From: Octopus vulgaris | Lineage: Eukaryota | DNA length: 64,000 nt | Assembly (NCBI GenBank): GCA_951406725.2 | Contig: OX597837.1 | Coordinates: 12,276,001-12,340,000 of the forward strand | Direction of reading: 5' to 3' | Shown here: positions 1-64,000 of the stretch, one piece after another | Layout of the letters: each line of letters opens with the position of its first letter | Position numbering within the stretch: position 1 is the first letter of the stretch | Made by a program: the position numbers and the translations under genes | The notes under the pieces: model-generated | What the model saw: only the letters and a program-made list of their open reading frames with translations | Told to the model about the DNA's origin: nothing | Database searches by the model: none

Positions 1-12
1 ACGTTATCGCTA

Positions 13-3300
<3,288 letters not shown>

Positions 3301-3513
3301 TATTGGATAATTCTTTATTGACGTTTTTCGTCCGATTAATCAAACTCTTCAAAAGAAATCCAAGGTGTATATATGTACAGACGCGTAGATAACGACGCCA
3401 TGCCTCTTCAGTGGCGACTGGGTACAAGCGCACCGCAGAAATAGGTCGAATGCCTTCTTACGTGAACTTTATATCTTGGTTACCTACATTTCATATATAT
3501 AGAGAGAGAAATA

Positions 3514-3688
3514 TAGGGAATTCAGCACGCTAGAAAGAACAGATAGGCTTTGTAAACCACAAAAATAACGGATAAAATTCGACAATGGTAAATGTTTTTC
3601 ATTTCTAAATTTATTCCTGTCGAATTTTATTCGTTATTTTTGTGGTTTACAGAACCTAGCTGTTCTTTCTAGCGTGCTGAATTCCCTA
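3514..3688. repeat. Inverted repeat, ~71-bp arms, 33-nt spacer
   Basis: tagggaattcagcacgctagaaagaac...aaaattcgaca (3514-3584) is the near-perfect reverse complement of tgtcgaatttt...gttctttctagcgtgctgaattcccta (3618-3688). Confidence 0.9.
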
Positions 3689-3863
3689 CAAGTGGATTCC
3701 TTATGTGTTTAAATATACACTATATCGTATGACTAATATATAGTCTTCTTGACTTATTTTTTTTGCACGTTAGGCCACTGGAAATGTAAATTTTGATTGA
3801 ATGTCTTAATTTTAATTAAATTCCATTTCCCCCTGATATGATTATATAGAAATATATATATAT

Positions 3864-4085
3864 ATTTCTTTATTGCCCACAAGGGGCTAAACATAGAGGG
3901 GACAAACAAAGGGATTAAGTCGATTATATCGGCCCCAGTGCGTAACTGGTACTTTATTTATCGACCCCGAAAGGATGAAAGGCAAAGTCGACCTCGGCGG
4001 AATTTGAACTCAGACCGTAACGGCAGACGAAATACGGCTACGCATTTCACCCGGCGTGCTAACGTTTCTGCCAGCTCGCCGCCTT
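3864..4085 (-). mobile_element. tRNA-headed SINE, family B (Meta-domain-like core)
   Basis: RC reads ggcggcgagctggcagaaacgttagcac...gagttcaaattcc (B box)...gcctttcatcctttcggggtcgataaat...gtaccag. There are many copies in the window. Confidence 0.85.
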
Positions 4086-4102
4086 AGGCGCAGGAGTGGC
4101 AT

Positions 4103-4509
4103 AGGCGCAGGAGTGGCTGTGTGGTAAGTAGCTTGCTAACCAACCACATGGTTCCGGGTTCAGTCCCACTGCGTGGCATCTTGAGCAAGTGTCTTCTGCT
4201 ATAGCCCCGGGCCGACCAATGCCTTGTGAGTGGATTTGGTAGACAGAAACTGAAAGAAGCCTGTCGTATATATGTATATATATATGTGTGTGTGTGTGTT
4301 TGTGTGTCTGTGTTTGTCCCCCTAGCATTGCCTGACAGCCGATATTGATGTGTTGACGTCCCCGTCACTAAGCGGTTCGGCAAAAGAGACCGATAGAATA
4401 AGTACTGGGCTTACAAAGAATAAGTCCCGGGGTCGATTTGCTCGACTAAAGGCGGTGCTCCAGCATGGCCGCAGTCAAATGACTAAAACAAGTAAGAGAG
4501 TAAAAGAGT
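4103..4509 (+). mobile_element. tRNA-headed SINE, family A (CORE-like), full length
   Basis: It has A/B-box-like head ggagtggctgtgtggtaag...gggttcagtccc, CORE-like cttgagcaagtgtctt, an internal TA/TG repeat, and tail ggcggtgctccagcatggccgcagtc plus gtaaaagag repeats. Recurs at 8156, 54584, 56006 and 61248. Confidence 0.9.
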
Positions 4510-5170
4510 ATAGAAATATATATAGGCTCTGCGGGAAGACGTGTATTTCTCAACCTCATGATTCAGAAAAAAACATGGGGAGGCATGTTCTGTCTCACTG
4601 CCTGTCACTTTGGGCAAGTGTCTTCTATAGCCCCGGGCCGACCAAAGCCTTGCGAGGAGATTTGGTAGACGGAAACTGAATGCGAATGTTTTACATATCT
4701 TTACAGTTCCAGTGTTGGCTTGGATCTGTACTCTTCGAATCAGCTCTCTCTCTCTCTCTCTCTTCTGGTTTTGAGAAGCCTAATTTCTCAGGATTGATAT
4801 GTGTGTAAGTACAAGTATATGTATGTCTGTGTGTCTGTATGTATATATGTACATCAGTACCTACGAATGCATGTCTGTATGTATGTATGTGTATGTATGC
4901 ATCTCTTTATATATGTCTGTACATGTCTACATCTATGTATGTATGTATGTATGTATGTATGTATGTATGTATGTATGTATGTATGTATTTTCCTTGGGGC
5001 TGGTCGGATCGGAGCAATCTTAAGATAAATCAGCCGAAATTGCGAGGATGATCCGGTTCTTGACTGAAGATTAGAGGCTTCGAATGACCCGTCCGTTTTT
5101 TGTGTCGTCTATTTGAGTGTTTTGCGTTCTTGTCTCATTTTGTATTTTTACATGTATTTTTTATACATAT

Positions 5171-5289
5171 GCTTACGGCCATATCACGTTGAAAGCACCG
5201 GTTCTCGTCTGATCATCGAAGTTAAGCAACGTCGAGCCTAGTCAGTACTTAGATGGGTGACCGCTTGGGAAACCTAGGTGCAGTAAGCA
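5171..5289 (+). rRNA. 5S rRNA sequence (solitary; probably the head of a 5S-derived SINE or a retrocopy)
   Basis: 119 nt, gcttacggccatatcacgttgaaagcaccggttctcgtctgatc...agttaagc (A box)...agatgggtgaccgcttggga (C box)...gtaagca. The GCTTAC/GTAAGC ends pair as helix I. There is no immediate T-run terminator; a SINE/LINE-type tail follows. Confidence 0.88.
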
Positions 5290-5593
5290 TAGCACATTGT
5301 TCAGCGGTGGTGCCCCAGCATGGCCGCGGCCTTCGGGCTACAACATTTTTAAGGATTTAAGGATATGTATGTATGTCTTTCTGTATGCCTGTATTGCCTG
5401 TATGTGCGTATGCCTGCGTGTATGTCAGCGTGTCTATCTCTCCGTGTGTTTGTATGTATGTGTGTGTATGTGTATGTATGTACGAATCGGCGAACGAGGA
5501 AGAGAAATTTGTTGTTGAGTACACTGGAGTTTCATTTTAAAGTATTTAATAATAGGTTGAGCTGAATCTGACTGTTATTAAATAGTTATAAGC

Positions 5594-5648
<55 letters not shown>

Positions 5649-5666
5649 CGCACATACATATTCATA

Positions 5667-5899
5667 TATTTCTTTATTGCCCACAAGGGGCTTAACACAG
5701 AGGAGACAAACAAGGACAGACAAATGGATTAAGTCGATTACATCGACCCCAGTGCGTAATTGGTACTTTATTTATCGCACGACGAAAGGATGAAAGGCAA
5801 AGTCGACCTCGGCGGAATTTGAACTCAGGACGTAACGGCAGACGAAATACGGCTACGCATTTCGCCCGGCGTGCTAACGTTTCTGCCAGCTCGCCGCCT
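5667..5899 (-). mobile_element. SINE family B
   Basis: Near-identical to 3864-4085. Confidence 0.85.
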
Positions 5900-6181
5900 T
5901 ACATACATATTCATAGGTGTACATGTGTGTGTGTGTGCACCCGTGTATGCGTGTGTTTGTGTAATGTATATGTATATCTATGCATTTGTATGTGCGTGCT
6001 TGAATATTTTATTAACGGATTTATGATTTTTACACACACATTATCAAAAACAAAAAAAGATTTACGAGCAGTTAGGGCGATGAAAAGAGAACAGGATATT
6101 TAATGAAAATATATAACCTGTAATTATAATATTATTCTCGCGTTATAATTCTCTTTACGAAAACACCATTCAAAATATCTA

Positions 6182-6551
6182 CTAGCAGTATCGCCCGGTG
6201 TTGCTCGGGTTTGTTTCGACCCTTTAGAATTGGAATTTTTGAAAAGTAAAAATTTTGCATTATGTAGCTTGTTATTCTCTTTAAGTGAACATTTTTTCTG
6301 GTTGAAATACACCGAAAAATGGCGATACAGCAGTAAAAAATTATAAAAAATAGGCATTTTCATAGAAAAAAAGCACCTTTTTGATGTCAATAATTTTTGG
6401 TGCTAACATGGTCCGATTATGATAGAAGGCTTCTTCTATCATACTGTCAATTTTGGTCAACTTGCGCCGCAGGGTCTCGGAGGAGATAGTGCTAGTTGAA
6501 GGCTACCAAATCTGCCATACATAGACAACCTCAGTTTTATATATAGAGAGA
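6182..6551 (-). mobile_element. Non-autonomous Helitron
   Basis: On the minus strand it starts 5'-TC (tctctctatatataaaac) and ends CTAG-3', preceded by hairpin cccgagcaacaccggg. It is inserted between A and T with no TSD, and its termini match 17997-18595. Confidence 0.8.
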
Positions 6552-7112
6552 TGAAAAAATGTATTCTTTATGGTAGTTAGTGATATCTCTTGCATGCCTT
6601 CCAGACTGACACGTACACAGACATTCCGAACGACGTCGGCGTCTTTCTCAGCGTTGTGCTGCGGTTATTGGGTCGTCCAGTCGGTGTCTTATCTCGACTG
6701 TTTATCACACGTACACTTCTGTATAGCATGCGAGTCCTTCCTCTTTGCGTTGATGCCATGCCATGACTATCAGCCCAGTAATCGGAGCCTCGCAAATTCT
6801 TTATTGACGATGCATGGCAGCATGTGTGCCTCATCGCTTGACCCAGCAGAGATAGCTATGAGCGTTGGGGCGATTGGGAGCTGCTCTTTTGACGCTGGCT
6901 GTTTTGGCGCGGCTGAATGGATACTGCGTCGCTTTGGCGACAGTACTTTCTGGCGCTGGAAGCAAACATACGCACATACATATACGCACGTATAAATACA
7001 AACATGCACATACGCACGCACTCACGCATTCGCAGAAATATGTACATATACACAGAGAATGAGAGAAAAAGAAAGAGAGCAACCTCTCTGTCTCTCTGTC
7101 TCTGTCTCTCTG

Positions 7113-7169
<57 letters not shown>

Positions 7170-7299
7170 TGCAATTATCTTACAAACTACAGAATTTTCT
7201 CAAGAAAGCCAAGAGAAAAAGATGTTTTATAAACACATTCTACCAGTATACGAAGTTTAAAATAGACCACCTAATCGAAGTTTAAAATAGACCACCTAA

Positions 7300-7911
7300 T
7301 CTCAGGGTGTAGAATCTTAGCACCTGTAGAATATAAAGCAAGGTATGACAGAGTCGGCCAGTATTTACACTGGAGAATATGTCGGCATTATAAAATCGAA
7401 ACCGCTGACAAATGGTATAAACATCATCCTGAAGCTGTGACTGAGGGAGAACATGTGTCGATTCCATGGGACTTCCCCGTACATACCGACAAAACTATAA
7501 AAGCTAATAAACCGGATATTATTATAAAAGATCAGACAAAAAAGATGTGTTTATTAATTGACATGAGTATTCCTTGGCAGCTCAAGGCGACTACAGTACT
7601 AGTGATTGTAGGATCTCTAGGAATGATAAAAAAAGGGTACTGAAGCATATTTGAAACTGATACCAGGCTTACCATCCCCACAGGAAGTGCAGAAAATCGT
7701 GTTAACTGGAACGGCTCATGTACTGAGAAGAGCATTATCGCCGTGAAAACCACATCCATTCATGAATTTATTTATTAATTTTTAAATACATATTTTTACC
7801 TATGAATTTGCGTGTGTAATCTGGGAATGCATACAATGAGCTTCTCTGCCCTAGGTATACGGAAAACACTCGGCGAGAAACGGAAGAAAATTTGAAAAAA
7901 GAAGGAAAAAG

Positions 7912-7958
<47 letters not shown>
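7300..7958 (+). mobile_element. 5'-truncated RLE-type non-LTR retrotransposon (R4/Dong-like) ending in (TAA)n
   Basis: Frame-broken translation LAPVEYKARYDRVGQYLHW...WDFPVHTDKTIKANKPDIIIKD...CLLIDMSIP...EVQKIVLTGTAHVLRRAL is a PD-(D/E)xK restriction-like endonuclease C-terminus, followed by a 3'UTR and a (TAA)n tract. Confidence 0.8.
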
Positions 7959-7960
<2 letters not shown>

Positions 7961-8154
7961 AGGAAATTGGAATAGAGTGCCCAGTAGAACTGTTACAAAA
8001 GGTTTGCCTCCTTGGCATGGCCAGAATAATCAGGAAAGTATTAGAATGCTGAAACGAACAAATGGCAGGGTACCGTTGACTGAAGGTAGGAAACCCTCTA
8101 CGTATGCAAGACTCCAGGAGTTCCAACAAGATTTGCGATAAAAAGAAATGATAA
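7959..8154 (+). mobile_element. Second short RLE non-LTR 3' fragment inserted in the same (TAA)n
   Basis: Translates KEIGIECPVELLQKVCLLGMARIIRKVLEC*, then a short UTR ending at atgataata. Confidence 0.65.
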
Positions 8155-8155
8155 T

Positions 8156-8317
8156 AGGCGCAGGAGTGGCTGTGTGGTAAGTAGCTTGCTACCCAACCAC
8201 ATGGTTCCGGGTTCAGTCTCACTACGTGCAACCTTGGGAAGGTGTCTTCTGCTGTAGCCGTGGACCGACCAAAGCCTTGTGAGTGGATTTGGTAGATGGA
8301 AACTGAAAGAAGCCTGT

Positions 8318-8355
<38 letters not shown>

Positions 8356-9035
8356 CTTATAATAAAGGGCTAAAGAAGATATTTCTGAAGCCAATATACT
8401 GGTTATCCACTTATAATCCACTTGTTACAGGAAAATTGAACTGAAAGCAGGCAACTAACCTTTAGAAAATATAAATTTCGTTATCTTTATATTGAATCAA
8501 TTTCGGAATTAATCCTTTAAAGGATACATTCTTCGTCAGTAGAGCTTACGAGGGAATATAAATAAAACACTTACATGCGTTTATGGAAAAAGCAGAAGCT
8601 AAAAACATAACTACATATAAGTACATCATTTATATCTAAAAATAAAAATTCCTTGGTCAGTCTCAGAAACAATCTGTTGACTTTTCGCCGCTACATATTG
8701 TAGTGGTTACCAGTCCCCTGTAAGCAAGCAGTAATGGGTTTACTACTAACAAATATAGGATGAAGCCCCTTTCTCTACAGAAAAGAATTCCATCAGGAAG
8801 CGTGGCAGTATATTAAAAAAACCTTTACGGTTGAAATATGAACATCTTATAATAAAGGGCTAAAGAAGATATTTCTGAAGCCAATATACTGGTTATCCAC
8901 TTATAATCCACTTGCTACAGGAAAAATTGAACTGACAATCAGGCAACTAACCTTTAGAAAATTTAAATTTCTTCATCTCTATATTGAATCAATTTCGGAA
9001 TTAATCCTATAAAGGATACATTCTTCGTCAGTAGA

Positions 9036-9080
<45 letters not shown>

Positions 9081-9320
9081 TGTATGTGTATATGTTTGTG
9101 TGTCTGTGTTTGTCCCCTTAGCATTGCTTGACAACCGATGCTGGTGTGTTTATGTCCACGTCACTTAGCGGTTCGGCAAAGAGAGACCGATAGAATAAGT
9201 ATTGGGCTTCCAAAGAATAAGTCCTGGGGTCGATTTGCTCGACTAAAGGCGGTGCTCCAGCATGTCCCGCAGTCAAAATGACTGAAACAAGTAAAAGAGT
9301 AAAAGAGAGAGAGTAAGAGT
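8156..9320 (+). mobile_element. SINE family A split by an insertion in its internal (TA)n
   Basis: The 5' half (8156-8320) and 3' half (~9075-9320) are collinear with 4103-4509; foreign sequence 8354-9036 lies between the TA runs. Confidence 0.85.
8354..9036 (-). mobile_element. Non-coding element with ~190-bp direct terminal repeats, each holding a hammerhead-like motif (Penelope pLTR/retrozyme-like)
   Basis: 8354-8544 repeats at 8844-9036. The RC of the first reads CTGACGA-a-gaat-gt-atcct-ttaa-aggat-ta-attc-c-GAAA-ttgattc; the second copy differs at one loop base. Confidence 0.6.
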
Positions 9321-9354
9321 ATAGTAATAATGACAATAATAATGTTGATAATGG

Positions 9355-9386
<32 letters not shown>

Positions 9387-9633
9387 GAAAAATTTGGGAA
9401 ATCAGAGCAAGTTCAAAGTATCAAGGTTAACAATGTACAACAATTATTACGTCATTCCTCCCTCCCCACCCCAACGTTTCCATACATACACATACACATG
9501 CACTCCCTCTATCACACACACACACATACATGGGCTCATACATTTATAACACAGACTCATACACATATACTCACACTCACACACACATAAGCACATGTTA
9601 CACACTCACAAACATATACAAATATACCCGGTC

Positions 9634-9680
<47 letters not shown>

Positions 9681-9711
9681 TATATTATATATATATATAT
9701 ATATATTATAT

Positions 9712-9830
<119 letters not shown>

Positions 9831-9859
9831 CACACACACAAAAATGCACACAAACGCAG

Positions 9860-9890
<31 letters not shown>

Positions 9891-10251
9891 CACACACACT
9901 CACATATACACTCAGAAACATATACATATAATCACACACACATATACATACATATAAATAATATCTGCTTTTCCTTTCTCCCTATGTCGTGTGTCTCAAG
10001 GCCATCCGTCCACCCCCCTCGATAAAACCACAACAGCAGCAGCAGCAGCGATTATGAAAAACATGAGTTTAGACATGTTCCTCACGCCTATAACACGAAC
10101 CGATCTACCCGGGGTGCACTTGACATCAGCGGCACACCATAAACTGTGAAACGATTTGATACTACTAACAGAGACACGAACCTCTGCATGGTCGTTCGAC
10201 CTGCTAAAAATAGCAGTCACAGCTCCCTCAAAACGCACACACTACTTGTGC

Positions 10252-10318
<67 letters not shown>

Positions 10319-10943
10319 GTTATTATTATTATTATTATTGTCTTTTGAAGACTTTTGTTTTTGGATAATGTACAAATAGGAGTTAATTGCCTGAGTCAAA
10401 AAAAATCAAAAAAATCAGCGGCATGGTCATGCATGGAGAGCCTATGTTTATATGTCTGTTCGATCAGACAGGATCAAGACAGCAACAGTAACAACAACAA
10501 CAACAACAACGAAAATAACTAACAATAGCAACAAAATACAACCAGAACACCAACAGCAACAACAACAACAAAATCAACAACGTCGACAACTCGACCTGCT
10601 AGAAAAAACAACCAAAAACCTACCTCAAATTTACACGTCCCTTTACAACAAACTCTTTAAAAAAATACGTATTGAAATTACAATTTTAGCGGCTTTAGAT
10701 ACACTAAACTACTTTTGTTTGAGAATATACCATGAGATGGTCACGAGTGGAGAGCTTTAGGCCTAGATCTTCTTAAAGTGAGTAGACTTAGGAGTGGCGG
10801 TTGTGCTGGTGGGGAAATCCTCAAGCAACATCATGAGATAAATACTTAACAAGAGTAAGTAATTTTGCAAGCCTCTTCTTATCTCTCTTCTGAAATGAAT
10901 CTGTTGTTTTATCTTCAATCTATAAACAATATCTTTACGCAAC

Positions 10944-11526
10944 GAAGGCAGTGAGCTGGCGGAAACGTTAGCACGCCGGGCGAAATGCTCTGCGGTATTT
11001 CGTCTGCCGTTACGTTCTGAGTTCAAATTCCGCCGAGGTCGACTTTGCCTTTCATCCTTTCGGGGTCGATTAAATAAGTACCATTTACGCACTGGGGTTG
11101 ATGTAATCGACTTAATACCTTTGTCTGTCCTTGTTTGTCCCCTCTGTGTTTAACCCCTTGTGGGTAATAAAGAATTAAGAATCGTTAGCACGCCGGATAA
11201 GTAAAGGGTAGTAAAGAAATAGGTATTTCGTCTGCCGTTATGTTCTGAGTTCAAATTCTGCCGAGGTCGACTTTCATCCTTTCATCCTTTCGGGGTCGAT
11301 TAAATAAGTACCAGTTACGCACTGGGGTTGATGTAATAGACTTAATCCGTTTGTCTGTCCTTGTTTGTCCTCTCTGTGTTTAGCCCCTTCGTGGGTAGTA
11401 AAGAAATAGGTATTTCGTCAGCCGCTACGTTCTGAGATCAAATATCGCCGAGGTCGACTTTGCCTTTCATCCTTTCGGGGTCGATTAAATAAGTATCAGT
11501 TACGCACTGGGGTCGATATAATCGAC
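10944..11526 (+). mobile_element. Tandem array of ~3 SINE family B copies
   Basis: gaggtcgacttt...catcctttcggggtcgattaaataagta recurs at ~11035, ~11265 and ~11450. Confidence 0.85.
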
Positions 11527-12052
11527 TAAATGATGGTGTAGATCACAATTATATCGAAATTTAATGTAAAAAAAAAGAAAAAAACTATCTGTATTATAAT
11601 ATACTGAATGTCTTTTTTTTTGAAGCTGTGCTGTGTTGCGTCATATCTATGTTGAAAGACAATCAGAAACACACAGACACACACAGAGGAATAAACACAC
11701 ACACAAGGAATGCACAAACACACACACACGCAAAGGAATGCATGGACTCATACATACAACCTACATACAAACAAAAAAATTATCTCTATATTGTTACATA
11801 ATGAAAGATCTTTTGAAGCTGTGAAGCGGTATGTTGACAGACTTGCACATGAAATTAACGCGTTTTAATCAAAACTTGTTAGATACTATGGTGACAATAT
11901 TACCCACCCATCTGCCTGCCTACCTACCTACCTACCTACCTACCTACCTACCTACCTACCTACCTACCTACCTACCTACCTACCTACCTACCTACCTACC
12001 TACATACCTACTTACTTACCTACCTACCTACACACACATCACACATATATAT

Positions 12053-12106
<54 letters not shown>

Positions 12107-12569
12107 ATATATATATATGTATATATATATATGTATATATGTGTGTATATATATGTTGTCATTTTTGTTGAATCTATCCAGTAAACTAGAGTTTCGTTGA
12201 AAGGAAAATGACGACGTTATTCAAAAGAAGGTTTGCATTTTCGAGCTCAGAGCTGAGAAAAGTCATAAGGAGGATACAGGAGGCAGTCGAAAAAGCCATC
12301 TTCTATATATGGCTGAAGCGGGAAGACTAAAAATGGTTCGAAGGTTTGTACCACCAAACAGTTGCTCGGCTCTGGCTGCTAGAACTGAAACTAACACGAC
12401 ACTGCTGAAAGGCAGGTTTAAGATTACACGCCCTTCTCCTCCTTTGGCCAGTTGAAGTTTAGACAGTGTCACGTGATAACTAGCTGGTGCTGCCTGCTGG
12501 AGCCTACCGAAGAGTTTTTAAGGGGAATTTGGCTGGATGGTCAGTCACCCGCTGTCACTCGAAGAGGCC

Positions 12570-12800
12570 AGGGAACAGAAGAAAGAAGAGAGAATACTGG
12601 AATGACAGACACTCTCCTCATAGTCCACATTCTTGCAAGATCGTCTTTTAGTAGTCTGTACTTTTCAATCTCTTCCAGTTCTTTGCCACTTGCGCGTGCA
12701 TCTCCAGGTGTTGCAATATCTATGATCTTGGTCTCCTTTTTTATCCTTTATCTACCACAACAATACCTGGTCTCGAAGTATCGATTAGGAAGTCACACTG
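12570..12800 (-). mobile_element. RLE non-LTR (R4/Dong-like) fragment next to (TAA)n
   Basis: Minus-strand translation IKDKKETKIIDIATPGDARASGKELEEIEKYRLLKDDLARMWTMRRVSVIPV matches the RLE domain. Confidence 0.65.
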
Positions 12801-12802
12801 GA

Positions 12803-12851
<49 letters not shown>

Positions 12852-12886
12852 AAAAATTTTTTTAATTAAAAAAAAGAATTTTTTAA

Positions 12887-12945
<59 letters not shown>

Positions 12946-13058
12946 GTTTTTCTCCTTTCATTTTTGTTTCCCTTTTTCCTTTCTTGCCAATTGTCCCCCA
13001 ACTCGTTGGGCAAAGAAACTCACTGTATACATTGATGGGTCATTAAACTAAACACAAA

Positions 13059-13126
<68 letters not shown>

Positions 13127-13446
13127 ATATATGTATGTATATGTATAATATACAAATATCTAAGATTGGAAAAAGATTTTTTTCAAAAGTTGTTACCTAT
13201 TTAATCTGTTGCAGTCAGTCGTTATCTTCCACGTCGTTACCTGAGAACATTCCTGCCGGACGTTAGCAGCCAGGTGTCAAGAACCAGGAATCTTAGCCTT
13301 TTTGACACTCAACAACAATAACAACAACGATACAGCCAACTGGATGTACGTTTGCATTGTGGTGTCTGGTGATTGGTGGTGCCAACGGATTGCTTGATTC
13401 GTCAGAAGTTTACAGGTAAGACGCATCTCTAGTATTGCAGCTGCTG

Positions 13447-13478
<32 letters not shown>

Positions 13479-14919
13479 GCGTGTCCGCTTGCCAATGCTG
13501 TCTGTCGTTTTTGTCCATTTCTTTAATGCGCGTTTCTTCGTACATCTGCGTTCATACCACACACCTGGTCATTAATGTGGGGTGCTGACCGAACAGGTAC
13601 GATTGCGAATACGAACAACCGGAATGGCGTTTCTGCGAAGAGTCACTGAAGTAATGTCATTGGACAGGATGTGTCGCTTGGTGATCAGAGAATTTGGCCA
13701 GGTCGAGTAGAAACTTTTCCACAATTGAGTGGTCACGGAACCGGCACATCTGTCATGTAATTAGATCATTGGTGGATGCAGAAGTGTTACCCCAGTTGCC
13801 CTGGCGACACCCTTTCTAGCCGAACCGACATTCAAAAAATCGGGACCAAGATTTATTTCCATCAGTTTCACCCTTTCATTTGCATCTAGTCTGCTACAAC
13901 AAAGTTAGAAGACATAAACATGGGTCCATTTGTTACGAATTCCGATTCCCACATTATATAGTATTTTTTTTCGAAACTTTTGGGCAACACCAAAAAGAAT
14001 AAAATCTAGGACCCCCCTCTGTTAAATTGTCGCCGGAAAGACTCGCATGACGGATACTTCAAACCCAGCCAACCAGTAGGAGACCCAGTGGTAGACCAAG
14101 AAAGAGAACTCTACCCCCACAACCTTCTCAGGGACGTAGTAGTCTGTCGTTAATCGATATCACTTGTGTCTCATACTGCTAAACGACACACACAAAAAAA
14201 AAAAAAACGTGATATCTCTTGAGCCTGAAGATGAGGCAGTGGAGATCTAGAAAAATAGATTATATTTTATGGAGATTTGTTTTTTTAAATTAATTGCCAG
14301 AAACTCATTGGAAATATACATATATTGTAAAATACAAATCAGATGCTATTATTTCGAACGCACAAGTGCCGTTAGAACAACTGTTCTAATTCTGCTTTAA
14401 AAAGCATCTTTTTTTGGGGTCGTACAATACACATTTCGACGCTTATAAAAAATCAAATGTTTGTGTGTATTTATATAGACGTATTTGTATATGTGTGTGT
14501 GTATACACATGCATATGTATATGTTAAATGTATTTATGGATGTGTCTATATATGTATGTGTATGCATGTATTTATTCATTTATTTATGTATGTATGTTTT
14601 TCTTTCAGAATAATTTGGTTTTTTTCTTCTTGAAGAATTCAAAGCTGGTCACATAACAAAATGACCAAAGTTTGGAGTCTGTAGAGAAGTCTATTGGTTT
14701 TTGTGTGTGCGTATACGCATGTATGTGAGTGTATGTGTGTGTGGATAAACTTCCGCCCATGCAGTCGACATACATGTTACTTTAGTGCGTAATTTGCGTA
14801 CACTTCATTGCTGTTTGTGTGTGTGTATGTATGTGTGTATGTGTATGTGTGAGTGTGGGTGCGTGTGGGCGCGCGCATGCGCGTGTCTGTGTGCGTTCGT
14901 GTCTACGTGTGTGCGCGCG

Positions 14920-14950
<31 letters not shown>

Positions 14951-15914
14951 TTGTCTCTACGTATTCTCTATATACATGTGATAACATATACTTTTAGCCC
15001 AGGAACCACAAATGGAGAATCCCTGGAATGTTTCGAAATTTTTACTATTCATCTACTCAATTGTATTTGGCGAATACAAATTAGCTTGTTCTCTTCTTTC
15101 TTGGATACTCCAGCATTTCTCAGCTTCCATCCAGATTTCTTATAACTTAGTCCAGTACCTTGCTTCAAATGGTACTAGACTATACAAGGTACTAAAGAAA
15201 AAATCTACCAATTCGATATAAAACCTGTAAATATTTTACAAAGTTTTTATAGATGTTCTCCTTTCCTCCAATATTTTTACAGAACATTCTCATCAGCCAA
15301 GGGACTTTTCCCGACCGTTGTGTATGATGTTTGCTCATTGTCCCCACCCTACATATGTATGTATGTATTATTTTTATCTTTTAGTATTCTTTCTAAAAGA
15401 AAGGAGCCGGTTTCTTACGAAGAAACAAATGCTGGCTCTCTGGAGTTTGGATAACCGCGATAAACAGCGATAACAGATACACATCAAATATACTGATGTA
15501 AGTCTTGCATATTTTTATTGTTTCGCTTACAGATTGCATCTGTAAAGTTCGTGTTAGCCGATCTTTTATCTGCTTGAATGTAGCAGCTTCTCCTGATTGT
15601 CGCTTAGTTACGGATGTATGTATGCATGTCATTATTCAGCTTTATTTCAAGATTTCTAGCCAGTAGAGAAAGAGCCGGTTTCTAACTTAGATTCAAGGCT
15701 CCTTCATTGGAATTTCAACATCAACAACAGGGTATTTTTGTATGTATGTATGTTTGTATTTATACGTGCAGATTTGTATGTTTTGCTTTAAGTATGTCTT
15801 CGCATGCATATAGTTGCACATCTAGACATGTTCATATATACTTAAATTATAAACTTTTGGAAAGTTTTACATATTTTTACAGTTCCAGTGATGGATTGGA
15901 TCTGTAGTCTTTGA

Positions 15915-16415
15915 GTATGTATGTATATATGTATGTATGCATGTATGTATGTTTGTATGTATGTATGTATGTATGCATGTATGTATGTATGAATGTATGT
16001 ATGTATGTATGTATGTATGTATGTACGTACGTATGTATGTATGTATGTATGTATGAATGTATGTATGTATGTATGTATGTATGTATGTATGTACGTACGT
16101 ATGTATGTATGTATGTATGTATGTATGTATGTATGTATGTATGAATGTATGTATGTATGTATGTATGTATGTATGTATGTATGAATGTATGTATGTATGT
16201 ATGAATGTATGTATGTATGTATGTATGAATGTATGTATGTATGTATGTATGTATGTATGTATGAATGTATGTATGTATGTATGTATGTATGTATGTATGT
16301 ATGTATGTATGTATGTATGTATGTATGTATGTATGAATGTATGTATGTATGTATGAATGTATGTATGTATGTATGTATGTATGTATGTATGAATGTATGT
16401 ATGTATGTATGTACG
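15915..16415. repeat. ~500-bp (TATG)n microsatellite with periodic GAAT/TACG variants
   Basis: Directly visible; accompanied by a diverged ~110-bp direct repeat (~15765-15870 and ~16418-16523). Confidence 0.95.
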
Positions 16416-17996
16416 CATGTGCAGATTTGTATGCTTTATGTATGCATTCTCATGCATATAGTTGCATATCTAGACATGCTCATATATATATATTCAAATG
16501 ATAAACTTCTGGAAAGTTTTACAGGAGGTAGTAATCCGGCTACTCATTCATGATAAACTGCTTTGATGATCGATGTTACTATCATCACGAGACTTTCTAC
16601 TGATATATCCATGAATAGTCTTCTGCTCATACAGGCTCATCCCATCATCTGATGATACATTGCGGTAGAGCCGTACGACTTCTTTGGGCATGTATTCTAG
16701 GTTATCAAAGAGTGTTGCTCAAGGAGCTGCCTTCTAAGTCTTATGATGTTATCAGTTTCATGCATGTAAACTCTCTGCATGCTAATTTCAGGTTTCAGTC
16801 GAAGATCACTACGATCGGGAATAAAAGGTTCCTTCAGTTAATTCCTCTGAGAATTGACCAGTTATTTAACAAGGCTGATAGTTGTGGCTCCAAAACTGGA
16901 GATAGTATTCATCGTATTTTCTATAAATAGTCTCTGGCACCAAACACGTGACCTTTCGCTTCGTGTTCGTTATGCATTTTTGTATGTTTCTTCTATTTTT
17001 TTTAATTATTACAAATCCTCCACTGAAGAGGGAGTCGGTTTTCAACCAAGATACAAGGCTCCATCCTTGTGATGTAGCTAACACAGGCAAATTCACATTT
17101 GGAACTTGAGAAAAATTTTGCATATTTTTACTGTTCCACTCACAGATTGCACTTGTAATGTACGAATTAGCTGGTCAATGTTTCTTTCTGAAAATCCATA
17201 GACACACACGCACATAGACACATAGACACACACGCGCACAAATATACACACACACGCGCACAAATATACACACATACGTATATATTTATATATACATATA
17301 TATATACATATATTTATATTGTTACGACCGTCGCTCAACTCAACTCAGGACCCTACGTCGGTGACGACGACTACGCTCAGTCAAACGGAAATCCACCACA
17401 GAAAGCGGAAGTGGGAAGCGGACGCAAGCCAGTAACCGAAAACAACAACAACAACAAAGGAGAGAGACAGCGGAGGCGGTTGCTTACATTTAACAACAAT
17501 TTATATAATTCACAACATCAATTGAAACATTTCAAATACATTTGAAAAACAAGGTTAACAGACATTTAACAATTTCTAACTTTACAAAATCAATCAAACG
17601 TAATAGAGTTAAAAACAATCAATGTCATTTAGCAAAATGACAACGTCCGACTTTTCAAAACAATCAATTGGTTGACATGCCACACAATACAGAATCAAAT
17701 AGTCTTTCTCTTTTCCTAATTTTCTTTTCTTACACAGAGAGTTCGTTCTCAAAGATTCCTTCTTTTTACAGTCTCTTTTTTTTTCTTAAACAGATTACGT
17801 CACAGAGTCGTCTTTCTTTTACATTCAACATCAAAGTCCAAAACACAACTCGAAACATAAACAACAATATCGAATGTTTCTGAACCCACAATAGTAGTCC
17901 AGCTTCTTCGCGTGTGTCTCTCAGCTCCTTCGCTGTCATCAAAAAATTAAAAAGTTTAATAAAACCAGTAAACTTATGAAATAGATATATAAACAA

Positions 17997-18595
17997 CTAG
18001 CAGTATCGCCCGGCGTTGCTCGGGTTTGTAAGGGAAATAACTATATAAGCATTTTTAGAGAGTTATAGCCAAAAAATAGCAAAAAATGCATTAAAAATGG
18101 AAAAAAAGATGATGGTAAATGTTTTTAAATCGTTGACTCATCGTAGACATTTTTAGAGAGTTACTTCCCTTATATAATAGCGAAAAAAATGCATTAAAAT
18201 GGAAAAAAATGATGGTAATTTTTTTTTTAAATCGTAGACTCATCGTAGACATTTTTAGACAGTTACTTCCCTTATATAATAGCGAAAAAATGCATTAAAA
18301 TGGAAAAAAATGATGGTAAATTTTTTTTTTAATCGTTGACTCATCGTAGACATTTTTAGAGAGTTACTTCCTTTATATAATAGCGAAAAAAATGCATTAA
18401 AGTGGAAAAAAATGATGGTAATTTTTTTTTAAATCGTAGACTCATCGTAGACGCACGCTAATACCCAGAAGGGCTCGATATGAATCACGACTATAAGATA
18501 CCCGCTTTTGGTTACACTGCACCGCAAAATGTGGGAGTAGTTAGGAATCTAAATCGTAGGAGACAGACACACAACGTCACTTTTATATATAAAGA
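17997..18595 (-). mobile_element. Non-autonomous Helitron with ~4 internal ~100-bp tandem repeats
   Basis: 5'-TC...hairpin cccgagcaacgccggg...CTAG-3' on the minus strand, with an A|T target. The empty site is visible in the paralogous region (gacaa|gtataagcacatag at ~23825). Confidence 0.85.
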
Positions 18596-19028
18596 TTATA
18601 AGCACATAGAGAGACGATGTATATGATAACGAAGATGAGAAATGATTTCATGTACGCTGTTTTTATAGCTCTACGTTTTATCTCTCTGTTCAGGTTAACG
18701 GAAACAGACGATGAAAGGAACACACCAACTTCCGGTGACTCTGTATTATAGGATATCGCAATGTAAAGGATGCATGTGAAAACCTGAAAGCAGCTTCTAA
18801 CATACAGGCGCCAAACATGAGAATATCAATAAAAACTGAAATATATTTATACTAAGATAGATAAATATATAGAAACAAAAACAAACTTTCCCCCCACACA
18901 AACAGGAACAAACATCTACGCATACACACTCATATAACGAAAAGAAGAAAAACAGTTCCAATTTCGCATTAGATTAAACAAAATCAAAGGAGAGTAAGAA
19001 TTAGAGGTTATCTGAATATCAGTCAACA

Positions 19029-20522
19029 ATGGCGAAGTTTAGCAGCTGTTTCGGTCGATATTGTTCATACCGATGGAAGTTATGTTATATATGTTCGATT
19101 GCGATATTTCTCCTGCAGACGATGAGGGTCGATTTAAGTATGGCCTTTGTTTGTATGTTGAAGACACCAAATCGCACGGCTAACGACGCCAACAGCACTC
19201 AGAGTACCCAACAGTGTTCTGGCCTTGATACTCACAATCAGTCCTCACACGAAACATACAATGGAGAGATCACCTGGAGCAACACTCTTCAAGCGAATGT
19301 ATTAGCCGGTTATTACTACGGTTACATTCTAACAAATATTCTTGGAGGCATTTTAGCAGATAAATATGGCGCTAAAAATATTCTAGGCTTTTCTCTCGTT
19401 TCAGCATCGGCTCTGACTTTGCTCTACCCGAGTTTATCTCGAATAAGTGGTTACTTTACACTTGTCTTAAGGATATTAACTGGGTTAGTATCTGGCCCGA
19501 TGTTTCCAACGGTGCAATCTTTATTTGGTCGGTGGGCTCCACCTCTTGAAAGTAGCACATTGATTGGTCTTGTATGTTCTGGTCAACTCATAGGTAGTAT
19601 TGTATGTTATTCTATATCGGGTTTCCTCTGTGTGTATGGATTTGACAATGGGTGGGGTTCTATATTTTATATATTTGGGGGAATGTCACTGTTGTTCAGT
19701 TCTGCTTGGTTCTATTTTGTCTACGATCGTCCAGAGCTCCATCCGTCTCTTGGTCAAGAAGAACGCGCGTACTTGAATAAAACTGTAAGGTGTAAAAGTA
19801 GAGTTAAAAACATACCCTGGAAAAACATTTGGAGTTCGTCTGCTGTTTGGGCCATCGTTGTTGCCCACACTTGCTATAACTGGACTGATCTTACCCTTAC
19901 CTTATTACTACCACTCTACATGAAAGAAGCCTTGAACGTCGAAACAGAATCAAATGGTTTAATGTCATCTGCTCCTTGGATAGGGCAAGCCATTTCCTTG
20001 CCCTTGTTCGGAAGACTTGCAGATTTTATACGCTCAAAGAACTGTCTGTCAACCCGTTCGATCCGAGTGCTTTTCCAAACTGTGTGTTTCGTTTTCTCGG
20101 CGATTCTATTCATTTCTGTAGGTTTTCTGAAATGTGACCAAGTCCCATTGGCTGGTTTTCTCTTTCTTTTTTGTGGTGTCATCTGGTCTCTCTATATAGG
20201 CGGTTTTAATGTGAACCACGTTGACATTGCTCCGAAATACGCTGGTGTATTGTATGGTATTACGAATACATTTAGTTCCCTACCAGGATTTGTGGCTCCA
20301 ATAACAGCTAGAATACTTACACCGAATGGAACGCAAAAAGAATGGCAAATTGTGTTAGCTTTATGTGCAGGGTTTTCTGTGTTAGGGGCAATAGTATATG
20401 CGATTATGGCGAAAGGGGAAATTCAAGATTGGGCCAAGTACGAAGATAGTTCTATAAATGAAAGAGAATCTCTGAATTTGAAAGAGAGAAGTGCAATTGA
20501 CGGAGATTGTGAAAAGGTTTAG
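19029..20522 (+). CDS. SLC17/sialin-like MFS organic anion transporter, 497 aa, single coding exon (paralog 1)
   Basis: Motifs MRVDLSMAFVCM (TM1 Arg), GGILADKYGAK (MFS motif A), WAPPLE, GWGSIFYIFG, PWKNI, NHVDIAPKYAGVLYGITNT and W..V...GEIQDWA, with ~12 hydrophobic segments. AATAAA lies ~45 nt after the stop. Confidence 0.95.
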   Translation: MAKFSSCFGRYCSYRWKLCYICSIAIFLLQTMRVDLSMAFVCMLKTPNRTANDANSTQSTQQCSGLDTHNQSSHETYNGEITWSNTLQANVLAGYYYGYILTNILGGILADKYGAKNILGFSLVSASALTLLYPSLSRISGYFTLVLRILTGLVSGPMFPTVQSLFGRWAPPLESSTLIGLVCSGQLIGSIVCYSISGFLCVYGFDNGWGSIFYIFGGMSLLFSSAWFYFVYDRPELHPSLGQEERAYLNKTVRCKSRVKNIPWKNIWSSSAVWAIVVAHTCYNWTDLTLTLLLPLYMKEALNVETESNGLMSSAPWIGQAISLPLFGRLADFIRSKNCLSTRSIRVLFQTVCFVFSAILFISVGFLKCDQVPLAGFLFLFCGVIWSLYIGGFNVNHVDIAPKYAGVLYGITNTFSSLPGFVAPITARILTPNGTQKEWQIVLALCAGFSVLGAIVYAIMAKGEIQDWAKYEDSSINERESLNLKERSAIDGDCEKV

Positions 20523-20594
20523 TGTGTTATCTAGTCGCAAAGATTATTGTGGAAGCTTGGAAAATCAATAAAAACATTAATAACCAATGAAATA

Positions 20595-20659
<65 letters not shown>

Positions 20660-20772
20660 GTTTCATTTGTTTCATTTGTTTCAATACTGTTTTTGCTTCT
20701 TGCCGTGTGTCTTTTTGACTCCTAGGGAAGAAACTCGCTGTATACATTGATAAGCCATTAAACTAAACACAC
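20595..20772 (-). mobile_element. R4/Dong-like 3'UTR remnant with (TAA)n tail
   Basis: RC aatgtatacagcgagtttcttccctagg...cacggcaagaagc resembles 7826-7910 and 12946-13055, and ends in (TAA)n. Confidence 0.6.
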
Positions 20773-23700
20773 CAGAATGCTTATTTTCAAAATGAAATGA
20801 AATGAAAAAGATGTGAAAAAAATGTGAGTGGAAATCGTTGTCATATCGACAAAGCTCTTTTCAGTACGTCTGACATACCAGTTAATGCAATCTTTTGCAC
20901 TTCTTTCACGGATGGTAAACCAGGGATCATTCTCAAATAATTTCCAGTTTCTAGTTTTGATGATTCTTAGTGCTGCTACAATCACTGGTATTGTAAACGT
21001 CTTGAGGTGCATGAAACGCTAACCAAGCCGCAATCCGGTCTTTGATGGATCGTGATGGGTTTGTATTACTCGATCCCCAACCAGATTCGTGGCGGTGGTC
21101 TTCAGTGAACGGCTGGCCGGATTGCAGGATGAACATCAATGACCATCTCAACGATCCATCACGACTTTTGGCAACACAGGTGGAGTAATAACACCACGGA
21201 GATACAGAGAGCAATTTTTAGCTGTGCACGATGCCTGATATGGATGGGCTGATATGGAGGGCCTGCCATACGGGCTTTGCGTTTGTACTCTACAAGTGTT
21301 GGGCGATATCTTGGCAGCGGAAGTATGCTGCTGCTCGGATCAGAATGCAAGAATTCCCGTGGCTGTGAAACTAGGAGCCGTAACATTATTAAACAAAGAC
21401 TCGAACGAAAGAGAAAACATTGATAAATGTTGGGCCTTGCAAAATAATTCTGTCACTATTCTGCCTCCAGAAAACTTGTGACCAAAACTTCAACGCTAGT
21501 CTTTGAAAAAACTAGACGTCAATTTTATGTTGGACTCAAATCTATAATTTTTAGCATAACAGACACAGAAATGCAAGAAGTTCATTAAACTATCCTGTGA
21601 TGTTTCCCAGACAAAAAAGACGTCATCAGTGAACCGGAACCAGAGTATAGGTTCATGACCATCAGTAACTGTGCCTCGAATTTCGTCATGAAGACATTAG
21701 CGAAATTAACTACCATAACAATGATAGGAATATCAATAATATTAATACTAGTAATGCTCCTGGCTGCAACTGTAGAGTTAAATCCCACTGTCCTGTATTA
21801 TGTCGATGTTTAATCCCAAACGTAGTTTATAACTGTACAATCGTGACTGAGGCTGGTAACTTTATATATATAGGATGTTCGATAAATATGAAAAAACGTA
21901 TCAATAACCATGCTATATGTTGTGGTATGTGGTGTGCTATATATAATACTATCCCATGATAACTCCTGCCTTGCTAGTCTACCTTCATCCTATTTTGGTG
22001 ATTACACTAGTTATTCCTTTCTATGATGTTCTACCCTACTGATCATGTAAGTAAGTCTCCTTTTGACTAAACCATACACCCCATAGAAACTATAAAATCA
22101 TGCATACAATAACAACCGGCAACATTATAACTTATAAAATCTCTTCTGCCTGAAAAGCTTTAACTGCCTTCACTACTTCCATACCTATTACTCGCTCTTT
22201 TTGGATTACCTTTATCTTTTCCCTGTTTCTAATTTTAAATCCCCGTCTCTTTATATGTAGGTTATATAGATTTAATATTATTTTCTATAAATTCTTATTA
22301 TTTTGCTTTCTTACCTTCATACCCTTACTTACATACCTCTTATCTCTTACAAATTATTATTTTTCTTGTTCTTAAATTGATATTTTTCAGTTACTCAAGT
22401 CTATACGAGATATTTATACTATATCTATATAAGCGTATAAATATTTGTGTATGTGTATATATGCAAATATGCACATATATGTGTGCGCGTATCTGTATGC
22501 ATTTTCACATTTTTCTGATTCACGGCTTAAAATTAATAGATAGTATGTATATCTTTCTAGTTCTTCCATATGGAAATGCCTTGAGCAGTCTTTATAGAAA
22601 CCACCTAATAAGTAATTAATTAAGTACATGTAATGTCTATGTAATCTATGTAATCTTCCTTTATAATATTTATAATTGATATATACCCTACGACCCCACT
22701 ATGCTCAATGCTCCATGCTATTCTTAGAATTTGTAGTCTATTCTTAGCTACAACAGCGACAACATGAATTTCTTCCATCTTCTACGAAAAAACTATATTA
22801 ATGTGTCCTACTTGTTGAAATTCCATTTATTTATTTGTGCAGCTGAAGATGGCATTGCATTTTAATTGATATAATGATTGCATTGTTCAACTAAATGGAG
22901 CCGCTTGTGTTGTATGTCTTGTACTCTGTTTTTTCGTTGTTTGAAAAATAGTTCGTTTCCGTGTTTTTGTTTTTATGTTTTCGTTTCTCAGTGTGTTCTA
23001 CGTTTCTTTGATGTCCTGTACCAATATATGCATGTATATATACATATAGTTGTAGGTATGTACATATATGTATATATGCATATATTTATATTATGTATAT
23101 ATATGATATGTGTATATATATGTATATATATACATATGTATATCTATATATATGCATATGTATATATAAATATGTATATATATGCATGTATATATGTATG
23201 TATATATATATGTATATATATGTATGTATATATATATGAATATACATGCATATACCTGTGTATGTGTGTGTGTGTTTGTGTGTATACACATACCTATATA
23301 GAAATGTTTACTTGTTAGTCGAATCTCGTCCCCCAATGACATAATGATGGAATTCCAAGCAAGTTTCGTGGTTTGCTACCTCAATAGCTCTTTTATAGGA
23401 TCCAGTGGCTAAGGACATCATCAGGAGGAACCACGTCCGGTTTCGGCCCCTACTTCTCTGCCGTTTTCGACGTGGTGACCCCCACCCTTTCGGATGTATC
23501 TTCAGCTCTGGTGTTGGATGCATTTCTTCTTTCTCCATCTTTCTTCTGTTCCCTGGCCTCTTTGATGCAGCGTCAACGAGTGTCAGCGGGTGACTGACCA
23601 TCCTGCCAAATTTCCCTTTAAATACTCAATGGTAGGCTCCAGCAGCCAGCACCAGCTAGTTGTCACGTGACACTGTCTAAACTTCTGATCGACAAGATTC

Positions 23701-24964
23701 ATTTTATACTCAACTAAGGAGTTGGTTTTCGATGTGATCAGCAGAAATTCATGAAGGCGGTGGTCAGCCATGGGTGGAGACAGACGACTGCAATCATTAA
23801 ATTAATGGAATAAATATATAGACAAGTATAAGCACATAGAGAGACGAGGTAAATGATTATCAAGGTGAGAAATGATTTCATGTACGCTGTTTTTATAGTT
23901 CTCCATTTTATCTCTCTGTTCAGGTTAACGGAAACAGACGATGAAGGGAACATACCAACTTCCGGTGACTCTGTATTATAGGATAGCATAATGTACAGGA
24001 TACATAAGAAAAACTGAATTATAAGGCACCAAACACGAGAATATCGATAAAAATGGAAATATAGTAAGATAAATATACATATACAAAAAACTTTACCCGT
24101 TCATATGTACTCACAGACACACATATACATAGAAAGAGACAAATACTGAAGTGTAAGAGATATCTTGACTCTGATTGATAAGAGCCACAATAATCAAAGT
24201 TGGGCATATGAAATAAAACCCAATCGATGTTTGCGCTCATAATTATAAATACTGTACATATACACAGTTAGTATCTCACAAGTATCTCACAACCGGAATA
24301 TTCCAACTGATGGCCATCCATGCCCGTCATCAAATAACCAAAAGAAAAAGAATGAAAAATGGTCTAGGGAAGATAATAAAGAAGTTCTTACGGCCTTCTA
24401 CCATGACATATATTTCCCCACAGATACTTGTATATATACACGGCTAGTATCTCACAAATATTTGCTTAATCCCTCTGATACCGAAGCGCCCGCGCCTACT
24501 CATTTTACTATATTTTAGAGTAATTTGAATTTAATTAAGATTCCATCAAAATTTCAGGTGAAATTATGGTTCAGACATTAGTTTTATATGAAATTCTTTT
24601 TATATGAAATATTTTATGAAATTCTTTGTAATTTTTAAAATCCTTTGAGAGAAAGACAGTTTATTTTAACAGAAATATGGTATGAGAGGAACTGAATGCT
24701 TTCTGATAGTTTGGCTCTGGTTTATGTGAACTAAAACAATTTCGAATACATCACACAAACAAGTATTGATTTAGATACACTTCAAGAAATACAACCTGTA
24801 CAATACACTTATCCCCACCTCACACCCCCACACACAAACAGGAACAAATATCTACGCATACACACTCATATAACGAAAAGAAGAAAAACAGTTCCAATTT
24901 CGCATTTGATTAACGAAAATCAAAGGAGAGTAAGAATTAGAGGTTATCTGAATATCAGTCAACA

Positions 24965-26452
24965 ATGGCGAAGTTTAGCAGCTGTTTCGGTCGATACTGT
25001 TCATACCGATGGAAGTTATGTTATATATGTTCGATTGCGATATTTCTCCTGCAGACGATGAGGGTCGATTTAAGTATGGCCTTTGTTTGTATGTTGAAGA
25101 CACCAAATCGCACGGCTAACGACGCCAACAGCACTCAGAGTACCCAACAGTGTTCTGGCCTTGATACTCACAATCAGTCCTCACACGAAACATACAATGG
25201 AGAGATCACCTGGAGCAACAATCTTCAAGCGAATGTATTAGCCGGTTATTACTACGGTTACACTCTAACAAATATTCTTGGAGGCATTTTAGCAGACAAA
25301 TATGGCGCTAAAAATATTCTAGGCTTTTCTCTCGTTTCAGCATCGGCTCTGACTTTGCTCTACCCGAGTTTATCTCGAATAAGTGGTTAGTTGTCTTAAG
25401 GATATTAACTGGGTTAGTATCTGGCCCGATGTTTCCATCGGTGCAATCTTTATTTGGTCGGTGGGCTCCACCTTTTGAAGGTAGCGCATTGCTTGGTCTT
25501 GTATTTTCTGGTCAACTCATAGGTAGTATTGTATGTTATTCTATATCGGGTTTCCTCTGTGTGTATGGATTTGACAATGGGTGGGGTTCTATATTTTATA
25601 TATTTGGGGGAATGTCACTGTTGTTCAGTTCTGCTTGGTTCTATTTTGTCTATGATCATCCAGAGCTCCATCCGTCTCTTGGTCAAGAAGAACGCGCGTA
25701 CTTGAATAAAACTGTAAGGTGTAAAAGTAGAGTTAAAAACATACCCTGGAAAAACATTTGGAGTTCGTCTGCTGTTTGGGCCATCGTTGTTGCCCACACT
25801 TGCTATAACTGGACTGATCTTACCCTTACCTTATTACTACAACTCTACATGAAAGAAGCCTTGAACGTCGAAACAGAATCAAATGGTTTAATGTCATCTG
25901 CTCCTTGGATAGGGCAAGCCATTTCCTTGCCCTTGTCCGGAAGACTTGCAGATTTTATACGCTCAAAAGAACTGTCTGTCAACTCGTTCGATCCGAGTGC
26001 TTTTCCAAACTGTGTGTTTCGTTTTCTCGGCGATTCTATTCATTTCTGTAGGTTTTCTGAAATGTGACCAAGTCCCATTGGCTGGTTTTCTCTTTCTTTT
26101 TTCTGGTGTCATCTGGTCTCTCTATATAGGCGGTTTTAATGTGAACCACGTTGACATTGCTCCGAAATACGCTGGTGTATTGTATGGTATTACGAATACA
26201 TTTAGTTCCCTACCAGGATTTGTGGCTCCAATAACAGCTAGAATACTTACACCGAATGGAACGCAAAAAGAATGGCAAATTGTGTTAGCCTTATGTGCAG
26301 GGTTTTCTGTGTTAGGGGCAATAGTATATGCGATTATGGCGAAAGGGGAAATTCAAGATTGGGCCAAGTACGAAGATAGTTCTATAAATGAAAGAGAATC
26401 TCTGAATTTGAAAGAGAGAAGAGCAATTGACGGAGATTGTGAAACGGTTTAG
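24965..26452 (+). pseudogene. SLC17/sialin-like pseudogene, recent duplicate of paralog 1
   Basis: Collinear with 19029-20522. ctttacac is replaced by g (net -7 nt), creating TAG at 25388-25390, and there is a +1 A at 25965-25968. Length 1488 = 1494-7+1. Confidence 0.88.
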
Positions 26453-26490
26453 TGTGTTATCTAGTCGCAAAAATTATTGTGGACGCTAGA

Positions 26491-27500
26491 TGTCACCCAT
26501 GTTCCTAACAGCTTTTCTCTTGGAAAATGAAGATATGCCGTACGACTTCCCGCCGTACTGTTATATCTGAACTGTTATCAACCGTTCCTGATGTTCTCTT
26601 ATTACTCTCCAACTGTGTATCTTCAACCAGCACTCCACGATGTCTCCATTGAATAATCCCTATGACCTGTACACTATGACTGCACATATGACACTCTTCT
26701 CAAACTTTTATGCGCATGCTCATTTATACTAACCAGTACAGTTTACTTAGCCAATCACGAGTGTGTACACATTTCCCATACAACACCTCTTCCCTTTGAG
26801 ATTGGCTTTCGCTTTATTTTCTTAATTTTTTTTATTACTCCCACGGGGAGAAATCGGCATATTTTTTCGTTTATAAACAATCTCTAACATCTCCGTCCGC
26901 TTTCTCTTTCTAGTTGACATGCGCACTGGTTCAATCATTTCCTGCGGCGCCGGAATATCAAATATATCATATAATATTTCAATAAGCTCTTGCTGCCTTT
27001 TTCGTCCTTCTGTGTATCTCTTTTTTATTTGACTTACATGTCTCTTATGCTCACACGTCTTCCCTTTCACCATTTATATTACTCTACCAAGACGTTTCGT
27101 TATTCTTCCTTGTTCCTAACTTTGTTTTCCATATTTTTTTCTGACTTAGCCATTCGCTCTTTAATAATTTCAATCGACATATTTTTTTCGTAAGAGAAAA
27201 AAATGCAACAAATAATTTTTCGAAATTAACAGTTCATAAAAAAATAATCACACAGGTTCAAATCTTTCTCCTGTAGCGGGAAAGTGCACACTTTCAACAA
27301 AAGCCTGATAAGCAATCAAGGAACACAATGTAACAAGTAATCACAATAAGAATACCTTCACGGTCCAATTAGCATGAAAAACTCCTTTAGAAATTGGCGC
27401 ATATGACACTCTTCTCACACTGTTCTGCGCATGCTCATTTATACTAACTAATATTGATCACTTAGCCAATCACGTGGATATACAGATTCCACATAAAACA
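26491..27500 (-). mobile_element. LTR retrotransposon remnant (3' LTR 26491-26785, polypurine tract, partial second LTR-like copy ~27400-27500)
   Basis: TGTCA...CAACA termini; adjacent cctcttcccttt is a polypurine tract on the minus strand; 26685-26785 repeats at ~27400-27500. Confidence 0.6.
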
Positions 27501-27529
27501 CAATAAAAATATTAATAAACAATAAAAAA

Positions 27530-27583
<54 letters not shown>

Positions 27584-27629
27584 CATTATTATTATCATCA
27601 TCATCATCATCATCATCATCACCATCATC

Positions 27630-28052
27630 ATTATTACCATATTTAAAGGACAAGAATCACTTTCTATTGAAAGAACTGACCAGCTGCAAAGATGTAAACA
27701 CATTTTTTCTTCTTCCTCTCTCCCTTCTTTCTTTCCTTCTCTTTTCCATTGACACTCCTTTCAGATACATAGACATGCACGCACACACACACACACGCAC
27801 AGGCACGCACTCTCTCTCACTTTCTCCCCGTTCATCACCCTCTCTTACTATCCTATATCTCTCTCCACACCTACACACTCAATAATACTATAAAAAGAGA
27901 CAAATCTCCTGAAAAAATTCAATCTGAAGATTCCACTAGAGTGGATGCAAGCGCTAATATATGATTTGTAAAAGCATGTGACATATTAATAAAAAATCTC
28001 TCTATATAAAACCATCCGGATTTCTGAGTACCTTATTTCTTCTAATATATAT

Positions 28053-28085
<33 letters not shown>

Positions 28086-28315
28086 AGTGTGTGTGTGACC
28101 GCGTGTGTAACTTTGGCGATTTTATTCCTCCATCTTCCCTTCCTTTGATCTTTCCTTTTCCTATGTTTCTGACGAAGAGCTCCGCTCGAAACGTTAAGTC
28201 CTCCTTCTTTCCTTCCTTTCCTGAGCGTCCAATAACACTATATTTGTTCCACGTCCTCGCGTTGTTGTGTTTTCTCTTTGTGTTTTCATGTTTGGATTAA
28301 CTATATATACATACA

Positions 28316-28400
<85 letters not shown>
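27630..28400 (+). repeat. Segmental duplicate (pair at ~34330-35080), upstream of paralogs 3 and 4
   Basis: ttaccatatttaaag...actttctattgaaagaactgaccagctg...ctgaagattccactagagtggatgcaagcgc...ctgacgaagagctccgctcgaaacg...(TA)n is collinear in both places. Confidence 0.9.
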
Positions 28401-28405
<5 letters not shown>

Positions 28406-29842
28406 TGTGTGAGTTTTTGAGCTTGTCTTTGTACCCACTACCGCTTGTGTACCGGTGTTGGTTTGTTTACGTCACCGTAACATTAACGGTTCGACAAAAG
28501 AGACCGATAAAATAGATAGTAGGTCTAAAATTAAAATTTGTCCTGGTGTGTTGATTTGTTCGACTAAAACCCTTCAAAGCAGTGCCTCGGTATGGCCACA
28601 GTCAATTTACTGAAACAAGTCAAAGATAGAAAGAGACACAGAAACCTACAAATGCCCAGAACAAAATATTCCTTTGACATTGGACATCACAAGAGAAAAA
28701 AGAAAAAAATGAGGGAAAAAAGTCAAATCCTGTTGGAGAATCCTTATGAAGGAATCGCGTTCATTTGCCGAGAAAATTGCCCATCTCCAAAACATGACAA
28801 CTTCTTTCCTCTTCTCCGACCGATATAGTCTTTCTTAAAATTTGATGCATAAATATACGAGATCTGAAGTTGGATTTGAAGCAAGGTCATTTACTCAACG
28901 ACCTCAGATCACTAGATATACATGTGTTGAGCATCAATAAACCCATGAATTAAACCCATGAATTGCACCAATATCCGACACACCTTAATCAGCCTGGATC
29001 GCGAGACGGGCTGGCGGTGTCATTTCGGACTAGTTAAGTGGTTGTCGGTGGGGTCGGTTGTGAATAATCGACAGTGAAGTTGTCTGAAAAAGGGTGCTAA
29101 GGGAACAAAAATAGTGTCAAAGAAAAATAGATTAGGGAAGAAACAAATTAAAAGAGACAAATAGAAAAGCTATTGCGACTGATATACGTAGCGTCAAGCA
29201 GAGTTGCCGACATTTTTTCATAGTGAAACACGAAAATGTCGCTGTTAGAACGAAGGCACATTCGCAACAAAGCCACAATTCTTACTTAGAGGGATCGATT
29301 CCAAGTAGGGAGAACACAAACATGGTTTAAACAGTAAGCTTGGCAGGAAAGAAACGTGCCTTTAAGCAGTACAAAAACAGCAAAAAATGGAATGTGCAGT
29401 TATGTACAGGTTGACGGAAGAAAAGCAGGACACAAACGGCATTATCGATCGCATTCCAACCTGGAATCCATTTTTGTAATTTTTTCAAGACTTATACACG
29501 TCCTGATACCGTCGGTATCTACATATCGAATTTGAGCGCAATCGGATAGAGGATGCCCGAGATCCTAGAAGACACACACACAGACAGACAGAACCTCATA
29601 TCGATACTTCCGGCATAGTAGACAATGAAGGTTTTGGGCTACTTTGTCGTGTCTGTGCTTGTACTTTTTCTGCCGTAGGACTTTCACAAATTGACAATGT
29701 GGGTCACGCTTTCGACCCTCTTTCCACACATTCTGCAGAGGTTCATTGCACTTGTGTGGTTTATATTCTTTTTCACTGAGTTGGTGTTCAATGCCTGGTC
29801 CTGGGCAGCGATATCTTTTTAGGTCACCCTTGCTGAGCCCTT

Positions 29843-29900
29843 CCTATTATTATTGTTGTTGTTGCTGTGTTGTCGTTGCATTTATTTGTTGTTATCACCA

Positions 29901-29931
<31 letters not shown>

Positions 29932-30058
29932 TATTATTAGTTATTATTATTATTATTATTAGTAGTATTACTATTATTATTATTATTATTATTATACTAT
30001 TATTATTATTATTATTATTATTATTTACTACTACTTATTATTATTATTATTATTATCA

Positions 30059-30091
<33 letters not shown>

Positions 30092-30140
30092 GTAGTAGTA
30101 GTAGTAGTAGTACTATTATTATTACTATTATTATTATTAC

Positions 30141-30185
<45 letters not shown>

Positions 30186-30260
30186 TACTACTACTACTAC
30201 AACTACTACTACTATTATTATTATTATTATTACTATTATTATTATTATTATTATTACTAC

Positions 30261-30316
<56 letters not shown>

Positions 30317-30336
30317 CATCATCATCATCATCATCA
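29843..30336. repeat. Compound (TTA/CTA/TAG/TCA)n microsatellite
   Basis: Directly visible. Confidence 0.95.
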
Positions 30337-30573
30337 TGGTGGCGAATTGGTTGAATGGTTAGCCAGGCAAAATACTTAAAGGTATTTCGTCCGTCGCCAA
30401 CTTCAGTTCAAACTCTGCTGAGGTCGACTTTGCTTTCATCCTTTCTGGGTCGATAACTAAAGTACCAGTGGAGTACTAGGGTCGATGTAATCGACTTTAT
30501 CCCTCACTCTAAATTTCAGGCATTGCGCCTATAGTAGAAAGGATTATTATTATTATTATTATTATTATTATTG

Positions 30574-31126
30574 AGTGAGAGAGCAGTTCATGCCATCAAA
30601 GTGACACTGGGGTAAAATATACGAAGCCCAATATACCCATCATGACTACCCGTCTGATAAAGGTACACCAGGCACATGCATCACAACCATATGTGCGCGA
30701 CATGGTGATCTCATATCAAGATAAACAGCACATCACCTTGCAGGTGGGGCACAGTTAGAATTTTCTTCAGGTTGAGTAGCCCATCCCGCTCAAAAGATCC
30801 CTGAATAAGGGTTGTTTAAGGATGTTGAAAGAACCACCCATGTTTCCAGAGGTGAATTATTCAAACCCCAAAGAATCCCTCTCAACACATGGCTATGATG
30901 CTCCCCCACTACTTCTGCTCGTGATCAGAGATGCACATATCGTCAGCCACTAAGGGACATGCTCAACTGGTTAAGGTCAAACAACTGACAAGCAAATCTG
31001 TGGTATTGAGCAGAATATTTGCTGTAGCCCATCTTTTATACCAAGACAAAACAATGTACATGATAACGCTTCCAATCAGTTAAGATCAGAAGCCATGAGA
31101 GCCACTGCCTGGTACTGCATCAGGGC
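30574..31126 (-). mobile_element. Unclassified retroposon-like element bounded by (TTA)n on both sides; partial second copy 31264-31460
   Basis: gagagagcagt...tgccatcaaagtgacactggggtaaaatatacgaagccc...catgcatcacaacc occurs twice, each time abutting TTA repeats. Confidence 0.55.
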
Positions 31127-31155
31127 ATTTATTATTATCATCATCATCATCATCA

Positions 31156-31205
<50 letters not shown>

Positions 31206-31697
31206 ATTATCATTATTATTATTATCATTATTATTATTATGATTGTTATTATTATTACTAGTATTGACTGAGAGAGCAGTGTATGCCATCAAAGTAACAC
31301 TAGGGTAAAATATACGAAGCCCAGTACACCCATCATGATTACTCGTCTGATAAGGGTGCACCAGGCACATGCATCACAACCACATGTGTGCGATATGGTG
31401 ATCTCATATCAAGATTAACAGTGAATGACCTTGCAGGCGGGACCCAGTTAGAATTTTCCTTTGGTCCATCATATAAAAGAAAAAGTATTCCGTCGTTGCT
31501 CATGAAGAAAGCGATATGGTTTAGTGATGTGCTTAATGTGTTATTTTCGATTCCAGATTGATCAACAAGCTGCCAGAAGGAAACTCTAAATTCATCAAAA
31601 CGAAGAGACAATACTTTATTCATTTTAATTTGAATATCGGAAGTCACAAACAGTTCGAAAATCCACGAATCCAGCATAAAGAAAAAAGTCAAAAAAT

Positions 31698-33179
31698 ATG
31701 TCGAAGTTTAACGAATTTATCAACTATTATGGTTCATGTCGATGGCGGCTGTGTTATGTCAGCTTTTTCGCTTTGCTTCTCATGCAGACTTTACGTGTAG
31801 ACCTGAGTATGTCGTTAGTTTGCATGTTAAAAACACCCAATCGTACAATTGATGAAGTCAACCTTACTCGAAATAACGAACACTGTTCTCGTTCAGACAA
31901 TCGCACATCAAATGGAGAGGATTTTGAAGGAGAGTTCGAATGGAGTAACATTCTGCAATCAAACATGCTGGCTGGATACTTTTATGGATACACAATTACT
32001 AACCTTCTTGGCGGTGTATTAGCTGACAAATATGGTGGAAAGAGAGTTATGGGGGTTTCCATATTCTCAGCTTCTCTCCTGACCCTTCTTCACCCAAGTC
32101 TAACTCGAATAAGTGGTTATTTTACTCTCGTATTAAGGACACTTACAGGTCTGGTTTCAGGGCCCATGTTTCCTGCAGTGCAGTCCTTGTGGGGTCGATG
32201 GGCTCCACCTAGTGAAAGTAGTACTTTGATAGGGATTTCATTTGCCGGTCAGATATTAGGTAGCATTGTAGGTCTGTCAGCTTCCGGTTTCCTTTGTGTT
32301 TATGGCTTTGATAATGGATGGGGTTCTATATTTTATATATTTGGTGGATTATCGTTGGTGTTTAGCTTTGTGTGGATTTATGTTGTTTATGATAATCCAA
32401 ACGTTCATCCAACTATAAGCGAAAAAGAACGTTCCTATTTAAACAAAACAATAAAATGTAAAAGTAAAGTTAAGAACGTGCCTTGGAAAAGCATCATGTC
32501 CTCTACAGCCGTTTGGGCCATCATCATGGCGCATACACTAATTAACTGGACCGTTATTTCTTTTCAAGTGATTCTTCCTTTGTATATGAAGGAAGCGTTA
32601 AATATTGATACGAAATCAAACGGTTTAATGTCTTCAGCTCCGTTTATTGGGCAAATAATTGCTATACCATTTTGTGGAAGATTCGCAGACTTCTTGCGTT
32701 CAAACAATTATCTTTCAACACGATCCGTTCGAGTTCTTTTCCAGTCAGTTTCTTACATTGGTTCAGCGTCTCTGATTACCGTAATCGGGTTCCTTAATTG
32801 CAATCACACGACATTGGCCGGAATTCTTTTCTTTATTACTGGAACCAGCTTAACATTCTATTATGCAGGCCTGAGTGTAAATCATGTTGACATTGCTCCT
32901 ATATACGCTGGTATATTGTACGGAATTACCAATACTTTCGCATCGTTACCTGGCTTTGTGGTTCCTTTAACTACAAAAGCACTGACACCAAATGGAACAC
33001 AGCAAGAATGGCAAGTAGTATTATCATTGTGTGCCATATTTTCTGTGTGTGGGACAATAATCTATGCAATATTCGCGCGTGGGGATGTACAAGATTGGGC
33101 TAAATCTGATGAAAAATCGATTAAAAATTCTTCAAACGAGGAAGAAACTATAAATCTAAATGAGGTAAAACAAGGATAA
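31698..33179 (+). CDS. SLC17/sialin-like MFS transporter, 493 aa (paralog 3)
   Basis: Intact ORF with LRVDLSMSLVCM, GGVLADKYGGKR, WAPPSE, NHVDIAPIYAGILYGITNT and GDVQDWA. Confidence 0.95.
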   Translation: MSKFNEFINYYGSCRWRLCYVSFFALLLMQTLRVDLSMSLVCMLKTPNRTIDEVNLTRNNEHCSRSDNRTSNGEDFEGEFEWSNILQSNMLAGYFYGYTITNLLGGVLADKYGGKRVMGVSIFSASLLTLLHPSLTRISGYFTLVLRTLTGLVSGPMFPAVQSLWGRWAPPSESSTLIGISFAGQILGSIVGLSASGFLCVYGFDNGWGSIFYIFGGLSLVFSFVWIYVVYDNPNVHPTISEKERSYLNKTIKCKSKVKNVPWKSIMSSTAVWAIIMAHTLINWTVISFQVILPLYMKEALNIDTKSNGLMSSAPFIGQIIAIPFCGRFADFLRSNNYLSTRSVRVLFQSVSYIGSASLITVIGFLNCNHTTLAGILFFITGTSLTFYYAGLSVNHVDIAPIYAGILYGITNTFASLPGFVVPLTTKALTPNGTQQEWQVVLSLCAIFSVCGTIIYAIFARGDVQDWAKSDEKSIKNSSNEEETINLNEVKQG

Positions 33180-33242
33180 AACTCGCGCACGCACGCACAC
33201 ACACACACACACATACACACACATACACACACATATATATAT

Positions 33243-33301
<59 letters not shown>

Positions 33302-33591
33302 CACAGAGGTATACACACGTACAAACACAGACATATATACATCATTCCCGTTGTAAAAAATAAACTTTCGTGGGAATGTGAAATAATTCTCCGTTGAAAC
33401 AGTGGCCATCGAAGCACATCACAGAAGGCTACAAAATCATAGCACGTAAATAATGGGTCGGAAAAAAACCCCTTTTGAATAGAAAAGTCGAAAGGTGCCC
33501 TCAACATATCCAATCCCAAAACAGTTTTTCAGCCCAATGTTTTCATGCTGTTTCGTTATGTACCGCGAGACACAATGTTTCCAAAAACGAT

Positions 33592-33643
<52 letters not shown>

Positions 33644-33654
33644 ACAGACACACA

Positions 33655-33723
<69 letters not shown>

Positions 33724-33744
33724 ACACACACACACAGACACACA

Positions 33745-33813
<69 letters not shown>

Positions 33814-33816
<3 letters not shown>

Positions 33817-34115
33817 TGGTTTAATGTTTTCTGTTGCATTTATTGAACAAATCATTACTGCCTCATCTTGTGTCAAAGCCACAGGCATTTTCCGTTCAAA
33901 GAATTATTTTTACAACGCGTTCTGTTCGTGTTCTTCTTTTCCAATGAGTTTCTTATGTTGGTTCAGCGTCTCTGATGATCGCAATCGGATTGCTTAATTG
34001 CTTCCAATCTATTCTGGCCGGAATTCGTTTCTTTATCACTGGAATCAGCTTAACATTCTATGCTGTGGTTTTCATTGTTAATCATGCTGATATCTCGATA
34101 TCCAAGATACTCTGC
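33814..34115 (+). pseudogene. Old SLC17 pseudogene fragment (TM8-TM10 region)
   Basis: aaatggtttaatgttttct...ttccgttcaaagaattat...gtttcttatgttggttcagcgtctctgatgatcgcaatcgg...ctggccggaattc...aatcatgctgatat aligns to ~32619-32900 with frameshifts. The start reads NGLMFSVAFIEQII versus NGLMSSAPFIGQII. Confidence 0.85.
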
Positions 34116-34329
34116 CAGCATTAATTCTTCCTGTATAGATGGCAACACAATTTTTTCTTCTTCCACTCTCCCTTCTTTCTTTCCTTCTCTTTTCAATTGA
34201 CACTCCCTTCAGATACACAGACACGCACACAACACACACACAAACAAAACAAGACATACACACTCTCTCTGAAACGAAATCCAGACAATTTTTTTAAAAA
34301 ACAAGAACCCCTTGGAGTAGCCACCTGAT

Positions 34330-35004
34330 TTTACCATATTTAAAAGACAAGAACCACTTTCTATTGAAAGAACTGACCAGCTGTATAGAAGTAAACACAT
34401 TTTTCTTCTTTCTCTCTTCCTCCTTCCTTTCCTTCTCTTTTCCATTGACACTCCTTTCAGATACAAAGGCACACACACACACAGAGGCACACACTCTCTC
34501 TCACTTTCTCCCCGTTCCTCATCCTCTCTTACTATCCTATATCACTCTCCACCCCTACACACTCAATAATACTAAAAAAAAGAGAAAAATCCCCTGAAAA
34601 ATTCATCTGAAGATTCCACTAGAGTGGATGCAAGCGCTAATATATGATTTGTAAAAACATGTGACATATTAATAAAAATCTCTATATATAAAACCATCCA
34701 GATTTCTGAGTACCTTATTTCTTCTAATATATGCGTGTGTGTGCGTGTGTGTGCGTGTGACCGCGTGTGTGCCGTTGGCGATTTTTTTTCTCCGTCTTCC
34801 CTTCCTTGGATCTTTCCTTTTCCTATGTTTCTGACGAAGAGCTCCGCTCGAAACGTTAAGTCCTCCTTCTTTCTTTCCTTTCCTGATCGTCCAATAACAC
34901 TATACTTGTTCCATGTCCTCGCGTTGTGTTTTCTTGTGTTTTTCATGTTTGGACTAACTATATATATATATATATATATATGTATACATATGTGTGTGTG
35001 TGTG

Positions 35005-35080
<76 letters not shown>
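34330..35080 (+). repeat. Segmental duplicate (pair of 27630-28400)
   Basis: See 27630-28400; a further partial copy lies at ~34146-34270. Confidence 0.9.
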
Positions 35081-35083
<3 letters not shown>

Positions 35084-35318
35084 CATCAAATGTAGAATAA
35101 AAGTTTTTCGAAAAACAATTCTATCAATGGCCAGCATGTTAAAAAATATCTTTAAAGGTTAAATTTATAAACAATTTATAAGTAAGGGCAAATGAAAAAA
35201 ATTCTAATGCCAAAATATGCCGAAAATAGACAACGTCAATAACCATGTAATTTATCACTAACAGGCACACATTTCGAAGCAAGCCGATAGAAATTTCTAA
35301 AAAAATCCCGTTATTACC

Positions 35319-35373
35319 ATATCGGACCGATTTCAGAGTTAGTTCACAAGAACCTTCCCTTCATCAGTGATAA
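35319..35373 (-). ncRNA. Type I hammerhead-ribozyme-like motif in a Penelope-like repeat
   Basis: RC: ttatca-CTGATGA-aggg-aa-ggttc-ttgt-gaact-aa-ctct-GAAA-tcgg-TC-cgata. The core is intact, stem II is extended, stem III is near-palindromic, the cleavage triplet is GUC, and stem I has one mismatch. Confidence 0.6.
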
Positions 35374-36694
35374 ATGCGGTAAAAGAAATAAGTGAAATAC
35401 TTACTCATACCCATGGGAGAAGCGAGCACCAAACCATGATCACAATTAAGTACTCCATCTGCCGCTACGTTCTGAGTTCAAATTCTGCCGAGGTCGACTT
35501 TGCCTTTCATCCTTTCGGGGTCGATAAATTAAGTACCAGTTACGCAGTGGGGTCGATGTAATCGACTTAATCCGTTTGTCTGTCCTTGTTTGTCCTCTCT
35601 GTGCTTAGCCCCTTGTGGGTAGTAAAGAAATAGGTATTTCGTCTGCAGCTACGTTCTGAGTTCAAACTCCGCCAAGGTCGACTTTGCCTTTCATCATAAT
35701 CGATTTAATCCGTTTGTCTGTCCTTGTTCGTCCCCTCTATGTTTTGTCCCTTGTGGGCAATAAAGAAATAAAATATTTAAAAAATGAAGCAGAAAGTCTT
35801 AGTCGGTGCGTTATATATTTATTGCCGATGTTGGTACGCTTCCAAATAACTAGAGAAGAATTATTATTTCGTAAATTTCTCATTTTATTTTCATACATGT
35901 GTTTATTTCTACCGTCCGTAAAAAAGTTGTTTAGTTTCGATTTACCTTTTTTTTTCTTTGAGTGTCATTTTATAGGAGAGATAAGATGATCTTCATGTCT
36001 TCTACGATTGCCATTTCGACTACAATTAAATATCGGGTTGCTAATTGCTTCAACTTCGAAAAGAAAACAAAAATGAATGTTTGAACTTTATAAATGGATA
36101 ACTGTGACATTTTATATGCACTTATTTCGCGTCATCATATCAAGCAATCTACTTCAGTTACGTGTTATTCTTAGAATCCTAGTTTCGGATCATACTGTTA
36201 CATGCACTAAAATATAACTCTTATTTCTATATTCTGCAAATATCCATCTTCTCTGCCCACTCTTTCTACGGAGGTCGTGGGCATCAAAATCTTCAGGCAT
36301 CTTCTCCATAGAATCCTCTTAGAAGCAACTGTCATTACACATTCCAACTGGATTATCAAGCACGACCAATCGAAACTATGGACAGTATCCAACCATTTCG
36401 TTCCCGGTCTACTCCTAGGTCTCCTACATGTTGACTCGGCTTGAAGGAAGAATTCGTCTTATGATTCTTCCCTGTCACATTCTTGTCACATGTCCATCGT
36501 TCCGGACCTCTCCATGCGGAGATGTAACGCGGTTCAAACTGGAGAGGCATCTTGATATTCGAGTTACGTAACCTCCGTCCCCCCTCGGTACCGTTACTTC
36601 AGAAATCTTTCAGAAGGATGCCATTCCAGCCTTTTGTATTCGCGATCGTAATCTTTATTGAATTTTTCTGTAATACATTAAATACATATGTATA

Positions 36695-36751
<57 letters not shown>

Positions 36752-36916
36752 TTAAAAATAGGATAAAATCTTTATAAGAAATTAGGTGATATGTAACTAA
36801 ATTCTGTTTTTAAATGACTCGCTTTGAAGTTTTGCATTCGGTACAATTTTGTAGTTTTGACTGCAAAAGTCCATCCTAGCGTGCGGTACCTCGGTACCTA
36901 TGAATAATAGTACCCT

Positions 36917-37008
<92 letters not shown>

Positions 37009-37488
37009 CTGAAAGCTGAAATGCGAAACGTTTGTGTTTCATTTTGGAATTGGAACGGGTTTAAGGGGCACTAGATGGGGTCGGATTTGTTCCGACATAT
37101 CCGAGTGTATGTGCATGTATGCGTAGACATATATATGTAAATATGTGTGTTTGTATGTATATGTACACGCATGTGTGAGTATACATACAGATATATTTAT
37201 ACATACATGTGTGCGTGTCTACGTACATGTATGAGTGTGTATATGTATGCATATGCGGATTCTATGAACGAAGTATTACTTTCACCATGCCTATTGGAGT
37301 AATTTCCCTTTATTTTTTCCATAGACTTTTGTCTTAATATAACTGATGAAATGCCGGAGCAGTTTTCAACCCCGGGATCCGGAACTGAGTTTTATTATGG
37401 CAACCAACTAATTTTCACATATTATATTTATAGATAGATTCTTATATTTTACATACTATCGAGGCCTCATTCATTCTTTTATTCTATA

Positions 37489-37575
<87 letters not shown>

Positions 37576-37585
37576 ATATATAATG

Positions 37586-37616
<31 letters not shown>

Positions 37617-37722
37617 GTGTGTATGTATGTATATATATATGTGTATATATATATATGTATATATATGTATGCATAAGTATATATATATGCATATATATAT
37701 ATATAATATATACATATGATAT

Positions 37723-37767
<45 letters not shown>

Positions 37768-38052
37768 CATACATATATATACAAATGTCGTTATGTATAT
37801 ATACTATTCACCAATATGTCGGCCGTATTACATATAACATTAATCATCTTCATATACCACAAACACACGTCTGTTACGCTGAACTGTTGTTTATTTTTGC
37901 CTTTGTATCGCATGTTTTTATTGTTCGAATCCCAATATTCTTGTTGTTAATTTGAATAACAAATTAATCTTAATCATACGTACCAGCTGGTCTTCAGAAT
38001 TTCGATTAAAATAATTGATGAGTATGAATAATTATACGTATATTAGGTTATT

Positions 38053-38165
38053 GCAATTATCTCACTTTCGAAGCTGTATAGTGGTTTGCTCTTTACAAAA
38101 TAGAACTCCCCCTTCCTTCACTTCAATCGTGATCAATGAAGCAGGGATGGGATATAAACTATGTG
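38053..38165 (+). promoter_or_regulatory. Conserved non-coding module upstream of paralog 4 (candidate promoter/first exon)
   Basis: gcaattatctc...tctttacaaaat...tcacttcaatcgtgatcaa...gatataaactatg aligns by eye with 42755-42852 and 63396-63475. Confidence 0.5.
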
Positions 38166-38981
38166 TGAACCGGCTCTTTCGGAATTTCTATGGTAGCTAA
38201 AGAAACGTATTTAGGCCTATTAGGACTTCCTAACGAATTTTAGACTAAAAAGATTTACCAGAACTTTCGCATAGATGACTGAGAGATTAAAGATTTGGGG
38301 GGAATAACATCGAATGATTAGTGAATTTTATGACTGGGAGGCGAAGAGATTTTAGTTCGTCCCGTAAAAATGTTCTTTTATGTAGATTAGTAAAAAGAGG
38401 AAAAGATATCACCCAAGTTTTCATAAGGTGACGGGAAGGATATGATATCCACAGACCTGAGGGCTGCATATCTGCAACGTAGTGGACCCTTTACAGTCAA
38501 CTGAAAAGCTGAACAGATAAATTAAGTGACAATATAAAGAAGTATGTAGATCGATGGATAAAATATTGTAAATTTTGTAAAGTACGGAATTTGTATTTTG
38601 TCATGTTTATATAAATAAAAACAAGTTAATAATTTTCTCTAAGAAAACCATAAAATTATTTATTAATAATGCTACACATTTTTTTTTCTTTTAAAATTAC
38701 AGATTGACCAGCACACAAAAAACAAAATAACTTCAAGTCTTGAAAATTTTCTGCTATAATACTACCCAATCGACAAAACTTACCGAGAATATATTTTCTA
38801 TTATCTGAATGTCGTGATGTTGCACGCAGTCACCCGTCATTTTATGGTTCAAATCTTTTGAGACAATTACGGAATGTATGATATTGATAGTGTATGAGAT
38901 TTTGCTGTGTATAAGCCTTACTGAAGGAGAAGCGAAAAAACTAAAAAAACTTCGAGAATACAGTTTAAACGCGCAGAGAAA

Positions 38982-40460
38982 ATGTCGAGGTTGAACGAAT
39001 TTGTCAGCCATTATTGTTCATGTCGATGGCGGCTGTGCTTTGCCAGCTTTTTCGCTTTGCTTCTCATGCAGACTTTACGTGTAGACCTTAGTATGTCGTT
39101 AGTTTGCATGTTAAAAACACCCAATCGTACAATTGATGAAGTCAACCTTACTCGAAATAACGAACACTGTTCTCGTTTAGACAATCGTACATCAAATGGA
39201 GAGGATTTTGAAGGAGAGTTCGAATGGAGCAACATTCTGCAATCAAACATGCTGGCTGGATACTTTTATGGATACATTATTACTAACCTTCTTGGCGGTG
39301 TATTAGCTGACAAATATGGTGGAAAGAGAGTTATGGGGGCTTCCATATTCTCAGCTTCCCTCCTGGCCATTCTTCACCCAAGTCTAACACGAATAAGTGG
39401 TTATTTTACTCTTGTATTAAGGATTCTTACAGGGTTGGTCTCAGGTCCCATGTGCCCTTGTGTCCAATCCCTATGGGGGAGGTGGGCTCCACCTAGTGAA
39501 AGTAGTATTTTGATAGGGTTTTCAATGGGAGGTTTAGTAGTCGGGAGCGTTGTAGGACTGTCAACGTCCGGTTTCCTTTGCGTTTATGGCTTTGATAATG
39601 GATGGGGTTCTATATTTTATGTATTTGGTGGATTATCGATGGTGTTTAGCTTTATGTGGATTTATGTTGTTTATGATAATCCAAACGTCCATCCTACTAT
39701 CAGCGAAAAAGAACGTTCCTACTTAAACAAAACAATAACATGTAAAAGTAAAGTTAAGAACGTGCCTTGGAAAAGCATCATGACTTCTACAGCCGTTTGG
39801 GCCATCATTATGGCGCATACATTTATCAACTGGACTACTTTTTCTTTTCAAGTGATTCTGCCTTTGTATATGAAAGAAGCGTTAAATATTGATACGAAAT
39901 CAAACGGTTTAATGTCTTCAGCTCCGTTTATTGGACAAATGATTGCTATACCATTTTGTGGAAGATTCGCAGACTTCTTGCGTTCAAACAATTATCTTTC
40001 AACACGATCCGTTCGAGTTCTTTTCCAGTCAGTTTCTTACATTGGTTCAGCGTCTCTGATTATCGTAATCGGATTCCTTAATTGCAACCACACGACATTG
40101 GCCGGAATTCTTTTCTTTTTCACCGGTGCCAGCCTAACTTTCTATGTTGGGGGCTTCATTGTGAATCATGTTGACATCGCTCCTAAATACGCTGGTATAT
40201 TGTACGGAATTACAAATACTTTCGGGGCGTTGCCTGGCTTTCTGGCTCCTTTAACCACAAGAGCATTGACACCGAATGGAACACGGCAAGAATGGCAGAT
40301 AGCTTTATCATTGTGTGCCATATTTTCTGTGTGTGGGACAATAATTTATGCGATTTTTGCGCGTGGGGATGTACAAGATTGGGCTAAATCTGATGAAAAA
40401 TCGATTAAAAATTCTTCAAACGAGGAAGAAACTATAAATCTAAAGGAGGTGATACAATAA
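38982..40460 (+). CDS. SLC17/sialin-like MFS transporter, 492 aa (paralog 4)
   Basis: Intact ORF with the same motifs as paralog 3. Confidence 0.95.
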   Translation: MSRLNEFVSHYCSCRWRLCFASFFALLLMQTLRVDLSMSLVCMLKTPNRTIDEVNLTRNNEHCSRLDNRTSNGEDFEGEFEWSNILQSNMLAGYFYGYIITNLLGGVLADKYGGKRVMGASIFSASLLAILHPSLTRISGYFTLVLRILTGLVSGPMCPCVQSLWGRWAPPSESSILIGFSMGGLVVGSVVGLSTSGFLCVYGFDNGWGSIFYVFGGLSMVFSFMWIYVVYDNPNVHPTISEKERSYLNKTITCKSKVKNVPWKSIMTSTAVWAIIMAHTFINWTTFSFQVILPLYMKEALNIDTKSNGLMSSAPFIGQMIAIPFCGRFADFLRSNNYLSTRSVRVLFQSVSYIGSASLIIVIGFLNCNHTTLAGILFFFTGASLTFYVGGFIVNHVDIAPKYAGILYGITNTFGALPGFLAPLTTRALTPNGTRQEWQIALSLCAIFSVCGTIIYAIFARGDVQDWAKSDEKSIKNSSNEEETINLKEVIQ

Positions 40461-40952
40461 TATTTGTCATGTTTCCGTTAATAAGAAACAACAATTCTTT
40501 GAGGGTTTCAAGGATTTTAGTATAACTATTGGTGTGGTTTTTATTAAAGGAATAATTTCTTTTATTTTTGCTACAGGCACAAAGCCTGAAATTTTGGGTT
40601 AAGGGGCTAGTCGATATTGCCTAGTCTTCAACTGGTACTTATTTTATCGATCCTGAAATGAAATAAAAATGGGAAGTCGACCTCAGCGGAGTTGAAACTC
40701 CAAATATACGAAGTTGTAATAATAATAATGGGTTTCAAAGTTTGGCACAAGACCAGCGGTTTTGGGGAGGGGGTTAGTCGATTACATTGACCCCAGTGTT
40801 CAACTGGTATTTATTTTATCAACCCCGGAAAGAGGAAAAGCAAACACGAATTCGGCCGAATTTGAACTCTGAACGTAAAGACAGACGAAAGGTCGCTAAT
40901 AATTTTGCCTGGAGTGCTAACTATTCTACCAGCACGCAATGATAGTAATATC

Positions 40953-41290
40953 CAAATCTGATTGCAAATTCAAAAGCCTCATTTGAAATTCGTCATAAGT
41001 GGTGGCCACATCTATCTCCATAGAGGCTGAAAATAACTTTTTCATCAAGAGCAAGGAATCCTTGATGTCATCAAAACGGCATTCAAATTCGTCAGTCAAG
41101 TCAATAATGAATCTTTTGTACTTATTGTATGGTCCGTTGTCCTTGTATTTAGAAATTGAGGGGAAATGGGTCGCAGTGCCACGTGCAATTTAGTCTTCTA
41201 AAGGCGAAACTTTGCAATGAAAACATTATGGCGTTTGGAAGACACTGCTGTACAATTCATAGCAGAGCTTGTCCTCACCTTTTAGGGCAC
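40953..41290 (-). mobile_element. hAT (SPIN/Charlie/GTF2IRD2-like) transposase fragment
   Basis: Minus-strand broken translation LKGEDKLCYELYS...FIAKFRL*...THFPSISKY...IIDLTDEFECRFDDI...LFS...FQMRLLNLQSD follows the LQG..AKL.LW..HFP..EF..RF.D..Q.E..LQ pattern of this group. Confidence 0.7.
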
Positions 41291-42754
41291 ATTTCGAAGT
41301 CAAATGTTGCCGTTTGCCTTCATCTCGTCTCCTTCACCATACATGTTTCACTGGTCCCAAGAAAACATATCCTGGGCGGCGAGTGTCATTGTCCTTTTTG
41401 TTCTGTTGTTTGGAGGCTTTCAGTTGCTGTTAGCTGCTGCATATGGTGTTACAGTTGCTTTCACTGTTGTCGCCACACTCTGCCGCCAGCATCGCTCCTG
41501 ATCACCTTGATCGTTGTTGCCGCTGTGATGGCGGTGTTCGCAGAAGCGGGAAGTCTTTATTCTTTCTATTGTTGTGGGCAGAATGCATTGAAGCGATTTC
41601 TGTCGCTCCCAAAGTGACACCGACTTTCTTCCTTCAACGGTCACATAGTTGTGAGCCGAATGGCAGATTTAATCCAAGATCGATTCCATGCTTTGGTAAA
41701 CCTGTTTACATTAAGAACAGAATACTACATCCAGGACGTGTAAGTGATTCGAACGCACATCACATATATTTGATTTTACAATGTTTTTAAATTCATACAA
41801 GAGCATGCTTATGTATATCTGTAACAAATTCGATTTCTACGTGATTTTTCGCGACTAATTAAGCCCTTCATTAATCAAATTTTCCAGTTAAAACTTCTCT
41901 TTTGTCAGTTTTTATTTCGTGTTGAAAGGTTTTGTAATATCCGTCGTTAAACTACCGGTTTCAAGATTTGAACCAGGATCGACAAATCTATTTGAATTAT
42001 AGGACAAAAAAATAATTTACTCCTAAAATGTAATGAAGCGAAAATGACTTATTCTTATAAAAGAGACAAAGGTGGCAGGCTGGCATCGGACAAAATGCTT
42101 AGTTGACATTCTATCAGACTCTTTACTTTCTGAGTACATATTCCGTCGAGGTCGACCTTGCGTTTCATCCCTCGGGGTCAATAAATTAAAATACCAGTTA
42201 ATCACCGCGGGCAATTAATCGACTTACCACTCCGCTAAAATTTCTGGTCTTGTGCCAACATTTAAAGCCTTTATAGAAGAGACAACAGAGACAATTCTTC
42301 GCTGCTTTTTTCTACAGACAGCTGAATGTTGTCTCTTAAATCTATCCAGTATTACATCACAAAACTCATCAACCCTGTCAAATACTTAAAAAAAAAACAT
42401 CCATATATCGATTAACATACACTCACTCTCTCTTTCTCTCGCATGCATAAACGCATATCCTCTTTGCTTTAAATCAAATGTTTTTGCGCTTTATAGTTTT
42501 CTAACACAGAACATTATCATATAACACAACATGAACAGCTGTGATCAATATATAACACAGGCTGGCGTATGTGTTACATTGACAATTTAAAAAAGATATT
42601 TGCTTGAATCTCAATTTTTTATGGTTTATAACACTTTACTTTAATCATGAATCTCAATGATAACAAAAAGAAACAATATCATTTTATAGATCTTTACAAC
42701 TCCAGGTGATAGAGTTTAAAAAATGAACAAATTGTGTATATAAATACTAATGTT

Positions 42755-42852
42755 GCAGTAATCTCGCTGAAGAAGATACTCAAGTTTATTCTTTATAAAA
42801 TGGTGACAGACTCACTTCGTCACGATCAAGCAGAGACGTGATATAACTATGC
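42755..42852 (+). promoter_or_regulatory. Conserved non-coding module upstream of paralog 5
   Basis: gcagtaatctc...tctttataaaatggtgacagactcacttcgtcacgatcaagcagag...gatataactatg, with a TATA-like TATAAAA at 42794. Confidence 0.5.
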
Positions 42853-43740
42853 AGTGGTGCGTGAATCTCATCTTTGGAAAGTACGGTGGTAAATCGAAAT
42901 TTCGGTCTTATTCGGCCTTTTCAGCAAAGCATATTCTTACAAGATTTACCAGAACCCAGATATCTGAATGAAGATTTTCAGTGTACAATATTGAATTATA
43001 GGACAAAATAATAATTTACTACTAAAATGTAATGAAGCGAAAATGACTTATTCTTATAAAAGAGACAAAGGTGGCGTGCTGGCATCGGACAAAATGCTGG
43101 GAACAAACTTTAGTAAAAATGTATTCCTTTTCATGCCTCAGTCACTAGAGGAAAGAAAGTCGCTCGAATTTTATTTTGTGAAAATTTTATTCTGTGATAA
43201 AGAAAAAAAATTTGATGGCATCCTCTAAGCTGAAACTCATTTCGTGTGTGTGCAACAGAGTAGACTCTGCTTAGGCCATTCAAGTGTCCAAAAAATTTTC
43301 TTAATTTTTCCCCAAACGCCCGTGCTTGTTTTCAGTTTTACTCTTTGCTTCGTCCGTTTTGAGAAGTATAAAGATTTCCTTCCATGAATCCCAAGATCCT
43401 CTGGTGCTTCAAAAAAAAATTTGTAAATGTGTAAAATACTCGGTCCATTTGGAAAAATATGAGCTGCATATCACATGTGATGCACAAGGCAGGCAAAAAA
43501 CTAAAGAAAGCAGCAGAAATCAATGTTATGAAGCAACTTTATTTGGAATAACTTAATTTAACTTAAAAGTTATGAAGTAACATAAATTGATAGACTGTGG
43601 TAGTGGTTCCCATCTTGGAGTCTGCGGACACCTGGTGGTCTGCAAAGGTAGTACTGGGCTCCGTGAAATAAATTCAAAATTACGTATACATACATGCGTA
43701 CATACATGTACGTATATATATATATATATACATATAGACA

Positions 43741-43834
<94 letters not shown>

Positions 43835-44096
43835 ATAATTTGTAATTTGTAATATATGTAATAATTTGAATTCGCCTTAAATGGTCCCTTTGCATACTGA
43901 ACACTTGGTGAAATTGATTAATAATTAATTAATTTTACCCTCAATTGTTGAAATTATATATATATATATATATAACTTATAAACAAGGGCAAAAGAAAAA
44001 AAATTCTAATGCCAAATATGCCGAAAATAGACAAATTGTCAATAACCATACAATTTATCACTACTGGCTATTGACAATTTGTCTATTTTCGGCATA

Positions 44097-44662
<566 letters not shown>

Positions 44663-45274
44663 CAACATGGACAAAAGAATGTTTTTGAATTAAACTTTTG
44701 GTTAACCGTGTAAAAGATCCTGTTTAAAGCTTAAAGTAAAAATTTGAAAAATTTATTCATTGATCAAAACTGCACTCACTGTAGAGTCTGCTTTGATATA
44801 CTACGTGTGGTTGTAAAAGAGAGATAGGCATTCGACTTTACTGTGTAATTCTACGAGTGTGTGTATATATATTGCTGTACGAAGTCGCTGCTCGTATACA
44901 TATGTGTAGGTACTCGTAAATATAGGCTATGGCATATCGTTGCTGATGAGAGCAGTAAGTAATTTTTTTTTTTACTTTAAGCTTGAAACAGGATCTTCTA
45001 CACGGTTAAATGAAAGTTTCGTTCATTATCTTTCTTTTGGCGGATTACAGTCCGTGTTTTATTTTTCGGATTTTTTTGAGGTGGTATTAGCGTCTTTTGG
45101 CGTTTATTTTTTTAGCACGTGGAGAGGCTTATAGCCAATCTCTTGTTATAATTATGTATATAATTATTAAAATATTTGTAAAATTTACCTATAAGGTTTT
45201 TCTTTCCGTGCTGACCCTCTAGTAAAATCATTAATGATTTTTGTCCCTTATTATAAATAATATATATATATATG

Positions 45275-45329
<55 letters not shown>

Positions 45330-45499
45330 TATAATATATATACGTATATACACATATATATATATATACTTACATACATGCATACATACATGCATATATA
45401 CATACACACATACATACAAACATACATACATACATACATATATATATATAAGTATATATATAATATATAATATATATATATTTATACATACATATATAT

Positions 45500-45572
<73 letters not shown>

Positions 45573-46046
45573 CACACATAAGAATAAGCAATAATAAATG
45601 GTGTCCTTGCGAAAACTAATTTAAATATAAGGATTGGGAATCACTGTGAAAAGTTTGGGGACCACTTGTCTATGGTATTAATGTAAAATATTTGTACTTT
45701 GCCATACTCCGTACTTTCCTGAATAAAATTATCTTTACTTTTTCCTACGACCGCAGTGTGATTCGATGATTTCTTTATAGTTTTATATTTTCTTTCTATT
45801 TCAGGTTGATGAATAAAAACTCAAAATGGAATCTTGGTGAAGGAATTTTTTCCGATGCAATGTCTTCTCATCACCAAACACAGCCAGCAGTATATTATAA
45901 ATATTAATCTGAATCGTTGAATGGTTCCAATTGTTCATCGCAAGTACGGAAAATAAATATTGGTTAGTGTAGAACATCTTGCCGTTCCTCAAACTCACTG
46001 AGCCAACAATGGGAAAAACAGATTAGAATAGAACGTGTCAAAGAAA

Positions 46047-47528
46047 ATGTCGAAGTTGAACGAATTTATCAGCCATTATTGTTCATGTCGATGGCGGCTG
46101 TGCTATGTCAGCTTTTTCGCTTTGCTTCTCATGCAGACTTTACGTGTAGACCTTAGTATGTCGTTAGTTTGCATGTTAAAAACACCCAATCGTACAATTG
46201 ATGAAGTCAACCTTACTCGAAATAACGAACACTGTTCTCGTTCAGACAATCGCACATCAAATGGAGAGGATTTTGAAGGAGAGTTCGAATGGAGTAACAT
46301 TCTGCAATCAAACATGCTGGCTGGATACTTTTATGGATACACAATTACTAACCTTCTTGGCGGTGTATTAGCTGACAAATATGGTGGAAAGAGAGTTATG
46401 GGGGCTTCCATATTCTCAGCTTCTCTCCTGGCCATTCTTCACCCAAGTCTAACACGAATAAGTGGTTATTTCACTCTTGTATTGAGGATACTTACAGGTC
46501 TGGTCTCAGCACCCATGCTACCCGCTGTCCAGTCCCTATGGGGGAGGTGGGCCCCACCAAGAGAAAGTAGTGTTTTGATAGGGATTACAATTGCCGGTCA
46601 AACAGTCGGTAGTATTGTCGGTCTGTCAGCTTCCGGTTTCCTTTGTGTTTATGGCTTTGATAATGGATGGGGTTCTATATTTTATATATTTGGTGGATTA
46701 TCGTTGGTGTTTAGCTTTGTGTGGATTTATGTTGTTTATGATAATCCAAACGTCCATCCAACTATCAGCGAAAAAGAACGTTCCTACTTAAACAAAACAA
46801 TAACATGTAAAAGTAAAGTGAAGAACGTGCCTTGGAAAAGCATCATGTCTTCTACAGCCGTTTGGGCCATCATTATGGGGCATACACTTATTAGCTGGAC
46901 CGCTATTTCTTTCCAAGTGACTCTGCCTTTGTATATGAAAGAAGCGTTAAATATTGATACGAAATCAAACGGTTTAATGTCTTCAGCTCCGTTTATTGGG
47001 CAAATGATCGCCATACCATTTTGTGGAAGATTTGCAGACTTCTTGCGTTCAAACAATTATCTTTCAACACGATCCGTTCGAGTTCTTTTCCAGTCAGTTT
47101 CTTACATTGGTTCAGCGTCTCTGATTATCGTAATCGGATTCCTTAATTGCAACCAAACAACATTGGCCGGAATTCTTTTCTTTTTCGCCGGTGCCAGCCT
47201 AACTTTCTATGTTGGGGGTTTCGTTGTGAATCATGTTGACATTGCTCCTAAATACGCTGGTATATTGTTCGGAATTACAAATACCTTCGCATCGTTACCT
47301 GCCTTTCTGGCTCCTTTAACCACAAAATCACTAACACCAAACGGAACACGACAAGAATGGCAGATAGCTTTATCATTGTGTGCCATATCGTCTGTGTGTG
47401 GGACAATATTCTATGCAATATTCGCGAGAGGGGATGTACAAGATTGGGCTAAATCTGATGAAATATCGATTAAAAATTCTTCAAACGAGGAAGAAACTAT
47501 AAAACTAAATGAGGAAAAGCAAAGATAG
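46047..47528 (+). CDS. SLC17/sialin-like MFS transporter, 493 aa (paralog 5)
   Basis: Intact ORF. The ATG at 46047 is homologous to the starts of paralogs 3 and 4; the track start at 46035 is a GTG. Confidence 0.95.
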   Translation: MSKLNEFISHYCSCRWRLCYVSFFALLLMQTLRVDLSMSLVCMLKTPNRTIDEVNLTRNNEHCSRSDNRTSNGEDFEGEFEWSNILQSNMLAGYFYGYTITNLLGGVLADKYGGKRVMGASIFSASLLAILHPSLTRISGYFTLVLRILTGLVSAPMLPAVQSLWGRWAPPRESSVLIGITIAGQTVGSIVGLSASGFLCVYGFDNGWGSIFYIFGGLSLVFSFVWIYVVYDNPNVHPTISEKERSYLNKTITCKSKVKNVPWKSIMSSTAVWAIIMGHTLISWTAISFQVTLPLYMKEALNIDTKSNGLMSSAPFIGQMIAIPFCGRFADFLRSNNYLSTRSVRVLFQSVSYIGSASLIIVIGFLNCNQTTLAGILFFFAGASLTFYVGGFVVNHVDIAPKYAGILFGITNTFASLPAFLAPLTTKSLTPNGTRQEWQIALSLCAISSVCGTIFYAIFARGDVQDWAKSDEISIKNSSNEEETIKLNEEKQR

Positions 47529-47619
47529 TATTTGTCCTGTTTCTGTTAGTAACTAACAAACTTCGAAGAGGTTTTCGCCGTAGGATTTATATCTTCGAGT
47601 TGGCCTTGTTAAAATATTA

Positions 47620-49400
47620 TGAAGGTCGCGAGTTGTAAGAATAGTTAGAGTGCCGGATAACATGCTTAGCGGCATGTAATCTGTCTTTACGTTTTGAGTT
47701 AAAATTTTGCCGAGGTTGCTCTGCCTTTCACATTTTCTGGGTCGATGGAATATGTATCTGCTGAGCACTGATTGGATGTAATCGAACTTTCCCTTCTCAA
47801 GAACTTGCTGGCTTTGTGCTAAATTTGAAATCATCATCATGGCGACGAGCTGGCAGAATCGCTAGAATGCCGGATAAAATGCTTAGCGGCATCGCGTCCA
47901 TCGAGTTCGAGAGTTCAAATTCCGCCGAGGACGACTCTGCCTTGCACTCTTTTGGGGAAGAAGAAATAGGTACCAGTTGAGCACCGGGTTCGATGCAATC
48001 CACTTAGTCCTTCCCCAAAATTCTAGACCATGTGCCTATAACAGAAAGGAGGATATTATTAAGGTGGTTAGCTGAGATGGAAGTTAGCACGCCGATAAAA
48101 ATGGCGGCAAGCTAGCAGGATAGTTAGCACGGCGTTAAAAATGGCGGTAAATTGGCAGGATAGTTAGCACGCCGTTAAAAATGGCGGCAAGCTAGTAGGA
48201 TAATTAGCACGCCGATAAAAATGCTTAGCAGCGTCTCTTCCGGCTCTTTACATTCTAAGTTCAAATTCCGCTGAGGTTGACTTTGCCTTTCGTCCTTTCG
48301 GGGAACGGTAAAATAAGTAACATTTGACTATTGGGGTCGATGTTATCTTAACATTTCTCCTCCCTCCAATTTTTAGGCCTTGTGCCCTTGTAGAACAGAT
48401 TATTACGAAGGCCTCAAGCTGGCGGAATTTTTAGCATGCTGGGCAAAATACTTAGCGACATTTCGGCCGTCTTTATGTTCCGAGATCAAATACCACGGGG
48501 ATCAGCTTTGCCTTCCATCTTTTCGGGGTCGATGAAATATGCACCAGTTACACACTGGAGTCGATGTAATCGACTTCCCTACCCACAATTTCCGATTTTT
48601 TGCTTATATTTTAGGTATTTTGCTTATAATGGGAGGGATTATTAGCAAGGCGGCGGGTTGGCAGAGTCGGTAACACTCTGGACCAATACTTAGCAGTATT
48701 TCGTCAGTCTTAACGATCTGAGTTCAAACTCCGCGTCCCGCCAAATTTCAACCCTTATGTCTATTACAGAAAAGTTTAATACCAAGGCCGAATATGCCTT
48801 TAGCAGTCGACCAAATAAGTACCAGTTAAATATGGAGGGCGATGTACTTGTAACAGAAAGAAAGAAATTTGTTAAGGCGTGGAACTGGTAGAGTCGTTTT
48901 CAAGCCAGACAAAAATACTTAATGGTATTTCTTCCGGCTTTTAACATTCTGGGTTCTAATTTCGCCGAGGCCGACTTTGCTTTTTACCGTTTCTGGGTCG
49001 ATGAAATAAATACCAGTCGACTTACACGCTCCCTTTAAAATACTGTTTTTGTGTCAAAATTCAAATTATTATTATTATTATTATTACCTATGCCTCTCAT
49101 TCTTTTAGTGTCAGTAAAATTAAACCCCGGTCAAAAACTGTATTTAATGCTATTGATCGTGCTGTTTCTCAGATTTCGAGCGTTTTGCCAATGAGAGAAA
49201 TATTAAGGGCGGTGAATTGTCAGCCATTGGAGTGTCGGACAGAAGTCCTTGCGGTTTTTCTTCCAGATCTTTATGCTCTGGGTTCAAATCCTGCCGATGA
49301 GAAATTTGCTTTTTAACCCACTCAGGGTCGATAAAACGAAATATCAGTCAAATACTAATATCGGGGTCATCGATGGGCCCCAACCGCTCAAAGCTGTTGT
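47620..49400 (+). mobile_element. Cluster of ~7-8 decayed, co-oriented SINE family B copies, including a 40-bp tandem repeat at 48082-48223
   Basis: Repeated gagctggcagaatcg / gagttcaaattccgccgagg / gggtcgatg motifs. Confidence 0.75.
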
Positions 49401-49719
49401 CCTTCAGCGCTTTTCATATAATGTGTCTCTATGTTTTTTTTCTTATTTTGTCTTTCAGTTTCATTTTTAATGTGCATTTTCAGAGGACCAAAGAGCGCAG
49501 CTCTGTGCACCTTGGGTACGTGCAAAATTTAATTCGGGATTTGTACTTTCTACTGCATTACAGATACGTAACATATACATTTACAAGGAGATGTATGATA
49601 GTGACCTCGAAGTTTCAGCCTGGTGGACACAAACACACGCACACCGAAAATCAAAGTCATGGAACCATGAAAGAAAGCGATTAAAACCTGTTAAAGAAAG
49701 ATTATATTAAGATTAAGGG

Positions 49720-49834
<115 letters not shown>

Positions 49835-50221
49835 TCAATAAATGGTGGGGTTGTGTTGACCGCACGTGGAGAAATGATAAGCAAGGAAAAATTGTAAAAA
49901 TGCAGAATGCTCAAATGAAAGAAAATTTTCATAAAATGAGAAAATGATAAAATATATAAATATATATTTATTCAACCGGTTTTCGTCATTGTATGACTTG
50001 TCAAGAATATTTATGTTAAAAAGTTTTTTAAAAATTAGAAAGGGGAAAAAGAGAAAATTGCATTGGTTTTTGCAAAAGAATAATAATAAGAATGTACAAA
50101 AATTAAAAAATGAGTACTCCGATACATTGTGAGTTCGTTGTGTATCTTGAGTTTAGTGATTGTTATATATATACATATACACACACACATATATACATAC
50201 ATACATACATACATACATACA

Positions 50222-50257
<36 letters not shown>

Positions 50258-50269
50258 TATATAAAATAC

Positions 50270-50875
50270 TTTTTTGCGTAATAAGATAAAAAAAACCAAG
50301 GCTGTTTTTGAGCATTTATAGATAAAAGGTCTTACAGCTGTTTCTAGGATATTTATTTATTATATCCCTTCATCGGAGCCGGTGTGAGAGAATAGTTAAG
50401 TCATAGTTAGTTTAGATGTGATACAAAATGGAGAGTGAGGTGGAGGAAAGAAAATAGATGAAAAAAGCCTTCCATCGCATTCTTCAGATGAGGTCCTTAG
50501 CTTTGGAAAGGAGGAGTAAGAGGAAAGTCTTTTGTGAATGAATAGGTGTATCCTTAAGAGAGATGCCAAGGAATCGTTTATCCATTACTGAAGCGTTACC
50601 TGGGATAACTGCTTATAATAGCGAAGTTGAGGTTATAATAGATAAAGGTGACATTGAGACCCAGATGTGTCAGGTGATGCTGAATAGGTGTTATAGACAG
50701 ATCATAGTTCAGTTCCAGATTTGGTAATATTGCGAATAAAGGGCTCAAAGTTGGTTCTATGTCAGCGTGTGTATATAAGAATTTTTTTCGTAATAAGATA
50801 AAAAAAACCAAGGCTGTGTAGATATTAGAGCATTTATAGATAGAAGGTCTTACGGGTATTTCTAGGATATTTATT
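50270..50875 (-). mobile_element. Penelope/retrozyme-like element with partial direct repeats and a hammerhead-like motif (50328-50380)
   Basis: 50270-50355 repeats at ~50785-50875. The RC motif is ggct-CCGATGA-agggatat-aataaataa-atatccta-GAAA-cagctg-TA-agac. Confidence 0.55.
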
Positions 50876-51760
50876 AATTCGTTTCAGCTATGCGGCTGTA
50901 GTTATGCTGGAGCACCACCTGATTTTGCATCTTTATCTATGACTCTTCTTAGGCTGATTTCTTCATGATGGCAGGGTTTTACGTCACCAATTCCGTATGT
51001 GTTTTTGCCCAGGTTGTTGGCCCATTTAGAGCATGAGAGAGTTTGACACCGCTGCTCTCATCTGTACCTCATGCCGGTCGTTGTTTCACCCGGTATTGAG
51101 GAGAAAGTCAAGTTCTCTTTTCAAGACATCTACATGCACAAGTGTAGGTTTCTTAATTTGTGTGACAGGGCATTGAACCCTAAGCTATTTCGGAACCTGG
51201 TCTTGAATTTAGATGGAATTCATGTTAGCTCTGGTATATAACAACGACTTCCAATTCGGGCATTTGTATAACACTCAGTGCCTATATCTGCTTCTAGCCC
51301 TCCCAGAATTTCCCATATGTAGATTATTACAAATCTGTCTCGCCTCTGCTCCAGGGATTAAATATGTAGTTTATTCAGCTCCTACCCGTCGCTCATCTGC
51401 TGCACTGTTCAAATTATGTTAGCGTAGTGATGTTGGACCGCTTCAAGCTTCGCTGTTAGTTTGGTACTATGCGGTGACCATAGTTTGATACTATATAGTA
51501 GTGCTATGTAGTGTCCCTATGAAGGACAAAGGCCCTTCACATGGTTAACATAACTTCGTGTTCTCTTCTCTTGAAGGGCCTTAGTATCCATCATGCCAGT
51601 TGTTTGTACTTTGTTGCTGTCTTGGTGATGTGCATATGAAGTAATGCCTCATCGCACATACCGGTCTCCAAGACTCACATTGCTTACGACGCTGGGCTTG
51701 CAGTGCCTTCGGGACATGTATATGCATGTAGCGGTGCATTTAGCTGAAATTTTCCAACTG
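50876..51760 (-). mobile_element. Decayed CR1/L2-group LINE 3' portion
   Basis: Minus-strand translation WILRPFKRRE..VML...LWSPH...LEAVQ...SLEQRRDRFVIIYIWEILGGL matches the C-terminus of the RT ORF. The 3' end reads ggtggtgctccagcataactacagccgcatagctgaaac. Confidence 0.75.
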
Positions 51761-52330
51761 CATATTGTTTAGTTCAGCCCACTTGTATATTAGAATCAGG
51801 TGGTAGTAAAAATTCCTAAAATTTTTTTTACACTAATATTATTAATTATGTATAAAAATTTCTGGTAGATTCGTTCGAAGATTTTGCCGGCGATTTCCTG
51901 CTGCCGACAAAAAAGACTGCGATTGCGCACTGGATTTGAAAATATTTAACATATACGAGCAATGAGACGCATGCTGGATTGGTCTCGTTGTATGCGTATT
52001 CAATATATGGTGTCCCTCTTGATAACGACTTCGCCTAGTGAATAATAATTTTTATTTACTAAAATAGGTCAGTAACCACGATCCAAGAATCAGATGGTAA
52101 TTGTTTTCATTTCTTAATTCCCTTCGAAAACTTATCCCTAATTAGTGATTTGGAAATTGACTGTTATTTCTAGCGTAACGGATTCCTATGAATAATATAT
52201 TGTCTATTGACTAATTTTTTTTTTACGCAGGGCCAGTGGTAGTATAAATTTCTAAAATTTTTATTACCCTGATATTATTAATTATTTATAATAGTTTCTG
52301 GTAGATTCGTTCGAAGATTTTGCCTAATTA

Positions 52331-53015
52331 GTGGTTTGTTTTCATTTTTTAATTCCCTTCGAGAATTTATCCCTAATTTGTGGTTTGTTTTCATTTTTTA
52401 ATTCCCTTCGAGAATTTATCCCTAATTTGTGGTTTGTTTTCATTTTTTAATTCCCTTCGAGAATTTATCCCTAATTTGTGGTTTGTTTTCATTTCTTAAT
52501 TCCCTTCGAGAATTTATCCCTAATTTGTGGTTTGTTTTCATTTCTTAATTCCCTTCGAGAATTTATCCCTAATTTGTGGTTTGTTTTCATTTTTTAATTC
52601 CCTTCGAGAATTTATCCCTAATTTGTGGTTTGTTTTTATTTTTTAATTCCCTTCGAGAATTTATCCCTAATTTGTGGTTTGTTTTCATTTCTTAATTCCC
52701 TTCGAGAATTTATCCCTAATTTGTGGTTTGTTTTCATTTTTTAATTCCCTTCGAGAATTTATCCCTAATTTGTGGTTTGTTTTTATTTTTTAATTCCCTT
52801 CGAGAATTTATCCCTAATTTGTGGTTTGTTTTCATTTCTTAATTCCTTCGAGAATTTATCCCTAATTTGTGGTTTGTTTTCATTTCTTAATTCCCTTCGA
52901 GAATTTATCCCTAATTTGTGGTTTGTTTTCATTTCTTAATTCCCTTCGAGAATTTATCCCTAATTTGTGGTTTGTTTTTATTTTTTAATTCCCTTCGAGA
53001 ATTTATCCCTAATTA
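52331..53015. repeat. 49-bp minisatellite, ~14 copies
   Basis: Unit gtggtttgttttcattttttaattcccttcgagaatttatccctaattt starts at 52331, 52380, 52429, 52478 and onward. Confidence 0.95.
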
Positions 53016-53051
53016 GTGCTTTGGAAATTGACTGTTATTTCTAGCGTAACG

Positions 53052-54121
53052 GGTACTAGTCGTGGAGACTGGACCCGGTGCGCGCAGACGCGCATCCGTG
53101 CTAGCCAGTCGTAGGTAGTCGATCCTACAGTGACTTGCGTATTGTGTTTACTTTGAATAGCTACGGCAAACTGCTTTTAACAGGAAAATCGGTTACTGGT
53201 GACAAGCCAACAACGTGGGGTCAGAATTTAGTTGCCAGGCAGATAGAGGAAGGGTATTACAGTGACAGATCACAGACGAACATAACACTAATTGCCTCGT
53301 ATGAAATGGTTCACTAATTAACTTATGAGGCTCCTGTCAACGACCAAGCCTCTTTAATGTAAACTGATAGTAACCAAATTTCCCCCACGTAGGAGTAAAA
53401 CATTTCTATGAAGTAAAGGGTTACTTTACGTCTGGTTAGAAATAAACTCCTTTGATCAGGTCTGCACGACCAGGGCAGTGTTGGGACTGGGAACTGTTCA
53501 GCTGAAGTTAAAGACGAGAGTTCAGTTGGGTCTTTGGAGAAACTGAAAACAAGGAGCAAACACAGACCTTGTACAACTTCGGTCAAGAGATATCTTCCAC
53601 CGAGCTGTTAGAAATAGCAGCCGAATTTTGTTTTAAAGTCAAACTGAACAATGCAGTATTGGATTTACAACAAAGCGGGATGGCCACGACCAAAATGTCT
53701 AATAATTAAGGGTTGGTCAGGGGTTAAATTCCAGTTAAAAGAGAACGAGCATAGCTGAATGTTTAACGAAGTTTGCCGTAGCTATGCAAAGGAAACACAA
53801 GTGAATGGTCGCCTGTAGGGGTCTACTTTGAAAAAAAAAAATGTTTGACTATCCTTAAGGTTGTTTTGCTTTTTTTTTCAATGCTTCTAATTGTTTTGTA
53901 ACGAAAAAAAAAAACGCAATTGTCTTTAAAATAATATACACCGTATATCGTTAAAAAATATTTCCTAAGCTTCAGTAGGGGCTCGCTATTAACTTAGTTT
54001 TTGCAGTTTTGCGCCAATCAGCTAATTTCCATGCGCAAATCGATGTAGGATAGACCACCTACGACTGGCTAGCGCGTCTGCGCGAGTGCACGCACCGGGT
54101 CCAGTCTCCACGACTAGTACC
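53052..54121. mobile_element. Non-autonomous TIR DNA transposon (MITE), Merlin-like
   Basis: 31-bp perfect TIR ggtactagtcgtggagactggacccggtgcg (imperfect to ~78 bp), with 8-bp TSD gcgtaacg at 53044-53051 and 54122-54129. The empty site is present in other monomers. A GG-start TIR with an 8-bp TSD fits Merlin. Confidence 0.85.
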
Positions 54122-54583
54122 GCGTAACGGATTATTATGATTAATATATAGTCTATTGACTATTTTTTTTTACGCAGGGCCAGTGGTAGTATAAATTTCT
54201 ACAATTTTTATTACCCTGATATTATAAATTATGTATAATAATTTCTGGTAGATTCGTTCGAAGGTTTTGTCGGTGATTTGCTGCTGCCGACAAAAAAGAC
54301 TGCGATTGCGCACTGGATTTGAAAATATTTAACATATACGAGCAATGAGACGCATGCTGGATTGGTCTCGTTGTATGCGTATTCAATATATGGTGTCCCT
54401 CTTGATAACCACTTTGCGTCGTGAATAATAATTTTTATTTGCTAAAATAGGTCAGTAACCACGATCCAAGAATCAGATGGTAATTGTTTTCATTTCTTAA
54501 TTCCCTTCGAGAATTTATCCCTAATTAGTGATTTGGAAATTGACTGTTATTTCTAGCGTAACGGATTCCTATGAATAATGTAT

Positions 54584-54988
54584 AGGCGCAGGAGTGGCTG
54601 TGTGGTAAGTAGCTTGCTAACCAACCACATGGTTCCGGGTTCAGTCCCACTGCGTGGCATCTTGGGCAAGTGTCTTCTGCTATAGCCCCGGGCTGACCAA
54701 TTCCTTGTGAGTGGATTTGGTAGACGGAAACTGAAAGAAGCCTGTCGTGTATATGTATATATATTATCATGTGTGTGTTTGTGTCTGTGTTTGTCCCCCT
54801 GGTATAGCTTGACAACCGATGCTGATGTGTTTACGTCCCTGTTACTTAGCGGTTCGGCATAAGAGGTCGTTAGAGTAAGTACTGGGCTTACAAAAAGAAT
54901 AAGTCCTGGGGTCGATTTGCTCGACTAAAGGCGGTGCTCCAGCATGGCCGCAGTCAAATAACTGAAACAAGTAAAAGAGAGAGAGAGA
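54584..54988 (+). mobile_element. SINE family A inside satellite monomer
   Basis: Collinear with 4103-4509; same junctions as 56006 and 61248. Confidence 0.9.
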
Positions 54989-56005
54989 GTCTATTGACTA
55001 ATTTTTTTTTTACGCTGAGCCAGTGGTAGTAAAATATTCTAGAATTTTTATTACCCTGATATTATAAATTATGTATAATAATTTCTGGTAGATTCGTTCG
55101 AAGGTTTTGCCGGCGATTTGCTGCTGCCGACAAAAAAAGACTGCGATTGCGCACTGGATTTGAAAATATTTAACATATACGAGCAATGAGACGCAAGCTG
55201 GATTGGTCTCGTTGTATGCGTATTCAATATATGGTGTCCCTCTTGATAACCACTTTGCGTCGTGAATAATAATTTTTATTTGCTAAAATAGGTCAGTAAC
55301 CACGATCCAAGAATCAGATGGTAATTGTTTTCATTTCTTAATTCCCTTCGAGAATTTATCCCTAATTTGTGATTTGTTTTTATTTTTTAATTCCCTTCGA
55401 GAATTTATCCCTAATTTGTGGTTTGTTTTTAGTTTTTAATTCCCTTCGAGAATTTATCCCTAATTTGTGGTTTGTTTTCATTTTTTAATTCCCTTCAAGA
55501 ATTTATCCCTAATTAGTGATTTGGAAATTGACTGTTATTTCTAGCGTAACGGATTCCTATGAATAATATATTGTCTATTGACTAATTTTTTTTACGCAGG
55601 GACAGTAGCAGTAAATATTTCTAAAATTTTTATTACCCTGATATTATTAATTATTTATAATAATTTCTGGTAGATTCGTTCGAAGGTTTTGTCGGTGATT
55701 TGCTGCTGCCGACAAAAAAGACTGCGATTGCGCACTGGATTTGAAAATATTTAACATATACGAGCAATGAGACGCATGCTGGATTGGTCTCGTTGTATGC
55801 ATATTCAATATATGGTGTCCCTCTTGATAACCACTTTGCGTCGTGAATAATAATTTTTATTTGCTAAAATAGGTCAGTAACCACGATCCAAGAATCAGAT
55901 GGTAATTGTTTTTATTCTTTAATTCCCTTCGAGAATTTATCCCTAATTAGTGATTTGGAAATTGACTGTTATTTCTAGCGTAACGGATTCCTATGAATAA
56001 TGTAT

Positions 56006-56410
56006 AGGCGCAGGAGTGGCTGTGTGGTAAGTAGCTTGCTAAGCAACCACATGGTTCCGGGTTCAGTCCCACTGCGTGGCATCTTGGGCAAGTGTCTTCT
56101 GCTATAGCCCCGGGCTGACCAATTCCTTGTGAGTGGATTTGGTAGACGGAAACTGAAAGAAGCCTGTCGTGTATATGTATATATATTATCATGTGTGTGT
56201 TTGTGTATGTGCTTGTCCCCCTGGTATAGCTTGACAACCGATGCTGATGTGTTTACGTCCCCGTTACTTAGCGGTTCGGCATAAGAGGTCGTTAGAGTAA
56301 GTACTGGGCTTACAAAAAGAATAAGTCCTGGGGTCGATTTGCTCGACTAAAGGCGGTGCTCCAGCATGGCGGAAGTCAAATAACTGAAACAAGTAAAAGA
56401 GAGAGAGAGA
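56006..56410 (+). mobile_element. SINE family A inside satellite monomer
   Basis: Same insertion site and same diagnostic variants as 54584. Confidence 0.9.
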
Positions 56411-59400
56411 GTCTATTGACTAATTTTTTTTTTACGCTGAGCCAGTGGTAGTAAAATATTCTAGAATTTTTATAACCCTGATATTATAAATTATGTATAA
56501 TAATTTCTGGTAGATTCGTTCGAAGGTTTTGCCGGCAATTTGCTGCTGCCGACAAAAAAGACTGCGATTGCGCACTGGATTTGAAAATATTTAACATATA
56601 CGAGCAATGAGACGCATGCTGGATTGGTCTCGTTGTATGCGTATTCAATATATGGTGTCCCTCTTGATAACCACTTTGCGTCGTGAATAATAATTTTTAT
56701 TTGCTAAAATAGGTCAGTAACCACGATCCAAGAATCAGATGGTAATTGTTTTTATTTTTTAATTCCCTTCGAGAATTTATCCCTAATTTGTGATTTGTTT
56801 TTATTTTTTAATTCCCTTCGAGAATTTATCCCTGATTTGTGGTTTGTTTTCATTTCTTAATTCCCTTCGAGAATTTATCCCTAATTTGTGGTTTGTTTTT
56901 ATTTTTTAATTCCCTTCGAGAATTTATCCCTAATTTGTGGTTTGTTTTTAGTTTTTAATTCCCTTCGAGAATTTATCCCTAATTTGTGGTTTGTTTTCAT
57001 TTTTTAATTCCTTCAAGAATTTATCCCTAATTAGTGATTTGGAAATTGACTGTTATTTCTAGCGTAACGGATTCCTATGAATAATATATTGTCTATTGAC
57101 TAATTTTTTTTACGCAGGGACAGTGGCAGTAAATATTTCTAAAATTTTTATTACCCTGATATTATTAATTATTTATAATAATTTCTGGTAGATTCGTTCG
57201 AAGGTTTTGTCGGTGATTTGCTGCTGCCGACAAAAAAGACTGCGATTGCGCACTGGATTTGAAAATATTTAACATATACGAGCAATGAGACGCATGCTGG
57301 ATTGGTCTCGTTGTATGCGTATTCAATATATGGTGTCCCTCTTGATAACCACTTTGCGTCGTGAATAATAATTTTTATTTGCTAAAATAGGTCAGTAACC
57401 ACGATCCAAGAATCAGATGGTAATTGTTTTTATTTTTTAATTCCCTTCGAGAATTTATCCCTAATTTGTGATTTGTTTTTATTTTTTAATTCCCTTCGAG
57501 AATTTATCCCTAATTTGTGGTTTGTTTTTAGTTTTTAATTCCCTTCGAGAATTTATCCCTAATTTGTGGTTTGTTTTTATTTTTTAATTCCCTTCGAGAA
57601 TTTATCCCTAATTTGTGGTTTGTTTTTAGTTTTTAATTCCCTTCGAGAATTTATCCCTAATTTGTGGTTTGTTTTCATGTTTTAATTCCTTCAAGAATTT
57701 ATCCCTAATTAGTGATTTGGAAATTGACTGTTATTTCTAGCGTAACGGATTCCTATGAATAATATATTGTCTATTGACTAATGTTTTTTACGCAGGGACA
57801 GTGGCAGTAAATATTTCTAAAATTTTTATTACCCTGATATTATTAATTATTTATAATAATTTCTGGTAGATTCGTTCGAAGGTTTTGCCGGCGATTTGCT
57901 GCTGCCGACAAAAAAGACTGCGATTGCGCACTGGATTTGAAAATATTTAACATATACGAGCAATAGCGAGACGCATGCTGGATTGGTCTCGTTGTATGCG
58001 TGCGATTCAATATACGAGCAATGAGGTGTCCCTCTTGATAACCACTTTGCGTCGTGAATAATAATTTTTATTTACTAAAATAGGTCAGTAACCACGATCC
58101 AAGAATCAGATGGTAATTGTTTTCATTTCTTAATTCCCTTCGAGAATTTATCCCTAATTAGTGATTTGGAAATTGACTGTTATTTCTAGCGTAACGGATT
58201 CCTATGAATAATGTATAGGCGCAGTATATTGTGGTATTGCTAACCAACCACATGGTTCCGGGTTTCCCACTGCGTGGCATCTTGGGCAAGTGTCTTCTGC
58301 TATAGCCGGGTAAATACTGTGAGTGGATTTAAAATGAAAAAGCCTGTCGTGTTATGTATATTATTATCTGATATCTTAATTATTTATAATAATTTCTGGT
58401 AGATTCGTTCGAAGGTTTTGCCGGCGATTTGCTGCTGCTGACAAAAAGACTGAAATTGACGCAATGGATATTTGAAAATATTTAACATATACGAGCAATG
58501 AGACGCATGCTGGATTGGTCTCGTTGTATGTATTCAATATATGGTGTCCTCTTGATAACCACTTTGCGTCGTGAATAATAATTTTTATTTGCTAAAATAG
58601 GTCAGTAACCACGATCCAAGAATCAGATGGTAATTGTTTTTATTTTTTAATTCCCTTCGAGAATTTATCCCTAATTTGTGATTTGTTTTTATTTTTTAAT
58701 TCCCTTCGAGAATTTATCCCTAATTTGTGGTTTGTTTTTAGTTTTAATTCCCTTCGAGAATTTATCCCTAATTTGTGGTTTGTTTTTATTTTTTAATTCC
58801 TTCGAGAATTTATCCCTAATTTGTGGTTTGTTTTTTAGTTTTAATTCCCTTCGAGAATTTATCCCTAATTTGTGGTTTGTTTTCATGTTTTAATTCCTTC
58901 AAGAATTTATCCCTAATTAGTGATTTGGAAATTGACTGTTATTTCTAGCGTAACGGATTCCTATGAATAATATATTGTCTATTGACTAATGTTTTTTACG
59001 CAGGGACAGTGGCAGTAAATATTTCTAAAATTTTTATTACCCTGATATTATTAATTATTTATAATAATTTCTGGTAGATTCGTTCGAAGGTTTTGCCGGC
59101 GATTTGCTGCTGCCGACAAAAAAGACTGCGATTGCGCACTGGATTTGAAAATATTTAACATATACGAGCAATGAGACGCATGCTGGATTGGTCTCGTTGT
59201 ATGCGTATTCAATATATGGTGTCCCTCTTGATAACCACTTTGCGTCGTGAATAATAATTTTTATTTGCTAAAATAGGTCAGTAACCACGATCCAAGAATC
59301 AGATGGTAATTGTTTTTATTTTTTAATTCCCTTCGAGAATTTATCCCTAATTTGTGATTTGTTTTTATTTTTTAATTCCTTCGAGAATTTATCCCTAATT

Positions 59401-61247
59401 TGTGGTTTGTTTTTAGTTTTTAATTCTCTTCGAGAATTTATCCCTAATTTGTGGTTTGTTTTTATTTTTTAATTCCCTTCGAGAATTTATCCCTAATTTG
59501 TGGTTTGTTTTTAGTTTTTAATTCCTTCGAGAATTTATCCCTAATTTGTGGTTTGTTTTCATGTTTTAATTCCTTCAAGAATTTATCCCTAATTAGTGAT
59601 TTGGAAATTGACTGTTATTTCTAGCGTAACGGATTCCTATGAATAATATATTGTCTATTGACTAATGTTTTTTACGCAGGGACAGTGGCAGTAAATATTT
59701 CTAAAATTTTTATTACCCTGATATTATTAATTATTTATAATAATTTCTGGTAGATTCGTTCGAAGGTTTTGCCGGCGATTTGCTGCTGCCGACAAAAAAG
59801 ACTGCGATTGCGCACTGGATTTGAAAATATTTAACATATACGAGCAATGAGACGCATGCTGGATTGGTCTCGTTGTATGCGTATTCAAATATATGGTGTC
59901 CCTCTTGATAACCACTTTGCGTCGTGAATAATAATTTTTATTTGCTAAAATAGGTCAGTAACCACGATCCAAGAATCAGATGGTAATTGTTTTTATTTTT
60001 TAATTCCCTTCGAGAATTTATCCCTAATTTGTGATTTGTTTTTATTTTTTAATTCCCTTCGAGAATTTATCCCTAATTTGTGGTTTGTTTTTAGTTTTTT
60101 AATTCCCTTCGAGAATTTATCCCTAATTTATGGTTTGTTTTCATTTTTTAATTCCCTTCAAGAATTTATCCCTAATTAGTGATTTGGAATTGACTGTTAT
60201 TTCTAGCGTAACGGATTCCTATGAATAATATATTGTCTATTGACTAATGTTTTTTACGCAGGGACAGTGGCAGTAAATATTTCTAAAATTTTTATTACCC
60301 TGATATTATTAATTATTTATAATAATTTCTGGTAGATTCGTTCGAAGGTTTTGCCGGCGATTTGCTGCTGCCGACAAAAAAGACTGCGATTGCGCACTGG
60401 ATTTGAAAATATTTAACATATACGAGCAATGAGACGCATGCTGGATTGGTCTCGTTGTATGCGTATTCAAATATATGGTGTCCCTCTTGATAACCACTTT
60501 GCGTCGTGAATAATAATTTTTATTTGCTAAAATAGGTCAGTAACCACGATCCAAGAATCAGATGGTAATTGTTTTTATTTTTTAATTCCCTTCGAGAATT
60601 TATCCCTAATTTGTGATTTGTTTTTATTTTTTAATTCCCTTCGAGAATTTATCCCTAATTTGTGGTTTGTTTTTAGTTTTTAATTCTCTTCTAGAATTTA
60701 TCCCTAATTTGTGGTTTGTTTTCATTTTTTAATTCCCTTCAAGAATTTATCCCTAATTAGTGATTTGGAATTTGACTGTTATTTCTAGCGTAACGGATTC
60801 CTATGAATAATATATTGTCTATTGACTAATGTTTTTTACGCAGGGACAGTGGCAGTAAATATTTCTAAAATTTTTATTACCCTGATATTATTAATTATTT
60901 ATAATAATTTCTGGTAGATTCGTTCGAAGGTTTTGCCGGCGATTTGCTGCTGCCGACAAAAAGACTGCGATTGCGCACTGGATTTGAAAATATTTAACAT
61001 ATACGAGCAATGAGACGCATGCTGGATTGGTCTCGTTGTATGCGTATTCAATATATGGTGTCCCTCTTGATAACCACTTTGCGTCGTGAATAATAATTTT
61101 TATTTGCTAAAATAGGTCAGTAACCACGATCCAAGAATCAGATGGTAATTGTTTTATTTCTTAATTCCCTTCGAGAATTTATCCCTAATTAGTGATTTGG
61201 AAATTGACTGTTATTTCTAGCGTAACGGATTCCTATGAATAATGTAT

Positions 61248-61652
61248 AGGCGCAGGAGTGGCTGTGTGGTAAGTAGCTTGCTAACCAACCACATGGTTCC
61301 GGGTTCAGTCCCACTGCGTGGCATCTTGGGCAAGTGTCTTCTGCTATAGCCCCGGGCTGACCAATTCCTTGTGAGTGGATTTGGTAGACGGAAACTGAAA
61401 GAAGCCTGTCGTGTATATGTATATATATTATCATGTGTGTGTTTGTGTCTGTGTTTGTCCCCCTGGTATAGCTTGACAACCGATGCTGATGTGTTTACGT
61501 CCCCGTTACTTAGCGGTTCGGCATAAGAGGTCGTTAGAGTAAGTACTGGGCTTACAAAAAGAATAAGTCCCGGGGTTGATTTGCTCGACTAAAGGCGGTG
61601 CTCCAGCATGGCCGCAGTCAAATAACTGAAACAAGTAAAAGAGAGAGAGAGA
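61248..61652 (+). mobile_element. SINE family A inside satellite monomer
   Basis: Same insertion site and same diagnostic variants as 54584. Confidence 0.9.
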
Positions 61653-61849
61653 GTCTATTGACTAATTTTTTTTTTACGCTGAGCCAGTGGTAGTAAAATA
61701 TTCTAGAATTTTTATTACCCTGATATTATAAATTATGTATAATAATTTCTGGTAGATTCGTTCGAAGGTTTTGCTGGATTGGTCTCGTTGTATGTATATT
61801 CAATCTATGGTGTCGCTCTTGATAACGACTTCGCCTAGTGAATAATATA

Positions 61850-63191
61850 CACAATGTAACACATGTTTTGCTTATTTGTATTTTTTAATGTTCATATATG
61901 CATTTTTTTTTGCTTCAAATTGAAAAATCACATTCGTTTTGACGTAACATCGATAGTCATTTATTTATTCCTAATTTCATATTTGCTCGTTATATTTGTA
62001 ACTTTTCTCTACAGCACTTTTATGGTTCAATCTATTCTAGTATTGTAAGGATAATTACACAACATTTAGTACTTTTTCATTTATTGAAAAGTATTTAGGA
62101 AGTATAATATTAGTTACAACAAAAAGAAACAATAAAACTCTGCACTGTAAATGCCTTGATAACGTTTTTTTTAACATGGGAAGTGCTTTGACAATCGAGA
62201 TTTTCTAGAGTGTATACCTTCATATCTTCTGACTAGAGACCATATATAATCTCCCATCATAGCAGTATCCCATTGGCCTTGGTTTCTTCTTTTCATTGTT
62301 GTGACGTCATGATTAAATCTCTCACCATGATCTTCACTTAATGGCGTTTCCAGTACACAGATGTCTTGCAGTCTCCCCCAAGTAGATTCCATTCCTTCAA
62401 CCTTCATGAAAGTTCAGCTCCTGACTTAGTAAGACCCAGATCCCTGATTAAATCATCTAGCTCACTCTGATTTGGAAAGTGAGGCTCCGAAGTCGTTCAT
62501 GGTATGAAAGCTTCCTCCAATTCTTGGCTGCTGCTACTTGTTGACTCTTCAGATGAAATATTTTCTGGTGATAGTGATACTCACAAATTGTCAGGTGCTC
62601 TAGATGATGGCATGTCTGGATTCTGAAGAGCTTATCTTCTTTTCACTTTTCTGTACTTTGTCACATCGATCATACAAAAGTAACAGTCATCGTGATGGTT
62701 CTTTGGCTCTGTCCATACCCTTGGAATGGCAAAAGGCATTGACCTTCCTGTACCTCTTAACCATCATTCTAGAGTAGGCTGACAGCTTCCACATATGGGG
62801 GCCCATGGTTTGTCTTGGTCACCCATGGTCATTCCGAAATAGTCTGTACGCTATCCACAATTTAGCACCTTTCACGATCTTATGTAATACCTGCTTTTTT
62901 CCAATATAATAACCACAAACATAGCAAAATGTATCTGGAGAATTTTTACATACTAGAGTAGCCATCTTGAATGTAACACAACTTAGTAATTGGTCTGAAG
63001 GAGAAAATTAGACATACATTTAGTAGCGGAACATTATAACAATACCGAATATATAATATTGAAAATCGACATATTTTATAACTGTTGTTGATACACAAAA
63101 AATAATTTCATTTTTGGAATCAGCGGAAAAAATTGATTGATAAACAATAAAATAAATACAATAAACAAATTTTATTTTTGGTTACGTTGTG
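61850..63191 (-). mobile_element. Internally deleted Chapaev3-type (CMC) DNA transposon
   Basis: Termini cacaatgtaac / gttacgttgtg. Broken minus-strand ORF from ATG 62965: MATLVCKNSPDTFCYVCG...YFGMTMGDQDKPWAP...MPFAIPRVWTEPKNHHDDCYFC...PNQSELDDLIRDLGLTKSGAEL, joined to C-terminal SEDHGERFNHD...QGQW...MMGDYIWSL (stop 62171). Satellite sequence continues on both sides. Confidence 0.8.
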
Positions 63192-63395
63192 TAATTTTTA
63201 TTTACTAAAATAGGTCAGAAACCATTGTCCAGGATTAGATGGTAAATGTTTTTATTTTTCATTCCCGTCGAGAATTTATCTCTAATCAGTGGTTTGGACT
63301 TTAACTGGTTTTTTTTAGCGTAATGGATTCCTATGATGGAAAATCACAGAGAATGAGCAACTTGTACAACCACACACACACACACACGTCATGAC

Positions 63396-63475
63396 TAGTT
63401 ATCTCCCTTGCAAAGCTACATAAAGGTTAAAATCTACAAAATGGCGACAGTCTCACTCCGTTGTGATTAAGAGAG
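63396..63475 (+). promoter_or_regulatory. Conserved non-coding module, third copy
   Basis: tagttatctc...tctacaaaatggcgacagtctcactccgttgtgattaag versus tttataaaatggtgacagactcacttcgtcacgatcaag at 42792. Confidence 0.5.
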
Positions 63476-63819
63476 GAGTACAGTGTGTCTGATCGGACTT
63501 TTTCAGCTCAACATATTTACTAGAACCAAGAAGATTAAAAGGATAAAGATTTTGAGTGAAAAACATTGAATGATTAGTTTATTAGTTTGGAGCAAACTTC
63601 ATTTCTTTCTGCAAAACTGTTCTGTTTATAGCTACGTCAGAAAAAGAAAGAAAACTGCTCGTGTGTGAAAAGTGAAGAGTAATCTGGACATCCCTAGATG
63701 TAAAGCATCGTCTGTATGTTTGCAAACAGAGTGGGTCTTCCTGAATTCTTTCAAGAGCCAAATGGTTAAACTATACAACGATGTTTTATAGTAATTCGAA
63801 CAGAATAGTGTAACTATAT

Positions 63820-64000
63820 CATATTTGTATTTTGCCATACTCTGTTTTCCTGAATAAAAGAAGAATCTTTATTTCCTGACGTAAACTATGTGATATAATG
63901 ATTCCTTTATAGTTTTAAGGTTTTTGTTTTCTATTTCAGGTCGATGGACAGAGACTGAAAACGAAATATACTAAATTTTGACCAAGAAAATCTCAGCAAA
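63820..64000 (+). other. Probable intron 3' end / splice acceptor (AG 63938-63939) and start of the exon of a further SLC17 paralog beyond the window
   Basis: 63820-63947 aligns with 45688-45812 upstream of paralog 5 (tatttgta.tttgccatactc...ttcctgaataaaa...tttatagtttta...tttctatttcag|gtYgatg). Confidence 0.65.

What the first reader, a model, noticed from the sequence alone, without database searches (positions are those of the whole stretch)
5171..5363. 5S-rRNA-headed element with a LINE-type tail: candidate cephalopod SINE3
Seen: a full 119-nt 5S sequence lacks the adjacent oligo-T and continues atagcacattgttcagc-ggtggtgccccagcatggccgcggccttcgggct-acaacatttttaaggatttaaggat. The middle part matches the tail of SINE family A (ggcggtgctccagcatggccgcag) and the LINE end at ~50880-50920. 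It contains a ggcc-TTCG-ggct (cUUCGg) hairpin and ends in a short (ttaaggat)x2 repeat. Established: 5S-derived SINE3s with CR1/L2-type tails exist in fish and some insects, and the octopus SINEs I know are tRNA-derived. Inference: a short 5S SINE, or a one-off template-switch chimera.
Basis: partly seen in the sequence, partly recalled or inferred. Interest (0 to 1): 0.7.

Follow-up and report, generated by a model that had tools for sequence, protein, structure and literature searches.

The report
Octopus 5S RNA fused to LINE-tail
A complete copy of the small 5S ribosomal RNA gene is joined to the short end-piece that jumping genes in this octopus use to get copied, so it was pasted in by a retrotransposon; it may belong to an undescribed family of short mobile elements or be a one-off, and both kinds are known from other animals.

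Summary
5171-5290 is a full-length, nearly intact 5S rRNA (Rfam 106 bits; 33 of 34 model pairs kept) and the only one in the 64 kb. It is fused in sense to a 73-nt retroposon tail: a 15-nt linker, two hairpins and (TTTAAGGA)x2. The tail core is shared with a tRNA-type SINE, a decayed CR1-like LINE end and a 65-bp tail-only insertion. The host is an octopodid.

This is a LINE-made insertion, not ordinary 5S rDNA. Family versus one-off could not be tested, because no octopus DNA collection was available.

For a family: the tail is cut to the minimal shared module, a random window favours high-copy elements, and an O. vulgaris library carries a 'SINE/5S' label (9.8 Mb).

Estimate: SINE3-like family 0.55, one-off or recurrent template-jump chimera 0.35. 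I do not file it as a SINE3. A 5S-headed SINE is already known in a mollusc (Ante, scaphopod). Interest is modest.

The parts
5167..5170 (+). Left copy of a possible 4-bp target-site duplication (ATAT)
   Evidence: weak: 197 of 1474 ATAT sites in the window show such a recurrence by chance
5171..5290 (+). Full-length 5S rRNA head starting at +1; 29 Watson-Crick, 4 G-U and 1 broken pair (G7-A112) of 34
   Evidence: Rfam; pair count
5220..5267 (+). Internal Pol III control region of the 5S head (box A +50-64, intermediate element +67-72, box C +80-97; box positions recalled)
   Evidence: present by position and sequence, activity untested
5291..5303 (+). Short linker, probably 3' UTR of a partner LINE subfamily that is absent from this window (inferred)
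   Evidence: 5291-5305 is unique in the window at <=3 mismatches
5304..5327 (+). Tail hairpin 1, the most conserved part of the shared retroposon tail
5328..5339 (+). Tail hairpin 2 (4-bp stem, variable tetraloop, here UUCG)
   Evidence: 2 of its 4 pairs change on both sides between lineages
5340..5345 (+). ACAACA, a variant of the GAAAC motif that closes the shared core in the relatives
   Evidence: alignment A2
5346..5350 (+). T5 run, predicted Pol III terminator (transcript about 179 nt), upstream of the terminal repeats
   Evidence: T5 gave no read-through with human Pol III in vitro (PMC3141230)
5348..5363 (+). Terminal repeat (TTTAAGGA)x2, analogous to the 8-nt GTAAAAGA repeat that ends SINE A
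5363..5366 (+). Right copy of the possible ATAT duplication, followed by (TATG)n
50881..51800 (-). Comparator: decayed CR1-like LINE 3' end (broken ORF2 C-terminus, 3' UTR and the same tail core at 50881-50920)
   Evidence: CR1 label from recalled motifs only, database searches blank
4101..4510 (+). Comparator: SINE A copy with the same tail core; tails also at 9246, 28579, 54928, 56351, 61592. tRNA-type head is recalled; ARAGORN found no tRNA
44541..44605 (+). Comparator: about 65-bp tail-only insertion in another repeat; mirror copy at about 44105-44170(-); empty copies near 35200 and 44010
   Evidence: filled and empty sites compared

Best explanation
The 193-bp element was inserted as one unit by the reverse transcriptase of a CR1-like LINE, which recognises the double-hairpin tail and primes at the terminal repeats. 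It landed in a TA/TG microsatellite. I put this part at about 0.9. Its most likely source is a body-less 5S-headed SINE (SINE3-like) family of octopods. That family would have been born when the RT, after copying about 73 nt of a LINE or SINE RNA, jumped to the 3' end of a 5S rRNA. The 5S internal promoter then gave Pol III transcripts that the same LINE re-inserted elsewhere. For that cycle Pol III must at least sometimes pass 5346-5350, or the source copy had a shorter T run. Shown: the parts, the shared tail, the mobility of the tail alone (filled and empty site) and the solitary position. Inferred: priming mechanism, CR1 clade, template jump, transcription and multi-copy status.
For: A full sense 5S from +1 joins directly to little more than the 40-nt core that all four tail lineages share. 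SINE-LINE shared tails in bivalves span 35-61 bp (PMC11481361). The tail fold holds across lineages: 88.3% of 77 cells paired against 20.8-40.3% in slid controls, and 3 of 11 pairs change on both sides. Both flanks are the same microsatellite type. The rebuilt 14-nt empty site occurs once elsewhere in the window, and 0 of 11 other offsets do (weak). The O. vulgaris repeat library lists SINE/5S with 4 consensi and 9,831,953 bp. At 193 bp that would be about 1.2 copies per 64 kb, against 0.0007 for 30 one-off copies (the 30 is my assumption, scaled from human chimera counts). Human 5S/L1 chimeras are often antisense and truncated, unlike this one. HaSE3 is a precedent for a 5S SINE sharing its tail with a tRNA SINE of the same genome.
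Against: T5 lies before the terminal repeats. T5 stopped human Pol III with no read-through, and internal oligo-T was used to exclude Pol III transcription of SINEU. 4 of 4 SINE A copies checked have no T>=4, though 23% of shuffles lack one too and three of those copies belong to one duplicated array. The head keeps 33 of 34 pairs, whereas SINE3 heads tend to diverge upstream of the promoter. There is no second copy or fragment in 64 kb. The one young SINE/5S family in O. vulgaris has 7 insertions totalling 42,242 bp, about 6 kb each, so that label need not mean a short SINE; its sequences were not seen and the host here is another species. Translated-junction searches found no copy (one frame searched by similarity, weak). 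The covariation is marginal (13/500 and 16/500 shuffles), and the tail's folding energy is no better than shuffles (z -0.53).
Confidence: 0.55

Rival explanations
1. One-off or recurrent chimeric retrocopy. The LINE RT began on its own Pol II RNA, where T5 is harmless, copied about 73 nt, then jumped to an abundant cellular 5S rRNA and copied it to +1. The insertion does not propagate further.
For: It explains T5 before the repeats, the near-intact 5S fold and the junction exactly at the mature 3' end. Very short tail-only insertions happen here (65 bp at 44k). 5S/LINE chimeras are known: 10.5% of 253 human L1 chimeras.
Against: Such copies should be rare per 64 kb (arithmetic). The LINE part would usually vary in length and need not stop just at the conserved core. 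No LINE with this tail variant is in the window. Human 5S chimeras are often antisense and truncated.
Confidence: 0.35
2. Two events: a solitary 5S gene or pseudogene later received a 5'-truncated tail insertion at its terminator.
For: Tail-only insertions exist. Some LINEs target 5S genes (a Tx1 target label seen in a figure legend).
Against: No leftover oligo-T or spacer follows the tail, and both flanks read as one microsatellite.
Confidence: 0.06
3. An ordinary 5S rDNA unit whose spacer happens to contain this sequence.
For: The 5S sequence folds almost perfectly. The true octopus 5S array could not be inspected.
Against: Single copy in 64 kb; no terminator next to the gene; the 'spacer' is a retroposon tail shared with three other mobile elements; helix I has a broken pair.
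Confidence: 0.02

Closest known systems
SINE3 class: zebrafish SINE3, AmnSINE1, OS-SINE1 (PMC3747384 table passage)
   Same: 5S head; tail shared with a LINE (CR1-4_DR for SINE3 and AmnSINE1)
   Different: These are DeuSINEs with a long central domain. Here there is no body, only about 15 nt between head and tail core, and family status is unproven.
HaSE3 of Helicoverpa armigera (PMC3272025)
   Same: 5S head on a tail shared with a tRNA SINE and a LINE of the same genome; proposed origin by template switch to 5S rRNA; low copy number
   Different: RTE partner, includes a body shared with HaSE1, and 16 copies were shown.
Ante SINE of the scaphopod Antalis entalis (PMC5804259 section 5)
   Same: A molluscan SINE with a 5S-derived head
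   Different: 388 bp with CORE and V domains; its sequence was not compared here.
Small-RNA/LINE chimeric retrocopies: U6/L1 and 5S/L1 (PMC11838501)
   Same: Small RNA joined 5' of a LINE 3' end; U6 chimeras are full-length and sense like this one
   Different: Those use L1; human 5S parts are often antisense and truncated; they do not self-propagate.
'SINE/5S' class in the O. vulgaris repeat library (PMC13282606)
   Same: Shows that a 5S-containing repeat is labelled in an octopus genome (4 consensi, 9.83 Mb)
   Different: A table label only, not described in the text I read; the young family averages about 6 kb per insertion; sequences on Zenodo were not seen.

Membership tests
SINE3 (SINEBase criteria) | Head with >=60% identity to 5S rRNA over >=60 nt | tested here: met
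   Full-length Rfam match, 106 bits
SINE3 | Internal promoter boxes A, IE and C present | tested here: met
   Present by position (box positions recalled); activity untested
SINE3 | Short (<1 kb) and interspersed, not tandem | tested here: met
   193 bp, single in 64 kb
SINE3 | [quoted passage not shown] | not testable with these tools
   No eukaryotic DNA collection; indirect searches blank
SINE3 | 3' tail shared with a partner LINE | tested here: inconclusive
   26/39 identical to a decayed LINE end, with a shared fold; linker and terminal repeat differ, so the exact partner was not found
SINE3 | Pol III can transcribe through to the terminal repeats (no T>=4 before them) | tested here: not met
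   T5 at 5346-5350 in this copy; octopus Pol III behaviour is unknown. For this reason it is not filed as a SINE3.
SINE3 | Changes shared among copies but absent from cellular 5S | not testable with these tools
   One copy only; no octopus 5S gene sequence was available
LINE-made insertion | Target-site duplication or clean empty site | tested here: inconclusive
   ATAT/ATAT, 13% background; empty-site word found once
Small-RNA/LINE chimeric retrocopy | Small RNA joined 5' of a LINE 3' end in one insertion | tested here: met
   that it was a single event is inferred from the flanks
Small-RNA/LINE chimeric retrocopy | Each junction unique; no further propagation | not testable with these tools
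   Needs the genome
CR1 clade (comparator LINE at 50.9-51.8 kb) | RT-domain phylogeny | not testable with these tools
   No RT domain recognised in the remnant; Pfam, homologue and PDB searches blank; label rests on recalled C-terminal motifs
5S rDNA gene unit | Tandem array and oligo-T directly after the gene | tested here: not met

The most novel reading that the evidence does not exclude
An undescribed, independently evolved, body-less 5S SINE of octopods that multiplied although a T5 terminator precedes its terminal repeats. That would mean either that cephalopod Pol III reads through T5, or that the CR1-like RT re-creates the terminal repeats on an RNA that ends in oligo-U.
Probability: 0.15. 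Interest if true: 0.55.

Novelty: new member of a known kind. Interest (0 to 1): 0.3.

Why it matters
If it is a family, it would be a further independent origin of 5S-headed SINEs and the first I found characterised in cephalopods (10 paper searches). It is about the simplest possible design, promoter plus recognition tail, and could give content to the unexamined SINE/5S label in octopus annotations. If it is a chimera, it is a snapshot of the step thought to found such families, made by a LINE other than L1. Either way the four tail variants in this window outline the RNA signal (two hairpins, GAAAC, short repeat) that probably drives much of octopus SINE amplification. No new biological principle follows unless the T5 conflict proves real.

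Tried and rejected
GTDB scan with a 21-nt tail motif, looking for octopus contamination: 42 loci, 0 of 42 with the downstream tail motif and none matching the 5S part, so chance bacterial matches.

Translated junction as a proxy for other copies: exact look-up of a 35-aa frame was negative. phmmer of another frame against 1.84 billion representatives gave 3 weak hits, all unrelated repeat proteins. A word search among proteins of 35-114 aa found no candidate. Only one of three junction-spanning frames was searched by similarity, so this says little.

LINE clade: Pfam 0 families, 0 of 65 candidates significant, PDB 0. A language-model search of the LINE remnant was not obtained, so the clade stays a recalled label.

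Exact look-up of four SLC17 proteins: 0 of 4 found. Relaxed Rfam scan of 4000-6000: 25 matches, only 5S above its gathering score. ARAGORN: 0 genes.

Rejected ideas: (1) A81 as a box C lesion, since it faces U95 and can pair. (2) The UUCG loop as a family trait. (3) ATAT as proof of a target duplication. (4) The neighbour at 4990-5165 as part of the element: it has no other copy in the window and lies outside the candidate duplication.

Unchecked: octopus genomes and reads, Dfam, Repbase, SINEBase, the Zenodo library of PMC13282606, and the closed metagenome and viral collections. Kapitonov & Jurka 2003 and Ohshima & Okada 1994 were seen only as citations.

Full report
Observation. The sequence is as described. 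Rfam places a complete 5S rRNA at 5171-5289 (106 bits, model 1-120), the only match at gathering score in 64 kb, and nhmmer finds no second fragment. Of 34 pairs in the Rfam structure, 29 are Watson-Crick, 4 are G-U and one (G7-A112) is broken. The promoter region is in place (box positions recalled). No oligo-T follows the gene; the first T>=4 is T5 at 5346-5350.

Host. The window holds a cluster of intronless SLC17-like genes. One is 88% identical to O. bimaculoides sialin and 79% to an O. sinensis protein, and 0 of 4 were in the collection as exact sequences. The host is therefore an octopodid, species not identified.

The tail. The 22-nt core has 9 near matches, itself included, against 0.04 expected. 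A profile built from 8 tails finds 10 at E<1e-4, so 2 were independent finds. They fall into four lineages: this element; SINE A (6 tails, 3 of them in one duplicated array); a decayed LINE end at 50881-50920(-); and a 65-bp insert present twice at 44.1 and 44.5 kb inside another repeat, whose empty copies lie near 35200 and 44010. That filled and empty pair shows the tail moves as a unit. The four share about 40 nt (25-29 of 39 identical to this element) and end in different short repeats. All four fold into two hairpins. On the 8-row alignment (7 distinct rows; two SINE A tails left out, one with indels and one strongly diverged), 88.3% of cells pair against 20.8-40.3% for slid controls, and 3 of 11 pairs change on both sides, but shuffle counts of 13-177 of 500 make the covariation only suggestive. 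The element's own tail is not more stable than its shuffles (z -0.53). The LINE remnant carries ORF2 C-terminal motifs that I recall as CR1-type. Pfam, homologue and PDB searches were blank, so the clade is unconfirmed. CR1 covers 62 Mb of O. vulgaris. Stem-loop tails recognised by 'stringent' LINEs are established (PMC3747384).

Insertion site. ATAT flanks both ends, but 197 of 1474 ATAT sites would show this by chance. The rebuilt 14-nt empty site occurs once elsewhere in the window, the 16- and 18-nt versions do not, and 0 of 11 other offsets do. This fits one insertion into a microsatellite without proving it.

Mechanism. A LINE RT bound the hairpin tail, primed at the repeats and copied an RNA made of 5S plus tail (inferred, about 0.9). 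The open point is the source of that RNA.

For a SINE family: (a) the tail is cut almost exactly to the shared core, the size seen in bivalve SINE-LINE pairs (35-61 bp); (b) the 5S is full-length and sense, unlike many human 5S/L1 chimeras; (c) a random window is far more likely to hold a member of a large family than one of a few dozen one-offs (assumed numbers); (d) O. vulgaris has a SINE/5S class of 4 consensi and 9.83 Mb.

For a chimera: (a) T5 precedes the repeats, so a Pol III transcript should end at about 179 nt without them; T5 allowed no read-through with human Pol III, and the same argument was used against Pol III transcription of SINEU; (b) the head has kept helices that a promoter does not need, whereas SINE3 heads diverge upstream of the promoter; (c) the young SINE/5S family of O. 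vulgaris averages about 6 kb per insertion, so that label may be something else; (d) no second copy is present here. I weigh these as 0.55 family, 0.35 chimera, 0.06 two events and 0.02 ordinary rDNA. These are judgements, not computed values.

Attempts to count copies failed. The only DNA collection open was prokaryotic: 42 hits, none with the rest of the tail. Translated-junction searches were blank and carry little weight.

Comparison with known systems. It is built like a SINE3, but it is not filed as one. Copy number is untested (SINEBase asks for >=100 copies), and the no-internal-terminator condition fails in this copy. The closest analogues are HaSE3, the CR1-tailed fish and amniote SINE3s, the scaphopod Ante SINE, which already puts a 5S head in Mollusca, and small-RNA/L1 chimeras. 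Ten literature searches turned up no characterised cephalopod 5S SINE. That library lacks most subscription papers, and Repbase and Dfam were not searchable.

What I saw of each paper. Passages only: PMC10886601, PMC4824008, PMC4758252, PMC11838501, PMC8967140, PMC5786205, PMC3531059, PMC3141230, PMC3747384, PMC11481361, PMC3272025. Passages plus one section: PMC4494074, PMC10294476, PMC5804259. PMC13282606: parts 1-2 of 3 and the whole supplement; its consensus library is on Zenodo and was not seen. Supplements of the other papers were not read and may list octopus SINE sequences.

Verdict. A real, cleanly built 5S-plus-LINE-tail retro-insertion in an octopod, and a new example of a known kind under either leading reading. 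Interest 0.3. One genome-wide junction search would settle it.

Noticed in passing
window 19005-20522, 24941-26452, 31680-33179, 38925-40460, 46032-47528: Cluster of five intronless SLC17/sialin-like transporter genes, part of an octopod expansion; the second copy reads as three overlapping ORFs (two frameshifts or assembly errors).
   Followed up: partly
window 44105-44170(-) and 44541-44605(+): A tail-only insertion of about 65 bp inside an inverted-repeat element, with ATGCC microhomology at its 5' junction; empty copies near 35200 and 44010.
   Followed up: yes
window 51800-61850: Complex tandem or segmental array with 49-bp subrepeats and three near-identical SINE A copies (two compared: 391 of 394 identical).
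   Followed up: no
window 7275-7643(+) and 29507-29843: Fragments that look like the C-terminal nuclease region of R4/Dong-type LINEs (name recalled; Pfam blank for the first).
   Followed up: no
window 4990-5165: A non-microsatellite stretch just upstream of the 5S, single-copy in the window; probably the remnant of another repeat.
   Followed up: partly
PMC13282606 Table 1: The young 'SINE 5S' family of O. vulgaris has 7 insertions totalling 42,242 bp, about 6 kb each; it could be a 5S rDNA unit or a LINE tied to 5S.
   Followed up: no
window 3853-4086, 5658-5962, 10942-11531 and others: A second abundant SINE-like family (15 merged intervals) that gave no match to the tail profile.
   Followed up: no

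Follow-up and report, generated by a model that had tools for sequence, protein, structure and literature searches.

Loss of the TM4 glutamates in a tandem array of octopus sialin-like SLC17 genes appears to be an old and common state of the family

In human sialin (SLC17A5), two glutamates of TM4 are used to move protons. The E171Q or E175Q substitution was reported to remove about 95% of transport (PMC9858498), and double glutamate mutants to lose more than 60% (PMC11116495). According to the text of the latter source, the double mutants retain some transport at pH 5.6 in HEK cells and a voltage-driven mode exists in sialin itself; residues other than E171 and E175 may couple protons in this protein. 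The VGLUTs are described as voltage-driven and not proton-coupled, and as having a TM7 arginine, R322, that is unique to them (10.1101/2022.07.26.501550). For the NPTs, one sentence of a preprint states that they 'lack these proton-binding residues', a lack which is tied there to sodium dependence and not to voltage (10.64898/2026.05.20.726482). NPT1 and NPT4 have been characterised as electrogenic apical urate transporters (PMC8366499), and the vertebrate SLC17A1-4 genes were reported to derive from a duplication of Slc17a5 (PMC2824716). In octopus, an expansion of 'sialin' genes is known (Albertin et al. 2015, as cited in PMC6110919).

The stretch analysed here, called the window, is 64 kb of Octopus vulgaris DNA (contig OX597837.1, positions 12,276,001 to 12,340,000). 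Five SLC17 copies were found on one strand within it, the coding sequence of each being a single exon, together with a decayed remnant of a sixth copy:

19029..20522, + strand: W1, intact SLC17 gene (sialin-like / slc-17.2-like), single-exon ORF of 497 aa
24965..~26453, + strand: W2, recent duplicate of W1, a frameshifted pseudogene (from ORFs and DNA comparison)
31698..33179, + strand: W3, intact paralogue, ORF of 493 aa
33814..34097, + strand: decayed sixth-copy remnant, TM8-TM10 region (tblastn E 2.9e-09, two frames)
38982..40460, + strand: W4, intact paralogue, ORF of 492 aa
46047..47528, + strand: W5, intact paralogue, ORF of 493 aa

Among the matches listed, those closest to W1 came from O. 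bimaculoides, O. sinensis, O. vulgaris and Argonauta and were annotated as sialin or slc-17.2-like; in a comparison by eye, W1 differed from O. sinensis XP_029650294.1 at 9 of 497 residues. W2 is 97.9% identical to W1 at the DNA level over 1669 bases and its reading frame is broken by the loss of 7 bases near 25388, directly followed by a stop, and by the gain of 1 base at 25965. An assembly error is an unlikely cause of the first of these lesions, because a partial O. sinensis model (XP_036368757.1, P0287) begins with the same shifted reading. The remnant shares about 76-77% DNA identity with W3-W5 and adjoins a (CA)n run. W3-W5 are under purifying selection, with dN/dS of 0.23-0.27 among the three (0.23-0.24 for W3 against W4 and W5) and of about 0.1 against W1, where dS is saturated. 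The intronless tandem coding sequences could mean that the array originated as a retrocopy of a single-copy coleoid gene of the P0034 type.

W1 probably has spliced transcripts, the evidence being a short upstream segment recovered on contigs from two studies:

13389..13415, + strand: W1, probable non-coding upstream exon, 3' end (contigs, two studies)

On these contigs (runs X1 and X5), 24 loose letters have an exact and sole match at 13389-13412. The segment is followed by GTAAG at 13416, providing a GT donor, and the AG acceptor lies at 18692-18693, so that the intron spans about 5.3 kb; the short side of this join is 27 letters, and the threshold for a bridge was 31 letters. Run X18 had hardly any coverage of the gene. 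Three contigs covering W1 showed 15 coding differences, none of them at the codons of the sites under study. An acceptor-like region, 82% alike to that of W1, was also seen upstream of W2 at 23814-24090.

The window also contains several repeats. A 49-bp satellite is present in 14.3 copies at 52323-53023 and in further blocks of 4-6 copies (window 51800-61800), and sits inside larger tandem repeats of about 580-680 and 1420 bases with 88-98% identity. High-copy interspersed repeats were found at 18460-18600, 4101-4508, 27634-28402 and 34331-35073 by cross-matches, with very high contig depth at 18460-18600, and are probably mobile elements.

To assign residues, W1 was aligned by phmmer to the solved human sialin (E 7.8e-98), and the alignment was gap-free in TM1, TM4 and TM7. 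The regions concerned are as follows, and sites are numbered below by sialin position unless a W1 residue is named:

19116..19133, + strand: TM1 of W1, with Q30 (sialin Y54), R33 (R57) and D35 (N59)
19470..19559, + strand: TM4 to the start of TM5 of W1, with R148 retained and T151, S155, Q163, S175 and T177 (sialin K197)
19866..19892, + strand: TM7 pocket of W1, with H280, Y283 and N284 retained and D287 (sialin F305) and L288 (Y306)

In TM4, sialin R168 corresponds to R148 (codon at 19470), E171 to T151 (19479) and E175 to S155 (19491), followed by H183 at Q163 (19515) and R195 at S175 (19551). In TM1, R57 corresponds to R33 (19125) and N59 to D35 (19131), and in TM7 F305 corresponds to D287 (19887). 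The substitution of T or S for E171 and E175 and of Q for H183 in all copies, which an earlier note on this DNA had proposed, was thus borne out, and the sialin and VGLUT2 motifs quoted there agree with the PDB chains. The anion-binding arginine of TM1 was likewise retained, as claimed. The note had treated the histidine as a proton-coupling residue; in the text of PMC9858498, H183 lies at the cytosolic constriction and is predicted to be neutral (pKa ~3.6). An aspartate had been placed next to the TM1 arginine, and D35 is indeed present in all copies, two residues after the arginine and not adjacent to it. W3, W4 and W5 have the same T, S, Q and D as W1 at 171, 175, 183 and 59, and carry V, T and A, respectively, at 305. 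The TM7 aspartate reported for copies 1 and 2 is present in both and in no other copy; as W2 is frameshifted, W1 is the only intact copy in the window to have it. The changes had been assigned to a single span, 19458..19560, and those in TM1 and TM7 lie outside it.

The R39/E194/E262 triplet is retained in W1 as R15, E174 and E245, as is the luminal cysteine pair. According to a list of helix charges, D35 is the only buried-looking acid in TM1-TM6 and TM7 of W3-W5. The predicted model of W1 is confident (pLDDT 89.2, pTM 0.89) and has 12 long helices, and the top 10 Foldseek matches were sialin, VGLUT2 and DgoT. An alignment artefact at TM4 was ruled out by the lack of gaps and by an independent HMM alignment that gave the same columns. 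Restoration of a glutamate by RNA editing was also ruled out, as the genetic code does not allow the ACT/ACA and TCT/TCA codons to become Glu or Asp codons by A-to-G changes; the contigs, which omit rare variants, were unchanged at the codons for 171 and 175.

The loss of the TM4 acids is widespread. Two sets of proteins were scored, the first being the best 120 matches listed for W1 (50 from the cephalopod group, of which four were placed by similarity and tree, and 70 others). Both acids were absent from all 48 scorable cephalopod-group rows of this set and from 62 of the 70 non-cephalopod homologues; seven of the latter had both and one had the first only. Gln at H183 was found in 19/70 of the non-cephalopod homologues listed, and the wider clade has mostly L/I/V/M and T/A/S/Q at sites 171 and 175. 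The second set comprised the best 150 representatives of 50%-identity clusters, with 157 complete TM4 domains and four rows shared with the W1 matches. Both acids were missing from 97 of these domains (100/160 before the removal of three truncated rows), a count biased in their favour, since acid-less proteins had served to build the profile; 27 had both acids, 24 only E175 and 9 only E171. The picture was reversed in a search with a canonical snail sialin, where 99/122 domains among the matches listed retained both glutamates. No named cephalopod was among the best 120 of the 1456 matches to this snail protein, and no loss is claimed from this.

On the tree, which was a quick one of 53 chosen proteins with midpoint rooting and SH-aLRT support only, the window proteins fall within a clade of 26 rows (SH-aLRT 99) of annelid, nemertean, chiton, bivalve, gastropod and cephalopod origin, none of which has E171 or E175; a separate tree of 101 rows agrees. 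The window array is therefore not made up of sialin orthologues on this tree. The mollusc groups of the clade also own E/E sialins elsewhere on the tree and so, if the tree is right, the loss predates the molluscs. From these alignments and trees, the loss of E171 and E175 appears to be a common and old state of SLC17 and not an octopus innovation. The earlier note had seen a special clade with rewired energetics, and this is not supported, as the substitution is common across invertebrate SLC17s, the very outcome that the note had named in advance as counting against it. The same counts bear on the statement in PMC9858498 that E171 and E175 are 'absolutely conserved' in SLC17, which is contradicted by the solved-structure alignment (VGLUT2 has Gln at 171), the homologue counts and the domain counts. 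In the accessible literature on octopus and cephalopod sialin or SLC17 and on invertebrate SLC17 phylogeny (subscription papers, alignment figures and preprint supplements lying outside it), no study of the residues or transport of this clade was found; the accessible parts of PMC9815951, PMC8125070 and PMC6172772 hold nothing on it. No NPT or VNUT was present among 39 PDB matches, and no such sequence is given as text in the accessible supplements of PMC11649914 and PMC11116495.

The explanation that we favour, with moderate confidence, is that the window genes encode proton-uncoupled carriers driven by gradient and voltage, probably at the plasma membrane. The four intact genes would be working members of an old lophotrochozoan SLC17 branch that lacks the TM4 glutamates and has undergone tandem expansion in octopods. 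A small organic anion would bind the retained arginines of TM1 and TM4, R33 and R148, and alternating access would let it follow its own gradient and the membrane potential, either by uniport or by anion exchange, with the VGLUTs and the electrogenic NPT1 and NPT4 as precedents. D35 could then either be fixed as a partner of R148 or be a variant that is tolerated, and variation between paralogues in TM7, where the pocket is probably fast-changing, could tune the cargo. As the proton relay of sialin cannot work in the way described without E171 and E175, the proton-independent transport suggested in the earlier note is likely, as far as can be judged from the residues. A location other than the lysosome would fit the sorting signals. 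The pattern [DE]xxxL[LI], which is that of dileucine sorting signals, occurs in the tails of 67/110 canonical sialin-like proteins, 1/35 array proteins and 5/61 other W1 homologues among the matches listed, and the N-terminal tail of array proteins is short, with a median of 14 residues. In sialin, the dileucine signal was reported as L22/L23 (PMC11116495). Several points stand against the proton-uncoupled reading: D35 is widely kept in the cephalopod group; its sialin equivalent, N59, lies in the proton tunnel; the double glutamate mutants of sialin retain some transport at pH 5.6; and the preprint on the NPTs connects their lack of these residues with sodium and not with voltage.

A possible, though rather unlikely, further reading is that cargo has changed in the copies with a TM7 acid, with D287 binding an amine so that W1-type proteins carry a zwitterion (an amino acid or amino-sulfonate) and not a plain anion. 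F305 is a pocket residue of sialin (PMC9858498), and its equivalent in VGLUT2 by alignment, F326, was reported to contact the glutamate amine (10.1101/2022.07.26.501550). Among the W1 matches listed, an acid at 305 is enriched in the cephalopod group (19/45 scorable rows against 2/69 others), Y54 has become Q in 33/39 scorable cephalopod-group rows, and Y306 is lost, mostly to L or I. W3-W5 also differ from one another at W1 positions 284, 287 and 288 and in TM10. However, R33 is retained in 37/39 scorable cephalopod-group rows among these matches, so that binding of a carboxylate or sulfonate probably persists, and D, N, S, I and other residues interchange freely at position 305, perhaps a sign of relaxed constraint. 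Amine-bearing cargo is compatible with proton-uncoupled carriers and with any of the other modes of coupling considered here.

Coupling to another ion, either as Na+ symport or as obligatory anion exchange, with D35, T151 and S155 forming a cation site near R148, is unlikely. The side chains of T, S and D could bind a cation, and the NPT precedent is phrased as sodium-dependent in the preprint (10.64898/2026.05.20.726482). The best NCBIfam model for 4/4 proteins was TIGR00894, the Na+-dependent phosphate cotransporter subfamily (E ~1e-102 to 1e-107), but their scores of 341-357 bits fall below its curated cut-off of 626. The side chains listed above for 171 and 175 across the wider clade would make a poor conserved ion site, and the same preprint describes the NPTs as now viewed mainly as organic anion carriers.

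The earlier note had also raised a relocated proton site. In its present form, D35 would pair with R148 as a protonatable latch replacing E171, as D46 does with R126 in DgoT, and E175 may likewise be replaced in W1-type proteins by D287, paired with R33; proton coupling or pH gating would then have reappeared in the coleoid branch. We consider this doubtful. It is structurally plausible, as sialin N59 lines a lumen-accessible tunnel beside R168 (PMC9858498) and the equivalent residue of DgoT, N49, contacts R126 after protonation of D46 (PMC11649914), in a register in which DgoT D46 aligns with sialin L56 and R47 with R57 (PMC9858498). Among the W1 matches listed, D59 is found in 34/39 scorable cephalopod-group rows, including the cuttlefish (P0277), against 2/66 other homologues. 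D35 is the best lead among the cephalopod-specific features of these sequences. The comparative tests, however, did not favour a relocated site and gave no signal of compensation. The W1 orthologue of O. bimaculoides (P0001) has Asn at this site, and neither Asp is present in P0008 (Argonauta), P0024 (O. sinensis) or P0031 among the same matches. D59 also occurs in 5/118 scorable canonical domains, four of them from snail proteins with both glutamates. Glutamate loss was not linked to D59 (7/8 vs 72/125, Fisher p=0.14) or to any pocket acid (23/75 vs 16/53, p=1.0), the p values being rough since the rows are related, and the non-cephalopod members of the clade manage without any acid. A fuller scenario, in which coleoids built a new titratable site, D35-R148, in a proton-blind SLC17 lineage, after which the array shed the cytoplasmic lock and its TM7 diversified (D287) for amine-bearing cargo, is less probable again.

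Channel-like anion flux, which the earlier note had suggested and for which no evidence was found in the window proteins, or decay of the copies into non-functional ones, is very improbable: the VGLUTs have an uncoupled Cl- conductance (10.1101/2022.07.26.501550) and the array includes one pseudogene and one remnant, but purifying selection, the confident predicted carrier fold and the probable spliced transcripts argue against decay. In the K197-D350 cytoplasmic lock, the basic residue, which falls at residues 175-177 of W1 (window 19551-19559), is lost from 42/42 scorable array rows and kept in 6/6 single-copy relatives, with the acidic partner at D350 retained in the array. This loss weighs little, because VGLUT2 R213S, the equivalent change, was reported to transport like wild type (10.1101/2022.07.26.501550). 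The triplet without the lock was found in 5.8% of 7455 SLC17 sequences (10.64898/2026.04.20.719580).

As the TM4 loss flagged in the earlier note seems to be common, it is unsurprising, and the interest that remains would lie in a 'sialin' expansion whose genes are not orthologues of sialin. This expansion, which is cited as a hallmark of cephalopod genomes, should not be equated with many lysosomal symporters of sialic acid and protons, as the array descends from another lineage, which lacks both the proton relay and the dileucine signal. E171 and E175 are also not absolutely conserved in SLC17, contrary to the wording of PMC9858498. The paralogues offer a natural series, with D or N at 59 and D, V, T or A at 305, for the study of coupling and cargo in SLC17. 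If the D35 site were real, it would be a natural case of proton coupling being lost and then regained in a single family, at a position unused in any studied SLC17.

Compared with known systems, the window is part of the octopus 'sialin' expansion and resembles it in having tandem sialin-like SLC17 genes, but on the tree its genes belong to a different clade, one lacking the TM4 glutamates, a point that Albertin et al. 2015 may already note. E. coli DgoT, in which a TM1 aspartate, D46, is latched to a TM4 arginine (PMC11649914), is the model for a relocated site; its D46 lies one residue before the TM1 arginine, whereas D35 lies two after, and DgoT requires E133, for which the window proteins have no equivalent. 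VGLUT1-3 (SLC17A6-8) are alike in lacking E171 (Q187 in VGLUT2), but they keep E191 and the TM7 arginine R322, where the window proteins have S and either Y283 (W1) or I (W3-W5), respectively.

Human sialin is alike in predicted fold (TM-score 0.75-0.81 by query length) at about 35% identity and shares R39, R57, S61, Y119, R168, E194, E262, D350, H298 and the luminal cysteines with the window proteins, which lack E171, E175, H183, R195, K197, Y54, F305 and Y306, as well as the dileucine signal in their N-terminal tail of 14 residues. The TM4 proton-binding acids are absent both from the window proteins and, by description, from NPT1/3/4/5 (SLC17A1-4). As the NPT lineage arose in vertebrates from the Slc17a5 duplication, this points to an independent loss, and NPT1/3/4/5 may be the best functional analogue of the window proteins.
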